Numbered from the stretch's first letter, positions 1-64,000 are shown. The stretch is DNA of 64,000 bases from Candidatus Krumholzibacteriota bacterium (GCA_963764625.1 CAVXTH010000006.1:96001-160000); one strand, 5' to 3'. Notes: a model not told the origin generated them from the letters alone. Translations and numbers: made by a program.

Positions 1-2
1 GT

Positions 3-338
3 GGCAGGCGTCAATCCGCGAGTCTGCTTCTTCTGGAACTGACTCAGTCCAGCGACGAGTTCATGGCAGGATTTGAGCGCCTCCACCGTCAACTGGTGGA
101 GGAAGGACGGAATCGATGGACGGTGCACCCCGTGAAATCCTCCACTCTGGTGCTCCTGCTCCCCGAGGACGAGTCCTACCCCTCTTGTCTCTCCTCGATG
201 ACCGCCGAAGGAAAGAGTGGGATCCCATCCGCCTTGAGGCAGGGTACCGCACGTTTTTCAAGTAGTGGGGAGAGTCTGGATGCGTTGTTCGAACAAGCCC
301 GGAACGAAGCAGCCGGGCAGCAGGAGAAAGCACGATGA
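3..338 (+). CDS. C-terminal part of a protein with a probable degenerate GGDEF-like domain (5' truncated by the window)
   Basis: Frame is open from nt 3 (GRRQSASLLLLELT...). 'SLLLLEL' and 'GTARFSSSGESLDALFEQA' resemble the N- and C-terminal elements of GGDEF domains, but there is no GGDEF motif. The stop overlaps the next ATG. Confidence 0.45.
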   Translation, partial: GRRQSASLLLLELTQSSDEFMAGFERLHRQLVEEGRNRWTVHPVKSSTLVLLLPEDESYPSCLSSMTAEGKSGIPSALRQGTARFSSSGESLDALFEQARNEAAGQQEKAR

Positions 339-736
339 GCAAGCCTCGCATACTTCTGGTCGACGATGAACGTGATATCGCCGAAGCCCTGAGCTTCGCG
401 TTGACGAGCGACGGATACGAAGTGGAAATCGCCGGTGATGGAGAAGAGGGCTACCGCTCGGCACTGCACGATCCGCCCGATCTTCTCGTGCTGGATGTCA
501 TGCTACCCGGAATCAACGGGTACGAGATCAGCCGCCAACTGAAAGACTGGATGAAGGCCGCGCCAACCGGCCGGACCTTTCCCATTCTACTCATCACCGC
601 GCGGCAGATCCACACTGCCCAAAGAGAAGAGTTCTTGTCGGTCTGGTCGAGGGCCGACGGTGTTCTCTACAAGCCGTTCGATCTGAGCGACCTCCTGAAG
701 CGCGTCGAAGAGCTGCTGAGCCCGGCCGTGGCCTGA
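335..736 (+). CDS. Single-domain response regulator receiver (CheY-like)
   Basis: ILLVDDE, LLVLDVMLP (phosphoacceptor Asp), ITA and KPF motifs. Confidence 0.93.
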   Translation: MSKPRILLVDDERDIAEALSFALTSDGYEVEIAGDGEEGYRSALHDPPDLLVLDVMLPGINGYEISRQLKDWMKAAPTGRTFPILLITARQIHTAQREEFLSVWSRADGVLYKPFDLSDLLKRVEELLSPAVA

Positions 737-842
737 GCCATGCGCTGCCCTTGACACCCCCCACGGCTTCTACGATATTCTCCCTCCGCTTGGCCTCGAG
801 TCCTTCAACCCGTGAAGGGGCTCGCTTGGATCCTTTGACGGT

Positions 843-918
<76 letters not shown>

Positions 919-1065
919 TCGTTCAACTCCGCAGCCAAACCGATAACTGACAGGCATACAGCACTTTAGATTCATCACCCCAGGAGGTGGCTTGCCAGAT
1001 TCCAGATTCTGCGTCAAGCTCCCCTCTTCTCATTTCCTCCGCCTCTTGCCCGGACGTGAATTTCG

Positions 1066-2064
1066 ATGCGGATGAGAAGGCTGATTCTGAAGGCCATCGA
1101 GTTCAGCGGCCTGTACCCGGTTCTCCGTCGCCGCCGTCACGGCGCCCTGGTGTTGGCCTACCACGGAGTGGAGGAAACGATTCTGGATCCGCGCATCCAG
1201 ACGGTACACATATCTTTGGTCCGATTCGAGCGACAGATGAACTTCCTGAAGCGTCACTTCGAAGTCATCAGTGTCGACGATCTGCTGAAACGCCTGGAGG
1301 CCAAGAACGGGCTCGACGGGAATCAAGCCGTAATCACCCTGGACGACGGCTACCGGAACAACGTGACGGTCGTGGCGCCGCTGCTGAACTCGATGGGGCT
1401 TCCCTTTGCGGTGTACGTGTGTCCGCATCGTGTCGAAGAAGGGCACCGTCTACCGACCTATCTCCTGCGCACCTCTCTCTATCTCACCGAGAAGCACTCT
1501 TGCCGCATTCAGAATCTCAATCAGGAACTTCCTCTGCACAGTCTCGAAGAGAAGGACTTCAGCGTGCGGTATCTCTCGTCCGCGTTGAAGACCTCACCGC
1601 AATCGGTCGTGGAGAGCATGCTGGTCGACCTTCAAACTCTCATCACGCCCGAGCAAAGACGTGAAATCGATGAGCGCTTCAGCTCGGATGCGCTCATGAA
1701 TTGGGACGAAGTGAAATCTCTACACGAAGGCGGCGCGATCATCGCCTCGCATGGACACAACCACTGCATCATGCACGACAAACAGGATCTCGGGTTGATT
1801 CATAACGAAGTGACCGCGAGCAAGAGCACCCTGGAACACAAGCTCGGGGCTTGTAAGTACTTCGCCTACCCCAACGGCGGCGCCTCGGACATCTCCGAGG
1901 TGGCGGTCGAGCAAGTCCGGGGAGCCGGGTATTCCCTGGGATTCACTTCGATCTTCGGGGAGACGCAGACGGGAAGTCCGCGGGCTCTCTTGCCTCGAAT
2001 GGATGCCGATGTTGGTTTCGACACCTTCAAGTTCTTTCTCAACAGTGCCTATCGGCCAAGGTAA
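1066..2064 (+). CDS. Polysaccharide deacetylase (NodB/CE4 family)
   Basis: LAYHGV, TLDDGY, SHGHNH and FAYPNG motifs. Confidence 0.9.
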   Translation: MRMRRLILKAIEFSGLYPVLRRRRHGALVLAYHGVEETILDPRIQTVHISLVRFERQMNFLKRHFEVISVDDLLKRLEAKNGLDGNQAVITLDDGYRNNVTVVAPLLNSMGLPFAVYVCPHRVEEGHRLPTYLLRTSLYLTEKHSCRIQNLNQELPLHSLEEKDFSVRYLSSALKTSPQSVVESMLVDLQTLITPEQRREIDERFSSDALMNWDEVKSLHEGGAIIASHGHNHCIMHDKQDLGLIHNEVTASKSTLEHKLGACKYFAYPNGGASDISEVAVEQVRGAGYSLGFTSIFGETQTGSPRALLPRMDADVGFDTFKFFLNSAYRPR

Positions 2065-3241
2065 CGCGGGGGCCGTCCCCGTCATTGCCCTGGGGGGCTA
2101 CATCACGGTGCTGGGCGCGATTCGCTGCCTGGGCGCGGCTGGGGTTCAAAGCTTCTGCGCCACCGAAGTCGAATCCTACATCGAGCATTCCCGCTTCTAC
2201 CACGAACTTCCCTCGTCCGAGGGGGTCCTGTGTGATCCTGCGGATCTTCCGCGCTTCTTGGAGGCTCTCTCGATTCCCCGTGCGGTGCTCATGCCGTGCG
2301 CGGACGACTGGGTGATGGCGGTGGCGCGGCTCTCTCCCGTGCTCGCCGAACGATTCCCCGCGAGCGCTCCTTCCCTGGAAGTTCTCTCTGATCTTCTGGA
2401 CAAGTCGAGGCTCGAGACCCTGCTCGACCGCTTCGCGGTTCAGCGCCCGAGGACGCACCCCTTACCCGGGCGGCAATCGCTCGAAGAGGTGGATTGGTCC
2501 CCGGGAGTCTCCTGGTTTCTCAAGCCGGCGGACTCGCAGAGTTTCCGCCGCCGATTCGGGGTCAAGGCCTTTCGGGTCGCCTCGCTGCCGGAGGCACGGA
2601 CCCGCTGGGACGAAATCCACGACGCGGGTCTGGAAGTGGTGCTACAGGAATACGTGGCCGGGCCCGCCAGCAATCACTTTTTCGTCGATGGGTTTGTCGA
2701 TCGCGAAGGCCAGATCCAAGCCATGTTCGCGCGCCGTCGCGTGCGGATCCATCCTCCGGATTTTGGGGACAGCTCTTCGCTGGTGAGCGTGCCCCTCACC
2801 GAAGTCGCGCCGGCTGCCGAAGCTTGCCGGAGGCTTCTGAGGGGAGTGGGGTACCGGGGGATCTTCTCGGCCGAGTTCAAGCTCGACGCGAAGCAGGGCA
2901 CCTTCAAGCTCATCGAGGTCAACACGAGACCGTGGGCGAACGTCGGTTTTGCCGCCCGCTGTGGGGTCAACGCGCCTCTCATGGCCTACCGCGACGCGCT
3001 GGGAATGAGACTGCCCCGGGTGGAAAGCTACGCGGTCGGGCGCCGCTTCTGCTTCTTCCCCAGTGATTTCTCAGCCTGCCTGAAGCTCCATCACTCCGGA
3101 GAGCTCACGCTGGCTCAATGGTTCCGGACCTGGGTCGGGGCCCAGCCCTCGGTCTTCGCGTGGAACGATCCGCTTCCCGCGGTGAAGCAGGCTCTGGAAC
3201 TGGGGCTCTCGGCCCTCGCCAAGCTCTCCTCCCGAGCCTAG
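2045..3241 (+). CDS. ATP-grasp carboxylate-amine ligase (D-aspartate ligase-like)
   Basis: DK.., FLKPA, LQEYVAG, EFKLD and IEVNTR ATP-grasp motifs. The start is uncertain (GTG 2045 chosen; the ORF is open from 2003). Confidence 0.85.
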   Translation: MPIGQGNAGAVPVIALGGYITVLGAIRCLGAAGVQSFCATEVESYIEHSRFYHELPSSEGVLCDPADLPRFLEALSIPRAVLMPCADDWVMAVARLSPVLAERFPASAPSLEVLSDLLDKSRLETLLDRFAVQRPRTHPLPGRQSLEEVDWSPGVSWFLKPADSQSFRRRFGVKAFRVASLPEARTRWDEIHDAGLEVVLQEYVAGPASNHFFVDGFVDREGQIQAMFARRRVRIHPPDFGDSSSLVSVPLTEVAPAAEACRRLLRGVGYRGIFSAEFKLDAKQGTFKLIEVNTRPWANVGFAARCGVNAPLMAYRDALGMRLPRVESYAVGRRFCFFPSDFSACLKLHHSGELTLAQWFRTWVGAQPSVFAWNDPLPAVKQALELGLSALAKLSSRA

Positions 3242-3299
3242 CCCCTTCCAAGTCTCTTTCTCTGCAGTTTCCTTGCAGATCCCACCATATGGGCCCGAT

Positions 3300-3315
3300 T
3301 GGCTCGCAGCATGCA
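3300..3315 (+). promoter_or_regulatory. Possible sigma54 -24/-12 site (upstream copy)
   Basis: TGGCTCGCAGCATGCA has GG and GC at consensus spacing (TGGCACGNNNNTTGCW). Confidence 0.35.
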
Positions 3316-3445
3316 CGTGGAGATCTCAACGACGCATGAGTCCACGGGGCACGATGCGAAATCATGAGAACGGTTGGGAACGCAGGAACTCCATTCAAGG
3401 GGTCTGATTCCTCGTGCTTCCCGCTTTCGGGGAGCTCGGCGGGGT

Positions 3446-3461
3446 AGGCACGGCTTGTGCA
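3446..3461 (+). promoter_or_regulatory. Probable sigma54 -24/-12 promoter of the minor-pilin operon
   Basis: AGGCACGGCTTGTGCA has GG-N10-GC spacing and lies 60 nt upstream of the first pilin start. Confidence 0.55.
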
Positions 3462-3521
3462 GACCCCGTTGTGTTCTCTCTACTTAGGGCCCTAATCAGC
3501 GGGAAACGAAGAGGTTGAACC

Positions 3522-3941
3522 GTGGAATATCGGACTGATCCAGCAAGAATCGCCCACCGGAATCGTTGGGGCAATCAGCGTGGTTTCACGGTGGTGGAGT
3601 TGATGGCGGCCTTGCTGCTCTTCAGCATCGGACTGGTGGCACTGGCTCGCGTATTGCCGCAGGGAATGGAAGTTCGCGACCGTGGCCGGCGCATGACGGT
3701 AGCCACACAGTTCGCGCGCGGAGAAATTGAAATTCTCCGCAGCCTTCCCTTTTCGGACCCCGATCTTACCGACGGTCTACACGTGGATGACGAGGTCCTG
3801 GTGAACGGAAGATACCGGCGCAGATGGACGGTTCAGAATGACACGCCCATTCCGAACATGATGCGCATCGAAGTCAGAGTCGCGTTTAGCACATCCGAGG
3901 CAGACAGCGAAGCAGTGATCGTCACACAGCGAACCCGATAG
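3522..3941 (+). CDS. Type IV minor pilin, PilV/GspI-like
   Basis: Class III signal QRG|FTVVELM followed by a hydrophobic helix; short globular domain 'YRRRWTV...MMRIEVRV'. Confidence 0.85.
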   Translation: MEYRTDPARIAHRNRWGNQRGFTVVELMAALLLFSIGLVALARVLPQGMEVRDRGRRMTVATQFARGEIEILRSLPFSDPDLTDGLHVDDEVLVNGRYRRRWTVQNDTPIPNMMRIEVRVAFSTSEADSEAVIVTQRTR

Positions 3942-6923
3942 GTGGTGGCACCGATGAAGCACAACTGTGGCACGCAACGCGAGACGCGCTCATGGCTCGA
4001 GCGTAGATTCGCCATTTCGTCCCAGCAAGGATTCTCGCTCGTAGAGCTGGCCGTCACCATGGTAGCGTTTGCCGTGATCATGGTCGTGGCATTCGGCGTC
4101 ATGGGACAGCTCAACCGGGCGGGCATGGGAAACGAGCTCTTCGCTCGCACGCAGGCAGCGGCCCGCGCGGCCAGTGACCAGGTCGAAAAGGACCTTCGCG
4201 CCGCCGGTGTGGACGTCGATTTCAGCCGTGGACAGGAGCGCTTCGTCTATGCGGATGCGTATCAGATCGCGTTCAACGCCGATCTGAGCCCGACGGTCGA
4301 TCCCGATGGCACCGCCGCACCGTCCGCGGTTCACGCGGGCACCGTTCCGGCGCAGCTCGCGGCTCTCTTCACTCCGACCACCACCTACCAGACGGGGGCC
4401 GAGACGATCGTCTACACGCTCGATTCGAATGGTGATGGCACGATCGACGGGGCAGATGAAACAGATGATGCCGAGGAAGATACGCCGAACCCGCACGACA
4501 TGATGCTGTACCGGAGAATGTTCGGTTGGGACGGCACCGCCAACACCATGGAAGAGCGCCAGGTCGCGATCGTGCGCGGTCCAGACGCCAACTCCGATGG
4601 AGAGGTTCCCCAGCCGTTGTTCGCCTACCTCATCGACGACGACGACAACCAGATCACTCCCCCCGTGCTCCATGGCGACACCGATGGCGACGGGGTCCTC
4701 AGCAACGCTGAGATCATGGCGCTCACGCCACTCACGCAAGCCGAGCGCGCGCGTCTGGAGCGCGTGGTCTTGACGGTCACCGGAGAGACGGATCGCGCCG
4801 ATGCGAAAACGCATTCAAACGACGGCTATAATCGCGTCGTGCTCAAGAGCGAGGTCCTGGTGCGGCATGCGCCCCGGACCAGCGGCGTGGTTTACGGAAT
4901 CGTCTTCCAGGATACCGACGGCAATCAGGTGCAGGACCAAGGCGAGGGCGGAATCAGTGGCGTGACGGTACGCTCCAGCTCGGGCACCATCACCCGGACC
5001 GACGCCAATGGAAACTATCGTCTCGTTCTGAACCCCGGCTATCAGACGGTCACGGAGATCGATCCGTCCGGGTACGTGTCCAGCACCACGAACACCTACG
5101 ATCTGGACGTCATTCCTGGGGCGTATTCGCAGCTGAACTTCGGCGACCGCTCCCCGACGGGTTCCGCTTCCGTCCAGGGCACCGTCTTCAGTGACCTGAA
5201 CCAGAACTCCGTGATGGACACGGATGAGACCGGAATCGCGGGCGTCACCGTCTACTCCGACGGCGGCGAACAGGCGGTCACCGACGCGAACGGCGCGTAT
5301 ACGCTGACGGTCCCGGTGGGCAACCGGACCATCACCGAAACCGACTTAAGCGGCTACACCTCGACGACTCCGAATGGCGTCGACATCGTACTCTCCACCG
5401 ACGGACAGGTGGAGGTCGTGAACTACGGCGACTTCCTGCTGCAGGACTCCGGCACGATCGAGGGGTACGTCTACAACGACGACAACCACAATCAGGCGCG
5501 CGACGGCTTCGAGGCGGGAGTCAGCGGCGCCATGATCTATGCTGCCGGTGACAGCGTACAGAGCGACGGGACCGGGTACTTCTCCCTGACCGTCCCCTCC
5601 GGCCACTACGACGTGAGCGAAGTCGATCCTCCCGGGTACACCTCCACGACGCCGAACCTTATTCGCAACCTGCGGGTGGATCCCAACGCCACGATCCAGG
5701 TGAGCTTCGGAGACATCGTGCAGGAGAACGTCGACTTCGACATCATCACCCTGGCGGACACCGAGCGAGCGCTGTCGCTCACCAGCGGGGACGTCCAGGA
5801 GGACAACAAGGGTGACGCCGACCTGGTGCTGGGAACGCGCTCCAGCAGCGGCACGAACAACCTCATCCTGTGGACGAACGAGCGCCGCAATGCCAATACG
5901 CCCAATGGGGCCATCTTCAGCTCGACCCCCAGCGCCACCCGGAACGCGGGGTCGGACGTGATGGCGATGCGCTTGTTCGAGGACGGCGGGAGCCCCTACC
6001 TCGTCCTGGGGCTGAACGGAGCGGGATCTCCCGATATCAGCGTCTGGAGCTTCAACCGTGGCACGCCCGGAAACTCACCCGATAACTGGTACGCCACCAA
6101 CGGCGGCGAATCGGTCCTCGACCTGCAAACTCTCGACTTCTACGGAAGCAGCTCCATCGATCTGGTGGTTGGCGTGAGGAACGCCACGATGTCCGGCTCG
6201 GCGGAACTGTGGAGCGGTCTGGGTGGCGGCCAATTCTCGCGTATCCCGGGCGGAATCATCACCGTGGGCGCCTCTCCTCTAGGTCTGGTGCTCGGAGAGG
6301 CCCAGGCGGCGGTTCTCGCGGATGTCAACGGTGACGGTCGCGATGATTTGATTGTGGGCGCGCGTCAGACGACCAGCATGAGCACGGTAAACGTCTATTT
6401 GCGCTATCCGGATGTCAGTGGAATTCACTTCGAGCCCTACCAGGCCTTTCCGGTGAACGGACTCATCACCGACCTCATCGTCGGCGACATGGTCGACGAC
6501 GACCAGGGTCGGCCGGACATCGTGGTGGCGGCCGAGATCACCCAGACGAACGGTGGCATCGAACTGTGGACGCAGCACGACGACGGTTACTTCGGTATGC
6601 CGACGGGCACCGCCCGTAGCTTCGATGACTTCATGTTCACCGATGGTGCTCCGATCGTGATGGAAATGCTCAAGCTCGACAACGACGTCTTCCCGGATCT
6701 CTTGATCGGTACGAGGACCTCCAATACCTACCAGGGCTACGTCCTGATGGCGTTGGGCTTCGGCTACTTGCCCGCGGAAGCGACCCGGATCACCGACAAC
6801 TTGATCGGCGCGGTGGTGACCATGACGACCAACGACTTCAACAAAGACAACGCGATGGATCTGGCGGTGGGAACGCAGAACGCGGCCACGCAGGGCCAAG
6901 TCGTGATCTTTTATCGCCAGTAG
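3942..6923 (+). CDS. Giant PilW/GspJ-like minor pilin fused to three SdrD-B-like repeats and an FG-GAP beta-propeller
   Basis: QQG|FSLVELAV prepilin motif; 'QVEKDLRAAG' PilW-like helix; three 'G.V(F/Y).D...N...D..E.G(I/V).G....D..G.Y/F' repeats; seven 'D..D...D(L/I)(V/L).G'-type blades. Confidence 0.85.
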   Translation: MVAPMKHNCGTQRETRSWLERRFAISSQQGFSLVELAVTMVAFAVIMVVAFGVMGQLNRAGMGNELFARTQAAARAASDQVEKDLRAAGVDVDFSRGQERFVYADAYQIAFNADLSPTVDPDGTAAPSAVHAGTVPAQLAALFTPTTTYQTGAETIVYTLDSNGDGTIDGADETDDAEEDTPNPHDMMLYRRMFGWDGTANTMEERQVAIVRGPDANSDGEVPQPLFAYLIDDDDNQITPPVLHGDTDGDGVLSNAEIMALTPLTQAERARLERVVLTVTGETDRADAKTHSNDGYNRVVLKSEVLVRHAPRTSGVVYGIVFQDTDGNQVQDQGEGGISGVTVRSSSGTITRTDANGNYRLVLNPGYQTVTEIDPSGYVSSTTNTYDLDVIPGAYSQLNFGDRSPTGSASVQGTVFSDLNQNSVMDTDETGIAGVTVYSDGGEQAVTDANGAYTLTVPVGNRTITETDLSGYTSTTPNGVDIVLSTDGQVEVVNYGDFLLQDSGTIEGYVYNDDNHNQARDGFEAGVSGAMIYAAGDSVQSDGTGYFSLTVPSGHYDVSEVDPPGYTSTTPNLIRNLRVDPNATIQVSFGDIVQENVDFDIITLADTERALSLTSGDVQEDNKGDADLVLGTRSSSGTNNLILWTNERRNANTPNGAIFSSTPSATRNAGSDVMAMRLFEDGGSPYLVLGLNGAGSPDISVWSFNRGTPGNSPDNWYATNGGESVLDLQTLDFYGSSSIDLVVGVRNATMSGSAELWSGLGGGQFSRIPGGIITVGASPLGLVLGEAQAAVLADVNGDGRDDLIVGARQTTSMSTVNVYLRYPDVSGIHFEPYQAFPVNGLITDLIVGDMVDDDQGRPDIVVAAEITQTNGGIELWTQHDDGYFGMPTGTARSFDDFMFTDGAPIVMEMLKLDNDVFPDLLIGTRTSNTYQGYVLMALGFGYLPAEATRITDNLIGAVVTMTTNDFNKDNAMDLAVGTQNAATQGQVVIFYRQ

Positions 6924-6933
6924 GGAGAGTCCA

Positions 6934-8244
6934 ATGGACATCAAGCGGAAGCTAATCTCCTCCGTCACCCGTTCGTCGAGTACTTCTTTGTGGCGCATTC
7001 TGCGCAACGAAGAGGGAATGGCGCTTGCCATCACCATCATCCTGCTCCTGAGTCTGGCGGCGATGGCACTGACCGCGACACTGGTGAGCAGCACCGACCT
7101 TTTGGTGGCGGGCAACCAGCGCACGAATTCCGCAGCGCTGGATGTCGCCGAGGCGGGCGTGGCGGAAGCTCTCAATCGCATGAGCCTCAATCCGGGAAGC
7201 ACGGTTCCGGTGGGTGCCGCCATGGTAGACGCTTCCATCCAGGACCCCACGTTTCCCCCGAATCCCAACTGGAAGGCGCACATCTTCCTGACGCCGATGG
7301 GCTCTTCGCCGGCGGTTCCGGCGGGTGAGTTCAGCACCGGGACGGTGCAACAAGCCGGAGACTATCTGAAGTACTCCGACCCCAGCGATCCCAACGAAGC
7401 GGTTCTGATCGAGCACAAGCTGCGCGACTTCAATGGCGATGGAAACGACGAAGTGGTGCTCTACGATCCAGGCCAGGTACCGCCAGAAAATCCCAACACG
7501 GGATCGCCGGTGGAAGTCATAACCGTGACGGGACACAAGGGAACCGCCAAGCGCTCGGTGCAGGTGGAGGCCATCCGCTTTCCCATTCACCCCAACGTCA
7601 CCGCCGCATTGAGCGCCAACGGATCGGTGGATCTGCGCGGTAACGTGACGGTATGCGGTCACAACCATCGCCTTGATACGCCTCGAGGCACCCAGCTTCC
7701 CTCGTGTTCGCCGAATTGGGACGAGACGACGGGGCACTTGCCCGCCGTCATGACCACCGGCTATGCGGTGGGGACGCGCGGTTCGACCGACCTCTTGGGA
7801 AGTCCCGCGGTCACCGATACCTCTTCCACGAACCACTTCTACAGCCTCTCGGAGGCGCTCGGCCTCACGCAGTCCGAGCTCAACGACATCCTCGCCAGTC
7901 CCGATCAGACCAGCGACAACGAGGCGGGTCCCTACGAGGGGATCACCTACATCCAGGGTGACGCCCAGTTCAATGGTACCGATGGCGAGGGACTGCTCTA
8001 CGTGACGGGTGACCTGACCCTGAGCGGAAACTTCAGCTGGGTGGGCTTGGTCTACGTGGAGGGAACCCTGCGCAATACCGGCAACACCTGGATCCTGGGC
8101 GGGGTGATGGCCGAAGGCGATCTACACGTCGCGGTGGACTTCGGAGCGGGAACGCCGGCCATTCTCTACAGTCAACAAGCTCTGACGCAGGCTCTGACCC
8201 GCTCCATGCGCTACGTGACCTTGGGGTGGAAGGAGCTGGACTGA
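6934..8244 (+). CDS. PilX/GspK-like minor pilin with C-terminal beta-solenoid-like region
   Basis: EEG|MALAITIILLL (no Glu5, typical of PilX); 'ALDVAEAGVAEA' PilX N-terminal motif; repeated 'G.LYV.G.L..SG' segments. Confidence 0.8.
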   Translation: MDIKRKLISSVTRSSSTSLWRILRNEEGMALAITIILLLSLAAMALTATLVSSTDLLVAGNQRTNSAALDVAEAGVAEALNRMSLNPGSTVPVGAAMVDASIQDPTFPPNPNWKAHIFLTPMGSSPAVPAGEFSTGTVQQAGDYLKYSDPSDPNEAVLIEHKLRDFNGDGNDEVVLYDPGQVPPENPNTGSPVEVITVTGHKGTAKRSVQVEAIRFPIHPNVTAALSANGSVDLRGNVTVCGHNHRLDTPRGTQLPSCSPNWDETTGHLPAVMTTGYAVGTRGSTDLLGSPAVTDTSSTNHFYSLSEALGLTQSELNDILASPDQTSDNEAGPYEGITYIQGDAQFNGTDGEGLLYVTGDLTLSGNFSWVGLVYVEGTLRNTGNTWILGGVMAEGDLHVAVDFGAGTPAILYSQQALTQALTRSMRYVTLGWKELD

Positions 8245-8762
8245 TGCTGACGAGCCGACAATTCACACACCGGAACGCGAGCGCGCCTCGCGGCTTTACT
8301 CTCGTTGAGTTGATGGTCGCCATGGTAGTGATGGGGATCGCACTGACCTTCACCATCCCCACGCTCGCTCGCAGCGCCCAGATGCACAAGCTGCGGAGTG
8401 CGGCTTCGGAAGTCCAGACCGCGTTCGCCAGAGCGCGCTCCACCGCCGTCACCCATAAAGCCACTGTACGCCTGGACTTCTTCGGAGGAGGGAGTCAGTT
8501 ATACATCGTGCGCGAGGACAAGGACAACGACGGCGTGTACGACAGCTGGACCGGGGGAGGGCATATTCCCAACGGAGTGCAGATCACCAACCTCGATTTC
8601 GGCGGCAACAACTTCGTGAGCTTTGCTCCCAGCGGGACCCCGTCGGTCGGAGGATCGATCATCCTGGGCGCCGCGAGCCAGCAGCGCGAGATTCGGCTCG
8701 CCCCCGGCAGCGGGGCGGCGACCATTTCCGAGCCCGCGGGGACCCAAACCGCCATGAACTGA
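8244..8762 (+). CDS. FimT/FimU/GspH-like minor pilin
   Basis: PRG|FTLVELMVAMVVMGI; 'ARARSTAV' and 'VSFAPSG' GspH/FimT motifs; ATG overlaps the PilX stop. Confidence 0.85.
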   Translation: MLTSRQFTHRNASAPRGFTLVELMVAMVVMGIALTFTIPTLARSAQMHKLRSAASEVQTAFARARSTAVTHKATVRLDFFGGGSQLYIVREDKDNDGVYDSWTGGGHIPNGVQITNLDFGGNNFVSFAPSGTPSVGGSIILGAASQQREIRLAPGSGAATISEPAGTQTAMN

Positions 8763-8852
8763 CTCCGGCGGGATGGGAACGCTATCCCCGGGGCCTCACA
8801 GTACTTGTAATTTACAACTATTTCAGGCTCGAAGAACCTAGGACGCGGGGAC

Positions 8853-9347
8853 TCAGCCCCGCGATTCGGGCTCCTGCGCCGCGTTCTTGCGCGTGCTCCG
8901 CTGGCGGTCCACCCAGCGTTGGGTCGCTTGTGCGAGCTGGCGGAGCCCCTCGACCGCATCCTCGCGCCGTTCGCCGGGGAGCAGGGCCAGGATTTCTCGG
9001 CAGGAGGCGCGGATCCGGCTTTCGAGTTCTTGAAACTGTTCCTCCCCGGCGGGCGTGAGCTGGACCTCGACGCGTCGGCGGTCCTGCTTGGCTGGCTGCC
9101 GAACCGCTAAGTTCTTTTTTTCCAAGCCGTCCACCACGCGGGTCAAGGTGCTCTGCGTCAGCCGTAACTCTTCGGCCAGGACCTTCATGCCCGCCGAGCC
9201 GAGCTCCCACAGGGTTTGCATCAGGTTCCATTGGCTCAGGCTGAGACCGGCCTCGGCGCAGAAGAAACGATCCCGCGCTGTCCCGCCCTGCGCAAGGATC
9301 CGTCCCTCGTGAAGAAGGCGACCGCTGAGTCGAAAACTCGAAATCAT
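8853..9347 (-). CDS. MarR-family transcriptional regulator
   Basis: LSLSQ..., LAEELRLTQSTLTRVVDGLEKK and DRRRVEVQLTPAG winged-helix motifs. Confidence 0.92.
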   Translation of the reverse strand: MISSFRLSGRLLHEGRILAQGGTARDRFFCAEAGLSLSQWNLMQTLWELGSAGMKVLAEELRLTQSTLTRVVDGLEKKNLAVRQPAKQDRRRVEVQLTPAGEEQFQELESRIRASCREILALLPGERREDAVEGLRQLAQATQRWVDRQRSTRKNAAQEPESRG

Positions 9348-9364
9348 GATTTCTCCAACTCTTT

Positions 9365-9389
9365 CGTAGATACAACTATTGTATCTACG
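9365..9389. promoter_or_regulatory. Perfect inverted repeat, probable MarR autoregulatory operator
   Basis: CGTAGATACAA-CTA-TTGTATCTACG: AT-rich 11-bp arms, ~17 nt upstream of the marR start. Confidence 0.7.
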
Positions 9390-9445
9390 TAACTGGTAAG
9401 TTCAAGGAATTATTTCCTCTGGAGCGCTTTCTCACTGGAGGTATC

Positions 9446-9473
9446 TTGACAGCGGAATCCGAAGCGGTACACT
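9446..9473 (+). promoter_or_regulatory. sigma70-type promoter for tRNA-Thr
   Basis: TTGACA-N16-TACACT. Confidence 0.65.
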
Positions 9474-9535
9474 TCACCTCGGCGACACCATGATGCAGAA
9501 ATGGCATCGGGCTTCCGTCTTCCAAGTCGCATCGA

Positions 9536-9611
9536 GCTGGTGTAGCTCAGCTGGTAGAGCAGCTCACTCGTAATGAGCAGGTCTGCGGTTCGATTCCGCA
9601 CACCAGCTCCA
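9536..9611 (+). tRNA. tRNA-Thr (CGT)
   Basis: GCTGGTG/CACCAGC acceptor stem, GCTCA-CT CGT AA-TGAGC anticodon arm, CCA end. Confidence 0.97.
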
Positions 9612-9672
9612 CTCGTGATTCGAGAGTCCCTGCATGCCTCGCGGGGAGTGATGCGGTCGCGGAATGTCGTCT

Positions 9673-9709
9673 GAAGGGGCCCTGCAGCCTGGGCCCCTTC
9701 TTCTTTTTT
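9673..9709 (+). terminator. Rho-independent terminator
   Basis: GAAGGGGCCC...GGGCCCCTTC hairpin followed by a T-rich tract. Confidence 0.75.
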
Positions 9710-9733
9710 GCGCGGGGAAAGGAGCACGCGGAC

Positions 9734-11077
9734 GTGGCCTTGAAGATCAGCATCTCTGGAATTCGCGGAGTGGTGGGTGAGGATCTCAACGCCGAGGTCG
9801 TGGCGCAGTTCGCGGCGGCCATGGGGAACATGCTTCCCCCGGGTGAGGTCGTCATCGCGCGCGACTCGCGGCCTTCGGGTCCGGCGCTCAGTCGCGCCGC
9901 GGCCGCGGCCTTGCTCTCGACCGGACACGGGGTGGTCGACGCGGGAATCCTGAGCACGCCGGGCACGGAATTCATGGTGCAGGAGAGCGACGCGGTCGGC
10001 GGCATCATCGTCACCGCGAGTCACAACCCGGTGCAGTGGAACGCGCTGAAACTCCTCGACGCCAAGGGACTCTTTTTCCCCCAAGAGGCCATGGATGAAT
10101 TGCTCCGGCGCTTCGCCAAGCCGCGACAGCACGTGGATGCGCTCTCCCAAGGACAGTATCGAAAAGACACGCAGGCCAACGATCGCCACCTCGAAGCGAT
10201 CTGCGGCCTCGCGATGGTGGACGTCGAGAAAATCGCAAAGGCCAAGTTGAAGGTGGTGGTGGATTGCACCGAGGGCGCGGGAGGGTCGATCATGCCCTCG
10301 CTCCTGCGCCGACTGGGTGTCGAAGCCGTCGAACTCAACTGCGCGATGAGTGGTCACTTTCCCCACGACCCCGAACCCCGCCCCGAACACCTGGAAGAAC
10401 TGTGCGCGCGGGTCGCGGACGAGCACGCCGATCTCGGCTTCGCGGTCGATCCGGACGTCGATCGTCTCGCGCTGGTCGATCGCGGGGGCCAGGCGGTGAG
10501 CGAGGAGCGCACCCTGGTCGTGGCCGCCGACCACGTTCTTTCCCGCCAGCCGGGTCCTCTGGTCGTGAATCTCAGCTCCACCATGGCCCTGGACGCGGTG
10601 GCGCAGCGCCATGGGGTCCCCATCCACCGAACCGCGGTGGGGGAGGCCAATGTGGTCCGAAGGATGCTCCAAATCTCGGCTGTCGTCGGAGGAGAGGGGA
10701 ATGGGGGGGTCATTCTCCCCGCGCTTCACCCGGGACGCGATGCCCCCCTGGGGGCCGCCCTGGTGCTCTCCGCGGTGGCCGAAGCGGGGTCTCTGCGGGC
10801 CTGTCTGGACCGCTATCCCGAGACGGCCATGGTCAAGGCCAAGCTGGCCCTGCGCCCCGAAATCGACGATCCAAAACGGTGGGAGGCGTCCCTGAAGGCA
10901 CTCGGAGGGGGGGGACAGATGGACTCCACCGATGGACTCAAGTACTCTCTTAGGAGCTCCTGGGTCCATCTCCGCCGTTCCAACACGGAAAACGCGCTTC
11001 GCATCATCGCGGAGGCGGAAACGATGGCTTTGGCCTCCGAGCTGGTGGAGAGCGTGCGCCGGTCTCTGGATCGCTGA
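9734..11077 (+). CDS. glmM: Phosphoglucosamine mutase
   Basis: SISGIRG, TASHNP phosphoserine motif, DPDVDR metal loop, GGEGNGG; directly upstream of glmS. Confidence 0.88.
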   Translation: MALKISISGIRGVVGEDLNAEVVAQFAAAMGNMLPPGEVVIARDSRPSGPALSRAAAAALLSTGHGVVDAGILSTPGTEFMVQESDAVGGIIVTASHNPVQWNALKLLDAKGLFFPQEAMDELLRRFAKPRQHVDALSQGQYRKDTQANDRHLEAICGLAMVDVEKIAKAKLKVVVDCTEGAGGSIMPSLLRRLGVEAVELNCAMSGHFPHDPEPRPEHLEELCARVADEHADLGFAVDPDVDRLALVDRGGQAVSEERTLVVAADHVLSRQPGPLVVNLSSTMALDAVAQRHGVPIHRTAVGEANVVRRMLQISAVVGGEGNGGVILPALHPGRDAPLGAALVLSAVAEAGSLRACLDRYPETAMVKAKLALRPEIDDPKRWEASLKALGGGGQMDSTDGLKYSLRSSWVHLRRSNTENALRIIAEAETMALASELVESVRRSLDR

Positions 11078-11117
11078 TCCAAGCGCGCACCGGCCCGAGC
11101 CGAGAGGGGAATCTTTC

Positions 11118-12944
11118 ATGTGTGGCATCATCGCCATGGTGGGACACAAGCCCACTGCCAACATTCTCATCGAAGGTCTCAAGCGCCTGGAATATCGCGG
11201 CTATGACAGCGCGGGCATCGCGGTCCGCAACGGAAAAGGCCTGCAGCTTCGCAAGTGCGCCGGGAAGATCAATCGCCTCGAGGCTCTGCTCGCGAAGGAT
11301 CCGATCGACGGCGAGAGCGGCATCGCGCATACCCGATGGGCCACGCACGGTCATCCGACCCAAGAGAACGCCCATCCACACTTCAGCTGCGATCGCAAAG
11401 TCGTTCTCGTGCACAACGGCATCATCGAGAACTACCAGGCTCTGAAGTCGAAGCTCGAGAAAGTCGGCCACACCTTCGATACCGAGACCGACACCGAAGT
11501 TCTCGCGCATCTGATCGAGTACCACTACAAGGGTACTCTTGAGACGGCGGTGCAGGAGGCTCTCAAGCTGGTGCGAGGAACCTACGGAATCGCAGTGATG
11601 CATCAGGACGAGCCGGGCAAAGTCGTGGGCGCGCGCAACGGCAGTCCTCTGGTGGTGGGTTTGGGCGACGACGAGTACTTCGTCGCCAGCGACGTGGCGG
11701 CCATTCTGGCGCGGACGCGTCAGGTGATCTACCTGGACGACGGCGAGATGGTGGTCATCACCGCGTCGGGTTACCACACCATGGACATCGACAACAAGAA
11801 AGTAGACAAGGACATCCACGAGGTGACCTGGGATCTGGATCAGATCGAGAAAGGCGGCTATCCGCACTTCATGATCAAGGAGATCCACGAGCAAGCCCAG
11901 ACCATCGCCGACACCTTCCGCGGCCGTCTGCTCCCCGAAACCGGCGACGTGAAGCTGGGTGGGCTCGCCGACTTCGAGTCGCAATTGCGCCAGTGCAAGC
12001 GCATCCTGATTCTGGCGTGCGGCACTTCCTGGCACGCCGGTCTGGTGGGCGAGTACATGATCGAAGAGTACGCCCACGTTCCGGTGGAAGTGGAGTACGC
12101 CAGCGAGTTCAGATACCGGCAGCAACTGTTGGACAAGAACACCATCGTCTTCGCGATCTCGCAATCGGGCGAGACCGTCGACACTCTGCAGGCCATGCGC
12201 GAGGCGAAGAAGCGCGATGCCCTGGTCCTGGGGATCACGAACGTGGTGGGTTCCACCATCGCGCGCGAGAGCGATGGTGGGGTGTACATCCACGCCGGTC
12301 CGGAAATCGGAGTCGCGTCGACCAAGGCCTTCACCAGCCAAGTGACGGCCATGCTGCTTCTCACTCTCTATCTGGGCCGCATGCGCGACATCTCCGAGGA
12401 GATGGGGGTCAAGATCATCACCGGTCTCCAGGACATTCCCCGGCAGGTCGAGCGGATCCTGGCCCAGGAAGACCTCATCCGGGACATCGCGCAGGCCTAT
12501 GCGCAGCACAGCAACTTCCTCTATCTGGGACGGGGCTACAACTTCCCCATCGCACTGGAAGGCGCGCTGAAGCTCAAGGAGATTTCCTACATTCACGCCG
12601 AAGGATATCCTGCCGCTGAAATGAAGCACGGCCCCATCGCGCTCATCGACAAGAACATGCCGGTGGTCGTGCTCTGCACGCAGGACGGAACCTACGAGAA
12701 GATCAAGGGCAACGTGCAGGAGGTGAAAGCGCGCAGCGGTCGGGTCTTGGCCATCGTCAGCGAAGACGACTCGGACATCTGCAACATGGCGGACCACTGC
12801 CTACGGGTGCCCACGACTCTCGATCTTCTCTCGCCGCTCTTGAACGTGATTCCCCTGCAGCTCTTGGCCTATCACATCGCAGTATTGCGCGGCTGCAACG
12901 TCGATCAACCCCGGAACCTCGCCAAGAGCGTGACGGTGGAGTAG
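11118..12944 (+). CDS. glmS: Glutamine-fructose-6-phosphate aminotransferase
   Basis: MCGI N-terminus, LEYRGYDSAG, HTRWATHG, PRNLAKSVTVE C-terminus. Confidence 0.98.
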   Translation: MCGIIAMVGHKPTANILIEGLKRLEYRGYDSAGIAVRNGKGLQLRKCAGKINRLEALLAKDPIDGESGIAHTRWATHGHPTQENAHPHFSCDRKVVLVHNGIIENYQALKSKLEKVGHTFDTETDTEVLAHLIEYHYKGTLETAVQEALKLVRGTYGIAVMHQDEPGKVVGARNGSPLVVGLGDDEYFVASDVAAILARTRQVIYLDDGEMVVITASGYHTMDIDNKKVDKDIHEVTWDLDQIEKGGYPHFMIKEIHEQAQTIADTFRGRLLPETGDVKLGGLADFESQLRQCKRILILACGTSWHAGLVGEYMIEEYAHVPVEVEYASEFRYRQQLLDKNTIVFAISQSGETVDTLQAMREAKKRDALVLGITNVVGSTIARESDGGVYIHAGPEIGVASTKAFTSQVTAMLLLTLYLGRMRDISEEMGVKIITGLQDIPRQVERILAQEDLIRDIAQAYAQHSNFLYLGRGYNFPIALEGALKLKEISYIHAEGYPAAEMKHGPIALIDKNMPVVVLCTQDGTYEKIKGNVQEVKARSGRVLAIVSEDDSDICNMADHCLRVPTTLDLLSPLLNVIPLQLLAYHIAVLRGCNVDQPRNLAKSVTVE

Positions 12945-12955
12945 GAGGAGACGCA

Positions 12956-13345
12956 ATGAGCGCGGATCGGCGAATCATCCAGAGCAAGAAAGCGCCTGCT
13001 CCGGTCGGTCCTTACAGTCAAGCCGTCGTGGCCGGCGAGTTCCTCTTTTCGGCCGGACAGATCGGAGTCGACCCCGCCACCGGAATGATGGCCGGACTCG
13101 ACGTGGCGAGTCAGACCCGGCAGGTGCTTCAGAACCTTCAGGCCGTGCTCGCCGCTGCCGGAGCCTCGCTTCAGCAAGTCGTGAAGACGACGATCTACCT
13201 GCAGGACATGGATGACTTCACGGTCGTGAACGAGATCTACGCAGAGGCTTTCTCCGAAGTGCTTCCCGCGCGAAGCACGGTGGAAGTATCCCGCTTGCCC
13301 CTTTCCGCCCGAGTCGAGATGGACGTCGTCGCTCTTTTGCGCTAG
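12956..13345 (+). CDS. ridA: RidA/YjgF family enamine/imine deaminase
   Basis: APAPVGPYSQAV, GQIG, PARSTVEV..LP motifs. Confidence 0.92.
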   Translation: MSADRRIIQSKKAPAPVGPYSQAVVAGEFLFSAGQIGVDPATGMMAGLDVASQTRQVLQNLQAVLAAAGASLQQVVKTTIYLQDMDDFTVVNEIYAEAFSEVLPARSTVEVSRLPLSARVEMDVVALLR

Positions 13346-13368
13346 AAAGATCACGCACGATCTCGCGG

Positions 13369-13464
13369 GGGGATGGATGGGTCCTGGTGGACCCCGGGGA
13401 CTTCAAATCCTGCGGTCGGGCGCCAAGCGTCCGAGGTGGGTTCGATTCCCACACATTCCCGCCA
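13369..13464 (+). tRNA. selC: tRNA-Sec (TCA)
   Basis: 96 nt; anticodon loop CT-TCA-AA; GGGTCC-TGGT-GGACCC 6-bp D stem; long variable arm; extended acceptor stem ending GCCA. Confidence 0.93.
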
Positions 13465-13491
13465 CTCCTCCCTTCACCGCGCGTTGAATCG

Positions 13492-14457
13492 ATGACTCAA
13501 ACCGAAGACAGCGCCAGCTCGAATGCGACCTCTCCGGATGTCGTGCTCATCCTCAACCCCACTGCGGGAAAGGGGAGAGCGGGACGAGAGCTTGTGCACC
13601 TTCGCAGTCACTTCACGGCTCGGGGCATCAAGGCCGACATCTTCCTCACCCGCGCCGAGGGAGACGGACTCCGCATCATGGAAGGACTGGACCCGACCCC
13701 CGGAACCATCGTGATCGCGGCGGGAGGGGACGGAACAGTCCACGAGATTGGCGGGGCCTTGATCGACAAGCAGGACCTCAGCCTCGCAGTAATCCCCATG
13801 GGCTCGGGGAACGACTACGCCAAGTTGATGGGCATGCCGCTCGATCCAGTCCGCTGCCTCGATCTCATCATGGAGGGTACCGACCAACTCTGGGACGTGG
13901 GTTTGGTGGGCGAGGAGTTCTTCCTCAATTCCGTGGGCTTCGTCCTCTCCTCGGCCGTGAGCTGGCACAGTCGCCATACCGGTCCGCTCACCGGAAGCGC
14001 GCGCTATGGTATGGCAGCTCTCCGCGCATGGGCCGACCACCGGCCGGTTCGCATGGGCTTCGACGGCCTGAAGGCTTCAGGCGACCACTGGGTGAGTCTC
14101 ATGGAAGTCGGCATCGGCGATCGGGCTGGCGGGGGGTACCGTCTCACGCCGCAGGCCCACCCGGCCGATGGGCTTCTGGACGTGTGTCTGGTGGACGCCC
14201 TGACGCGCTGGAAAATCCCGCTTCTTCTGCCGCGGGCGCGGACGGGACGCCATCTGAATCATCCCAAAGTGCTCTACGAACAGGTCTCGGGATTTCGTCT
14301 GCGTCTGGACTCCCGCACACTGATTCACCTCGACGGGGAACTCAAACGCCTCGAGAAGGGTGAATACAGCATACGCGTGAAGGGAAAGTGTCTGCGGGTG
14401 CGCATTCCCCGAGCTCGGGCCGAGGCCCTCCAGAAGAGGAAGGAGGAGACACCGTGA
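13492..14457 (+). CDS. Diacylglycerol/lipid kinase family (YegS/DAGK)
   Basis: NPTAG, GGDGT and PMGSGNDYA motifs; the start is placed after selC. Confidence 0.9.
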   Translation: MTQTEDSASSNATSPDVVLILNPTAGKGRAGRELVHLRSHFTARGIKADIFLTRAEGDGLRIMEGLDPTPGTIVIAAGGDGTVHEIGGALIDKQDLSLAVIPMGSGNDYAKLMGMPLDPVRCLDLIMEGTDQLWDVGLVGEEFFLNSVGFVLSSAVSWHSRHTGPLTGSARYGMAALRAWADHRPVRMGFDGLKASGDHWVSLMEVGIGDRAGGGYRLTPQAHPADGLLDVCLVDALTRWKIPLLLPRARTGRHLNHPKVLYEQVSGFRLRLDSRTLIHLDGELKRLEKGEYSIRVKGKCLRVRIPRARAEALQKRKEETP

Positions 14458-15095
14458 AGCCGCTGACCGGGCGATTCCTCGCTCTGATCGTGGGCTTGCA
14501 GTGTATTCTCGTACCCTCCTGGGCTCGGGCATGGGACGATCCTCTGGCCGGGGCCAATGCGGTGGCTCGCGAAGACTCGACCCACGCCGCTCCTGTCCCA
14601 TCCCCCCTCGATCTGGGAAACGGTCCGGTCTACCCGCCCGTCGATGCCGCGGCGGTCGACACCACTCGCTTCGAGGCCCGTTCCACGACCGCGGCGGTCC
14701 TGATGTCCGTTCCCCTCCCCGGCTGGGGCCAGTTCTACGGAGACGCCCCCTTCTGGGGCGTGGTCGCCTTCGGCGCGCAGATGTGGTTCTACGGGAACAT
14801 CGCGATGCAGCTGCGGCGACAGGAGCGCCAGCGTGTGGCCCGTGACCAGGCTCCCTTGGGAAGCGCGGAGCGTGAGGTGCGCGACGCCCTGGTGACCGAG
14901 CATTCCGAACGCGCCCGCGATTTCATCTGGTGGGCGGCTGGGTCGCTCCTCTTGGTCTCGTTGGATGCCTACGTCAGCGTTCAGCTGGTCGATTTCGACT
15001 CGCCCATCCCGCCGACTCCCGACCTCGAGCGCGGTCTCGGCGCGGAGCTCGATCATGGCGGGGTGGTCGCCCTGACCTTACAATTGCCCTTCTAA
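14454..15095 (+). CDS. Exported/membrane protein, DUF5683-like
   Basis: Signal peptide; '[15 protein letters not shown]' and '[13 protein letters not shown]' motifs. Confidence 0.7.
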
Positions 15096-15130
15096 GAGGG
15101 TCACCGCCACTCGCTCACGTGTCGAATTCC

Positions 15131-16931
15131 ATGCAACAGAGTCAAATACGAAATTTCTGCATCATCGCGCACATCGACCACGGGAAGTCGACTCTGGCCG
15201 ACCGTATCCTCGAACTCACCCATTCGGTGGCGGCCAAGGACATGCGCGCACAGCTCCTCGACTCGATGGACATCGAACAGGAGCGAGGCATCACCATCAA
15301 GAGCCATCCGGTGCGAATGGAATATCGTTCGCGCGAGGGACAAAATATCGTCTTCCATCTCATCGACACGCCGGGACACGTCGACTTCCACCACGAAGTC
15401 AGCCGCAGTCTCGCCGCGTGCGAGGGCTGCCTGCTGGTGGTCGATGCGGTGCAGGGAGTGCAGGCACAGACCATCAACAACCTCTATCTGGCCTTGGAGC
15501 ACGACCTCGCCATCATCCCCGTCATCAACAAGATTGATCTTCCAGCCGCGCGTCCCGACGAGATCAAGGAGCAGATCACCGATCTCATCGGTTGCGAGGA
15601 GGAAGAGATCGCCCTGGTCAGCGCCAAGAGTGGGGAGGGCGTCGAGGAATTGCTCGAGAGGATCATCAGGCTGATTCCGCCTCCACAAGGGAAGCGGGAG
15701 GCGCCGCTGCGCGCGCTGGTCTTCGACAGTCAGTTCGACGCCTACCGGGGAACCATCGCCTACGTGCGCGTCGTCGACGGTGGCGTGACCAAGGGCGATA
15801 CCATCAAGATGATGGGTGGGGGTCAAGTTCACGAAGTGATGGAGACCGGCTACTTCAAGCTCCAGCAGATTCCCACCGACAAGCTCGAGGCGGGCATGGT
15901 GGGATATCGTTGCGACGGGAGCCAAGAGCGTATCGGCCGTGCGGATGGGAGATACCATCACCCACATGGAGAAGCCGGCCGCCGAACCAGTCTTGGGATA
16001 CGTTGAAGCACGTCCCATGGTCTTCAGCGGATTCTATCCCATCGTCAGCGACGACTACGATTTGCTGAAGGACTCGCTGGAGAAGCTTCAGCTCAACGAT
16101 GCGGCCCTGACCTTCGAGCCGGAAACCAGCGCCGCGCTGGGATTTGGATTTCGCTGCGGGTTTCTGGGGCTCCTGCACATGGAAATCGTGCAGGAGAGGC
16201 TCGAGCGCGAGTACAATCTGAATCTCATCGCGACCTTGCCGAACGTAGAGTACAAGTGCCTTCTCAAGTCGGGGAAGGAACTCACGATCGAGAACCCCAG
16301 TATCATGCCTCAGCCCCAAGAGCTCGAGGAAATGTCCGAGCCCTACGTCAAGGCCTCGATCATCGTTCCCAAGGAGTACGTGGGGGCGGTCATGAAGCTC
16401 ACTCAGGATCGGCGGGGGGAACAGGATTCGATGGCGTATCTGAGCGGGGACAGGGTCGAACTCCAATACCGGATGCCGCTGGCGGAGCTCGTGGTCGATT
16501 TCTACGACAAACTCAAGAGCGTAACTCGAGGGTATGCCAGCCTTGACTACGAGCTATGGGAGTATAAGGTCAGCGATCTGGTGAAACTGGATATCATGCT
16601 CAACGGCGAGCCGGTGGATGCACTCAGCGTGATCGTCCACCGCAGCAAGGCCTACGAGTTCGGGAGATCGCTCTGCGTCAAGTTGAAGGAGCTGATTCCG
16701 CGCCAGCTCTTCGCGGTCGCGGTTCAGGCGGCGCTGGGGAGTCGGGTGATCGCACGGACGACGGTGAAGGCGCTTCGCAAGAACGTCACCGCCAAGTGCT
16801 ACGGCGGCGACATCTCGCGTAAACGCAAGTTGCTGGAGAAACAGAAGGAAGGAAAGAAGCGCATGAAGCAGGTGGGCAGCGTGGAGATTCCTCAGGAGGC
16901 CTTTCTGGCAGTGCTCAAGGTGGAACGGTGA
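15131..16931 (+). CDS. lepA: Elongation factor 4 (LepA), split by a frameshift at ~15908
   Basis: [21 protein letters not shown]-terminus in one frame; [29 protein letters not shown]-terminus in the next frame. Confidence 0.95.
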
Positions 16932-17602
16932 GTAAGAGAAACAAGATCAAGAACTCAGGGGAATCGGAAAAACCAGACGCGCCCAAGGCGGCCAAGCTCA
17001 AGCGCAAGTCCGTAGTCCGTGAATACGCCGAGGCAATCCTGTGGGCGGTCGTGCTGGCCCTCCTCATCCGCACCTTCGCGTTTCAGGCCTTCAGAATCCC
17101 GTCGTCGTCGATGGAGGACACCCTGCTCATCGGCGACTATCTGTTCGTGAGCAAGTTTCTGTACGGCGCGGAGATACCGTTCACCCACGGTGCGCGGCTC
17201 CCCGCGGTTCGGCAACCGCACCGGGGCGACATCATCGTTTTCCGCTATCCAGAAGATCCCAGTGTCGACTACATCAAGCGCTGCGTGGCGGTCGGAGGGG
17301 ACACTCTCCTCTTTCGCGACAAAACCCTCTACATCAACGGCAAGGCACAGGATGAGCCCTTCACCAAGTACGTCGACGCCGGCCGATCGCACCGGCCCGG
17401 TTTCGATTCGGTGGGCCCCTTGGTGGTGCCCAAGGGGGAGCTGTTCATGATGGGCGACAATCGGGATCGGAGCGCCGACTCGAGAGTGTGGGGATTTCTG
17501 GACAAGAAATACCTGCGGGGCAAGGCTCTGTTTCTGTACTGGTCGTGGGATTCCAACGCCAAGCACCCCCGCTTCGGCCGGATTCTACACCTGGTAAAAT
17601 GA
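16928..17602 (+). CDS. lepB: Signal peptidase I
   Basis: [10 protein letters not shown] (catalytic Ser), YIKR (Lys), [11 protein letters not shown]. Confidence 0.95.
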
Positions 17603-18726
17603 GCCACGAGGACCGCGGAGTCGCCCTCTACGTACACATTCCCTTTTGTGACCGCCGGTGTCCGTACTGCCATTTCTACTGTTTCGTGAACAAGGACGAC
17701 GCGCTCCCTTTGCGTTACACGCAAGCGCTGGCGCGGGAGCTTGCGCTTCACTCCGAACGACTGAATGAGGGAATTTCCTCGGTCTATTTCGGGGGCGGAA
17801 CTCCGAGCGTGCTCGATGGACAGGCGCGGGAATCCCTCTGCCGTTGGCTGCAAGAGGAACTGGGCCCATACCTTCTCCCGGACGCTGAACTCACTCTCGA
17901 AGTAAACCCGGAGAGTGCGCGACCCGAAGCCCTCGATGTCTGGGTCGACGCCGGCGTGAATCGTATCAGCCTGGGGATTCAGAGCATGGATCAGAGCGTG
18001 CTCTCCTTTCTGGGTCGCTTGAACACCCCGGAATCGAATCGTCGCGCTCTGAATCTCTGTTGCGAGCGCGTGGAGAACCTGAGCATCGATCTCATCCTCG
18101 CGACTCCCGGAAGTAGGGCCGATGCTCTTGGATCCTCGCTCGAACTGGTGAAGCAACTTCCCATCACGCATCTCTCGGCTTACCTCCTGGAGATTCATCC
18201 CGAGACACGCTTCGGCCGCGACGTGGCGCAGGGACGCTGGGCTCCGCGTCCCGATGAGGAACAAGCAAAAACCTATCTCGCGGCCGTCGAGTTTCTGAAG
18301 GAGGCGGGCTTCGAGCACTACGAGTTGAGCAACTTCGCGCGGGACGGACTCTTTTCGCGACACAACCAATCGTACTGGTCGGGGAAGACCTACCTGGGCT
18401 TGGGTGCCTCGGCCCATTCATTCGACGGTGAGCGCCGCTGGTGGAACTTCTCTGACGCCGACGCATGGTGCACCGCGCTCGAGCAAGGGCGCAGCGGCGT
18501 CGCGGGCATCGAACTTCTCGACGCCAAACAGAAGCGCGACGAGGAGATTCTCCTGGGATTGCGCACGCGCGCCGGACTCGATCCCGGTTGGCTTTCCGGT
18601 CGGCGAGAACTCTGGAGGGAATGGATCGGCGCGGGGTACGCCGAGATCGACGCGGGGCGTCCGCGGCTGACCCCGAGCGGATGGCTGGTCATGGACGAGA
18701 TCGCCCGGGTGCTCGCCGCCAGCTGA
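17599..18726 (+). CDS. hemW: Radical SAM heme chaperone HemW (HemN-like)
   Basis: LYVHIPFCDRRCPYC, YFGGGTPS, YELSNFAR, HNQSYW; typical lepA-hemW-hrcA context. Confidence 0.9.
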   Translation: MSHEDRGVALYVHIPFCDRRCPYCHFYCFVNKDDALPLRYTQALARELALHSERLNEGISSVYFGGGTPSVLDGQARESLCRWLQEELGPYLLPDAELTLEVNPESARPEALDVWVDAGVNRISLGIQSMDQSVLSFLGRLNTPESNRRALNLCCERVENLSIDLILATPGSRADALGSSLELVKQLPITHLSAYLLEIHPETRFGRDVAQGRWAPRPDEEQAKTYLAAVEFLKEAGFEHYELSNFARDGLFSRHNQSYWSGKTYLGLGASAHSFDGERRWWNFSDADAWCTALEQGRSGVAGIELLDAKQKRDEEILLGLRTRAGLDPGWLSGRRELWREWIGAGYAEIDAGRPRLTPSGWLVMDEIARVLAAS

Positions 18727-18904
18727 ATCCGGCGCCCTCTGCCGGGGGCCGCGCCCCGAGCTTCGCTCGGGAACCAGACCGCAACGTTCATCATGACAGC
18801 AACTTAGCTTTCCGGTTTGGTCTGCCGATCGCTTGACACTTTCCAAGCACTACCTTAGTTCTAGATTTTTGTGGAACGAGAGCGGACGGAGAGGAGGTTC
18901 CCCA

Positions 18905-19936
18905 CTGCGCAGTCCCATCGAGGAGCGAGATCGAAAGGTTCTGCAGGCACTCATCCGGATTTACGTCGAGCGGCGTGAACCGGTCTCCAGCCGCATGATC
19001 GAGGAGGAAGCGAATCTGGGAATTCGCAGCGCCTCGATTCGTAACGTCCTGGGCCGGCTCGAGCGCGACGGTCTGGTGGTGAAGCCTCACAGTTCGTCGG
19101 GACGGATTCCCACCGACGAAGGATACCGCGCGTTCGTGGATCAATTGCTCCCCGGCGACATGGCGCGCGAGCAGGAGAAGGCCATCGACCGCGCGCTGCG
19201 CGAAGCCGGGGAAGACCTCTCGCAAATTCTGCAGGCCACGGCACGGATGCTCGGTCGTTTCAGCTCGAACATCGCGATCATGGCCGGGCCCAAACAGAAG
19301 GACCGGAGTTCGCGCATCGACGGCGTCGAAATTCATGACCGCGGCGGCGGACACGTACTCCTCGCGGTGACTCTCGACAGCGGCACGGTGCGCACGGAAC
19401 TCGTTGATTTGAGAAGGGAGGTCAAACTGGGAATTCTCATCGCCGCCTCCTCCTTTCTCGCCGAGCGTCTCACGGGACACCGACTCGAGGACTGCCGCCA
19501 CGAGCTCGAACCCTACCTCACCGGCGAGTTCGATGAGGCTCGAAGCGTAGCCACCGACGTGGCCCAGAAGGGACGCGGGATCTTCGGACCCGAGCAGGTA
19601 CTGCGGATCACCTTCGAGGGAATCCCCGAGGCCCTCGAGCAACCCGAATTCGCCGACCCGGTTCGCCTCAAGAATCTCCTGGAACTGGTTGCGCGCCACG
19701 AGCTCTTCGAGCAGGCTCTGGATGATTTCGTGACCGGGGAAGTTGGAGAAGTGAGCCTGGCGATCGGTCGGGAGAACCCCTTGGAGGCGCTGCACCCCTT
19801 CACCCTGATGGCGACACGGTACGAACTGGGCGGGTCCACCGGGTATCTGGGGGTTCTTGGGCCTCGCCGGATGCGCTACGCGCGGACTCTTGCCCTCATC
19901 CACGGCATTGCGGCCCATCTGGATCGCTTGTCCTGA
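18905..19936 (+). CDS. hrcA: Heat-inducible transcription repressor HrcA
   Basis: EPVSSR, SASIRN, PHSSSGRIPTDEGYR, GVLGPRRMRY. The start is uncertain: CTG 18905 behind GGAGG, or TTG 18833. Confidence 0.92.
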   Translation: MRSPIEERDRKVLQALIRIYVERREPVSSRMIEEEANLGIRSASIRNVLGRLERDGLVVKPHSSSGRIPTDEGYRAFVDQLLPGDMAREQEKAIDRALREAGEDLSQILQATARMLGRFSSNIAIMAGPKQKDRSSRIDGVEIHDRGGGHVLLAVTLDSGTVRTELVDLRREVKLGILIAASSFLAERLTGHRLEDCRHELEPYLTGEFDEARSVATDVAQKGRGIFGPEQVLRITFEGIPEALEQPEFADPVRLKNLLELVARHELFEQALDDFVTGEVGEVSLAIGRENPLEALHPFTLMATRYELGGSTGYLGVLGPRRMRYARTLALIHGIAAHLDRLS

Positions 19937-20023
19937 GCCATTTGGGCATGGTTCCTTCTAAAGATATTCCCTGATTCCGTGGGTAGTGGCCCGCTGTGCC
20001 GTGCCCCAAGCTGGAGGAAATTG

Positions 20024-20830
20024 ATGGCGACCGAGTCAGATTCGAATCCCACCTCCCAGGCTCCCACTGGGGAAGAAGATGTCCCCGTGCGGGGATCCGC
20101 CCCCAGAGGCGCGGGAAACGCCCGTACCCCGGGCGAAGACCGCAGTGGCATGCCGGGCTGGTTCGTCGAGGCGGAGGATGACGAGCAGGAGGACGTCTCC
20201 CACGGCACCCCCCCGGTGCGCGAGGAACCCGCGGGAGCCGAATCGAACGCCGCGCGGGGCGAAGCAGCGGCCCCGGCGGATGAAATGGAGGCAGGGCCTC
20301 CCTCCGGTGACGCTCTCTCGTCCGATCTGGAGGTCGGGATGGCGGCCGAGCCGGCTGAACTGGAGGAGCCAGCCGAAAATGAAGTGGAGCTTTGGCGAAG
20401 AAAAGCCGAAGAAAACCGAAACAAGTGGATACGCGCTATGGCGGAAATGGAGAATTTTCGCAAACGCAGTCGTCGGGAGATCGAGAGTTCCATCAATTTT
20501 GCTAATGCAAATCTACTCAGGGAACTTCTCGAAGTTCTGGACAACTTCGAACGCGCCCAGGGCGCGGCCAGCATTGGCGAGGAGGGTTCCACCGAGGCCT
20601 ACATGGAGGGGATTCGTCTCATCTACCAGCGCTTCGTGGACGTCTTGCGACAGAGTGGTCTCGAGCGGATTCCGGCCAAGGGGGAAGGTTTCGACCCCAA
20701 TCTGCATGAGGCGGTGTCGCAAATCGAGACGGATGAGGTGGAAAGCGGACAGATCGCCCACGTTGTCCAGGAAGGCTACCGACTCAAGGACATGGTTCTG
20801 CGCCCCGCAAAAGTTGTGGTCGCAAAATAG
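20024..20830 (+). CDS. grpE: Nucleotide exchange factor GrpE with long acidic N-terminal extension
   Basis: [41 protein letters not shown]. Confidence 0.95.
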
Positions 20831-20850
20831 GACCCCGGGAGGGCCCCACG

Positions 20851-22643
20851 ATGGCAAAAGTACTGGGAATCGATCTGGGAACCACCAACAGCTGTTGCGC
20901 CGTTCTCAACTCGGGCCAACCCGAGATCATCGTCAACGAGCATGGTCACCGGACCACGCCTTCGGTGGTGTGCTATAGCAAGACCGGAGAGTGGCTGGTC
21001 GGGCATCTGGCCAAGCGACAGGCGATCACCAATCCCGAAAATACCGTGGCATCGATCAAGCGGTTCATGGGAATGCGTCACGACGAGGTTCCCCTCGAGT
21101 GTGAGCGCGCCGGATACGAAGTCAGCAAGTCCGACACCGGCATGGTGGAGATCAAGATCGGGAACGAAAAGTTCTCTCCGGTGGAGATCTCGGCCATGAT
21201 TCTGCGCACCATCCGCGAGCGCGCCGAAGAGGCTCTGGGGGAGGAGATCCACCAGGCGGTCATTACGGTCCCTGCCTACTTCAACGACGCGCAGCGCCAG
21301 GCCACGAAAGACGCGGGAACGGTGGCCGGTCTCGACGTACTGAGAATCATCAACGAACCGACGGCCGCGGCTTTGGCTTACGGTCTCGACGAAAAAGAAG
21401 CCCAGTGCATCGCGGTTTACGACCTAGGTGGAGGCACTTTCGATATCTCGATTCTGCGCGTTGGGGACGGCGTCTTCGAAGTGAAATCGACCAACGGAGA
21501 CACCCACCTGGGCGGTGACGACTTCGACCAGGCGCTCATCGATTTTCTCGCCGGGGAATTCGAGAAGGAAACCGGCATCAAGCTGCTCGAGGACCGCATG
21601 GCCCGCGGCCGTCTCAAAGAGGCGGCTGAAAAGGCCAAGTGCGACCTCTCCACCAGTCTGGAGACCCACATCAACCTGCCGTTCATCTCGAACGACGCCA
21701 CCGGGCCAGTTCATCTGGACATGCCCCTGACGCGAGCCCGCTTCGAGGCACTCACCGCCAATCTGGTGGATCGCTCCATGGAGCCCTGCGCGCAGGCGCT
21801 GGAAGACTCCGGTCTAGCCCCTTCGGACATCGACGAAGTCATTCTGGTGGGCGGATCGACGCGCATACCTTCGGTGCAGCAGGCGGTGGCCGAACTCTTC
21901 GGCAAGACCCCCAGTAAGACCGTGAACCCCGACGAAGTGGTCGCGATGGGAGCGGCGATTCAAGCCGGCGTGTTGAGCGGGGCGTTGGAGGACGTGCTCC
22001 TCTTGGACGTCACGCCTCTGAGTTTGGGAATCGAGACTCTGGGGAGCGTCATGACGCGCCTCATCGAACGCAACACCACGATTCCCACCCGTAGGACCCA
22101 GATCTTCTCCACCGCCGGCGACAATCAGTCCGCGGTGAGTATTCACGTGCTGCAGGGCGAGCGCGAAATGGCCGTGGACAATCGCAGCCTCGCCAGACTC
22201 GATCTCGTCGGGATTCCACCCGCGCCTCGAGGGGTTCCCCAAATCGAGGTCACCTTCGACATCGACGTCAACGGGATCCTCCACGTGCACGCCAAGGACC
22301 TAGGTACCGGCAAGGAGCAGAAGATCTCGGTGAAGAGCACTTCGAATCTCACCGAGGAATCGGTGGACCGCATGGTCCGCGAGGCCGAGATCCGCATGGA
22401 AGAGGACAAGCTGAAGCGCAAACTCGCCGAAACGCGCAATCGCGCCGAGATGCTGTTGCTCAATGTCGAGACCGTCTTTGCGGAGCATGGCTCGCGCGTG
22501 GGCGAGGATGAACGCAAGAAGATCGCCGAGGACATAGAGAAACTACGCGCGGCGCTCGAGGCCAAGGACGTTGCAGGCATCCAGAGCGCGATGGAGTACT
22601 TGAACGAATCCTCGCACCGCATGGCCGACGCCCTCTACCAGTA

Positions 22644-22644
<1 letters not shown>
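20851..22644 (+). CDS. dnaK: Chaperone DnaK (Hsp70), lacking the usual C-terminal disordered tail
   Basis: [53 protein letters not shown]. Confidence 0.98.
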
Positions 22645-25129
<2,485 letters not shown>

Positions 25130-25133
25130 AGCC

Positions 25134-25865
25134 ATGGAAGTCCAGTGGCTTCCCGCCGGCTCCCTCAAGGGCAAGAGCATCCTCTTGGAAGGCGACGAGG
25201 CGCGTCATATCCTGAAGGTGCGGCGCCGGTCGGTGGGAGATGAACTGACTTTCACCGCCGGCGACGGCAGCTTCATCCACGCCCGCATCGATCGCTGCGA
25301 CAGCCACAGTCTTCATGCCGAAATCCAGCGACGCGAGCAGGACCCACGAGAGCTCAACGCGCGCAGACTCACCCTGGCTCTCGCTCTCCTGAAGAACGAC
25401 CATTTCGAGCTCGCACTGGAGAAATGCGTCGAGCTTGGAGTGCACGAGATCGTGCCGCTGCTCGCCGAGCACTGCGTGGTGCGTTGGAAGGAAGGTTCAG
25501 AGTCCCGCAAACTGGAGCGTTGGAGTCGCATCGCGGTGAGCGCCATGAAACAGTCGGGCCGGTCGTGGCTTCCCCCAGTGCGTGCTCCAAGGAAGCTGCA
25601 GGAACTTCCTGCCGTGGTGGACGAAACAGCGTCCTGGATCGTCGGCGACGAGACCGAACGAGAGGTGCTCGTGTCGCAGGTGGATCTCAGGAGCGCCGGA
25701 TCATGCCTCGCCCTAATCGGCCCCGAAGGGGGCTTCAGCGAGTCCGAACGCGAGTGGTTGTCCGAGCGCGGAGCCACCGCGGTCAGTCTTTCGCCCTTCC
25801 GACTCCGAGCTGAGACAGCGGCAATCGCTCTCGTCTCGTCTCTCGCGGGGCCGCGCTTGACCTGA
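25134..25865 (+). CDS. rsmE: 16S rRNA m3U1498 methyltransferase
   Basis: H..KV.R, EKCVELGV, KQSGR, IGPEGGFS, LRAETAA. Confidence 0.95.
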   Translation: MEVQWLPAGSLKGKSILLEGDEARHILKVRRRSVGDELTFTAGDGSFIHARIDRCDSHSLHAEIQRREQDPRELNARRLTLALALLKNDHFELALEKCVELGVHEIVPLLAEHCVVRWKEGSESRKLERWSRIAVSAMKQSGRSWLPPVRAPRKLQELPAVVDETASWIVGDETEREVLVSQVDLRSAGSCLALIGPEGGFSESEREWLSERGATAVSLSPFRLRAETAAIALVSSLAGPRLT

Positions 25866-25886
25866 AGGCCAGCTGATCCCTAGACT
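25857..25886 (+). promoter_or_regulatory. Possible sigma70 promoter for yqeY-cvpA-mutS2
   Basis: TTGACC-N18-TAGACT. Confidence 0.45.
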
Positions 25887-25923
25887 CTCGTTCTCCCTTC
25901 GTTCGATCTCGCCAACCGGAGTG

Positions 25924-26382
25924 ATGCCAGTGACGGTCAGTTTAGCGCAGCGCCTTCACGACGACATGGTGAAGGCCATGAAGCAAAGGGAAAAAGAGCG
26001 GCTGAGCGTGGTGAGGATGTTACTCGCGCTGGTCAAGGACGCCGCGATCGAAAAGCGCGCAGAACCTAGCGACGAGGAAGTTCTGCGCATGATCCATAGC
26101 TACGCGAAGAAGCGCGAGGACGCCAAGAGGGAAGCGGCGCGGGCAGGGCGCGACGATCTTATCGCGAAGGAAGATTTCGAGTTGAGCGTTCTGGCCGACT
26201 ATCTCCCGCAGGCCATGGACGACGACGAATTGAAAGAGCTGGTCGAAAAGACGATCCACGAACTCGGCGCGAGCTCGATGAAGGACATGGGTCGCGTCAT
26301 GAAAGAGTGTCAGGAGCGCGCGCAGGGGCGGGCCGACGGAAGTCGCATCAGCGCGATGGTCAAACCGCGTCTTTCGGGGTGA
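25924..26382 (+). CDS. GatB/YqeY domain protein
   Basis: DMVKAMK, YLPQ, KDMGRVM and GRADG motifs. Confidence 0.92.
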   Translation: MPVTVSLAQRLHDDMVKAMKQREKERLSVVRMLLALVKDAAIEKRAEPSDEEVLRMIHSYAKKREDAKREAARAGRDDLIAKEDFELSVLADYLPQAMDDDELKELVEKTIHELGASSMKDMGRVMKECQERAQGRADGSRISAMVKPRLSG

Positions 26383-26392
26383 GGAACGCAGA

Positions 26393-26989
26393 ATGCCCAC
26401 CATCATCGTTCTCAGTATTCTCATCATCCTCGCCATGATGGTGGACGGCTTCCGCCATGGTGTCCTTCAGCGCACTCTGGAAACCGTCGGATTCATCGCC
26501 GTCTTTATCTTCGCTTCCCGCCTGGCCGACTGGATCGAACCAACCCTCACCAAGGGATTGGCCGCCACGCCAAGGATCGCGTTCTTCGGCTCTTGGGCCA
26601 TCGTCCTGGTGGGGGGAGTCATTTTCGTGCGCATTGCCTCGGCCGCGTTCGCGAGCCTCATGAAATTCTCCATCGTGGGAATGCTCGACCACATCGGGGG
26701 CATGATCATGGGGCTGCTCTTTGGCTGCCTGCTCGTGAGCGTTCTGTTGATCGGAATGATCGCCGCCACCGACTCTCCTCGCCTGCGTACCGAAATCCAG
26801 GATCATCCCTTCACCGGACCCCTGCTGCACGTGGCTCCGGACGTCTACGACGTGGCTGCCAAGGCCTGGCATGGTGAGGGCTTCTTCAAGATGATCCAGG
26901 AACGGCTGGAGCCACTCGGCAAGGAGACCATCGACACGCTCAAAGCCCACGTCTCCCACTACGCGAAAGACGGCCAGAAGGAGAACTAG
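26393..26989 (+). CDS. cvpA: CvpA (colicin V production) family membrane protein
   Basis: Four hydrophobic segments, G.RHG.L, LDHIGG..MG; conserved yqeY-cvpA-mutS2 context. Confidence 0.82.
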   Translation: MPTIIVLSILIILAMMVDGFRHGVLQRTLETVGFIAVFIFASRLADWIEPTLTKGLAATPRIAFFGSWAIVLVGGVIFVRIASAAFASLMKFSIVGMLDHIGGMIMGLLFGCLLVSVLLIGMIAATDSPRLRTEIQDHPFTGPLLHVAPDVYDVAAKAWHGEGFFKMIQERLEPLGKETIDTLKAHVSHYAKDGQKEN

Positions 26990-26991
26990 CC

Positions 26992-29427
26992 GTGGCGCGT
27001 TCGCGCAGCACCGAAGAGGAACGCAGCCTGAGGCTCCTCGAATTCCCTGCTCTGTTGGAACTAGTGGCGGAGCACTGCGCCAACCCGCGTGCCGCGGCGA
27101 GGCTCAGAAATCTTTTGCCCAACCCCCGGATGGACGAATTAAAGGTGCTGTGGGCCTGGGTGGAGGAACTCCTCGAGTTGCTACGTGGCGGAGAAGATCC
27201 TCCTCTGGGAGAGATCCTCGACCTCCAGAAGAGCTTGGGGGAGGACGAGAGGATTCCCGGACCCCTGGAAGCGGCGGAACTGGCCGCGGTAGGCGCCGCC
27301 TGCCGCGAGCTCTCCTCTCTCCTGCGCTTTGTTCGTGGCCATGCCGACGAACTCCCGCTCAGCGTGGAGCGGTTTGCAAGGAGCGAAGATCCAGGGACTC
27401 TGGGCGACCATCTCCTCAGTGCGCTCGAACCGGACGGGCGCCTCAAGGATGGGGCGAGCGGAAGCCTGCGTTCGCTTCGTGCCGCGGTACAGGCCGCGCT
27501 GGCCCAGGTCCGTAGAACGGCGCAGGCGGAGATGCAGCAGGCCAGCGCCAAGGGCTGGACGACGGCCGACGAACTCGTTCTGCGGGGCGACCGCTTCTGC
27601 ATTCCCCTGCGCGCCTCCGATCGCACGCGGGTGGAGGGAGTGATCCACGACCGCAGTTTCACCGGTCAGACTCTTTTCGTGGAAGCTCTGCCGGTGGTGG
27701 AGTCTTCCAATCAACTGCAAGAGGCGCGGCTCAATGTCCAAGAGGAGGAGGCGCGGATCCTGAGGCGCCTCAACGTGGAGGTGAGCGCCGCGGCCAAGGG
27801 ACTGCTCGAGCTCCATCGGGGCGCGATCGAAGTGGACTCTCTGCGGGCTCGTGCGCGCTGGGGACTGAAGCATGACGCGTTCGTGCCCCGGTTCTTCAGC
27901 CTGGGCTCGGCTCCGCTGAGACTGCGCGGCTTTCGACACCCGCTCCTGCAGGCGAGTCTTCGCCGGAGCGGTCGAGAGCGAGAGCTCATTCCGCTCGATC
28001 TGACCCTGGACGAATCCGACCGTGTGCTCTTGCTGAGTGGACCCAATGCCGGTGGCAAGACCGTGGTGCTCAAGTCGGTGGGGTTGGCGGCCTGCATGGT
28101 GCAGACCGGCATTCCCTTGCCCACCGAATCCGCGCCCGAGATCCCCGTCTTCGACAAGATCTACCTGGAACTCGGTGACGATCAGTCTCTGGCGAATGCA
28201 CTCAGTCACTTCAGCGCCCATCTCTCGCACCTGAAGGCCATGCACGAGGAGGCGACCGCGGAGAGCCTCGTCCTGCTGGATGAAGTGGGAGGGGGGACCG
28301 ATCCCGCGGAAGGGGTCGCGCTCGCGCGGGCCTACCTGGAAATCCTGGCGGAAACGGCGGGCCGGGTGTTGGCCACCACGCACTATGGTCAGTTGAAAGC
28401 CCTGGTGCACGAGCGCGAGGAGTTTCGCAACGCCTCGATGGCCTACGACGCGCAGCGTCTGCTCCCCTTGTTCCGGCTGGTGATGGATGCGCCGGGAGCG
28501 TCGCGAGGACTCCAGATGGCGGCCAGGATGGGACTCGACCCGCGGATTCTCTCCCGCGCGGAGGAGTTGGCGGAAGACGACAGCCTCAGGTTGAACGCGG
28601 TGCTGGTGGCGATGGAGGATGAACGAGAGGTTCTCACCCGCGCGCGCAAAGAGGCCGAGAGGGAGCTGGCGGTGCTCGCCAGGGAACGCGGGGAGTTCGA
28701 ATCCAGGGCGCGGGAGATCAAGCAACAGCGGCGTGAGATCCTGGATCGGGCTGAGCGCGAGGCGGAGGGCATCGTGCGCCGGGCCCGCGCGCGCATCGAG
28801 TCTCTTCTGGCCGAGATTCGCGCGGAAGGAGCCGATGCCTCTCAGATCGCGGCTGCCGCGCAGCGGGCTCGCGAGGAAGTGGACCGCCGGGCCGAGAGCT
28901 TGCGGCGCAGTCTGGCCGCGCGCCGAACGCCGCTCCGCGGGCACCGGCCCGCCCGGGTCGAAGTGGGGGCAGTTGTGCATCACGCGAGTTCGGGACTGAC
29001 CGGTACGATCGTGGAGATTCGCGGCAACCGCGTGGTGCTCTTGGGCAAGGGACGCAGGGTGCAGGTGCCGGCCGAGGAGCTGGTGGAACCCGAAGGCCAG
29101 GCCCTGGATCCACTCGCCGGGACAAAAGGCGAGCCGGGGACGCGCGGGGGAGGGATCCGGCTGCCTGAGGTGGATGCGAGTGCGGTGGCCAGTCGCGTCG
29201 ACGTGCGCGGTTACGAGGTGGAGGAGGCGTGGATGGCGGTGGACAAGGCCATCGACCGCTGTGTCCTGGCGGATACGCGAGTTCTGGAAGTGGTGCACGG
29301 AAAGGGAACCGGGACGCTGCGGCGCGAGCTGCACGCGCGCCTGGACCGAGATCCCCGCGTTCTGGCTTTGAGTCTGGCCGACGGTCGGCGAGGAGACGAC
29401 GGCCTCACGCTGGTGAATCTGAGCTGA
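26992..29427 (+). CDS. mutS2: Endonuclease MutS2
   Basis: SGPNAGGKT Walker A, LLDEVGGGTDPAEG, ATTHY, C-terminal Smr domain VHGKGTGTLR. Confidence 0.95.
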   Translation: MARSRSTEEERSLRLLEFPALLELVAEHCANPRAAARLRNLLPNPRMDELKVLWAWVEELLELLRGGEDPPLGEILDLQKSLGEDERIPGPLEAAELAAVGAACRELSSLLRFVRGHADELPLSVERFARSEDPGTLGDHLLSALEPDGRLKDGASGSLRSLRAAVQAALAQVRRTAQAEMQQASAKGWTTADELVLRGDRFCIPLRASDRTRVEGVIHDRSFTGQTLFVEALPVVESSNQLQEARLNVQEEEARILRRLNVEVSAAAKGLLELHRGAIEVDSLRARARWGLKHDAFVPRFFSLGSAPLRLRGFRHPLLQASLRRSGRERELIPLDLTLDESDRVLLLSGPNAGGKTVVLKSVGLAACMVQTGIPLPTESAPEIPVFDKIYLELGDDQSLANALSHFSAHLSHLKAMHEEATAESLVLLDEVGGGTDPAEGVALARAYLEILAETAGRVLATTHYGQLKALVHEREEFRNASMAYDAQRLLPLFRLVMDAPGASRGLQMAARMGLDPRILSRAEELAEDDSLRLNAVLVAMEDEREVLTRARKEAERELAVLARERGEFESRAREIKQQRREILDRAEREAEGIVRRARARIESLLAEIRAEGADASQIAAAAQRAREEVDRRAESLRRSLAARRTPLRGHRPARVEVGAVVHHASSGLTGTIVEIRGNRVVLLGKGRRVQVPAEELVEPEGQALDPLAGTKGEPGTRGGGIRLPEVDASAVASRVDVRGYEVEEAWMAVDKAIDRCVLADTRVLEVVHGKGTGTLRRELHARLDRDPRVLALSLADGRRGDDGLTLVNLS

Positions 29428-29549
29428 GCGGCTCAGTCCGCCCGGTCGCTCTCTCCCGCCTGTGCTTCCGGATTGGCCGAAGCGCGGCCCGCAGCCTACC
29501 TTTTCCCGTGGTCGCCCCTTCCACGCTCGTACTGCAATTTCTGAAGTTC

Positions 29550-31307
29550 ATGGCGCTACATATTCCACAGGACGTGATCGAGAAGATCCGGAGCGAGACC
29601 CCGATCGAAGAAGTGGTGCGTCACTTCGTTCCCCTTCAGCCCTCGGGTCGCACTTTCAAGGCGCGTTGTCCCTTCCACAACGAAAAGACGCCCTCCTTCC
29701 ACGCGATTCCCGAGAAGCAGATTTTCTACTGCTACGGCTGTCAGAAGGGAGGCGACGTCTTCCGTTTCCTCATGGAGAAGGAGGGGATGAGTTTCCCCGA
29801 ATCGGTGGAATGGTGCGCGAGTCGTTTGGGGCTGGACCTCAGCCGTTACGCGGCGGAAGAACCCTCGGCCAGCAACCGGGCTCACCTGTACGAAGCCACC
29901 GCCTGGGCCCAAGATTGGTTCGTCGAGCAGCTGCAGACCGAGGGCGGAAGCGCGGCGCGCCGCTACGCGCGGGAAAGGGGGCTCAAGCCGGAGACCCTGG
30001 AGATCTTCGGTGTCGGCTACGCGCCCGAGGACGGAAACGAACTGGTGGAGGCGGCGGCGAAGGCGAAAATCTCGACCGAGACCCTGTTGCAGGTGAGTCT
30101 GCTGGGACGGAAAGCGCAGCAGCCTCCCTTTGCCTATTTCCGATCGCGACTTATATTTCCGATTCGAGGGGTCGCATCGAAGATCCACGGTTTCGGCGGC
30201 AGAATCCTGGGGCCAAGAGAGCCCAAGTACTTGAACTCGCCCGAAACCTCCATCTTCCAGAAGCGTTCTATTCTCTACGGACTCTCCCACGCGCGTTCGC
30301 AGATCATCCGCGCCAAGAGGGCGATCCTGGTGGAGGGGTATATCGATGCCCTCATGCTCCATCAGGCGGGATGGGGCCAGACCGTTGCCACCTGCGGCAC
30401 CTCGTTCACGAAGGAGCAAGCGCGAACTCTGCGGCGCTACGCGGAGTCGGTCGATTTGCTCTTCGACGGCGACACGGCGGGCAGAAAGGCTGCCTTCAAG
30501 GCCGCCGACATGGCTCTCGCCGCCGGTCTGGATGTTCGCATCGTTCGGATCCCCATGGGAAAGGATCCGGCGGACTTGCTTTTGGATGGTGAGGTTGCCC
30601 TCTTGCGACAGGCAATCGACAGTGCACTCAGCCTGGTGGCCTCACTGGCCGCGGAGGTTGCCGAGCGGGGCAATCGCCGCGAGATGAAAGAGCATGCCCT
30701 GCATCACGTTCGTGAGACCCTGAGCAAGGTTGAAGATCCCATCCGGGCCGAGCTGATGGCCCAGGAGGCGGCGGTAGCCTTCGGGGTGCGCCCCGGGCTT
30801 CTGTTGGCCGCCGACGGGCGCCGCACGGCTGCGCCCGCGGAGAAAACCCATCAAGAGTCCGAGAAAGCTCCGACCGACGAAGGACCCTGGTTCGAGAACG
30901 AACTGGCCATCCTGCGATTCGCCATGGCGAGCCGGGCCTCCAGGCATCGGCTCTTCGAGATCCTGGCGGCCGAGGACTTTCGCAGCGACACTCTTCGCGA
31001 GATCTTTATCGCCCTGCACGAGATCGACGGTGAACTGGAGGAAAGCTGTGACCTGCGCATCCTCGAGAGGGTCTCCTCGGGTACGCAGTCTCTCCTCACG
31101 CGGATCCTGGTGGATCTGCCCGATGAGGGCTTCGATTCGCTGGCGGAGCTGAATGCGGCGCTTCACCAGCGCAGCGATTTGGGCTTGCGCGAGCAGACCG
31201 TTGCACGAAGGGAACAAATGAAACGGAAGTACCTGGCCGGGGAAGAGTGGCGGGGTGAACTTCCCAAGACCGAAGAAACCGACATCGTCGAGAGCGATGG
31301 AGTCTGA
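29550..31307 (+). CDS. dnaG: DNA primase
   Basis: CPFHNEKTPSF zinc finger, KYLNSPET, VEGYID, FDGD.AG TOPRIM motifs. Confidence 0.96.
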   Translation: MALHIPQDVIEKIRSETPIEEVVRHFVPLQPSGRTFKARCPFHNEKTPSFHAIPEKQIFYCYGCQKGGDVFRFLMEKEGMSFPESVEWCASRLGLDLSRYAAEEPSASNRAHLYEATAWAQDWFVEQLQTEGGSAARRYARERGLKPETLEIFGVGYAPEDGNELVEAAAKAKISTETLLQVSLLGRKAQQPPFAYFRSRLIFPIRGVASKIHGFGGRILGPREPKYLNSPETSIFQKRSILYGLSHARSQIIRAKRAILVEGYIDALMLHQAGWGQTVATCGTSFTKEQARTLRRYAESVDLLFDGDTAGRKAAFKAADMALAAGLDVRIVRIPMGKDPADLLLDGEVALLRQAIDSALSLVASLAAEVAERGNRREMKEHALHHVRETLSKVEDPIRAELMAQEAAVAFGVRPGLLLAADGRRTAAPAEKTHQESEKAPTDEGPWFENELAILRFAMASRASRHRLFEILAAEDFRSDTLREIFIALHEIDGELEESCDLRILERVSSGTQSLLTRILVDLPDEGFDSLAELNAALHQRSDLGLREQTVARREQMKRKYLAGEEWRGELPKTEETDIVESDGV

Positions 31308-31357
31308 TTCCATCGTCTGGGCTTTGAGAGCGCTCAACAAGGGGACGATTTCGCACG

Positions 31358-33106
31358 ATGAAAAAGGCGATTTTCAACCGGCTCATCGGTCAGCTCAAGG
31401 AGAAGGCCCAGACCCACGGCGGCTACGTGCTCCACGACGAGATCAACAGTCTCCTTTCGGACGAATTCGACATTGGCGAGCTGGATCGAATCTACGACCG
31501 CCTGGGTGACCTTCGGATCGAGTTCTTCGATTCGGAAGAATCGGCCCGTCGCAGAATGGAGCTTCGCGAACGAAAGCGCCTCAAGAAGCTCCGGGCAGAG
31601 AAGCAAGCCACTCGCACTCACGTGAAATACGACGATCCGGTGCGGATGTATCTGCGCGAGATGGGGAAGGTACCCTTGCTCGATCGCGCCGGTGAGGTTC
31701 GCCTCGCCAAGCGCATGGAAGAAGGAAATCTCCGCGTAGTGAAGGCCATGCTCGAGTCGGCCAACACCATCGACGAATTACGCACCCTCGGCGACCGTCT
31801 GTCCCGGGAAGTCCTCGCCGTCGACGACGTCATCCAGACCGACGCGTCTTCGTGGAGCGTCAACACCACTCCCAAGAAGGAAAGCCAGCGCCTTCTGCGC
31901 GCCTGTGATCGCATCTCCAAGTGGCAGGCGGAAATCGCCGCGTCCACTCGGGAGCTCTCCGAGCTTCCCACTCCTGCCCGGGAGAAGACGCTGGAGAAGA
32001 TGATCGAATCTCGCCGCGAGAAGATCCTCGAAGAGTTTTGCGGGCTGCGGCTGATCCAGACCCAGATCGAATCGATGAGCAACGCGCTGCGAGTCGTTCT
32101 GCAGAAGATGGACGACACCCAGCGGCAGATCACCCAGTGCGAGGACTTCCTCGGCCTCTCCTACACCGAGCTCAATCGCACCCAGAAGGAAATTGGCAAC
32201 AAGAAGAGCGTGAAGGTGAAGGGCAAGGGCGAGTTCACGCGCAAGGAGCTGCTGGACTTTCAGAAGAAGATCCGTTCTCTGCGCTCGCGGGTGAAGGGCA
32301 TGGAGGACGCGATCGGTCTCTCCAAGGAGCAACTCACCGTACTGGTCGACGAAATCGAAGCGGGAGAGCGCCAGTTCCAGAAGGCGGTGAAGGACATGAT
32401 CGAGGCCAACGTGCGTCTCGTGATCTCCATTGCCAAGCGCTACACGAATCGGGGGCTGGAATTCCTCGACCTCATCCAGGAAGGCAACAGCGGGCTCATG
32501 CGCGCGGTCGAGAAATTCGATTATCGCAAGGGCTACAAGTTCTCCACCTACGCCACCTGGTGGATTCGCCAGGCCATCACGCGCGCCATCGCCGATCAGG
32601 CGCGGACGATTCGCGTTCCGGTGCACATGATCGAGGCCATCAACAAAGTGAACCGGGTCAACCGTCAGCTCCTGCAAGAATTCGGACGCGATCCCTCTCC
32701 CGCCGAGGTCGCCAAGCGTCTGGATATGCCGGCCGAGAAGGTCACGAGCGTGATGAAGGCCAGTCTCGAACCGGTTTCTCTGGACCGCCCCATCGGGGAA
32801 GACGAAGACTCGAACCTGGGCGATTTCATCGAGGACTCCAATGCCCCCAGCCCGGCCCGCCAGGCGGCACACGCGATGCTGCAGGATCGAATGAACCGGG
32901 TGCTCTCCACCCTGACCCGCCGCGAAGAGAAAGTCATTCGTCTGCGCTTCGGTCTGGGAGACGGAACCCCGCGCACTCTGGAAGAGGTGGGGACCATCTT
33001 CAAGGTCACGCGTGAGCGGGTTCGCCAGATCGAGGCGAAGGCCCTCCGGAAGCTGCGTCACCCATCCCGGGCGAGGAAGCTGAAGGGCTATTCGGAGATC
33101 ATCTAG
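31358..33106 (+). CDS. rpoD: RNA polymerase primary sigma factor
   Basis: [45 protein letters not shown]; region 1.1 present. Confidence 0.98.
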
Positions 33107-33145
33107 GCTTTGGGCGCGCCGCTTCCAGGGTGGGAGGCGGGCGAC

Positions 33146-33174
33146 TTGACCCCCCGGAAGCGGAATGCTAGCTT
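33146..33174 (+). promoter_or_regulatory. sigma70 promoter for the tRNA pair
   Basis: TTGACC-N17-TAGCTT with an extended -10 TG. Confidence 0.65.
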
Positions 33175-33191
33175 GTCGGACCGGTCATTGT

Positions 33192-33265
33192 GGGCCCATA
33201 GCTCAGTTGGTGAGAGCTGCCGGCTCATAACCGGTTGGTCCCAGGTTCAAGTCCTGGTGGGCCCA
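33192..33265 (+). tRNA. tRNA with CAT anticodon, most likely tRNA-Ile2 (lysidine-modified); CCA not encoded
   Basis: GGGCCCA/TGGGCCC acceptor, CCGG-CT CAT AA-CCGG anticodon arm; lacks the initiator C1:A72 mismatch and GGG/CCC stem; downstream of rpoD. Confidence 0.88.
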
Positions 33266-33279
33266 GTTTCATAGGGGAG

Positions 33280-33356
33280 GGGCGGTTAGCTCAGCTGGCT
33301 AGAGCGCTCGCCTCACACGCGAGAGGTCACTGGTTCAAGTCCAGTACCGCCCACCA
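33280..33356 (+). tRNA. tRNA-Val (CAC)
   Basis: GGGCGGT/ACCGCCC acceptor, CTCGC-CT CAC AC-GCGAG, CCA end. Confidence 0.96.
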
Positions 33357-33506
33357 TCTCCTGGATTCGGACTGACGCACCCCTGCAGGAGGGCCATTGA
33401 AGGTCAGGAAAGTTCTTACGCGCGACGAGACTCCCCAGGGGACCGGTGCCCGTTTGGCCGTAGGCCGAAGCGAGCGTCAGCAGGTCTCGTCTTTGATGAC
33501 TGCACG

Positions 33507-33538
33507 AAAGGGCGCCACCGGCGCCCTTTGTTTTTTTT
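33507..33538 (+). terminator. Rho-independent terminator
   Basis: AAAGGGCGCC-ACC-GGCGCCCTTT followed by G and T8. Confidence 0.85.
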
Positions 33539-33608
33539 GCACATTTCGGCTCCCCATGGCGGACTACGCTCCACCCTTGCAAGGGGCAAGAGTTTCAGGA
33601 GGCATCTC

Positions 33609-34388
33609 GTGGTGAATTCTGTAGACCCCCGCGTTCTTTCACAGCTTTCCGCGCACGACTTCAAAGCGGAGGAGTGCCAGCAGGCCATCCGGTCGATGAA
33701 CCAGCGTCGTGAAACTCTGGCGCAACTCGAACGGGAGTACGCGGCCGAGACGGCACAGGCCAAGACGCGACTCGACGAGCACACACTCCAGATCCGGCAG
33801 GCCGAGTTGGAGGTGGCGGAGATGCATCGCCAATCCAAAGTCCATCAGGGACACCTCAACGAGATCTCCGACAGCCGCGAGTACCGAGCCCTGAACGAGG
33901 AGATCCGCTACATCCAGCGCCAGATCGCCGAAAACGAAGAGAAGACTCTCGGTATCATGGAGGAATCGGAGAAGGCGGCGAAAGCTCTTCAGGAGAGCCG
34001 CGAAGAGTTCAATCGGCGGCGCGCGGAGTTCGATCGCGAACGCGAGCAGATCGAAACAGATCTGGTGGATCAACGCGAGAAACTCGAGACCTACCTGAAA
34101 GTGCGTTCGGAGTTCTACCAGCAGATTCCTCCGGCGACGCGAGAGTTCTACGAGCATCGGAGCAAACGCCAGACCATGCCGGTGGTGTGGATGGACGACG
34201 GCGATTCCTGCGGGCACTGCCACCATCGGCTCACGCCGCAGGCTCGACTCGAAGTGATCAGCGCCAAGAACCTGGTGACCTGCGAGAGCTGCGGGCGGGT
34301 GATCGTCGCTTCCCCCGATGTGATACAAGACGCGGCGCCCCAGGCCAAGGCAGAGCAGGGCAACCATCAGGAGATCTCCAAGCCTTGA
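33609..34388 (+). CDS. Coiled-coil protein with C4-type zinc ribbon (CT398/HP0958-like)
   Basis: Long coiled coil, REYRALNEEI, CGHC...CESCGR; AGGAGG RBS before the GTG. Confidence 0.88.
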   Translation: MVNSVDPRVLSQLSAHDFKAEECQQAIRSMNQRRETLAQLEREYAAETAQAKTRLDEHTLQIRQAELEVAEMHRQSKVHQGHLNEISDSREYRALNEEIRYIQRQIAENEEKTLGIMEESEKAAKALQESREEFNRRRAEFDREREQIETDLVDQREKLETYLKVRSEFYQQIPPATREFYEHRSKRQTMPVVWMDDGDSCGHCHHRLTPQARLEVISAKNLVTCESCGRVIVASPDVIQDAAPQAKAEQGNHQEISKP

Positions 34389-35005
34389 GCTCCGGTGACC
34401 GCAAACGCCTCCTGGAGGAATTGACCAAGGGTCCCGCTTTCGCCCGCGCGGCGAAAGCGGCGGGGTACGACTCCAAGGAGGAGGCGGCAGCGGACTTGGA
34501 GGCACCACTGCCCCGCCGCGCCACCCGCGCTTCGCGCTCCGACCCCGCGGAGGCCCTTCCCGGCGCGTGCTCCGAGCGCTCTCCCTACCCACCTCGCTCG
34601 ACGGCAGTCGCACATTCCGACGGAGCCAGTCGCGGGAACCCCGGGCCGGCATCTTACGGCTGTGTCTACCTCACCGTGGACGGCACGGTTCTCTGCGCCG
34701 AGGGGGCGGTCATCGGCAACGCCACCAACAACATCGCCGAATACCGGGGTGCCATTGCCGCCCTGACCCGCCTGCGGGATTGGGGCGAATCGCAGATCAT
34801 CCTTCGGCTCGACTCCCAACTGATCGCCCGCCAACTCGACGGTAGCTACAAGGTGAAAAACGAGGGCTTGAAGCCCTTGCACGCTCAGGCCAAGGCGATT
34901 CTCGCTGGCTTCTCCTCGGTGAAGATCGAGTACATTCCGCGCAAGCAGAACGCCCTCGCCGACCATTACGCCAACCTGGCGCTGGACGGCAAGCTATCCG
35001 CCTGA
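34385..35005 (+). CDS. rnhA: Ribonuclease HI family protein
   Basis: DGASRGNPG, ATNNIAEY, DSQL, PRKQNALADHYAN; TTG start overlaps the upstream stop. Confidence 0.9.
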   Translation: MSSGDRKRLLEELTKGPAFARAAKAAGYDSKEEAAADLEAPLPRRATRASRSDPAEALPGACSERSPYPPRSTAVAHSDGASRGNPGPASYGCVYLTVDGTVLCAEGAVIGNATNNIAEYRGAIAALTRLRDWGESQIILRLDSQLIARQLDGSYKVKNEGLKPLHAQAKAILAGFSSVKIEYIPRKQNALADHYANLALDGKLSA

Positions 35006-35031
35006 CTAGACTCTGAGAACGATCGCGAGCG

Positions 35032-35407
35032 GAAGCCGGCCAGACGGTCGCGGGCGGTTTGTTGCCGTCCGAGGAAAGTCCGAGCACCACAGGGCAGGAT
35101 GCTGGTTAACGGCCAGAGGGAGTGATCCCAAGGAAAGTGCCACAGAAAACAAACCGCCTACGGGAGCGAATGCTCTCCGGCAAGGGTGAAACGGTGGGGT
35201 AAGAGCCCACCGCCCTCCCGGTGACGGGAGGGGCAGCGGTAAACCCCATCCGGTGCAAGACCAAATAGAGGGGAAGAGGCGGCCCGCCTCGTCTGACTCC
35301 TGGGTTGGTCGCACGAGATCACGGGTAACCGTGATCCAAGATAAATGGTCGTCGTCCCGGCCCTCGTGAGAGTGTCGGGAAACAGAACTCGGCTTACGGC
35401 CGACTTC
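35032..35407 (+). ncRNA. rnpB: RNase P RNA (type A)
   Basis: GAGGAAAGTCC, AGTGCCACAGAAA, GGTAAACCCC, ACAGAACTCGGCTTA conserved boxes; P1 GAAGCCGGCC/GGCCGACTTC. Confidence 0.97.
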
Positions 35408-35494
35408 AGCTCGCCTCGAGTTCTTCGTTCATCGCCGTCGCGTATTCCAGAGGGAGTGGGTGTTTTGGTCGAGAAAGGTCCCGGGCGAACTTGG

Positions 35495-37210
35495 ATGGTG
35501 CCGAACAATCCCCCTCAGGGGGATTTCGAGTTCCTGCGCCAAGAAACGCAACTGCCCAGGCCCGCGATCGAAGTGCTCCTCAACCGTGGCCTGAGTGATC
35601 CCGAGCAGATTCATGCCATGCTGAGTGCGGGCGAGGAGCAACTGAACGATCCCTTCCTCTTGGCCGATCTCGAAGGGGCCGCCCGGCGGCTGGCCCTAGC
35701 CGTGCAGAAAGAAGAGAGGATCGTTGTGCACGGCGATTACGACTGCGATGGAATCGCCGGCGCCGTCATCCTCACCGGAGCGCTGCGTCGACTGGGGGCC
35801 AAGATCGAACCCTTCGTTCCCGACCGCGAGAGAGATGGCTACGGCGTCTCCAAGCGACTGGTTCGTCACGCGGGGAGCAAAGGGGTTTCCCTTCTCATCA
35901 CGGTCGATACCGGCAGCTCGGCGCACGAGGCTCTGAACCTCGCGCTTGAATTGGGAATCGAGAGCATCGTCTGCGACCACCATCTCTTCACCACGCGCCC
36001 CGAGGGCGCGAAATGGTTGATCAATCCCCAGCGCGACGACGACCGTTCACCCAACAAGGGACTGTGCGGCACCGCGGTGGCGTGGAAACTCATCCGCGGA
36101 GTCGAACTCGTTCTGGGACGCGAGGCCGATTCGGCCCGTGAGTTGGACCTGGTTGCTCTGGCCCTCCTTTCCGATCAGATGCCGCTGACGGGAGAGAACC
36201 GCGCGCTGTGCCGCCTGGGTCTTTCGCGCATGCGAAAGGGGGAACGGCCTGGACTGGTCGCGCTGCAGGAGACGGCGCGCATCAACACTTTGCTGCTCGA
36301 CGAACAAGACGTGCTCTACCAGATCGCGCCGCGCATCAATGCGGCGGGAAGGATCGCCTCCGCGCTGCTCGCGGTGGAGCTGCTCCTGGCCGAGGATCTC
36401 TCCCAGGCGCGGCCCTTGGCCTGGGAGCTGGACTCTTCGAACCGCCAGCGTCGGAAGATCGACGCCGCGGTGACCGAGGAGGCGTTCCAGCAGGCGGAGG
36501 AACTTCTAGAGCAAGAGGATCTGGCCGGCCTGGTCCTGGCCAGCACCACCTGGCACATGGGCGTGGTGGGAATCGCCGCCTCGCGCGTGGTCGAGCGCTT
36601 CCACCGTCCCGCAGTGCTCTTGGCGATCGCCGGCGAGGAGGCAAGGGGAAGCGGTCGCAGCGTCGACGGCTTCCACCTCAAGCACGCCCTGGACGAATGT
36701 TCCGAGCATCTGAGCCGTTACGGAGGGCACGCGGCGGCGGCGGGAATGACTCTGGCGCGGGCGAAAATTCCCCAGTTCCGGCGCTCCTTCGCCGCCTCGG
36801 TGGCCCAACTGCCGCTGGATCCGGAGCGGCCGCCGCTGCGGCTGGACGCGCGGCTCCTGCTCAGCGATTTGAATGAGGCTCTGGTCCACTTTCTGCAACG
36901 ATTTGGACCCTATGGACAAGGCCATCCCGAGCCGCTTTTCGGGGCTTTCTCCCTGCTTCGCCAGGATCAACGGGTACTGAAGGAAGCCCATTTGAAGCTC
37001 CAGCTGGCGCAGGGAGGCGTGGGTCGATCCTTCATCGGTTTTGGCCTTGCGCCTGATTTCGCGCATTTTATACAGAAGTGGCCCTCGTTGGATGTGGCGT
37101 TCCACGTGCGGTATCAGCCGCGGGGGTCGTACGATCCCTGGCAGCTTCGAATCAGGGACTTGAGGCAGTCCGAGGGGGCGCTGCCCGGAAAGAAGGAGGT
37201 GAGCTCATGA
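35495..37210 (+). CDS. recJ: ssDNA exonuclease RecJ
   Basis: GDYDCDG, DGYG, DHH, PRINAAGR, RGSGRS, GGHAAAAG. Confidence 0.95.
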   Translation: MVPNNPPQGDFEFLRQETQLPRPAIEVLLNRGLSDPEQIHAMLSAGEEQLNDPFLLADLEGAARRLALAVQKEERIVVHGDYDCDGIAGAVILTGALRRLGAKIEPFVPDRERDGYGVSKRLVRHAGSKGVSLLITVDTGSSAHEALNLALELGIESIVCDHHLFTTRPEGAKWLINPQRDDDRSPNKGLCGTAVAWKLIRGVELVLGREADSARELDLVALALLSDQMPLTGENRALCRLGLSRMRKGERPGLVALQETARINTLLLDEQDVLYQIAPRINAAGRIASALLAVELLLAEDLSQARPLAWELDSSNRQRRKIDAAVTEEAFQQAEELLEQEDLAGLVLASTTWHMGVVGIAASRVVERFHRPAVLLAIAGEEARGSGRSVDGFHLKHALDECSEHLSRYGGHAAAAGMTLARAKIPQFRRSFAASVAQLPLDPERPPLRLDARLLLSDLNEALVHFLQRFGPYGQGHPEPLFGAFSLLRQDQRVLKEAHLKLQLAQGGVGRSFIGFGLAPDFAHFIQKWPSLDVAFHVRYQPRGSYDPWQLRIRDLRQSEGALPGKKEVSS

Positions 37211-39429
37211 TCCGCGGAATCGAATCGACCTCGACAAGCGACTATCTGGATATGGAAGGTCGGATGCGCGCGATCGTGAGCCGTGTCAAGGGCTACCATC
37301 GCAGCGCCGATTTCGAGAAACTCTGGCGCGCGTTCCACCTGGGGCGAAAGGCCCACGACGGACAGAAGCGCCGCAGTGGAGAGCCCTACTTCACCCACGC
37401 GCTCAGCGTGGCGGAGGAACTCACCGAGCTGAGGCTCGACGTTGAGACCATCGTGGCGGGACTTCTCCACGACACGGTGGAGGACACCGGCATCTCTCTG
37501 GATGATCTGCGCCGTGATTTCGGCGAAGAAGTGGCTCTGCTCGTCGATGGAGTCACCAAGATCGGTGAGATCCACTACGAGAATCCGGAAGCCCAGCAGG
37601 CGGAAAACTACCGCAAGCTCCTTCTCACCATCGCCAAGGACATCAGGGTCATTCTCATCAAGCTGGCGGATCGCCTGCACAACATGGCCACACTCGACTC
37701 GATGCCCGAAGATCGCCGCATCGCAATCGCCCAGGAGACCTTGAACGTCTACGCGCCGCTGGCCCACCGCTTCGGGATCGCCCGCGTCAAATGGGAATTA
37801 GAGGACATGGGCTTCAAGACCTTGCATCCCGAGGACTATCTCGAAGTCCAGGCCGCGGTGAACGCCAAGCGCGCGGAACGCGAGAAGATGTTGGAGGAAT
37901 TCCAGAGGCCGCTGATGGCGCGTCTGGAAGAAGCGGGGATCCAGGCCAAGATCCAGGGGCGCCCCAAGCACTTCTATTCGATCTGGAAGAAGATGCAGAG
38001 CCAGGGCGCCAGGAGCATCGAACAGATCTACGACTTGCTCGCGGTTCGCATTCTGGTGAACACGACGGCGGAGTGTTACCACGCTCTGGGAGTCGTGCAC
38101 TCCACCTTCAATCCCATCCACGATCGCATCAAAGACTACATTGCCGCCCCCAAAGTAAATCTCTACCAGTCCTTGCACACCACGGTCCACGGGCCCAACG
38201 GCCACCTCTACGAAGTGCAGATCCGCACCAACCAGATGCACCGTCGGGCCGAGATCGGGATCGCCGCCCACTGGCGGTACAAGGAGGGCATCGACGGCCA
38301 CCTCGACGAGCGAATGGATCAGCAACTGCGTTGGTTCCGCGAGGTGCTCGATTGGCAGCGCGACGTCAGCGACCCACGCGAGTTCATGGATGCCCTGAAG
38401 ATCGATCTCTTCGAGGAAGAGGTGTACGTCTTCAGCCCGGCCGGCGATCTCTTCCGCCTTCCCCACGGCAGTACGCCTCTCGACTTCGCCTTCAGCGTAC
38501 ACAGCGAAGTGGGCTTGCACTGCAGCGGCGCGCGAGTGGAGGGCCGTCTGGTGCCTCTGCGTTACGAGCTCAAGAGCGGCGAGACGGTCGAGATCGTCAC
38601 CCGCAAGAACGCGCAACCGAGTTATCACTGGCTCGACATCGTGAGGACCTCGCGCGCGAAGCACCACATCCGCCACTGGATGAAAGCGCATCAGGTGGAG
38701 CAGTCCATCCGCATGGGGCGCGAAATGATCGAACGCGAGCTCAAGAAGCGGCACGTGAAGCTTCAGCTCGACAAGGAACTCATCGAGGTAGCACAGGCGC
38801 TGGGCCACCAGGAGGTCAGCCGCCTTTTGGCCGCGGTGGGAAGAGGCACCATCGCACTACTGAAGGTCGTCAACCGGATTGCTCCGGAGGAACAGAAGCA
38901 CAAGAGGGCCTCGATTCCTCAACGCCTGCAGCAGGCTCTGAAGAGGCGAGGCCAAGGCGCGGTCCGCATCCAGGGCCTCGACAACCTGATGGTGCGTTTC
39001 GCCAAGTGTTGCCAGCCAGTTCCCGGAGACGTCATCACGGGTATCGTCTCCATCGGGCATGGGGTCTCGATCCATCGCGTCGACTGCACCAACGTGAGCC
39101 AGGGACTGATCGACGAGGACCGCCGGATCGAGGTGGAATGGGACGTTCCGGAGGACGCCGTGTTTCCGGTGCAGCTCAGCGTCATCGGGGAGGACAGAAA
39201 GAACCTGCTCGCCGACATTTCCCGATCGATCGCCGATCTCGACTGCAACATCCAGGCGGGCACTTTCGAGGGCAGCAACGAATACGCGCGGTGCACTTTC
39301 ATGGTCGAGGTCCGCAACCTCCATCATCTCAGCAAGATCATCACGGCCATCCGCAAGATCTCCAGCGTCAGCCGGGTCGAGCGCGCCGTCTTCGCGCAGG
39401 GGGATATTCCGGCCGAGGATCCATCTTGA
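37207..39429 (+). CDS. relA: Bifunctional (p)ppGpp synthetase/hydrolase (Rel/SpoT)
   Basis: HDTVED hydrolase motif, KLADRLHNM, YQSLHTT, TGS domain, CC zinc finger, ACT domain. Confidence 0.95.
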   Translation: MIRGIESTSTSDYLDMEGRMRAIVSRVKGYHRSADFEKLWRAFHLGRKAHDGQKRRSGEPYFTHALSVAEELTELRLDVETIVAGLLHDTVEDTGISLDDLRRDFGEEVALLVDGVTKIGEIHYENPEAQQAENYRKLLLTIAKDIRVILIKLADRLHNMATLDSMPEDRRIAIAQETLNVYAPLAHRFGIARVKWELEDMGFKTLHPEDYLEVQAAVNAKRAEREKMLEEFQRPLMARLEEAGIQAKIQGRPKHFYSIWKKMQSQGARSIEQIYDLLAVRILVNTTAECYHALGVVHSTFNPIHDRIKDYIAAPKVNLYQSLHTTVHGPNGHLYEVQIRTNQMHRRAEIGIAAHWRYKEGIDGHLDERMDQQLRWFREVLDWQRDVSDPREFMDALKIDLFEEEVYVFSPAGDLFRLPHGSTPLDFAFSVHSEVGLHCSGARVEGRLVPLRYELKSGETVEIVTRKNAQPSYHWLDIVRTSRAKHHIRHWMKAHQVEQSIRMGREMIERELKKRHVKLQLDKELIEVAQALGHQEVSRLLAAVGRGTIALLKVVNRIAPEEQKHKRASIPQRLQQALKRRGQGAVRIQGLDNLMVRFAKCCQPVPGDVITGIVSIGHGVSIHRVDCTNVSQGLIDEDRRIEVEWDVPEDAVFPVQLSVIGEDRKNLLADISRSIADLDCNIQAGTFEGSNEYARCTFMVEVRNLHHLSKIITAIRKISSVSRVERAVFAQGDIPAEDPS

Positions 39430-39875
39430 GAGTCGTTCTCCAGAGGGTGAGTCGTGCCGAGGTCCGGGTGGCGGGCGAAGTGACAGGCCGCATCGGCAAG
39501 GGCCTTTTGCTGCTGGCGGGATTTCACGAGGCGGATCGCCCGGAGGACCTCGAGTGGATGGCGCGAAAGTGCGTCGAGGTGAGGGTCTTTCGCGACGACG
39601 GTGGCAAGACCAATCTCAGTCTTCACGAGGTCGAGGGTGAGATCCTGCTCGTGAGTCAATTCACCCTCTACGGCGACTGTCACAAGGGGCGGCGCCCCAC
39701 CTTCCTGCAATCGGCGCCGCCGGAGCTGGCGGAAGCTTCGTACGAGGAATTCACTCGACTCTTGCGCGCACAGGACGTCGCGGTAAAGAGGGGAGTCTTC
39801 GGCGCGCGGATGGAGGTCGAACTCTTGGGTGACGGGCCCTTCACTCTGGTCCTGGAGCGCGGGGGAAGCTCGTGA
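39426..39875 (+). CDS. dtd: D-aminoacyl-tRNA deacylase
   Basis: LRVVLQRV N-terminus, VSQFTLYG, GRRPTF, DGPFT; TTG overlaps the rel stop. Confidence 0.93.
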   Translation: MRVVLQRVSRAEVRVAGEVTGRIGKGLLLLAGFHEADRPEDLEWMARKCVEVRVFRDDGGKTNLSLHEVEGEILLVSQFTLYGDCHKGRRPTFLQSAPPELAEASYEEFTRLLRAQDVAVKRGVFGARMEVELLGDGPFTLVLERGGSS

Positions 39876-40486
39876 GCGCCAACGGCCATCCCTTCTTGCG
39901 GCCTCTGGGCCGGCCGCTCGTCTTGGCCAGCAGAAGTCCACGCCGTGCTGCCATCCTGCGCCAGCACGGGCTCGACTTCGAGGTCCTCCCTCCGGAGATC
40001 GACGAAGATCCCCGTCCCCACGAGGATCCCAGGGAGTACGTTTCCCGGCTGGGAACGGAAAAGGCGCGGCTCGCCGCCACGCAACGTCCCCAGAGCGTGT
40101 GTCTTGGCTGTGACACGGTCGTGCTGCTCGACGGTGAGATGCTGGGCAAGCCGCGCGACGAGAACGAAGCCTGCTCGATGCTCGAGCGCCTGGCAAAAAA
40201 AGAGCACCTCGTACTTTCCTCTCTGGCACTGGTCCAAGCCGAGGAGAACTTCGATCGGGTCGGCCTGCAGGAAACGCGGGTGGGGTTTCGGCCGCTGAGC
40301 CGACGTGAGATCGAAGCTTACGTGGCCACTAACGAGCCCTACGACAAGGCAGGCGGGTACGGAATCCAGGCCTATGGATCGATGCTGGTGGCGTGGATTC
40401 AAGGGTGTTACTTCAACGTCATGGGTTTGCCCTTGGAGGTCCTGCGCCGCCTGTGGGGTGAGTACGCAGAGAGCACGAAGGGCTGA
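39872..40486 (+). CDS. maf: Maf nucleotide pyrophosphatase
   Basis: LASRSPRR, CDTVV, GKP, DKAGGYGIQ, NVMGLP. Confidence 0.93.
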   Translation: MSANGHPFLRPLGRPLVLASRSPRRAAILRQHGLDFEVLPPEIDEDPRPHEDPREYVSRLGTEKARLAATQRPQSVCLGCDTVVLLDGEMLGKPRDENEACSMLERLAKKEHLVLSSLALVQAEENFDRVGLQETRVGFRPLSRREIEAYVATNEPYDKAGGYGIQAYGSMLVAWIQGCYFNVMGLPLEVLRRLWGEYAESTKG

Positions 40487-40504
40487 GACCCGACGGGAGA
40501 CGGC

Positions 40505-41551
40505 ATGCGATATCCTACGGTCGATTACGAGCGCGGCGCGGTTCTGCTTCTCGATCAAACCAAGATTCCGCGCGAGGTGGTGCAGCTCCGCTGCACCGAT
40601 CTTTCTCTCCTGATCGACGCCATCAAGCGGCTAGCGGTGCGAGGTGCTCCGGCCATCGGCGTCGCCGCCGCTCACGGCGCCACCCTCGCGGCCGATCTTT
40701 CCTTGAAGAAAGGCCACGACGCGGCGCGGCTGCGCGAGGAGGTCAAGAGGGCCCTGAAGGAACTCGCCGCGGCCCGCCCCACCGCGGTGAACCTGCACTG
40801 GGCGGTGGCGCGCATGGAGGTGCTTCTCGACTCGACTGCGGAATCGGATGATGCAACGGCGGTGCGCGACGCGCTTGCGGCCGAAGCGGCGGCGATTCAT
40901 CAGGAAGACATTCAGCTCTGCGTGGACATGGGGGTCCACGGCGCGAAGCTCTTGCCCGATCCCTGCACCGTCCTCACGCACTGCAACACCGGAGCCCTGG
41001 CCACCGCGGGCATCGGCACCGCGCTCGGGGTGGTCTACACTGCGGCGCAGCAGGGCAAGAAGGTGAAGGTGTACGTCGACGAGACGCGGCCGCTCTTGCA
41101 GGGCGCGCGGTTGAACACCTGGGAGCTGGCGGAGAACGGCATTCCCGCGATTCTCATTTGCGACGGGGCCGCTGCCTGGACCATGCGCCGCAAGCACATC
41201 GACCTGGTCATCGTGGGCGCGGATCGCATCGCGGCCAACGGAGACGCCGCCAACAAGATCGGCACTTATTCGCTGGCGGTAAACGCGAAGCGCCACGGCA
41301 TCCCCTTCTACGTCGCGGCGCCCTATTCCACTCTCGACTTGAGCCTCGCGTCGGGGGAGGAGATCCCCATCGAGGAGCGGGCGGCCGAGGAGGTGAGCTG
41401 CTTCCACGGGGCCGAGGTCGCCCAGCCCGGGAGCGCCGTCTTCAACCCGGCCTTCGACGTCACCCCGGCCGAGCTGATTACCGGCATCATCACCGAGCGC
41501 GGGGTGTTTCGGGCCCCCTACGGGAAAAACTTTCACCAAAGTTACGCCTGA
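40505..41551 (+). CDS. mtnA: Methylthioribose-1-phosphate isomerase
   Basis: VRGAPAIG, RPTAVNL, THCNTGALAT, ETRPLLQGARL, NPAFDVTP. Confidence 0.95.
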   Translation: MRYPTVDYERGAVLLLDQTKIPREVVQLRCTDLSLLIDAIKRLAVRGAPAIGVAAAHGATLAADLSLKKGHDAARLREEVKRALKELAAARPTAVNLHWAVARMEVLLDSTAESDDATAVRDALAAEAAAIHQEDIQLCVDMGVHGAKLLPDPCTVLTHCNTGALATAGIGTALGVVYTAAQQGKKVKVYVDETRPLLQGARLNTWELAENGIPAILICDGAAAWTMRRKHIDLVIVGADRIAANGDAANKIGTYSLAVNAKRHGIPFYVAAPYSTLDLSLASGEEIPIEERAAEEVSCFHGAEVAQPGSAVFNPAFDVTPAELITGIITERGVFRAPYGKNFHQSYA

Positions 41552-41591
41552 CTCTCAGTGCCCTCGCTCCCGGTCGTCAAGAGGCGGATTC

Positions 41592-41620
41592 TTGACAGAG
41601 GGGGCCCCCACTGATAGATT
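41592..41620 (+). promoter_or_regulatory. sigma70 promoter of the rplM-rpsI(-rpsB) operon
   Basis: TTGACA-N17-TAGATT with an extended -10 TG. Confidence 0.75.
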
Positions 41621-41730
41621 TCTTCTTCTGCCGTCGGAAACCGACGTTTTTCGACCCATTCACGGCAAGGTTGACGCACCGGAAACCGCCCGCGGGCGGT
41701 TGTTGTGCGTCTCTGACGGAGGAAAGTGTC

Positions 41731-42183
41731 TTGAAGACCTACAGCGCCAAAGCTGGCGATGTACAGCACGATTGGTACGTGGTGGACGCGACGGATGTGC
41801 CTCTGGGACGTCTCGCCACCCGGGTGGCAACGGTGCTGCGCGGCAAGCACAAGCCCATGTTCACGCCGAGCATGGACACGGGCGACCATGTCGTGGTGGT
41901 GCATGCCGGCGAGGTGAAACTCACCGGCCGCAAGCTCGACCAAAAGATCTATCAGCGTTACTCGGGTTACCCCGGCGGTCGTCAGACCTGGACCGCGCGC
42001 GAGATGCTCGAGAAACGACCCGAAGAAGTCATCAAGCTCGCGGTTCGGGGCATGCTGCCCAAGAACCGTCTTGGCCGACAAATGATCAAGAAGCTCAAGG
42101 TGTATGCCGGCGGCGAGCATCCTCATACCGCCCAGAAGCCCGAGCAATTGGAGTTGAAGAGTGGCTACAACCGCGACAATTGA
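41731..42183 (+). CDS. rplM: 50S ribosomal protein L13
   Basis: [26 protein letters not shown]; TTG start behind a GGAGG RBS. Confidence 0.97.
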
Positions 42184-42565
42184 ACGGCACTACGGGACCG
42201 GCCGCCGCAAAGAGGCGGTAGCGCGGGTCTGGATCACTCCCGGATCGGGGAAGATCCAAGTGAACAAGCGCAGCTTCGAGGATTTTTTCCCGGCGGAAAC
42301 GCATCAGCTCATCATCAAGGGTCCCTTCGAGGCCATCGGCAAACCCGGTGAGTTCGACGTGGTGGCTACGGTGAAGGGTGGAGGTCCCTCGGGACAGGCC
42401 GGCGCCCTGCGACACGGAATCGCGCGTGCGCTGACGAAACTCGATGAGGCCTATCGGCCGGCGCTTCGCAAGGCCGGTTTCATCACCCGCGACGCCCGTG
42501 AGGTGGAGCGGAAGAAGTACGGTCAGCCTGGCGCCCGCAAGAACTTCCAGTTCAGCAAGCGTTAG
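42161..42565 (+). CDS. rpsI: 30S ribosomal protein S9
   Basis: [37 protein letters not shown]. Confidence 0.98.
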
Positions 42566-42583
42566 AAACGGCCAGGCGATCGA

Positions 42584-42690
42584 TTTCACACTCGTCGGGA
42601 GTGTTCCCCCCAGGTGCGCTTGGCGTAGGGGAAACGCGAAGATCGGCGGGTAGGTTTCAACCTGAAAGGGCCCGGCGTGGCTGGGCAAAG
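42584..42690 (+). promoter_or_regulatory. Probable rpsB (S2) autoregulatory leader RNA
   Basis: CACAC...GGTGC...GCGTGG pattern with TTCCCC/GGGGAA and AGGT/ACCT hairpins in the rpsB 5' UTR, resembling the known S2 leader (t44). Confidence 0.5.
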
Positions 42691-42703
42691 GAGTCAGGGC
42701 GAC

Positions 42704-43615
42704 ATGTCCCACGACATCACCCTCAAAGACCTCCTCGAGGCCGGTGTCCACTTCGGTCATCAGACCCGCAAGTGGAACCCGAAGATGAAGGAGTACATCT
42801 TCATCTCTCGTGGAGGCATCCACATCATCGATCTTCAGAAGACCCTACGTAACATCGACAAGGCCTACCAGTTCATCAGGGATACCGCCGCCTCGGGAAA
42901 GAAGGTCCTCTTCGTCGCGACCAAGAAGCAGGCGCGCATTCCCATCATGGAAGCCGCCAAGGCCGTCGACATGCCATACGTCACCGAGCGCTGGCTGGGT
43001 GGCATGCTCACCAACTTCCAGACCGTGAGCAAAAGCATCCGCAAGCTCGAGGAAATCGAGCGGGTCCTCGACGGCCCAGAGCGCGAAATGCTCTCCAAGA
43101 AGGAGACCCTTCAGCTCGAGCGTGAGAGAGTGAAGCTGGATCGAAATCTGGGCGGCATCCGCGAGATGGATCGCCTTCCCGGAGCCCTTTTCGTCATCGA
43201 CACGCAGGAAGAGGAAACCGCGGTACGTGAGGCGCGCAAGCTCGGCATCCCGGTGGTGGGCATCGTCGATACCAACGCCGATCCAGACGTGATCCACTAC
43301 CTCATTCCGGGCAACGACGACGCGATCCGTTCCATCCAGCTCTTCACGCGCTTGGCCAAGAACGCCATCTCCGATGGGGTCGCGGCACGCACCGAAGGTG
43401 CGGTCGTTGCCGAGGTCGAGATGGAGGATGCGTCGCAGGAGAGTTCGAGCGCTGGCCTCGAACAGAGCGCGGGCAGCGACGATCTCAAAGTGAGCGACGA
43501 GAAGTCCGAGGCCAGCAAGAAGGATGCGGCGGACGGCGGGACCACTTTGCGTGCCGGCAGCGGCGCCGCAGCCGCGCGGGCTGGCAACGGGAACGAGGCA
43601 CCGGCCGAGGCCTGA
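42704..43615 (+). CDS. rpsB: 30S ribosomal protein S2 (with acidic C-terminal tail)
   Basis: [35 protein letters not shown]. Confidence 0.98.
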
Positions 43616-43749
43616 GCTGCGCGAGGGCTTCGCTTGCAACGCGAGTAGCTGAAGTGGTATTGCCCGACCGCCCTAGCGCGAGTCAGCTACTGCACGGATC
43701 CAACGACACCTTGAATTCAACGAGGGATTTCGCAGAGGAGAACAGGCCG

Positions 43750-44343
43750 ATGAAGATTACCGCCAGCATGGTCAAGGAATTGAGAGAGAAGACCGGAGCC
43801 GGCATGATGGACTGCAAGAAGGCCCTCCAGGAGGTCGAAGGCGACCTGGAGAAGGCCGTCAATTGCCTGCGCAAGAAGGGAATCGCGGCCGCGTCCAAGA
43901 AGGCGGGCCGGGAGACGAGCCAAGGTCTGGTCGAGGCCTACATTCACCCCGGAGGGCAGGTGGGGGTTTTGGTCGAGGTCAACTGTGAAACCGACTTCGT
44001 GGCCCGCACCGACGAGTTCAAGACCTTCGTGCGTGACCTGGCCATGCACATCGCGGCGGCCAATCCCGTGGCGCTTTCCGGTGACGACCTCGACGAAGCG
44101 GTACTCGCCAACGAGCGTGAGATCTACCGCGCCCAGGGCGAAGCCGAAGGCAAGCCCAAGGAGATCGTGGAAAAGATCGTCGAGGGCCGTATCGCCAAGT
44201 ACAAGAAAGAGGTTTCCCTGCTCGACCAGCCGTTCGTCAAGAACCCCGACGAGACGGTGGGCGAACTTCTAAAATCGAAGATCGGCAGTCTGGGAGAGAA
44301 CATGAGCATCCGCCGCTTCTCTCGCTTCCAGATCGGCTCCTAG
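43750..44343 (+). CDS. tsf: Elongation factor Ts (short form)
   Basis: VKELREKTGAGMMDCKKAL, NCETDFVA. Confidence 0.97.
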   Translation: MKITASMVKELREKTGAGMMDCKKALQEVEGDLEKAVNCLRKKGIAAASKKAGRETSQGLVEAYIHPGGQVGVLVEVNCETDFVARTDEFKTFVRDLAMHIAAANPVALSGDDLDEAVLANEREIYRAQGEAEGKPKEIVEKIVEGRIAKYKKEVSLLDQPFVKNPDETVGELLKSKIGSLGENMSIRRFSRFQIGS

Positions 44344-44368
44344 CTGTTTGCCGGGTTGGTGGGATGCG

Positions 44369-45076
44369 TTGAAATTGCCGAGCTTTTCCCGGATACTCCT
44401 CAAGCTGAGCGGTGAAATCCTGCGCGAGGGCGAGAATGCCTTCGCGCCGGAGTGTATGGAGCCCTTGGCGGACGCCATTGCCCGCGTGCACGCAAATGGC
44501 GTGCAGGTGGGAATCGTGGTCGGCGGGGGAAATCTCCTGCGGGGACGTAGCGTCCCGGCGGAGCTCTCGCGCGCCGACGCGGATCAGGCGGGCATGCTCG
44601 CGACGATCCTCAACACGGCGATGCTCCGGTTTCATCTGGAGGCCAAGCGCGTGCCGTGCCGGGTCTTCTCGCCGCGCGCGGTGGAACCCGTTTCCGAGGC
44701 CTTCCATCGTGCACGTGCTCTTTCCGCCATGGAGGCAGGCGAGGTGCTGCTCCTGGGGGGAGGGACCGGCAACCCCTTCTTCTCCACCGATTCGGCGGCC
44801 GCCCTGCGCGCGATCGAGCTGGAGTGCGAGATCGTGCTGAAGGGAACGCTGGTGGACGGGGTCTACGACGACGATCCCCATCGCAACCCCCAAGCCAAGC
44901 GCTTCGACCAGCTCAGCTTCGACGAGGTGATCCGGCGCGATCTGAGAGTGATGGACCAGACCGCCATTGCCCTCTGCCGGGATCACGGGATGAAAATCAT
45001 GGTCTTCGACATCACCGACGCGCAGAATCTGGTCTCGGTGGTGGAAGGAAAGCTCAGAGGCACCGTGATCGGCTGA
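44369..45076 (+). CDS. pyrH: Uridylate kinase
   Basis: LLKLSGE, VGGGN, GTGNPFFSTD, VDGVYDDDP. Confidence 0.96.
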   Translation: MKLPSFSRILLKLSGEILREGENAFAPECMEPLADAIARVHANGVQVGIVVGGGNLLRGRSVPAELSRADADQAGMLATILNTAMLRFHLEAKRVPCRVFSPRAVEPVSEAFHRARALSAMEAGEVLLLGGGTGNPFFSTDSAAALRAIELECEIVLKGTLVDGVYDDDPHRNPQAKRFDQLSFDEVIRRDLRVMDQTAIALCRDHGMKIMVFDITDAQNLVSVVEGKLRGTVIG

Positions 45077-45117
45077 GCATCGGTCGGGCGGGCCATTCGG
45101 CTCCGAGGAGGGCTTCG

Positions 45118-45675
45118 ATGCTGGACGAGATTTACAACGATCTACAAGAACGCATGGACAAGACCCTGGAGGCGCTGCGGCGCGAGCTGGGTCATCTGCG
45201 CACAGGGAAGGCAACCCCCAAACTCCTCGACGGCGTGGTGGTGGAGGCCTACGGATCGAAGATGCCGCTCAACCAGCTCGCCTCCATCGGCGCGCCCGAG
45301 CCGCGACTCTTGACGATCCAACCCTTCGACCACTCGCAACTGGGCGCCATCGAGAAGGCTCTGTTGGCGAGCGACCTCGGCATTACTCCCAACAACGACG
45401 GCAGCCTCATTCGTCTGCCCATTCCCGCGCTCAACGAGGAGCGCCGTCGCGAGTACGTCAAGCTGGCCAAGAAGTACAGCGAGGAGGCCAAAGTGGCGCT
45501 GCGCAACGTGCGGCGCGACGGCAACGACAAGATCAAGAAGGCCGAGGGCGACAGCGATCTCACCAAGGACGAAGCCCACCGCGGCCAAGATCAAGTCCAA
45601 AAGCTCACCGACGAGTACGTGGCCAAAGTCGACGAAATCCTCGCCGCCAAAGAGACGGAGATCATGGAGGTTTGA
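45118..45675 (+). CDS. frr: Ribosome recycling factor
   Basis: LRTGKA.P, AYGS..PLNQLA, PALNEERR, RNVRRD. Confidence 0.97.
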   Translation: MLDEIYNDLQERMDKTLEALRRELGHLRTGKATPKLLDGVVVEAYGSKMPLNQLASIGAPEPRLLTIQPFDHSQLGAIEKALLASDLGITPNNDGSLIRLPIPALNEERRREYVKLAKKYSEEAKVALRNVRRDGNDKIKKAEGDSDLTKDEAHRGQDQVQKLTDEYVAKVDEILAAKETEIMEV

Positions 45676-45684
45676 GGGGAGTCA

Positions 45685-46043
45685 ATGGCTGACGAACCGG
45701 ACCGCGCTCGCGTATCTCGGGCTGAATCTCCTCTTCGCGACGATCCACGCCGGCCTCGACCTCCAACTCAGTGCTCTATTTCTCGGTTCAGACCTCGTCG
45801 ACCATCGGCTACGGGCACATCAGTCCACATGGCGACATCGCGAAGCTGGTCGATACCATGGAGTCATTCTTCGGGTTGCTCGGAGTGGCCCTCATGACCG
45901 GGATCGTCTTCGCGCGCTTTTCCCGCCCGGAGCCCACAGGAGTTCCCCTATTGCTTTCCGGTGCGCTAAGCGCCAATCTCCGCTATAGTTGGGACGAAGA
46001 GGGGATGGTCGAGAGGGCGGTTCTTCCGCCGCTCCGGCTGTGA
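45685..46043 (+). pseudogene. Fragmented KirBac-like potassium channel remnant
   Basis: YFSVQTSSTIGYGHISP selectivity filter plus TM2 'GIVFARFSRP' in one frame; TM1-like 'ALAYLGLNLLFATIH' in another frame; cytoplasmic domain absent. Confidence 0.7.
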
Positions 46044-46111
46044 GCCCCACGCCCGGCGCCATGTCCCGAACCGGAGGAAACCAGGGAGGGCAGGACCCTC
46101 CGTCGAACCCG

Positions 46112-46861
46112 ATGGCCACGAGACTGCAGACGAGCTCCCACACTTCCGAGACCGTCGACCGAAGCAAGCTTCCGCGTCACATCGCCGTGATCATGGACGG
46201 CAACGGTCGTTGGGCGCGCAAACGTGCCATGCCGCGCATTGCGGGACACCGCGCCGGCCGGCACGCGGTGCGTGAGGTCGTCCGTAGCTGTGCCGAACTG
46301 GGGATCGAAGCCCTCACCCTCTACACCTTCTCGGTGGAAAACTGGAAGCGGCCCAGCTACGAGGTGAAGGCCCTGTGGTCCTTCCTCGAGGAAGTTCTCC
46401 GTAGCGAATTCCTCGAGCTCGCCGACAACAACATTCGCCTCATCGCCACCGGTGATCTCAGGCCCATTCCCGAACCGGCGCGGCGCGCGCTGGAACGAGC
46501 CCAGGTCGATCTGCGCGAGAACACCGGCATGATCTTGAACCTGGCGGTGAGCTACGGCTCACGCAGCGAGATCGTCGAAGCGGCGCGCGGCTTCGCGCGC
46601 GATGTGGCCGAGGGAAAGTGTCGCCCCGAGGAGCTCGACGAAAAACTCTTCGGCGAGTACCTCTATGCCCCCGAGCTTCCCGATCCCGATCTCCTCATTC
46701 GCACCAGCGGAGAGATGAGGCTGAGCAACTTCTTGCTGTGGCAACTCGCGTACGCCGAACTCTACGTCACCGAAACGCTCTGGCCCGATTTCGGCCGCGC
46801 CGAACTCATGGCGGCCATCGCGGCGTACCAGAGACGGGACCGGCGTTTTGGCGCAGTCTGA
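46112..46861 (+). CDS. uppS: Undecaprenyl diphosphate synthase
   Basis: HIAVIMDGNGRWA, FSVENWKRP, IRTSGEMRLSNFLLWQ. Confidence 0.97.
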   Translation: MATRLQTSSHTSETVDRSKLPRHIAVIMDGNGRWARKRAMPRIAGHRAGRHAVREVVRSCAELGIEALTLYTFSVENWKRPSYEVKALWSFLEEVLRSEFLELADNNIRLIATGDLRPIPEPARRALERAQVDLRENTGMILNLAVSYGSRSEIVEAARGFARDVAEGKCRPEELDEKLFGEYLYAPELPDPDLLIRTSGEMRLSNFLLWQLAYAELYVTETLWPDFGRAELMAAIAAYQRRDRRFGAV

Positions 46862-47714
46862 GGCAGGCGCGAGGCGACCGGCCCAGGGGCGTTCGGATCT
46901 GGCGCTCCGCATCTTGGCCGCGGCGCTCTTTCTTCCCAGCGCATTCTTCATCACCCTGCACGGCGACCTTCAATTTCTCTTTCTGGTCGACGTAGTCGTC
47001 TTCACCGGTCTGTGGGAGTTCTACGGACTGCTCGAGACCAAGGGCTTTCATCCCGCGCGCAAGATCGGGGTGTTCTGCGGACTCGCTCTGACCTGGTACG
47101 CCTACTTTCGCGGCGGGATCTACCTCAACTTCTTGCTCTCGGTTGCGCTGCTGGTGTTGATGACGGTTGCACTCGCGCGGCGTAGCGTGGAGCAGGCGGT
47201 TCTGCACATCTCCTCGACCATCTTCGGCGTCCTCTACGTGGGGTGGCTCGGCAGCCACTTCGTTCTTCTGCGCGAGCTCCCCCTACTGGGAGGACTCGAC
47301 TATCGTCTGGGCGCGCGCTTCGTCTTTCTCGCCGTCCTTTTGACCTGGTCGTGCGACAGTGGCGCCTATTTCGTGGGAAGGTCGATTGGCAAGCATCCAC
47401 TTCTCCCACGGGTGAGTCCGAAAAAAACCTGGGAAGGCGCCGCGGGTGGGGTGCTCTTCAGCCTGGTGGCGGGCGCGGTCGCGCACTTCACCTTCGCGTC
47501 CTATCTTAATCTTTCCACCGCGTTGAGCCTGGCGGTGGTGGCCGCAGTCGCCGGAGTTACCGGTGATCTGGTCGAGTCGCTCATGAAACGCGATTCTCAC
47601 GTGAAAGACTCCGCCACCCTAATTCCCGGGCACGGCGGTACGCTGGATCGTTTCGACAGTCTTCTGTTTTCGGTCCCCTTGATCTACTACTTCCTGAAGT
47701 TCTTCGTGATCTGA
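46848..47714 (+). CDS. cdsA: Phosphatidate cytidylyltransferase
   Basis: SPKKTWEG, GDLVES..KR, IPGHGGTLDRFDS. Confidence 0.96.
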   Translation: MAQSEAGARRPAQGRSDLALRILAAALFLPSAFFITLHGDLQFLFLVDVVVFTGLWEFYGLLETKGFHPARKIGVFCGLALTWYAYFRGGIYLNFLLSVALLVLMTVALARRSVEQAVLHISSTIFGVLYVGWLGSHFVLLRELPLLGGLDYRLGARFVFLAVLLTWSCDSGAYFVGRSIGKHPLLPRVSPKKTWEGAAGGVLFSLVAGAVAHFTFASYLNLSTALSLAVVAAVAGVTGDLVESLMKRDSHVKDSATLIPGHGGTLDRFDSLLFSVPLIYYFLKFFVI

Positions 47715-47718
47715 GACC

Positions 47719-48888
47719 ATGGCCACTTACCCTCGACCCCTCGTCCTTTTGGGCGCCACTGGCTCCATCGGCCAGAGCACCCTGGACATCCTCGGGCGCT
47801 TTTTGGGCCGCTTTCAGGTCGTGGCCGTCTCGGCCCGCAGCCGCCACGAGGAACTCGCCCAAATCGTTCGGACGCATGAAGTCGAGCACTTCGCGCTGGT
47901 GGAGGAGTCGGCGCGCGAGGCATTTTGCCAGGCGAATCCCGATCTGAAGCCCCGTCTGGCTGGGGGGGGCGGGGAGGGCATCCTGGAGCTTGTGGAGCGT
48001 GCCCCCGCCGATGCGCTGGTGGTCAACGGTCTGGTCGGTGCGGCGGGACTTCAACCCACCGTCGCCGCCCTGCGTCGGGGTCTCGACGTGGCCCTGGCCA
48101 ACAAGGAAGCCCTCGTGGTGGGAGGAGAGCTGGTGCTTCAGGCTGCCCGCGAGAGTGGGGCCACTCTGTGGCCGGTGGACAGCGAGCACTCCGCCATCGC
48201 TCAGTGCCTCCGCGCGGCCGGACCGGGCGAGTTGCGCCGGATCTGGCTCACCGCCTCCGGCGGACCCTTCCGCGATACGGCGCCCGAGGATCTGGCGAAG
48301 GTGACTCTGGAACAGGTTTTGGACCACCCCAACTGGGACATGGGCCCCAAGATCACCGTCGACAGCGCCACCATGATGAACAAGGGTTTGGAGGTCATCG
48401 AGGCGCTGCACCTCTTCGGGCTTCCCCTGAGCGAGATCCACATCGTGCTGCACCGGCAGTCAATCGTGCACAGCATGATCGAGTTGCGAGATGGGGCCTT
48501 TCTGGCCCAGCTGGGGACGCCGGACATGCGCCTGCCCATCCTCTACGCACTCACGCAGGGAGAGCACTGGGCCACCGATTTCCCCTCCCTGGACCCCTTG
48601 CGCATGGGTAGCCTCGACTTCGAGGAACCCGACCCGCGCCGCTACCCCTGCCTCGCCCTGGCCCGGGCCGCGGCCGAGAGCGCAGGCTCCGCCCCACTGG
48701 TCCTCAACGCCGCCAACGAGGAGGCGGTGGCAGGACTCTTGCGGGAGAAGCTATCCTTTGTGGACATCGCTCCTCTCATCGAACGGGCGCTGCAGAGTCT
48801 GAGTGGGCCGGCTCCGCGTTCGGTGCCCGAAGCCCTGGAAAAAGACACCGAAACGCGCCGTCTGGTGCGTTCCTGGATCACATCCTGA
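47719..48888 (+). CDS. dxr: 1-deoxy-D-xylulose 5-phosphate reductoisomerase
   Basis: LGATGSIG, LANKE, PVDSEHSAI, HPNWDMG.KITVDSATMMNKGLE. Confidence 0.97.
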   Translation: MATYPRPLVLLGATGSIGQSTLDILGRFLGRFQVVAVSARSRHEELAQIVRTHEVEHFALVEESAREAFCQANPDLKPRLAGGGGEGILELVERAPADALVVNGLVGAAGLQPTVAALRRGLDVALANKEALVVGGELVLQAARESGATLWPVDSEHSAIAQCLRAAGPGELRRIWLTASGGPFRDTAPEDLAKVTLEQVLDHPNWDMGPKITVDSATMMNKGLEVIEALHLFGLPLSEIHIVLHRQSIVHSMIELRDGAFLAQLGTPDMRLPILYALTQGEHWATDFPSLDPLRMGSLDFEEPDPRRYPCLALARAAAESAGSAPLVLNAANEEAVAGLLREKLSFVDIAPLIERALQSLSGPAPRSVPEALEKDTETRRLVRSWITS

Positions 48889-48940
48889 AGCCCGCGGCCC
48901 ATGGAGGTCTGGCTCCAGGGGTAACGCATACGGTGGTGGC

Positions 48941-50305
48941 ATGAATCTCGAGCAGATCCTGGCCTTCGTCTTCGTTCTCGGCGTGGTCGTCATCATCCAC
49001 GAGGGAGGGCACTTCCTCGTGGCCAAGTCGGTGGGGGTCTACGTGAAGACCTTTTCCGTCGGCTTCGGCCCCAAGCTGCTCCGCAAGCGCTGGGGAGGGA
49101 CCGAGTACGCGCTCTCCGCCGTACCCTTCGGCGGCTATGTGAAAATGGCCGGCGAAGGTGCCATGGAAGAGATCCAGGACACCGGCACCGGCGGCGAGGT
49201 GGACAGCGAAGGCGAGGTCATCCCCCCCGAGCAGTATTTTTCGAGCAAGTCGCCCTGGCAACGGCTGGCCATCGTGGTCGCGGGTCCTCTGGCCAACCTG
49301 GTGCTGGCGCTGGTGGTGATGGTCGGACTGGTCTGGGTAGGGGGCGTGCCGGTGATCCCGGTGACCGAGGTGGGGAAGGTGGTCGAGGGTGGCCCCGCGG
49401 CCGAGGCCGGGCTGCAGACGGGCGATCAAATTCTTCAGGTGGCGGGAACCAGGGTGACCACCTGGGACGGCGTGCTCGATGAAATCGTGGAGGAGACCCA
49501 AGCGAAGCATCTTCCTCTGGACATCACCTACGAACGTCAGGGGGAAACCAAGACCGCGAAGCTCACACCTCTCAAAGATAACACGAGCGGACGCTGGCGC
49601 ATCGGAATGGACTACCGGCACGACACGCGCGTGGGCACGGTGAAGAAGGGGGGAGCGGCTTGGCGCGCCGGTCTGCGCAGGGGCGACGTGATCGTAAGCA
49701 TCAACGGCGAGGAAATGAAGGATTACGGACAGATTGCCAAAGTCGTCAACGAGAGCATCGGGGTTCCTCTGGAGATCGCCTGGACGCGAGGCGGAAAGCC
49801 CTACCACGCTACCGTCGTTCCCCAAGCAGCCGAGGTACCGATCGATTTCAAGAATGTCGAGACGGTGGGACGCATCTACTACGAGCCCTACCGGGAGAAG
49901 CGTCCGGTGAGCTTCGCCGAAGCGGCCACGCTCGGCGCGCAGGCGACCTGGAGGACGGTCGATCAGACCGCCACCTTCCTGGTGGTTCTGGTGCGGGGTG
50001 GAGCCTCGCGGGACGCGGTGAGCGGTCCGGTGCGCATCGCGCAGTTCGCCGGCCAGATGGTGGAGTGGGGTTTCGACTACCTACTGGGATTCCTGGCCCT
50101 GTTCAGCGTCAACCTCTTCCTGCTGAATCTCTTGCCGATCCCGGTTTTGGATGGAGGGCACGCGGCGTTCATCACCTACGAGTTGATCACACGACGTCGT
50201 GCCGATGAGAGAATTCAGACGGTCGCCACCCAGGTGGGGTTCGTCCTCCTCCTTCTCCTCATGGCCTATGTCATCACCATGGACGTCATCAAGGTCGCGA
50301 GCTGA
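48941..50305 (+). CDS. rseP: RIP metalloprotease RseP with two PDZ domains
   Basis: HEGGH, GGYVKM, AGPLAN, NLLPIPVLDGG. Confidence 0.95.
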   Translation: MNLEQILAFVFVLGVVVIIHEGGHFLVAKSVGVYVKTFSVGFGPKLLRKRWGGTEYALSAVPFGGYVKMAGEGAMEEIQDTGTGGEVDSEGEVIPPEQYFSSKSPWQRLAIVVAGPLANLVLALVVMVGLVWVGGVPVIPVTEVGKVVEGGPAAEAGLQTGDQILQVAGTRVTTWDGVLDEIVEETQAKHLPLDITYERQGETKTAKLTPLKDNTSGRWRIGMDYRHDTRVGTVKKGGAAWRAGLRRGDVIVSINGEEMKDYGQIAKVVNESIGVPLEIAWTRGGKPYHATVVPQAAEVPIDFKNVETVGRIYYEPYREKRPVSFAEAATLGAQATWRTVDQTATFLVVLVRGGASRDAVSGPVRIAQFAGQMVEWGFDYLLGFLALFSVNLFLLNLLPIPVLDGGHAAFITYELITRRRADERIQTVATQVGFVLLLLLMAYVITMDVIKVAS

Positions 50306-50328
50306 CGATCTCCGGCCCCCGAGGAGGG

Positions 50329-50718
50329 TCAGGGTCTCGGCTTGGCGGTTTCGGGAGACCCTTCCCCGGGCTGGCCACTGGTGGGGCTACGCTCTGACCG
50401 CAGAGGGGCTCGCAGGCTGTCCTGCAGGGCTTGGAAGAGGAACTGACCCCGGCTCGGCTCCTCCCAGAGCTTCTGGATCCGTTGGCTGAGACCGGTGGTG
50501 TCGGAGTGAGCGAGGAAACTGTCCAATTGAGCCTGGGCGCTGTCGGGATACTGTTCGGCGAGGATCCTAATCTCAGATAGTTTGAGCAATTGCCCGAGCA
50601 GGGGCCGATCCTCGGGGTCCAGCGCTTTCTGCCGCTTCTCGGAGCACGCCGACAAGCTCAGGACCAGGGCCAAAGCCGCGAGAAGGCGTCGAAGCCGGTA
50701 GGAGGGCGTAACTTTCAT
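50329..50718 (-). CDS. Small lipoprotein of unknown function
   Basis: Basic N-terminus, hydrophobic stretch and LSAC lipobox; fills the gap between rseP and tamA. Confidence 0.65.
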   Translation of the reverse strand: MKVTPSYRLRRLLAALALVLSLSACSEKRQKALDPEDRPLLGQLLKLSEIRILAEQYPDSAQAQLDSFLAHSDTTGLSQRIQKLWEEPSRGQFLFQALQDSLRAPLRSERSPTSGQPGEGSPETAKPRP

Positions 50719-50848
50719 GGTTGTCCTCATCTGCGGTTGGAACCTATAACAGCGGAAGGACTTTGGCTACTAACTGGTCGAATCGCAAGCATCAGGTCGT
50801 CGGGAGCAAGGGAAGGTCTTGGACGCCTCGCGTCGAAATCATCTTCGG

Positions 50849-52876
50849 ATGAACGCTCTCTCACTCATGGCCGCTCTCCTGCTGTTGAGTGTGGGCCTTC
50901 GTGTCGCCCGGGCGGACGACGAGCTCGACTATGGGCTCGAACAGAGACTGGTCGCCTCGATCACCATCGACGGCGCGGAGAGTTTCGAGGACAGCCGCAT
51001 CAAGGACCTCCTGCCCTTCGGCGAACCGCACTGGTACATGCTCCTGAGCTCTCCTCACTACACCGAGGATCTCCTGCTGCTCGGTGTCGATGCCGTGCGC
51101 AGCTTCTATCGCGCGCAGGGGTTTCACTCCGTCACCGTGGATGGCGAAGCGACGGACCGTGATTCGCGCCACGGTGACAAGATCGCGATTCACATCGTGG
51201 AAGGCCCGCGAACGCTCATCTCCAGCATTCGATTCACTGGCAATTCGCCACTGGACGAAGACGAGCTGAGCTCGCGCCTGGTGCATCCAGCCGGTAGCCC
51301 GGCGCCCTTCGTGAAGTCCGCCTACGGTCGCGACGTCTACGCGCTGCGCTCGGCGCACTTGGCCCGAGGCTTTCTCGGCACCAAGATCCAGTTCGACATG
51401 GACGAAAACGAAGATAAGGTCGCACTCACCTTCCACATCGATACCGGGCCCGCCTACCACATCGAGCGAATCGACGTGGAGGGGAACAGAGAGGTGAGGG
51501 GAGAGCTGATTCGCCGCGAGTTCCGGTTTGCGCCGGGCGACATCTTCGATCTGGAGAAGATCGTGCGAACTGAATCGGATTTGCTGGAAACCGGGTGGTT
51601 TCGCGACGTCGGGTTCACTCCGGTCGACTTGGACACTCTGGCCAGCACCTGTGCCCTGAACCTTCACGTGGTGGAAAGGAACAGCGGCTACTACGAAGTC
51701 GGTGTCGGCGCGGGCGACAATTCTCAACTCAGGCTCACCGCCGCCTGGGGTGACCGGAATTTCTTCCGCAGCGGCAAGGGGCTCAACGCGAGAGTTCGGC
51801 TCCTGTGGGGTCTGGAGGACATACTCGACATCGACCGGCGCATCGTATTCGACCACCGGGAAGAGCTCAACTACGTGCACCGAAGGCTCTTCGGAAGCCG
51901 CTACACGATGACGCTCAGCGGCTTCTTCGACCGGCAGAGCAGAGGCTCCTCGGGAGTCGCGGTGGAGAAACTGGGTCTGCTGGGGAGCACGACCCTGTGG
52001 CGGTACCGGGCACGCAGTCTCGAGCTGGAGCTCTCCCACGAACGCGTACGCAAAGTCCTGCTGTCGCAGGTGAAGGATCTGAGCCCCGCGGACGGAGTTC
52101 TCCCGCAGGTCCAGACCGGGAATTCCACCACGAATTCAGTTCTTCTGCTCTACACCCGGGACACCCGCAACAGTCTGTTCGAGCCCAGCGATGGAAGTCT
52201 GCGTCAGATTCTATGGCAGACCGCCGGTGGCCCCGTCTTCGCCGGCGACAACTCCTTCCACAAAGCGGTCGCCACCTGGGCCGGATTTTTCGGCCATGAA
52301 GACGGAAGCGTGCTGGCCCTGCGCATGCAGGCGGGCTGGGCCACGCCATGGTACAAGAGCGGCGGCAAAGGGGTCCTCGGCGTTCCTTTGGAAAACCGGT
52401 TCTTCGCCGGCGGTCAGCGCAGCGTACGCGGCTATCGGGAAAACAGTCTGGGGCCCAGGCTCACGCAGCAGGACCAAGAACTGGTCCTGGACGATCGCTT
52501 TCTTCTGAATCACCCGGCCGCGGGCGGAGAAGCATTGCTGGTGCTCAACGCGGAGCTGCGATTGCCCTTCCCTCTGCTTTCGCGTTGGGGCTTCGGACTG
52601 ATCCTCTTTGCCGACGGTGGAAACGTCTGGGAAGACTGGTCGAAGGTGAAGTGGAAGGATTTTCGTCTCGCCTCCGATCCCGAGGGCAGCAGCCCCACCA
52701 CGATCTACGACTTTCGCACTGGAGTGGGATTCGGTTTCTTGTATCACACACCGGTCGGTCCGCTTCGTCTGGAATACGGCCTTCCGCAAAAGCGGGTCAA
52801 ACTGGTCGGCGAAGATGGGTCCACCGAGATCGACCCGCAGCATATCTGGCACTTCAGTCTAGGATTCGCGTTCTAA
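50849..52876 (+). CDS. tamA: Omp85-family outer membrane protein, TamA-like (three POTRA domains + barrel)
   Basis: Signal peptide, POTRA repeats ('I.F.GN', 'I.VEGN'), FFAGG..SVRGY, TPVGPLRL, C-terminal FSLGFAF; followed by TamB. Confidence 0.8.
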   Translation: MNALSLMAALLLLSVGLRVARADDELDYGLEQRLVASITIDGAESFEDSRIKDLLPFGEPHWYMLLSSPHYTEDLLLLGVDAVRSFYRAQGFHSVTVDGEATDRDSRHGDKIAIHIVEGPRTLISSIRFTGNSPLDEDELSSRLVHPAGSPAPFVKSAYGRDVYALRSAHLARGFLGTKIQFDMDENEDKVALTFHIDTGPAYHIERIDVEGNREVRGELIRREFRFAPGDIFDLEKIVRTESDLLETGWFRDVGFTPVDLDTLASTCALNLHVVERNSGYYEVGVGAGDNSQLRLTAAWGDRNFFRSGKGLNARVRLLWGLEDILDIDRRIVFDHREELNYVHRRLFGSRYTMTLSGFFDRQSRGSSGVAVEKLGLLGSTTLWRYRARSLELELSHERVRKVLLSQVKDLSPADGVLPQVQTGNSTTNSVLLLYTRDTRNSLFEPSDGSLRQILWQTAGGPVFAGDNSFHKAVATWAGFFGHEDGSVLALRMQAGWATPWYKSGGKGVLGVPLENRFFAGGQRSVRGYRENSLGPRLTQQDQELVLDDRFLLNHPAAGGEALLVLNAELRLPFPLLSRWGFGLILFADGGNVWEDWSKVKWKDFRLASDPEGSSPTTIYDFRTGVGFGFLYHTPVGPLRLEYGLPQKRVKLVGEDGSTEIDPQHIWHFSLGFAF

Positions 52877-52880
52877 GACC

Positions 52881-55800
52881 ATGTGGGTGAAGACGACACG
52901 GATCACTCTCCTCGTGGCGCTGTTGATCGCGGTGACGGTATTGTCATGGCTGGCCGCGCACCCCAGGCTCTACGCTGGCCACGTTTCCCGGGTCATCACC
53001 CAGAATCTCCTTGGTCAGACCGGCGCCTCCTTTCGCTACGAAAGCCTCGAGGGGAACGTCCTGGGGGGGGACCTACGTCTTTTCGGCGTCGACCTGAGCT
53101 GGCAGGGGTTGGACGGTAGCTTCGCCTACCTGCGGGCGGACACGCTGGAGGTTTCGTACGACCTGACCGATCTGTTCAAGGGCCGCGTGCACTTGTACCG
53201 TCTGGCCATGTTGTCGGCTCATGGCATGATTCGGCGTCGCGAGTTGAGCGAGCCGATGCAGAAGCACCAGCGTTCCGGTCCCGGTTTCCCCACCCTTGCC
53301 ATCGAAGAGGGAATTCTGCGTGGACTCGAACTCCGCATCATCCAAAGCGATGGCACCGAAGACCGACTTGAAAACCTGAGCTGGTGGGGGAGCGTGCGGA
53401 CACGGGACAAGAAACTCGTAGTGGATACCCGTGCGCTCGGCGGGGGCTGGCCCCAGAGGAACCTGTACCTGAAGTCGGTGTGGGGACGCACAGAGGTTTC
53501 CTCGACCGGTATCATGGTGGCGAATCTACGCGTCGCTTCCGACTCCACCCGAGTTCAACTCAACGGAACCTGGAATAAAGAGGATGGTCTCGATGTGCAA
53601 GTCGAGGCGGAGAGCTTGTGTCTGAGTGAGTTCCTGGAAGCTCTGGGGAAGCCTAGTCCGATCCTGGCGGACTTCGCGGGAACTGCGAGGGTCGAAGGTT
53701 TCTCCCCCTTCGAGCTGAGCGGCAAGCTCTCCGGAGTGATCGACCACTACACCTTTTCCGACACCGATTTCGCCCTTACGGTCGATGGATCGGATCTACA
53801 GCTCAGCCGAGCGAGCGGCCTCATCTTCGGTTCCCCGGCCAAGCTGCATGGCACCGTCGATACCAGTACCGGCGACCTATACCTGAGCGGTGAAGTCGAA
53901 AACCTCGACTTGAGCCAACCCTGGACCATCGATGACACCCAATGGCCGAGCTCGGACCTGAGCGGGGACATCGATCTGAGCGTCGCGACGAAGGCTCCGG
54001 TGCGTGTCGACCTGAAGGCCAGCGGGGTAAGAGGGCGAATCGAGGAGCTGCCGGTTGACTCCCTGAGCGGCCGGGTCCATTTCCAAGAGGAGCACGGCAC
54101 GCGGTTCGAGGGAATTCGTGTCCTCACTCACGGCACCTGGATCGCGGGTTCCGCCACTCTCGACTCGCTCAACGTCCTGGATTTTCCCTTTACCGCCCGT
54201 GCTAATGATCTCTCCTCCTGGCGCACCGCCTACCAGCTCCCCTGGGACCATGCGGGGAGCCTGCAGGCCACAGGTACGTTCTTCGGACCCATCGACGCGC
54301 CCACCCTTCAGATCGATGGCGCGCTCGACTCCCTCTCTGGCTTTCGTATGCAGGCAAACAAGCTGCATGGGAGCTTCAAGATCAGCCCCTGGAACGATCT
54401 CGAGACCGTCGACGGACAGATCGAGGCGGCTGATTTCTTCATTGGGGGCGTACGTCTGGGAACCCTGAGGAGCCAATTTCAGCGCCGCTTTCCGATCGTC
54501 GAGGTGCCGCAGCTCGAAGTGGCCGACGGAGATTCCATCCTGAGCTTGAAGGGGAAGGTGGAGGAGAAAGGGAACCGCGCGCTTGTTTCGATCGAGTCGG
54601 CGAGCTTCGACCTGGGCCCGCGGAAATGGACCCTGGCCGAGCCGGGTGAACTCGAGCTCGGAAAGGGCTGGGTGCGCAGCCACGGGCTGAGTGTCCGCTC
54701 CGCCTCGGGAGGCTGGACGGTTCGTGGGGGGGTGGACAGCCTGGGAGTCATGGATCTCCGCGTCGATCTGATGGAGGGCGATCTGGAACTCCTTCCCCAT
54801 CTGGGCCTGGGACCGAGCGATCTGGAGGGCACACTCAACGGCCGCGTGATCGTGGGAGGAAAGCGCGAGAATCCCGAGCTGCACATCGACCTTCGCGGGA
54901 ACCAGCTCAGAGGGTTCGGGCGGCGCCTCGATCGCCTGCGGCTTCTCACTTCCATTTACGGTTCGAAAGTCTCGGTGGATTCGCTTCAGGTGCATTCTCC
55001 GCAGGGGAATCTCTCCCTCACCGGTTCGCTCGATCTGCTACGCGACGACGCGTTGCATTGGCTGGCCAAGCACCCCAAGAGCTGGCGCGAATTCCTGGCC
55101 CCGGCACAACCAAATCTGCAGCTTTCGTGTCAAGATCTGAACAGCCGTTACTGGATGGATCCTCAGGCCAAGGACGAGGATTTCGGCCGTGCCACGGCGG
55201 GACTCTCGATTCGAGGAACGCTCCAGAAGCCGCTAATCCAGGGCGAAACCGAAATCGCCAATCTGGTCACCGGCGGAGGTTCGCTCGTTTTTCCCGCCCT
55301 CCGGTCCCGGGTCGAGTCAGATGGGGAGGATTTGAAGCTCAGCCAGGGAATCATCCTCACCCCGGATCCCTGGCTCCGTTTCAGCGCGAGTCTTCCGCTG
55401 AAACTCTCGGCTGTCGAGGCGCCACAGTGGGGTGGCTCGAAGGGAGCCGAGGTGGAATTGACCTCCGACGGCGAGGTGGAGTTACGGCGCTTGGGGCCCA
55501 TCCTGCCCATGTTGAGCGAGATTTCCGGAAAGGCGGAGCTGCTGTATCGCGCACGCGGTTCGATGGATCATCCCAAGATCGAGGGTTACCTGCGGGTGCA
55601 CGACGGCATCGCGCAGTTGGAAGGCAGCCTAGAGCGGCTTCGCGATGTCGAGATCGATGCTCCCATTCAAGACGGAGTGATGCAAATCCAGAAATTCACC
55701 GCGCGAGAAGGCTTGAAAGGTACGGTGAACGCGACGGGAGAGGTCGACTTCGACGGACTTCTTCCCGATGACATTCAGATGGACATCTCCGCCGATCGAT

Positions 55801-56747
55801 TCCTCTTCGCATCCATCCTCCACCTTCGCGCCCTGCTGCGCAGCGACGATCTCCACATGAGCCTCAAGAGACCGGCGCCCCATCTCGCTCGCAGGCCTTA
55901 TTTCAGCGGGACGATCGACGTCATCAGGGCCCGCTACACCGGAGAATTCGACAACAAGGCCGGGGGAGAGGCGCTCGGCGCAACGACCACCCCTTCGTGG
56001 CTCGCCAATCTCCACCTTCGGGCGCCGCGCACCGCGAGAGTGCAGAATCGCACTGCTGAACTGCTGCTCGACGGTGACGGTGATCTGGTGCGCGATCTCG
56101 ACGGTCTGCACTTCTACGGGCAAGTCGAGATCCCCCAAGGGCGCGTACCCATCTTCAACAACGACTTCAACATAGAGCGGGGGACCCTCGACTACAGCCG
56201 GGCCCGCGGTCTGGTCCCTTCGGTCGACATCGTGGCCAAGACCCGGGTGCGAGATTTTCGTTACGAGGGGAGTACTAGCGCGGAGTTGGAGGAGATCACC
56301 GTATATTTGACCGGGACGTTCACGAACTTGCACACGCGTTTCGAGAGCGCGAGCGGCTACGATGAGGAGCGCATCATCCGGCTCTTGGCCGGGATCAGCG
56401 AACAGCCGGGAGGCAGTGCGTTGGCCGATACCGGATTCAAGGCCGGTTTGAACTTCATCGAGAGGTCGATCGCGGCGGAGATCCACGGGATCGACACCCT
56501 GGACATCGAGACGGAATCGGCCTCGATCTCCGAAGCGCAGCGGATGCGGGTGGCGGTGGGGAAATATCTATCCCCCGATCTCTATCTCCGGTACAGCCAG
56601 GGTGTTTCCATCACGGAGCGGGCTTTGTTTCTTGAGTACCAGATGAACCGTCGCTTGCGACTCTCTTCGGAGTTCGGTACCGGTCTGCAGAGCGGGGCTC
56701 CGACGACTACCTTCAACGTGGACTTGAAGTACCGGGTCGAGTACTGA
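52881..56747 (+). CDS. tamB: TamB/AsmA-like translocation and assembly module protein
   Basis: N-terminal anchor, long beta-taco-like region, C-terminal 'VGKYLSPDLYLRY' TamB motif. Confidence 0.82.
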   Translation: MWVKTTRITLLVALLIAVTVLSWLAAHPRLYAGHVSRVITQNLLGQTGASFRYESLEGNVLGGDLRLFGVDLSWQGLDGSFAYLRADTLEVSYDLTDLFKGRVHLYRLAMLSAHGMIRRRELSEPMQKHQRSGPGFPTLAIEEGILRGLELRIIQSDGTEDRLENLSWWGSVRTRDKKLVVDTRALGGGWPQRNLYLKSVWGRTEVSSTGIMVANLRVASDSTRVQLNGTWNKEDGLDVQVEAESLCLSEFLEALGKPSPILADFAGTARVEGFSPFELSGKLSGVIDHYTFSDTDFALTVDGSDLQLSRASGLIFGSPAKLHGTVDTSTGDLYLSGEVENLDLSQPWTIDDTQWPSSDLSGDIDLSVATKAPVRVDLKASGVRGRIEELPVDSLSGRVHFQEEHGTRFEGIRVLTHGTWIAGSATLDSLNVLDFPFTARANDLSSWRTAYQLPWDHAGSLQATGTFFGPIDAPTLQIDGALDSLSGFRMQANKLHGSFKISPWNDLETVDGQIEAADFFIGGVRLGTLRSQFQRRFPIVEVPQLEVADGDSILSLKGKVEEKGNRALVSIESASFDLGPRKWTLAEPGELELGKGWVRSHGLSVRSASGGWTVRGGVDSLGVMDLRVDLMEGDLELLPHLGLGPSDLEGTLNGRVIVGGKRENPELHIDLRGNQLRGFGRRLDRLRLLTSIYGSKVSVDSLQVHSPQGNLSLTGSLDLLRDDALHWLAKHPKSWREFLAPAQPNLQLSCQDLNSRYWMDPQAKDEDFGRATAGLSIRGTLQKPLIQGETEIANLVTGGGSLVFPALRSRVESDGEDLKLSQGIILTPDPWLRFSASLPLKLSAVEAPQWGGSKGAEVELTSDGEVELRRLGPILPMLSEISGKAELLYRARGSMDHPKIEGYLRVHDGIAQLEGSLERLRDVEIDAPIQDGVMQIQKFTAREGLKGTVNATGEVDFDGLLPDDIQMDISADRFLFASILHLRALLRSDDLHMSLKRPAPHLARRPYFSGTIDVIRARYTGEFDNKAGGEALGATTTPSWLANLHLRAPRTARVQNRTAELLLDGDGDLVRDLDGLHFYGQVEIPQGRVPIFNNDFNIERGTLDYSRARGLVPSVDIVAKTRVRDFRYEGSTSAELEEITVYLTGTFTNLHTRFESASGYDEERIIRLLAGISEQPGGSALADTGFKAGLNFIERSIAAEIHGIDTLDIETESASISEAQRMRVAVGKYLSPDLYLRYSQGVSITERALFLEYQMNRRLRLSSEFGTGLQSGAPTTTFNVDLKYRVEY

Positions 56748-56780
56748 TGAGCAGACACCCCTTCAGGATTCCTCGATAGA

Positions 56781-59700
56781 ATGAGAACGCATATTCGTTC
56801 GGCAATTAAGGTCATGCTGGCTTCGGCCGGACTGCTCGCGCTCCTTTCGGGCGCCGCCCTCGCGCGCAACAAAGTGCAATACGACAACTTCCACTGGCAG
56901 GTTCTGAGTACCCCGCACTTCGAGATCTTCTTCTACAAGGGAGAGGAGACTCTGGCCGCGAGGGCCTCGGTCATCGCCGAAGATGCCTACGTCCGGCTCA
57001 GTGGGGTCTTCAAGCACGATTTCCAAAAGCAAATCCCCTTCATCCTCTATGCATCCCCCAACGACTTTCAACAGACCAACATCAGCGACGAGCTCATCGG
57101 CGAATCCACCGGAGGCTTCTCCGAGCCGCTCCGCAATCGCGTGGTGCTTCCCTATCCCGGCGACAACGAGGCGTTCGTGCACGTGATCAACCACGAGCTG
57201 GTTCACGTCTTCATGTTCGATCTGGCCTACAAGAGCACCGCCTCGGGTGCCGCGCGCCGTGCCCTCTTTCCGATCGACCTCTGGTTTGCCGAGGGAGCGG
57301 CCGAGTATTTCTCTACTGCGGACGGATGGGACAAGACCACCGACATGTGGATGCGCGATGCGACCATCTACGACTGGATCGCTCCGCTGGACAAGATCTA
57401 CTCCGGCTATCAGGTCTACCGGGAAGGGCAGGCGGCGCTGCGCTACTTGGGCTTGACCTACGGCCACGAAAAAGTCGTCGAGTTCTTCAAGGAGGTGGGG
57501 AAGGTACGCAACGTGGACCGGGCGCTGGAGATGAGCATTGGGCTCAACACGAAGGATTTCTCGGCCGAATGGGAGAAGTGGCTCAAGCACAGCTACTGGC
57601 CCGTCTATCAGGACAAGAAAGAGGCCTCGAGAATCGGCCGCCGCATGACCGACCACGCGAAGGATCACTACTATTTCGCGCAACAGCCGGCGATCTCGCC
57701 CGACGGAAATGTCATCGCCTTTTTCAGCGATCGAGAGGGCTTCGTGAAGCTCTTTCTGATGGACGTGGCCGACAAGACCATTCTCTCCACTCTGGCCACC
57801 GGGTACCGCAGCGACCGTTTCCTGAGTTTTCATTCCTACGACAGCGGAATCAGCTTCGATCCCCAAGGTCACCGTCTGGCGGTGGTGGCCAAGAGTGGGG
57901 GGCGTGAAACTCTCTACATCCTACGCGTGCCAGACGGCAAGATCCTCCAGCACATCAAACTTCCAGTGGACATCGCGCGGAGTCCGTCCTGGTCACCCAC
58001 AGAGAACCAGGTCGTGGTGGTGGGAAGTAAGGATGGCAACACCGATCTCTTGCTGGTGGACTTGAAGACGGAAGCGGTCACGAAGCTCACACGGGACCTC
58101 TCCAGCGAGTTCTCTCCTTCGTGGATGCCCGACGGCAAGAGCATCGTCTACTCCGCCTCTCCCAATCCGGTGATCGATGTCGGAATTCAAAAGGACACCG
58201 ATGGAGGGGAGCGCATGACGAGGGTGGATTTCTCCAACACCCAAAACGTCGAGCAAATGGAAACCAGCCGTGACCTCTATCTCTTGGACCTCAAGACCGC
58301 TAAGAGAAGCAGGCTTCTGTCCACTCCAGGGGACGACTCGGCGCCGGTCGCGGTGGATGACGAAAGCGTCGTCTTCGTGAGTGATGCGAGCGGAATTTCC
58401 AATCTCTATCACTACAATCTGCGGACGAAGGAGCTGCATCGTTTCACCGACGTGCTGACGGGCATTTTCCAGCCTTCCCTCAGCCGCCAGGCAGGCCGTC
58501 TGGCCTTCACCGCATTTTCCAACGGCGGTTACGACATTTTCGAACTGGAGAATCTCTCGCAGTATGTGAAGGAACACTCCTATCCCGACCCGGTGCCGCC
58601 GCCGCCGGTGGACGAAGACCGGCTGAGTCTTGCTGCGAACACCGAGCCGGATAGTACGGCCACCAACCCTCCTTTGACGGTGAGAGACCTACTCTCTGGC
58701 GAATCGGTTCCCGCCGAGGAGCCCGAAGCGCCGGCGCCACAAGAGCCCGAGGGCACAAAGGAGAACGGAGGCGAGGAAAAGCCGGCGAATCTTGGGGACA
58801 AACCGGCGGGGACGATCACCAAGTACAAGCCGCGTTTCAGCCTCGATCCCCTGGGGAGTGGGAGCATCGGCGGAGTCTACTACTCCTCCGGGCTTGGACT
58901 CGGCTTCGCCAACATCATCAGTCTGAGCGACCTTTTGGGGAACCACCGCATCCAGTTTTTGGTGAACTTCTACGGTTCGCTCAAAGACAGCGACCTGGCC
59001 GCGAGCTACTACTATCTGAAACGGCGGGTGAATCTCGGCTTCGGCGTATTCCACTACAAGAATTTCTTCAACAGCAACTTCACCACTCTCGGGGAAGTCT
59101 TCGATCGGAGCCGGCTCTTCAGCGAGCGAAACTACGGGTTCTTCGGGCTGGCCAGCCGACCGTTCTCCACCTTCAACCGTCTTGATTTCGAGGTGCAGGC
59201 CTTCGTGGCGGATCGAACTTTCTACGAATTGGATACGTTGAGCGGCTACTATTTCGAGACCTCGCATACCAAGGCGCAACTCATCCAACCCAGCCTCTCC
59301 CTCATCCACGATTCGGCGTTCTACGGACCCAATGGCCCGCTCACTGGCAGCCGTTGGACTCTCAATTTCTCGCCCGCCTTGCCAATCGGGCGCGATGGCC
59401 TCGATCGGGTGACCGGCTTCGGGGACTATCGCAAGTACATTCACTTCGGCCGGGGCAACGCCATCGCGACTCGGTTCACCGGGGCCTACAGCAACGGCAG
59501 CGATCCCAACGCCTTCGTGCTCGGGGGGCCCTACACCCTCAGGGGCTGGGATACCTTCGACTTCGAGAAGAGCGTAGAGGGCGATGATCCCCTCTACCAG
59601 AATCTCGTGGGTCGCAAGATGCTGCTCATGAACCTCGAATATCGTTTCCCCGCGATCGACGCGGTGTTCTTCGGATGGCCGGGACGGTTCGGTATCGGCG

Positions 59701-59936
59701 GAATTGGAGGGGTGGCCTTCTTCGACTTGGGCAGCGCGTTCGGCTCCGCCTTCAAACCCTTCGGGAAGACCGGTAACGGGAATTTCCGCTTCCAGGACTT
59801 CAAGGCCGACTATGGGCTTGGAATGCGCGTGAACTTCCTCGGCCTCCCCTTCAAGTTCGATTGGGCATGGAAGACTGACTTCGCCCGCACCTATGGAAAC
59901 ATGCAGTTCACCTTCTCGATAGGACCGGAGTTTTAG
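56781..59936 (+). CDS. Zinc peptidase (HExxH) - TolB/PD40 propeller - Omp85-type barrel fusion
   Basis: HELVH and WFAEGAAEY; PAISPDG/PSWSP/PSWMPDG repeats; P/E-rich linker; GGPYTLRGW and C-terminal FTFSIGPEF. Confidence 0.8.
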   Translation: MRTHIRSAIKVMLASAGLLALLSGAALARNKVQYDNFHWQVLSTPHFEIFFYKGEETLAARASVIAEDAYVRLSGVFKHDFQKQIPFILYASPNDFQQTNISDELIGESTGGFSEPLRNRVVLPYPGDNEAFVHVINHELVHVFMFDLAYKSTASGAARRALFPIDLWFAEGAAEYFSTADGWDKTTDMWMRDATIYDWIAPLDKIYSGYQVYREGQAALRYLGLTYGHEKVVEFFKEVGKVRNVDRALEMSIGLNTKDFSAEWEKWLKHSYWPVYQDKKEASRIGRRMTDHAKDHYYFAQQPAISPDGNVIAFFSDREGFVKLFLMDVADKTILSTLATGYRSDRFLSFHSYDSGISFDPQGHRLAVVAKSGGRETLYILRVPDGKILQHIKLPVDIARSPSWSPTENQVVVVGSKDGNTDLLLVDLKTEAVTKLTRDLSSEFSPSWMPDGKSIVYSASPNPVIDVGIQKDTDGGERMTRVDFSNTQNVEQMETSRDLYLLDLKTAKRSRLLSTPGDDSAPVAVDDESVVFVSDASGISNLYHYNLRTKELHRFTDVLTGIFQPSLSRQAGRLAFTAFSNGGYDIFELENLSQYVKEHSYPDPVPPPPVDEDRLSLAANTEPDSTATNPPLTVRDLLSGESVPAEEPEAPAPQEPEGTKENGGEEKPANLGDKPAGTITKYKPRFSLDPLGSGSIGGVYYSSGLGLGFANIISLSDLLGNHRIQFLVNFYGSLKDSDLAASYYYLKRRVNLGFGVFHYKNFFNSNFTTLGEVFDRSRLFSERNYGFFGLASRPFSTFNRLDFEVQAFVADRTFYELDTLSGYYFETSHTKAQLIQPSLSLIHDSAFYGPNGPLTGSRWTLNFSPALPIGRDGLDRVTGFGDYRKYIHFGRGNAIATRFTGAYSNGSDPNAFVLGGPYTLRGWDTFDFEKSVEGDDPLYQNLVGRKMLLMNLEYRFPAIDAVFFGWPGRFGIGGIGGVAFFDLGSAFGSAFKPFGKTGNGNFRFQDFKADYGLGMRVNFLGLPFKFDWAWKTDFARTYGNMQFTFSIGPEF

Positions 59937-59944
59937 TCCTTCCG

Positions 59945-62248
59945 ATGCTTCAAGGTCTCAATCCACAGCAGCGGCAAGCAGTCGTGAACACTCGGGGACC
60001 CATGCTGGTCATCGCCGGCGCGGGTAGCGGGAAGACACGCGTGCTCACCACTCGCATCGCCTATCTCATCAAGGAAGAGGGTGTTCGCCCGGAGAACATC
60101 CTCGCCTTCACGTTCACCAACAAGGCAGCGCGCGAGATGCGCGAGCGCGTCGAGGCCCTCAGCCACGAGGGAAAGCGGGCCTGGATCGGCACCTTCCACG
60201 CCACCGGGGTGAGAATTCTGAGGCGCGAGGCCGAGCGCTTGGGCTATTCGCGAGAGTTCAGCATTTACGACGCGGACGATAGCCGCGCCGTGATCAGGGC
60301 GATTCTGAAAAGACGCCACGCCGATCCCAAGGAATTCACCCCACGCGCGGTTGCTACCGCCATCAGCCACTTCAAGAATCAATCCATGAGTCCGCGGGAA
60401 GCCCAAGAGGACGCGATGACGGGATGGGAAGAGCGCATGGCCAAGGTCTACTCCGAGTACGAGAAGGAGCTGCGCTCGAACCAGGCCATGGACTTCGACG
60501 ATCTCATCGCGCGCACCGTGGAGCTTTTCGAGAAGCACCGAGACGTGCAGGAGCGATACGCGGAGCAATTTCACTACGTGCTCGTCGACGAGTTTCAGGA
60601 CACCAATCCGCTTCAGCTCATTCTGACCAAAGCGCTCAGCGCGCAGTGGGAGAACCTCTTCGCGGTGGGGGACGACGACCAGGCCATCTACTCCTGGCGG
60701 GGCGCGACGGTGGAGAACATGCTCTCCTTCGAGGAGTATTTTCCCGGCGCCAAGGTTCTGCGGCTCGAACAGAACTACCGCTCTACCGGCATCATTCTCC
60801 GCGCGGCGAACGAGGTCATAGCGCACAATCGCAAGAGACGAGGCAAGAAGCTCTGGACCGAAGCGGCTGACGGACTGCCCCTCGAATTGTGGTGGGTGGA
60901 CGACGAAGAGGGCGAAGGGTCGGCGATCAAGAGCCGGATCGAAGAACTCGGAAGCAGCGAGGGATTTCACCGGCGGGACTGTGTCATTCTCTACCGCACG
61001 AACGCACAGAGCCGTGCTCTGGAAGATGCCTTGCGCCGCGCCGGGCTTCCCTATCAAATCGTGGGAGGAACGCGCTTCTACGAGCGGCGTGAAGTGCGCG
61101 ACATTCTGGCCTATCTCAAACTGATCGTAAATCCTTCCGACCAGGTGAGTTTGGAGCGCGTGATCAACTTGCCGCGCCGCGGTATCGGCAAGAAGAGCGT
61201 GGAGAGGCTGCTGGAAGCCGCCGGGCAACACGATCTCTCGCCCCTACGATTTTGTGAGTTGCACCCCGAACTCCTCGCGAAGTTCTGCGGGAGGGGAGCC
61301 TCGCGCATCCAGAGCTTCGTGACTCTCGTCACCGCGATGCGGCGAATGGCGGAGAGCCAGAACGCGGCCTCGGTGGTGGAGGAAGTTTTGCGCAGCACGA
61401 AGTACCTGGAATGGTTGCACGAGGACGATCCGGCCACCGCCGAGGACCGGGAAGAGAACGTCCGCGAACTGCTGCACGCCGCCGAGTCGTTCGTGGCGGA
61501 GAGCGATGAGGGGCGCCTCTTCGATTTTCTCGAGTCGGTGGCGCTCTTGGCCGAAGTGGACCGCATGGACGCGGCCGGGGACATGGTGACGCTCATGACC
61601 ATGCACAACGCGAAAGGACTCGAATTCCCCGCCGTCTTCGTCGCCGGGTGCGAGGAGAACCTGCTTCCCCACGCCAACAGCATCGACGAAGAGAATCGTC
61701 TGGAGGAGGAGAGGAGGCTCTTCTACGTGGCGCTGACGCGTGCGCGTCAGAGAATATTCTTGAGTGCGGCCGCATTCAGACGGCGTTTCGGGGGATCCGA
61801 ACCGGCCTACCCGAGCCGTTTTCTCAGCGAGATTCCCGCGGACATCGTGGTGGAAAAGGGGGAGAGGGTATCTCCCGAGGAGAACTACGGGGTGAGACTC
61901 TCCGGAGTCCGCAGGAGAACTCGCGGTGTCTCCTCGGAGAATTCAGCTTCGCCTGCCCAGGATGCGTACGGAGCCGAGGCGTTTCTCAAGAGCAAGGCCA
62001 AACAGAAGGCCCAGTCCGGGAGCGACCACGGCTTTCAGGATCACGAGTTCAGCCAGGAAGAGCTGGTCTTCGAGATCGGACAGCGAGTACGTCACCAAAC
62101 CCTGGGCGAAGGAACGATCACGGAAGTGGAAGGTTTCGGTGAGCTGACACGTCTCACCATCGAGTTCGGAGATAGCGGCCGCAAGCGGGTCCTGGCCCGC
62201 TACGCGAAACTCGAGATTCTCGAAAAGGACGGGGACCTGCCGTTCTAG
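59945..62248 (+). CDS. pcrA: ATP-dependent DNA helicase PcrA/UvrD
   Basis: AGAGSGKT, VDEFQDTN, LEQNYRS, KGLEF, EERRLFYVALTRA, C-terminal Tudor-like domain. Confidence 0.95.
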   Translation: MLQGLNPQQRQAVVNTRGPMLVIAGAGSGKTRVLTTRIAYLIKEEGVRPENILAFTFTNKAAREMRERVEALSHEGKRAWIGTFHATGVRILRREAERLGYSREFSIYDADDSRAVIRAILKRRHADPKEFTPRAVATAISHFKNQSMSPREAQEDAMTGWEERMAKVYSEYEKELRSNQAMDFDDLIARTVELFEKHRDVQERYAEQFHYVLVDEFQDTNPLQLILTKALSAQWENLFAVGDDDQAIYSWRGATVENMLSFEEYFPGAKVLRLEQNYRSTGIILRAANEVIAHNRKRRGKKLWTEAADGLPLELWWVDDEEGEGSAIKSRIEELGSSEGFHRRDCVILYRTNAQSRALEDALRRAGLPYQIVGGTRFYERREVRDILAYLKLIVNPSDQVSLERVINLPRRGIGKKSVERLLEAAGQHDLSPLRFCELHPELLAKFCGRGASRIQSFVTLVTAMRRMAESQNAASVVEEVLRSTKYLEWLHEDDPATAEDREENVRELLHAAESFVAESDEGRLFDFLESVALLAEVDRMDAAGDMVTLMTMHNAKGLEFPAVFVAGCEENLLPHANSIDEENRLEEERRLFYVALTRARQRIFLSAAAFRRRFGGSEPAYPSRFLSEIPADIVVEKGERVSPEENYGVRLSGVRRRTRGVSSENSASPAQDAYGAEAFLKSKAKQKAQSGSDHGFQDHEFSQEELVFEIGQRVRHQTLGEGTITEVEGFGELTRLTIEFGDSGRKRVLARYAKLEILEKDGDLPF

Positions 62249-62259
62249 GGGATCCCGCC

Positions 62260-63999
62260 TCAGCGCACCAGGGTGACGCGCTGACTGCTCGTGCCCGCGT
62301 CCGTCTGCATGCGCAGGAAATAGAGTCCACTCGAGACGGCATGTCCGTCGCCGTCACGCCCGTCCCACTGCAGGGAAACCGGTCCCGGTGAAACCCTCCC
62401 CGATCTCAGAGTCCGAAGCCTCCGCCCGGCGACGTCGTAGATCTCCACGCTGAGGGAAGCGTCGCGCTGCGCGTAGGCCGGCAGATTGAAGACCGCTCCG
62501 GATGAAGCAATGAAGGGGTTGGGGTAGCCGGTCTCGAAGGAAATCCCCCCCGGGGTCGAGAACACGGGTGCGGTGTCTTGGTAGATGAGAAAATCTTGGT
62601 TGGGATCGACTTTCACCGTGCTTACTTCGGCGCCGACGGAGAGAGTCGTGTTCACGGTCGTATCCGTGGTCCACACCCAGGCATCGCTGCTATCACCCTG
62701 CGCCGTGTAGACCCGCACCGGCACCGGCAGAAGGAAGTAGTTCGCCGGGTCCTGGCTCATGGTCAAGCGGAGATCCTCACCTTCTGCCCGCCAGCGCGTC
62801 TGGAGCCGGCACACCTCGGCACGATGCAGCCAGGGGTCGAAGAACCAATCCAGGGCACCGCCGTACACCGCCTCTGCGTGCGACTGGAAGTCGGCACTGG
62901 TCACCGACGAGAAGCGCAGCGCCGGGTCGGAGACGTACTCGCGCATCGTCTGCAGCAGCTTCTCCAGCCCCATGCCGGGAAAGCGTTCTTCGAAGACCAT
63001 GCGAAGCATGTGCAAGACCATTGCACCCTTCTTGTAACTGACGAGCCCGAACAGGTCCGCCGCCGGCGGATCGACGAGGGAGTGATCGAAGGAGTCGATG
63101 TAGTCGAAGAAGCGCAACTGACGATACACACGCGCCACTTCGGCCGAGTAGCGGTGCTCCATCCAGATGACCTCGCAGTACGAAGCGAAGCCTTCGTTCA
63201 GCCAGATCTCTCCCCACCGCTGCACGTGCACGCAATCACCGAACCACTGGTGCGAGAGCTCGTGAGCGACTACCCACTCCCACAGGGGACCTCCAGTGAT
63301 GGAATTGACGGAGCTGTTCACGTAGCTCTGGGACATGCTAGTGCAGGTCGGGTGTTCCATTCCTCCGCCCCACTTGAACATGGCCATGCCGTAGCGTTGC
63401 CTCGCAAAGGGGTAGGGTCCAAACACCGAATCGAAATACTCGACGAGATCGGGGGTCATTCCCCAGGCGAATTTGGAATCGCCCAACCAATCCACCGCAC
63501 CGGGAATCTCCGGCTTGGCGATGTAGTACTCGATCGGCATGTTCACGGTCTGGCCGGTTTCATAATCGGTGACCTGGGCCGTGTCGCTGTAGAAGTCGTA
63601 GTCGGAAATCGCCAAGGAGAAGAGATACGCCGGGATCGGCGCGGTCATCTGGACATCGGTTTGCTTGAGGCCGCCGGGAAGGGAACTCTCCACGATTCGC
63701 GAGCGGTCGGTTCCCGGCACCACCACGGTCAACTGTTCGGGACAGACGATATGAATCGAGAAGGGCGCCGCGTCGTAAGGGGTGTCGTGGCAAGGCCACC
63801 ACGAACGGGCCGACTTGGGCTCGCTCAGGGTCTGGATGATTGGTTTGCCCTCGAAGGTTCCGCGATTGAATCGATTCAACGCGAAGCCCATGAACCCGAA
63901 CGAGATGGGCTGGCCGCGGTACTGCACCGAGATGGTGGTCGAATCGCCGACTGCCAGAGTGGAGGGCAAGGGGATGCTCAGCGTTTCGTCGAGGTGGTT
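62260..63999 (-). CDS. M1-family aminopeptidase with C-terminal FlgD-Ig/T9SS-type tail (5' end outside the window)
   Basis: GGMEH, HELSH...WLNEGFASY, YKKGA; C-terminus YPNPF...IYDVAGR..WDGRD..G...SGLYF; frame is open to the window edge. Confidence 0.9.
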   Translation of the reverse strand, partial: NHLDETLSIPLPSTLAVGDSTTISVQYRGQPISFGFMGFALNRFNRGTFEGKPIIQTLSEPKSARSWWPCHDTPYDAAPFSIHIVCPEQLTVVVPGTDRSRIVESSLPGGLKQTDVQMTAPIPAYLFSLAISDYDFYSDTAQVTDYETGQTVNMPIEYYIAKPEIPGAVDWLGDSKFAWGMTPDLVEYFDSVFGPYPFARQRYGMAMFKWGGGMEHPTCTSMSQSYVNSSVNSITGGPLWEWVVAHELSHQWFGDCVHVQRWGEIWLNEGFASYCEVIWMEHRYSAEVARVYRQLRFFDYIDSFDHSLVDPPAADLFGLVSYKKGAMVLHMLRMVFEERFPGMGLEKLLQTMREYVSDPALRFSSVTSADFQSHAEAVYGGALDWFFDPWLHRAEVCRLQTRWRAEGEDLRLTMSQDPANYFLLPVPVRVYTAQGDSSDAWVWTTDTTVNTTLSVGAEVSTVKVDPNQDFLIYQDTAPVFSTPGGISFETGYPNPFIASSGAVFNLPAYAQRDASLSVEIYDVAGRRLRTLRSGRVSPGPVSLQWDGRDGDGHAVSSGLYFLRMQTDAGTSSQRVTLVR

Positions 64000-64000
64000 G

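Follow-up and report, generated by a model that had tools for sequence, protein, structure and literature searches.

In diderm type IVa pili (T4aP), as the literature covered here describes them, the tip is a non-pilin protein, PilC/PilY1, that is held by a C-terminal plug. A gene in the 64,000-nucleotide stretch of Candidatus Krumholzibacteriota DNA analyzed here (the window) raises the question of whether a pilin can itself take over this part, as it encodes a giant minor pilin that extends into a stalk-like region and a putative propeller. An earlier note on this DNA had proposed that the tip adhesin is covalently built into a PilW-type subunit. Our reading, to which we assign a probability of about 0.7, is that positions 3522-8762 are a T4aP minor-pilin cassette in which the giant pilin carries the tip adhesin and which works without PilY1.

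The giant J/PilW-type open reading frame (3942..6923, + strand) encodes 993 aa, and its GTG start abuts the stop codon of the upstream pilin gene; an ATG at residue 5 is a second possible start. The frame is real, and the prepilin signal and all the strings that had been quoted from it were found in its translation. Residues 1-30 (3942..4031, +) form the predicted leader peptide, with QQG↓FSLVE at residues 28-35. The leader is short, ends in Gly and is followed by F/M-x-x-x-E and a hydrophobic helix of about 20 residues, as in class III signals, and 90% or more of 67 relatives retain G30, F31 and E35. N_methyl (PF07963) matches residues 26-51 with 22.5 bits (cut-off 21.2) and TIGR02532 matches with 20.4 bits (cut-off 16.3). 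Based on this signal, we infer that prepilin peptidase would cut after G30.

An assembly artefact that joined two genes would be expected to leave homologues split in two. The relatives, however, carry one full-length gene: 84 of 110 database matches are full-length (at least 80% of the query, 847-1067 aa), and the match reaches residue 885 or further in 45 of the 76 genome loci. Short frames in two genomes (G069 and G070) are frameshifts within a colinear giant gene. Residues 1-315 found two shorter relatives, and these are not evidence of a split gene because one is labelled partial and the other lies on a 1.9-kb contig. One 308-aa 'stand-alone' module (L058), which has a masked run of X inside, was discarded as evidence. 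As such, the fusion of PilW-type module, stalk and putative propeller is not an assembly artefact. Since IPR012902 is joined here to a domain that is not pilus-specific, the protein qualifies as a modular pilin as Raynaud et al. (2021) define it.

The pilin module (residues 31-318; 4032..4895, +) consists of helix α1 and a globular domain, about 290 aa in all. It is conserved over its whole length, globular part included, and two DxDxDG loops in the globular domain are kept in 56 and 51 of 67 relatives. Slot profiles were built from the pilins of 19 PilY1 cassettes and compared by hhalign. The module matched the slot-3 (PilW/J) pilins at 99.3% (E 1.1e-20, 181 columns), and when α1 was removed it still matched slot 3 at 93.4% (E 2.6e-7, 109 columns) versus 0.1-4.7% for the other slots. 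Searched reciprocally, the slot-3 profile returned the giant pilin. The module had earlier been called a PilW-like domain, and this holds as homology to the slot-3 pilins but not as a match to the Pfam PilW model (PF16074), which does not hit the giant pilin even at E 10 and gave no match in its genome. That miss is uninformative because PF16074 matches none of the 208 genomes of the phylum and no control genome. Against PDB sequences, the module profile matched α1 helices only, including that of Thermus TTHA1219 (positions 8-73).

Following the module, three SdrD_B/Cna-B-type repeats (residues ~314-403, 408-497 and 503-591; 4881..5714, +) form a putative stalk. The three repeats that had been read from the sequence are borne out by Pfam, in which SdrD_B (PF17210) scores 71.4 bits (cut-off 29.7, E 9.2e-20) over three stretches, and by the match of the family profile to SdrD among solved structures (E 3.6e-19); CarboxypepD_reg also falls on three stretches. 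All three repeats contain a DxNxN..D..E motif and are probably loaded with Ca2+, to judge from this motif. The remainder is an FG-GAP repeat domain (residues ~596-993; 5727..6923, +), a putative seven-bladed propeller head. FG-GAP (PF01839) scores 39.5 bits (cut-off 22.1, E 4.9e-10) and FG-GAP_3 (PF13517) 29.2 bits (cut-off 26.9, E 1.5e-6), and the family profile matches the propellers of integrin alpha-4, alpha-6, alpha-V, alpha-5 and alpha-IIb in solved structures (E 7e-7 to 1e-3). A repeat model that was started from blade 4 and iterated was used to count repeats in 67 family proteins, among which 57 have seven repeats, eight have six, one has five and one has four. The seven blades of the earlier note stand only in part: all seven blade strings are located, at about residues 615, 678, 731, 793, 848, 911 and 964, but the window protein has six significant repeats, and a 74-residue gap (648-720) holds a degenerate seventh that corresponds to blade 2. 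The canonical DxDxDGxxD loop occurs only in blade 4 of the window protein. Adhesin, Ca2+-stiffened and seven-bladed propeller are thus putative designations, as they rest on motifs and repeats.

The giant gene is flanked by three further minor-pilin genes on the same strand. Upstream, a PilV/GspI-type protein of 139 aa (3522..3941, +) is the slot-2 equivalent (99.0%, E 5e-18, 105 columns); it matches Pfam N_methyl with 29.9 bits, its match to the NCBIfam model PilV TIGR02523 is below cut-off (E 5.6e-6), and its gene neighbours that of the giant in 57 of 76 related loci. Downstream, an enlarged PilX/K-type protein of 436 aa (6934..8244, +), ending in ...YVTLGWKELD, is the slot-4 equivalent (95.7%, E 9e-9, 64 columns). 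Its match to Pfam PilX_N is below cut-off (E 5.6e-4), whereas that of its L086 orthologue is above, and its language-model features lie at 0.98 to PilX_N clusters of 397-446 aa. The gene recurs in 45 of 76 loci, where identity is 40-47%, and the profile found no match among PDB sequences. The last gene (8226..8762, +) is a 178-aa frame encoding a GspH/FimU-type protein with N_methyl at residues 22-42, the slot-1 equivalent (99.2%, E 7e-20, 133 columns; Pfam GspH 37 bits, N_methyl 31.8 bits), and it occurs in 48 of 76 loci, mostly ahead of the PilV-type gene. When the window cassette is compared with slots 1-4, the hhalign matrix is diagonal (99.2, 99.0, 99.3 and 95.7%), and off-diagonal matches cover 77 columns or fewer. 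In most of 33 single-ORF loci (36 were examined), and also in L086, the genes run GspH-type, PilV-type, giant and PilX-type; in L004, L005, L013 and the window, the H gene comes after K. A promoter and terminator scan of 3100-9500 found nothing inside the operon that exceeds shuffled controls. The genes at 3522-8762 would thus supply the H/FimU-, I/PilV-, J/PilW- and K/PilX-type subunits of a type IVa pilus.

We then compared the distribution of the module (E<=1e-40) and of PilY1 in 208 species genomes from this phylum (MAGs of the Krumholzibacteriota type). The module is present in 76 and PilY1 in 84; 73 genomes have the module only, 81 have PilY1 only, three have both and 51 have neither, so that the two are nearly exclusive across the 208 genomes. 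By family, the module and PilY1 occur in 38 and 0 of 43 genomes (f5), 8 and 0 of 8 (f6), 6 and 0 of 7 (f2), and 0 and 64 of 91 (f7), and within the genus g69 the module is found in five genomes and PilY1 in six, with zero overlap. This pattern is drawn from related genomes, and only a few independent switches can be identified in it, namely within g1, within g69 and between families. The small slot-3 pilin is present in 84 genomes, only three of which have the giant, and in giant-only genomes the slot-3 profile finds either the giant alone or nothing, so that these have no separate PilW-type pilin. A secretin is encoded by 188 of the 208 genomes, PilY1-lacking families included. In one genus, the two cassette types occupy the same site in two species: one locus (G193) reads pilQ, H, V, giant, PilX_N protein and an rsmD-like gene, and the other (G187) reads pilQ, four small pilins, PilY1, an Ig protein and an rsmD-like gene, with flanks that are 55-87% identical by tblastx. 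In four g69 genomes, the giant cassette lies directly downstream of pilQ. The core of the earlier proposal, that a pilin in the PilW position carries a PilY1-type tip adhesin, is supported by this comparative genomics, since the slot-3 homology (without α1 too), the PilY1 exclusion, the shared locus and the lack of a separate PilW-type pilin all point to it, and these four lines are independent.

These same observations bear on whether the giant protein is polymerized at all. Its prepilin-like N-terminus could serve only to anchor a surface or periplasmic propeller protein (a lectin, an enzyme or a sensor, for instance) in the membrane or to direct its export. Many surface proteins unconnected with pili have FG-GAP/VCBS propellers and SdrD_B stalks, and giants of this kind make up most of 4522 matches; the pilus location of the giant pilin is itself read from sequence. 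We consider this unlikely, as a mere anchor does not account for a module that is conserved throughout and homologous to slot-3 pilins, for a gene that always lies inside an H-I-J-K cassette, or for giant-only genomes that keep the secretin and have no other PilW-type subunit. The head could also lack an external ligand and act as a Ca2+ or mechanical sensor, or as a priming or stabilizing cap, rather than as an adhesin for surfaces or prey. PilY1 has Ca2+-dependent and mechanosensory roles, and the two conserved DxDxDG loops of the module and the Ca2+-type motifs of the stalk would fit such a function. However, the heads vary by lineage on the same module. In Acidobacteriota, the module bears a BNR/Sortilin-type propeller within a cassette of H, pilin, giant and PilX_N genes, and a third head class on the same module is about 1060 aa long. 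Such diversity on one module is the pattern expected of ligand-binding modules, and FG-GAP and vWA modules also occur in the adhesive N-termini of PilY1 proteins in the data given in PMC8179133, which makes a ligand-free head quite unlikely.

Returning to a tip adhesin borne by the giant pilin, the genome of the window was searched for pilY1, pilB/C/T and pilQ, as had been proposed, and both a PilY1 cassette and a T4aP machine were found. PilB, PilT, PilC, PilD, PilM, PilN and an AMIN-type PilQ are encoded at C6:528-547 kb, so that prepilin peptidase (PilD) and an assembly machine are present; a single T4aP machine is encoded, with a single secretin and a single platform protein. That the cassette serves a T2SS-like pseudopilus or another type IV filament, with the giant in the periplasm or at the pore, is very unlikely: the H-I-J-K set is also that of T2SS, the best Pfam name of the slot-1 protein is GspH and two more T2SSE-type ATPases are encoded at C6:575523 and C1:20905, but the sole secretin and the sole GspF/PilC platform sit in the pilB-pilT-pilC-pilD-pilMN-pilQ locus, and the giant cassette follows pilQ directly in the four g69 genomes and, at one and the same site, stands in place of the PilY1 cassette. 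The genome of the window has its PilY1 as a separate gene (C6:85478-88234), in a complete cassette 11 kb upstream of that of the giant, so the giant pilin would be an alternative tip here and not a replacement. Short contigs from four metatranscriptome runs fall on all four cassette genes with 0-4 differences, although this is weak evidence for transcription because DNA carry-over is possible and there was no silent control stretch; parts of the stretch without such cover are uninformative.

Among known systems, the closest in design are PilB (vWA) and PilC (lectin) of Streptococcus sanguinis, which are modular type IV pilins (PMC8179133, PMC10191384). As described in these sources, they resemble the giant in having an N-terminal pilin module with a grafted functional module and a proposed ligand-binding place at the tip. 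They belong, however, to a monoderm T4aP that is presented there without a PilHIJK set and without PilY1, whereas the giant fills the J/PilW slot of a complete H-I-J-K set and its host is a diderm that has the secretin PilQ, its cassette alternates with the PilY1 cassette at one locus, and its head is a putative FG-GAP propeller on a three-domain stalk instead of a vWA or lectin module. The earlier note knew this architecture from no characterized system; Raynaud et al. (2021) already list the domain string, uncharacterized, in their Dataset S1 (PMC8179133), with no study attached to it in that dataset. Its 264 architectures include IPR012902-IPR033764-IPR013517 (3 proteins) and IPR012902-IPR033764x3-IPR013517 (1 protein). 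Dataset S2 of the same paper lists FG-GAP as an N-terminal module of PilY1 (IPR013517-IPR013517-IPR008707, 7 proteins). CofB of the ETEC T4bP and ComZ of Thermus, compared here through the Discussion of PMC8179133, are large minor pilins that likewise combine a pilin fold with bulky β-rich extra domains and are proposed to lie at the tip; they belong to other pilus classes and other slots, and are described there without a propeller. The C-terminal modules of the giant belong to the same sequence families as the SdrD B-repeats and the integrin alpha FG-GAP repeats, but SdrD is a sortase-anchored Gram-positive adhesin and integrin a metazoan receptor, and neither is fused to a pilin. In literature that covers few subscription journals, a search for 'minor pilin' with 'FG-GAP' returned 0 papers, and no paper turned up on a PilW-slot pilin that bears an FG-GAP head or on PilY1 and a modular pilin replacing each other.

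PilC/PilY1 (PF05567; P. aeruginosa PilY1, PDB 3HX6) resembles the giant pilin in its size of about 900-1000 aa, its display at the tip (proposed for the giant), its β-propeller (putative in the giant) with Ca2+-type loops and its being encoded with four core minor pilins, and both the distribution and the exchange at the locus point to one role for the two proteins. PF05567 nevertheless does not match the giant at E<=0.1, the putative propeller of the giant is of the FG-GAP type and would form a C-terminal outward head, and the giant would be attached by its own pilin helix whereas PilY1 is attached by a C-terminal plug strand. For these reasons, the giant is only a functional analogue of PilY1 and not a member of its family.

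If the head is carried by the PilW-type subunit, the plug strand might be supplied by another protein of the cassette. In GspK/XcpX, CpaL and MshQ, a terminal β-strand is reported to be provided in cis or by another large protein (PMC13533445; 10.64898/2026.09.18.752573), and cassettes that lack PilY1 are described as having an enlarged K-type subunit (Ellison et al. 2026, PMC13533445). The giant cassette is similar in this respect, as its PilX-like protein is 436 aa long compared with about 158 aa in PilY1 cassettes. The PilX-like C-terminus carries W-[KR]-[ED] in 36 of 40 loci, and its extreme end, ..L-[SGA]-W-[KR]-E, can be set beside the ..V-R-S-W-Q-E of the phylum's PilY1 proteins, of which L090 and L092 were left out of the C-terminal alignment (A5) as they failed to align at that end. 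Three of 16,560 ORFs fitted a regular expression made to match both families; besides PilY1 and the PilX-like protein, it picked up an unrelated deoxynucleoside kinase. With a PSSM built from PilY1 alone, the PilX-like ORF ranked 1251st of 16,560, and in the PilY1-only control its 10-mer lay in the top 19.5% of tryptophan-centred windows (family median, top 4.2%). Wider homology between the PilX-like protein and the PilY1 C-terminal region was not found by hhalign (0.06%). The likeness is therefore a short motif, not significant under the PilY1-only control and only suggestive. A PilX-like C-terminus that acts as a plug in cis, in the manner of the strands of GspK/XcpX, CpaL and MshQ, is possible but a candidate only, the sequence comparison having been made with the phylum's own PilY1.

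Taken together, we propose that prepilin peptidase cuts the giant J/PilW-type subunit after its leader, and that the pilin module then would join the I and K subunits in a priming or tip complex. The C-terminal 680 residues, with the Cna-B-like SdrD_B stalk and the FG-GAP propeller, would project from the pilus tip, where the head may bind a surface ligand. By analogy with PilY1, a giant subunit of about 100 kDa could pass the secretin. In a cassette without PilY1, the adhesive head would thus sit covalently on the PilW-type subunit, and the enlarged K/PilX-type subunit may have a C-terminal strand of its own, in cis, in place of the one that PilY1 otherwise supplies in trans. A broader version, which we put forward tentatively and at somewhat less than even odds, is that the two jobs of PilY1 have been split, with the head fused to the PilW-type pilin and the plug strand, by which PilX is stabilized, in cis on the enlarged PilX-type pilin, giving a PilY1-independent T4a pilus tip whose cassettes are exchanged at one site and whose carrier is used with unrelated propellers (FG-GAP and BNR/Sortilin) across phyla.

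The finding of a giant cassette in the place of a PilY1 cassette suggests that Gram-negative-type pili have another means of arming the tip. Both solutions occur in one diderm phylum, at one locus within one genus and even in one genome, which amounts to a natural swap experiment. It identifies the J/PilW slot as a subunit that is able to carry a head, predicts that the K/PilX subunit must be self-sufficient when the head sits on J/PilW, and offers dozens of paired sequences on which the plug model can be tested. A stalk and propeller on a pilin could also serve engineered pilus display. For the uncultured Krumholzibacteriota/Latescibacterota group and for Acidobacteriota, the giant pilin is a candidate for the means by which these bacteria may attach to surfaces or prey.

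The giant gene is an uninterrupted 993-aa ORF at 3942-6923 (+) of the window, with further pilin-like genes packed around it (3522-3941, 6934-8244 and 8226-8762). In Pfam searches, N_methyl (residues 26-51), SdrD_B or CarboxypepD_reg in three stretches, and FG-GAP with FG-GAP_3 were matched above curated cut-offs, in agreement with the three SdrD-B repeats claimed in an earlier note on this DNA, whose quoted strings were all found in the translation. Among solved structures, a profile of the giant family matched SdrD as well as several integrin alpha propellers. The seven blades of the earlier note hold for most of the family but less well for the window's giant: iterative repeat modelling with a single blade as seed, run on 67 relatives, gave seven FG-GAP repeats in 57, six in eight, five in one and four in one, while the window's giant gave six, with the degenerate second blade of that note falling in a gap between them. 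Ca2+-type loops are present twice in the pilin module (kept in 56/67 and 51/67 relatives), once in every repeat of the putative stalk, and, in this protein's putative propeller, in blade 4 only.

The possibility that the fusion is an assembly artefact was ruled out by full-length relatives and colinear loci. Query coverage was at least 80% in 84 of the 110 database matches of the giant (847-1067 aa, identities 27-95%), whose sources, where named, which was in few cases, were Krumholzibacteria or Latescibacterota MAGs, and at 45 of the 76 giant loci in the species-genome scan the match extends at least to residue 885. A database search for shorter proteins with residues 1-315 yielded two matches, both likely fragments. 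Shorter frames at two loci, L116 (genome G070) and L117 (G069), were the result of frameshifts inside a colinear full-length gene, with no break at a domain border. G070 has a single frameshift and G069 has two; both are assemblies of few contigs, and the frameshifts could reflect indel errors or genuine pseudogenes. Real stand-alone modules of 313-334 aa do occur in Moduliflexus-type MAGs (L069, L073, L079), as orphans between dnaX and an xerC-like integrase gene; a tol-pal cluster lies downstream, and no other pilin genes were seen nearby.

The module (residues 31-318) had been assigned to PilW, yet the Pfam PilW model has no match in the giant. Since this model likewise gave no match anywhere in the phylum's 208 genomes or in control genomes, its silence on the giant says nothing either way, and slot identity was therefore tested directly. 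As reference we took twenty PilY1 cassettes of the phylum, of which 19 show a standard layout of three canonical pilins (~131, 110 and 182 aa), a ~158-aa protein with a PilX-like N-terminus, and the tip adhesin PilY1. In profile-profile comparison, the GspH-like protein (8226-8762) best matched slot 1 (99.2%, E 7e-20, 133 columns), the PilV-like protein (3522-3941) slot 2 (99.0%, E 5e-18, 105 columns), the giant's module (3942-4895) slot 3 (99.3%, E 1e-20, 181 columns) and the PilX-like protein (6934-8244) slot 4 (95.7%, E 9e-9, 64 columns), giving a clean diagonal with off-diagonal matches of at most 77 columns. Without helix alpha1, the globular part still matched slot 3 (93.4%, E 2.6e-7, 109 columns) and none of the other slots (0.1-4.7%). 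Within its own genome the module has its closest paralogue in the PilY1 cassette, as the third pilin there, and in the listed PilY1-bearing genomes with both on one contig, the best module match precedes the PilY1 propeller by ~2.4-2.6 kb on the same strand, as read from coordinates. Based on the slot profiles, the alpha1-free match, the paralogue and this position, we infer that the module is a J/PilW-slot subunit enlarged by insertions and a 680-residue C-terminal extension.

The window's own genome (G000; 3.57 Mb, 9 contigs, 96% complete) encodes a single T4aP machine consisting of PilB, PilT, PilC, two small pilins, PilD, PilM, PilN and an AMIN-type PilQ, with one secretin and one platform protein. 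A classical cassette, with four small pilins and a 918-aa PilY1 (vWA and PF05567), is also present, 11 kb upstream of the one with the giant; together with two further ORFs it occupies 82.6-89.6 kb of the same contig (L003), ~7-13 kb upstream of the window. Two sister genomes in the genus (G024, G026) show colinearity with G000 across ~40 kb that flanks this 7-kb cassette on both sides, and lack exactly that cassette, a clean presence/absence difference, and in a third (G027) the PilY1 cassette lies elsewhere and the giant is absent. The phylum's PilY1 proteins have a match to that of P. aeruginosa with E 2e-71.

Across the 208 species genomes surveyed, with the module called at E<=1e-40, the module was found in 76 and PilY1 in 84, both together only in G000, G020 and G207; 73 have the module alone, 81 PilY1 alone and 51 neither. 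By family, the module and PilY1 counts are 6/7 and 0/7 (f2), 7/12 and 0/12 (f3), 38/43 and 0/43 (f5), 8/8 and 0/8 (f6), 0/91 and 64/91 (f7), and 5/23 and 12/23 (f8), although these figures overstate independence because the genomes are related, and switches are identifiable only within genus g1, within genus g69 and between families. In g69 the two do not overlap at all, the module being in five genomes and PilY1 in six. The flanks of both cassette types there are colinear in tblastx (55-87% identity). The order in G193 is pilQ, GspH-type, PilV-type, giant (N_methyl, 3x SdrD_B, FG-GAP), a 420-aa PilX_N protein and an rsmD-like gene; that in G187 is pilQ, four small pilins, a 744-aa PilY1, an Ig-domain protein and an rsmD-like gene. 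Secretins are present in 188/208 genomes, PilY1-free families included. A full-length small slot-3 pilin was found by its profile in 84 genomes, three of these with the giant, and in giant-only genomes the same profile matches the giant gene itself or nothing.

The same module carries different heads. In Acidobacteriota MAGs it is fused to propellers of the BNR/Sortilin-Vps10/PSII_BNR type (1017-1110 aa; L060, L062, L070, L071, L074), and in L071 the gene after the BNR-headed giant encodes a 754-aa PilX_N protein ending ..IEIRAWKEEVADQ. A second cassette class, seen in 32 genomes of which 11 also have the FG-GAP class, encodes a ~1060-aa module fusion with one SdrD_B match and a C-terminal domain without a Pfam match; the giants of L112, L113 and L115 (G054, G038, G005) are 1055-1065 aa long and end ..GWNIDDVVV.., and their PilX-like proteins have 449-450 aa. 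The module is in a 1059-aa fused form in an Edwardsbacteria MAG and unfused in Moduliflexus. Some PilY1 proteins also have N-terminal FG-GAP repeats (Dataset S2 of PMC8179133). Such variety is what one would expect if the heads were exchangeable ligand-binding modules.

The slot-4 protein is ~158 aa in PilY1 cassettes, where it ends ..SRLFKEGY, versus 420-450 aa in the giant's cassettes. According to Ellison et al. 2026 (PMC13533445) and preprint 10.64898/2026.09.18.752573, the last ~10-12 residues of PilY1 add a strand to PilK, which holds PilC/PilY1 and stabilises PilK/PilX, and in PilY1-free systems (T2SS GspK, CpaL) the strand is given in cis. The enlarged PilX-like proteins share a conserved end, ..M-P-C-[VI]-V-L-[SGA]-W-[KR]-E-x (W in 35/35 aligned rows), with W-[KR]-[ED] at 36/40 loci and in the window, and the phylum's PilY1 proteins have ..L-x-V-R-S-W-Q-E-N-[FY]-D near the end in 19/19 aligned rows, an alignment that left out L090 and L092 of the twenty taken as their ends did not align. 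Like features were seen in the 754-aa Acidobacteriota protein (..IEIRAWKEE..) and in the second cassette class (..EKIAWNEIDP..). However, the regex fitted to both ends, which hit 3/16,560 ORFs, was post hoc, the bare 4-mer lies near the end of 21/16,560 ORFs, and when only PilY1 went into the PSSM, the 10-mer of the window did not stand out (top 19.5% of W-centred windows; family median top 4.2%). Nor did hhalign find wider homology between the PilX-like protein and PilY1. On these four grounds we treat the likeness as a lead rather than a finding.

In four salt-marsh metatranscriptome runs, short contigs map to all four cassette genes with 0-4 differences, a weak indication of expression as DNA carry-over is possible. 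A MarR-family regulator gene (8856-9347, -) converges on the cassette end. Elsewhere in the window, lepA is present as two overlapping ORFs (14930-16928, +), 14930-16003 with GTP_EFTU and 15939-16928 with EFG_C and LepA_C, which suggests a frameshift or a sequencing error in what is otherwise a housekeeping gene. The 339-aa ribosome-recycling-factor ORF (44656-45672, +) has its RRF domain only at residues 174-337, and its ~170-aa N-terminal extension, at the usual place of pyrH after tsf, may be a pyrH that was fused or frameshifted, or the ORF may just have been called too long. Finally, bamA (50819-52873) and then a TamB-like gene (52881-56744) immediately precede the gene for a 1051-aa Omp85-family protein (56781-59933, +), which has PD40 (WD40-like propeller) repeats N-terminal to the barrel.

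The earlier note knew this architecture from no characterised system. Modular pilins are an established concept, and the 264 architectures of Raynaud et al. 2021 (PMC8179133) already include the giant's domain string, unstudied, for a total of four proteins. Within our incomplete coverage of the literature, we found no published case of a modular pilin that occupies the J/PilW slot of a diderm H-I-J-K set or that alternates naturally with PilY1. We propose, with a probability of roughly 0.7 for the reading as a whole, that the giant is a minor pilin carrying the tip head in the single T4aP machine. The leader would be cut by PilD after G30, and the module would join PilV- and PilX-type subunits in the priming complex and so reach the pilus tip. 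Three Cna-B-like domains would hold the propeller off the tip, with Ca2+ probably loading the stalk and the module loops, and the propeller would bind ligand and be pulled on by PilT retraction. An extended version, in which the PilX-like protein supplies an in-cis plug, is tentative and somewhat less likely to hold than to fail. As far as gene content indicates, in giant-only genomes the giant is the sole PilW-type subunit open to an otherwise intact machine.
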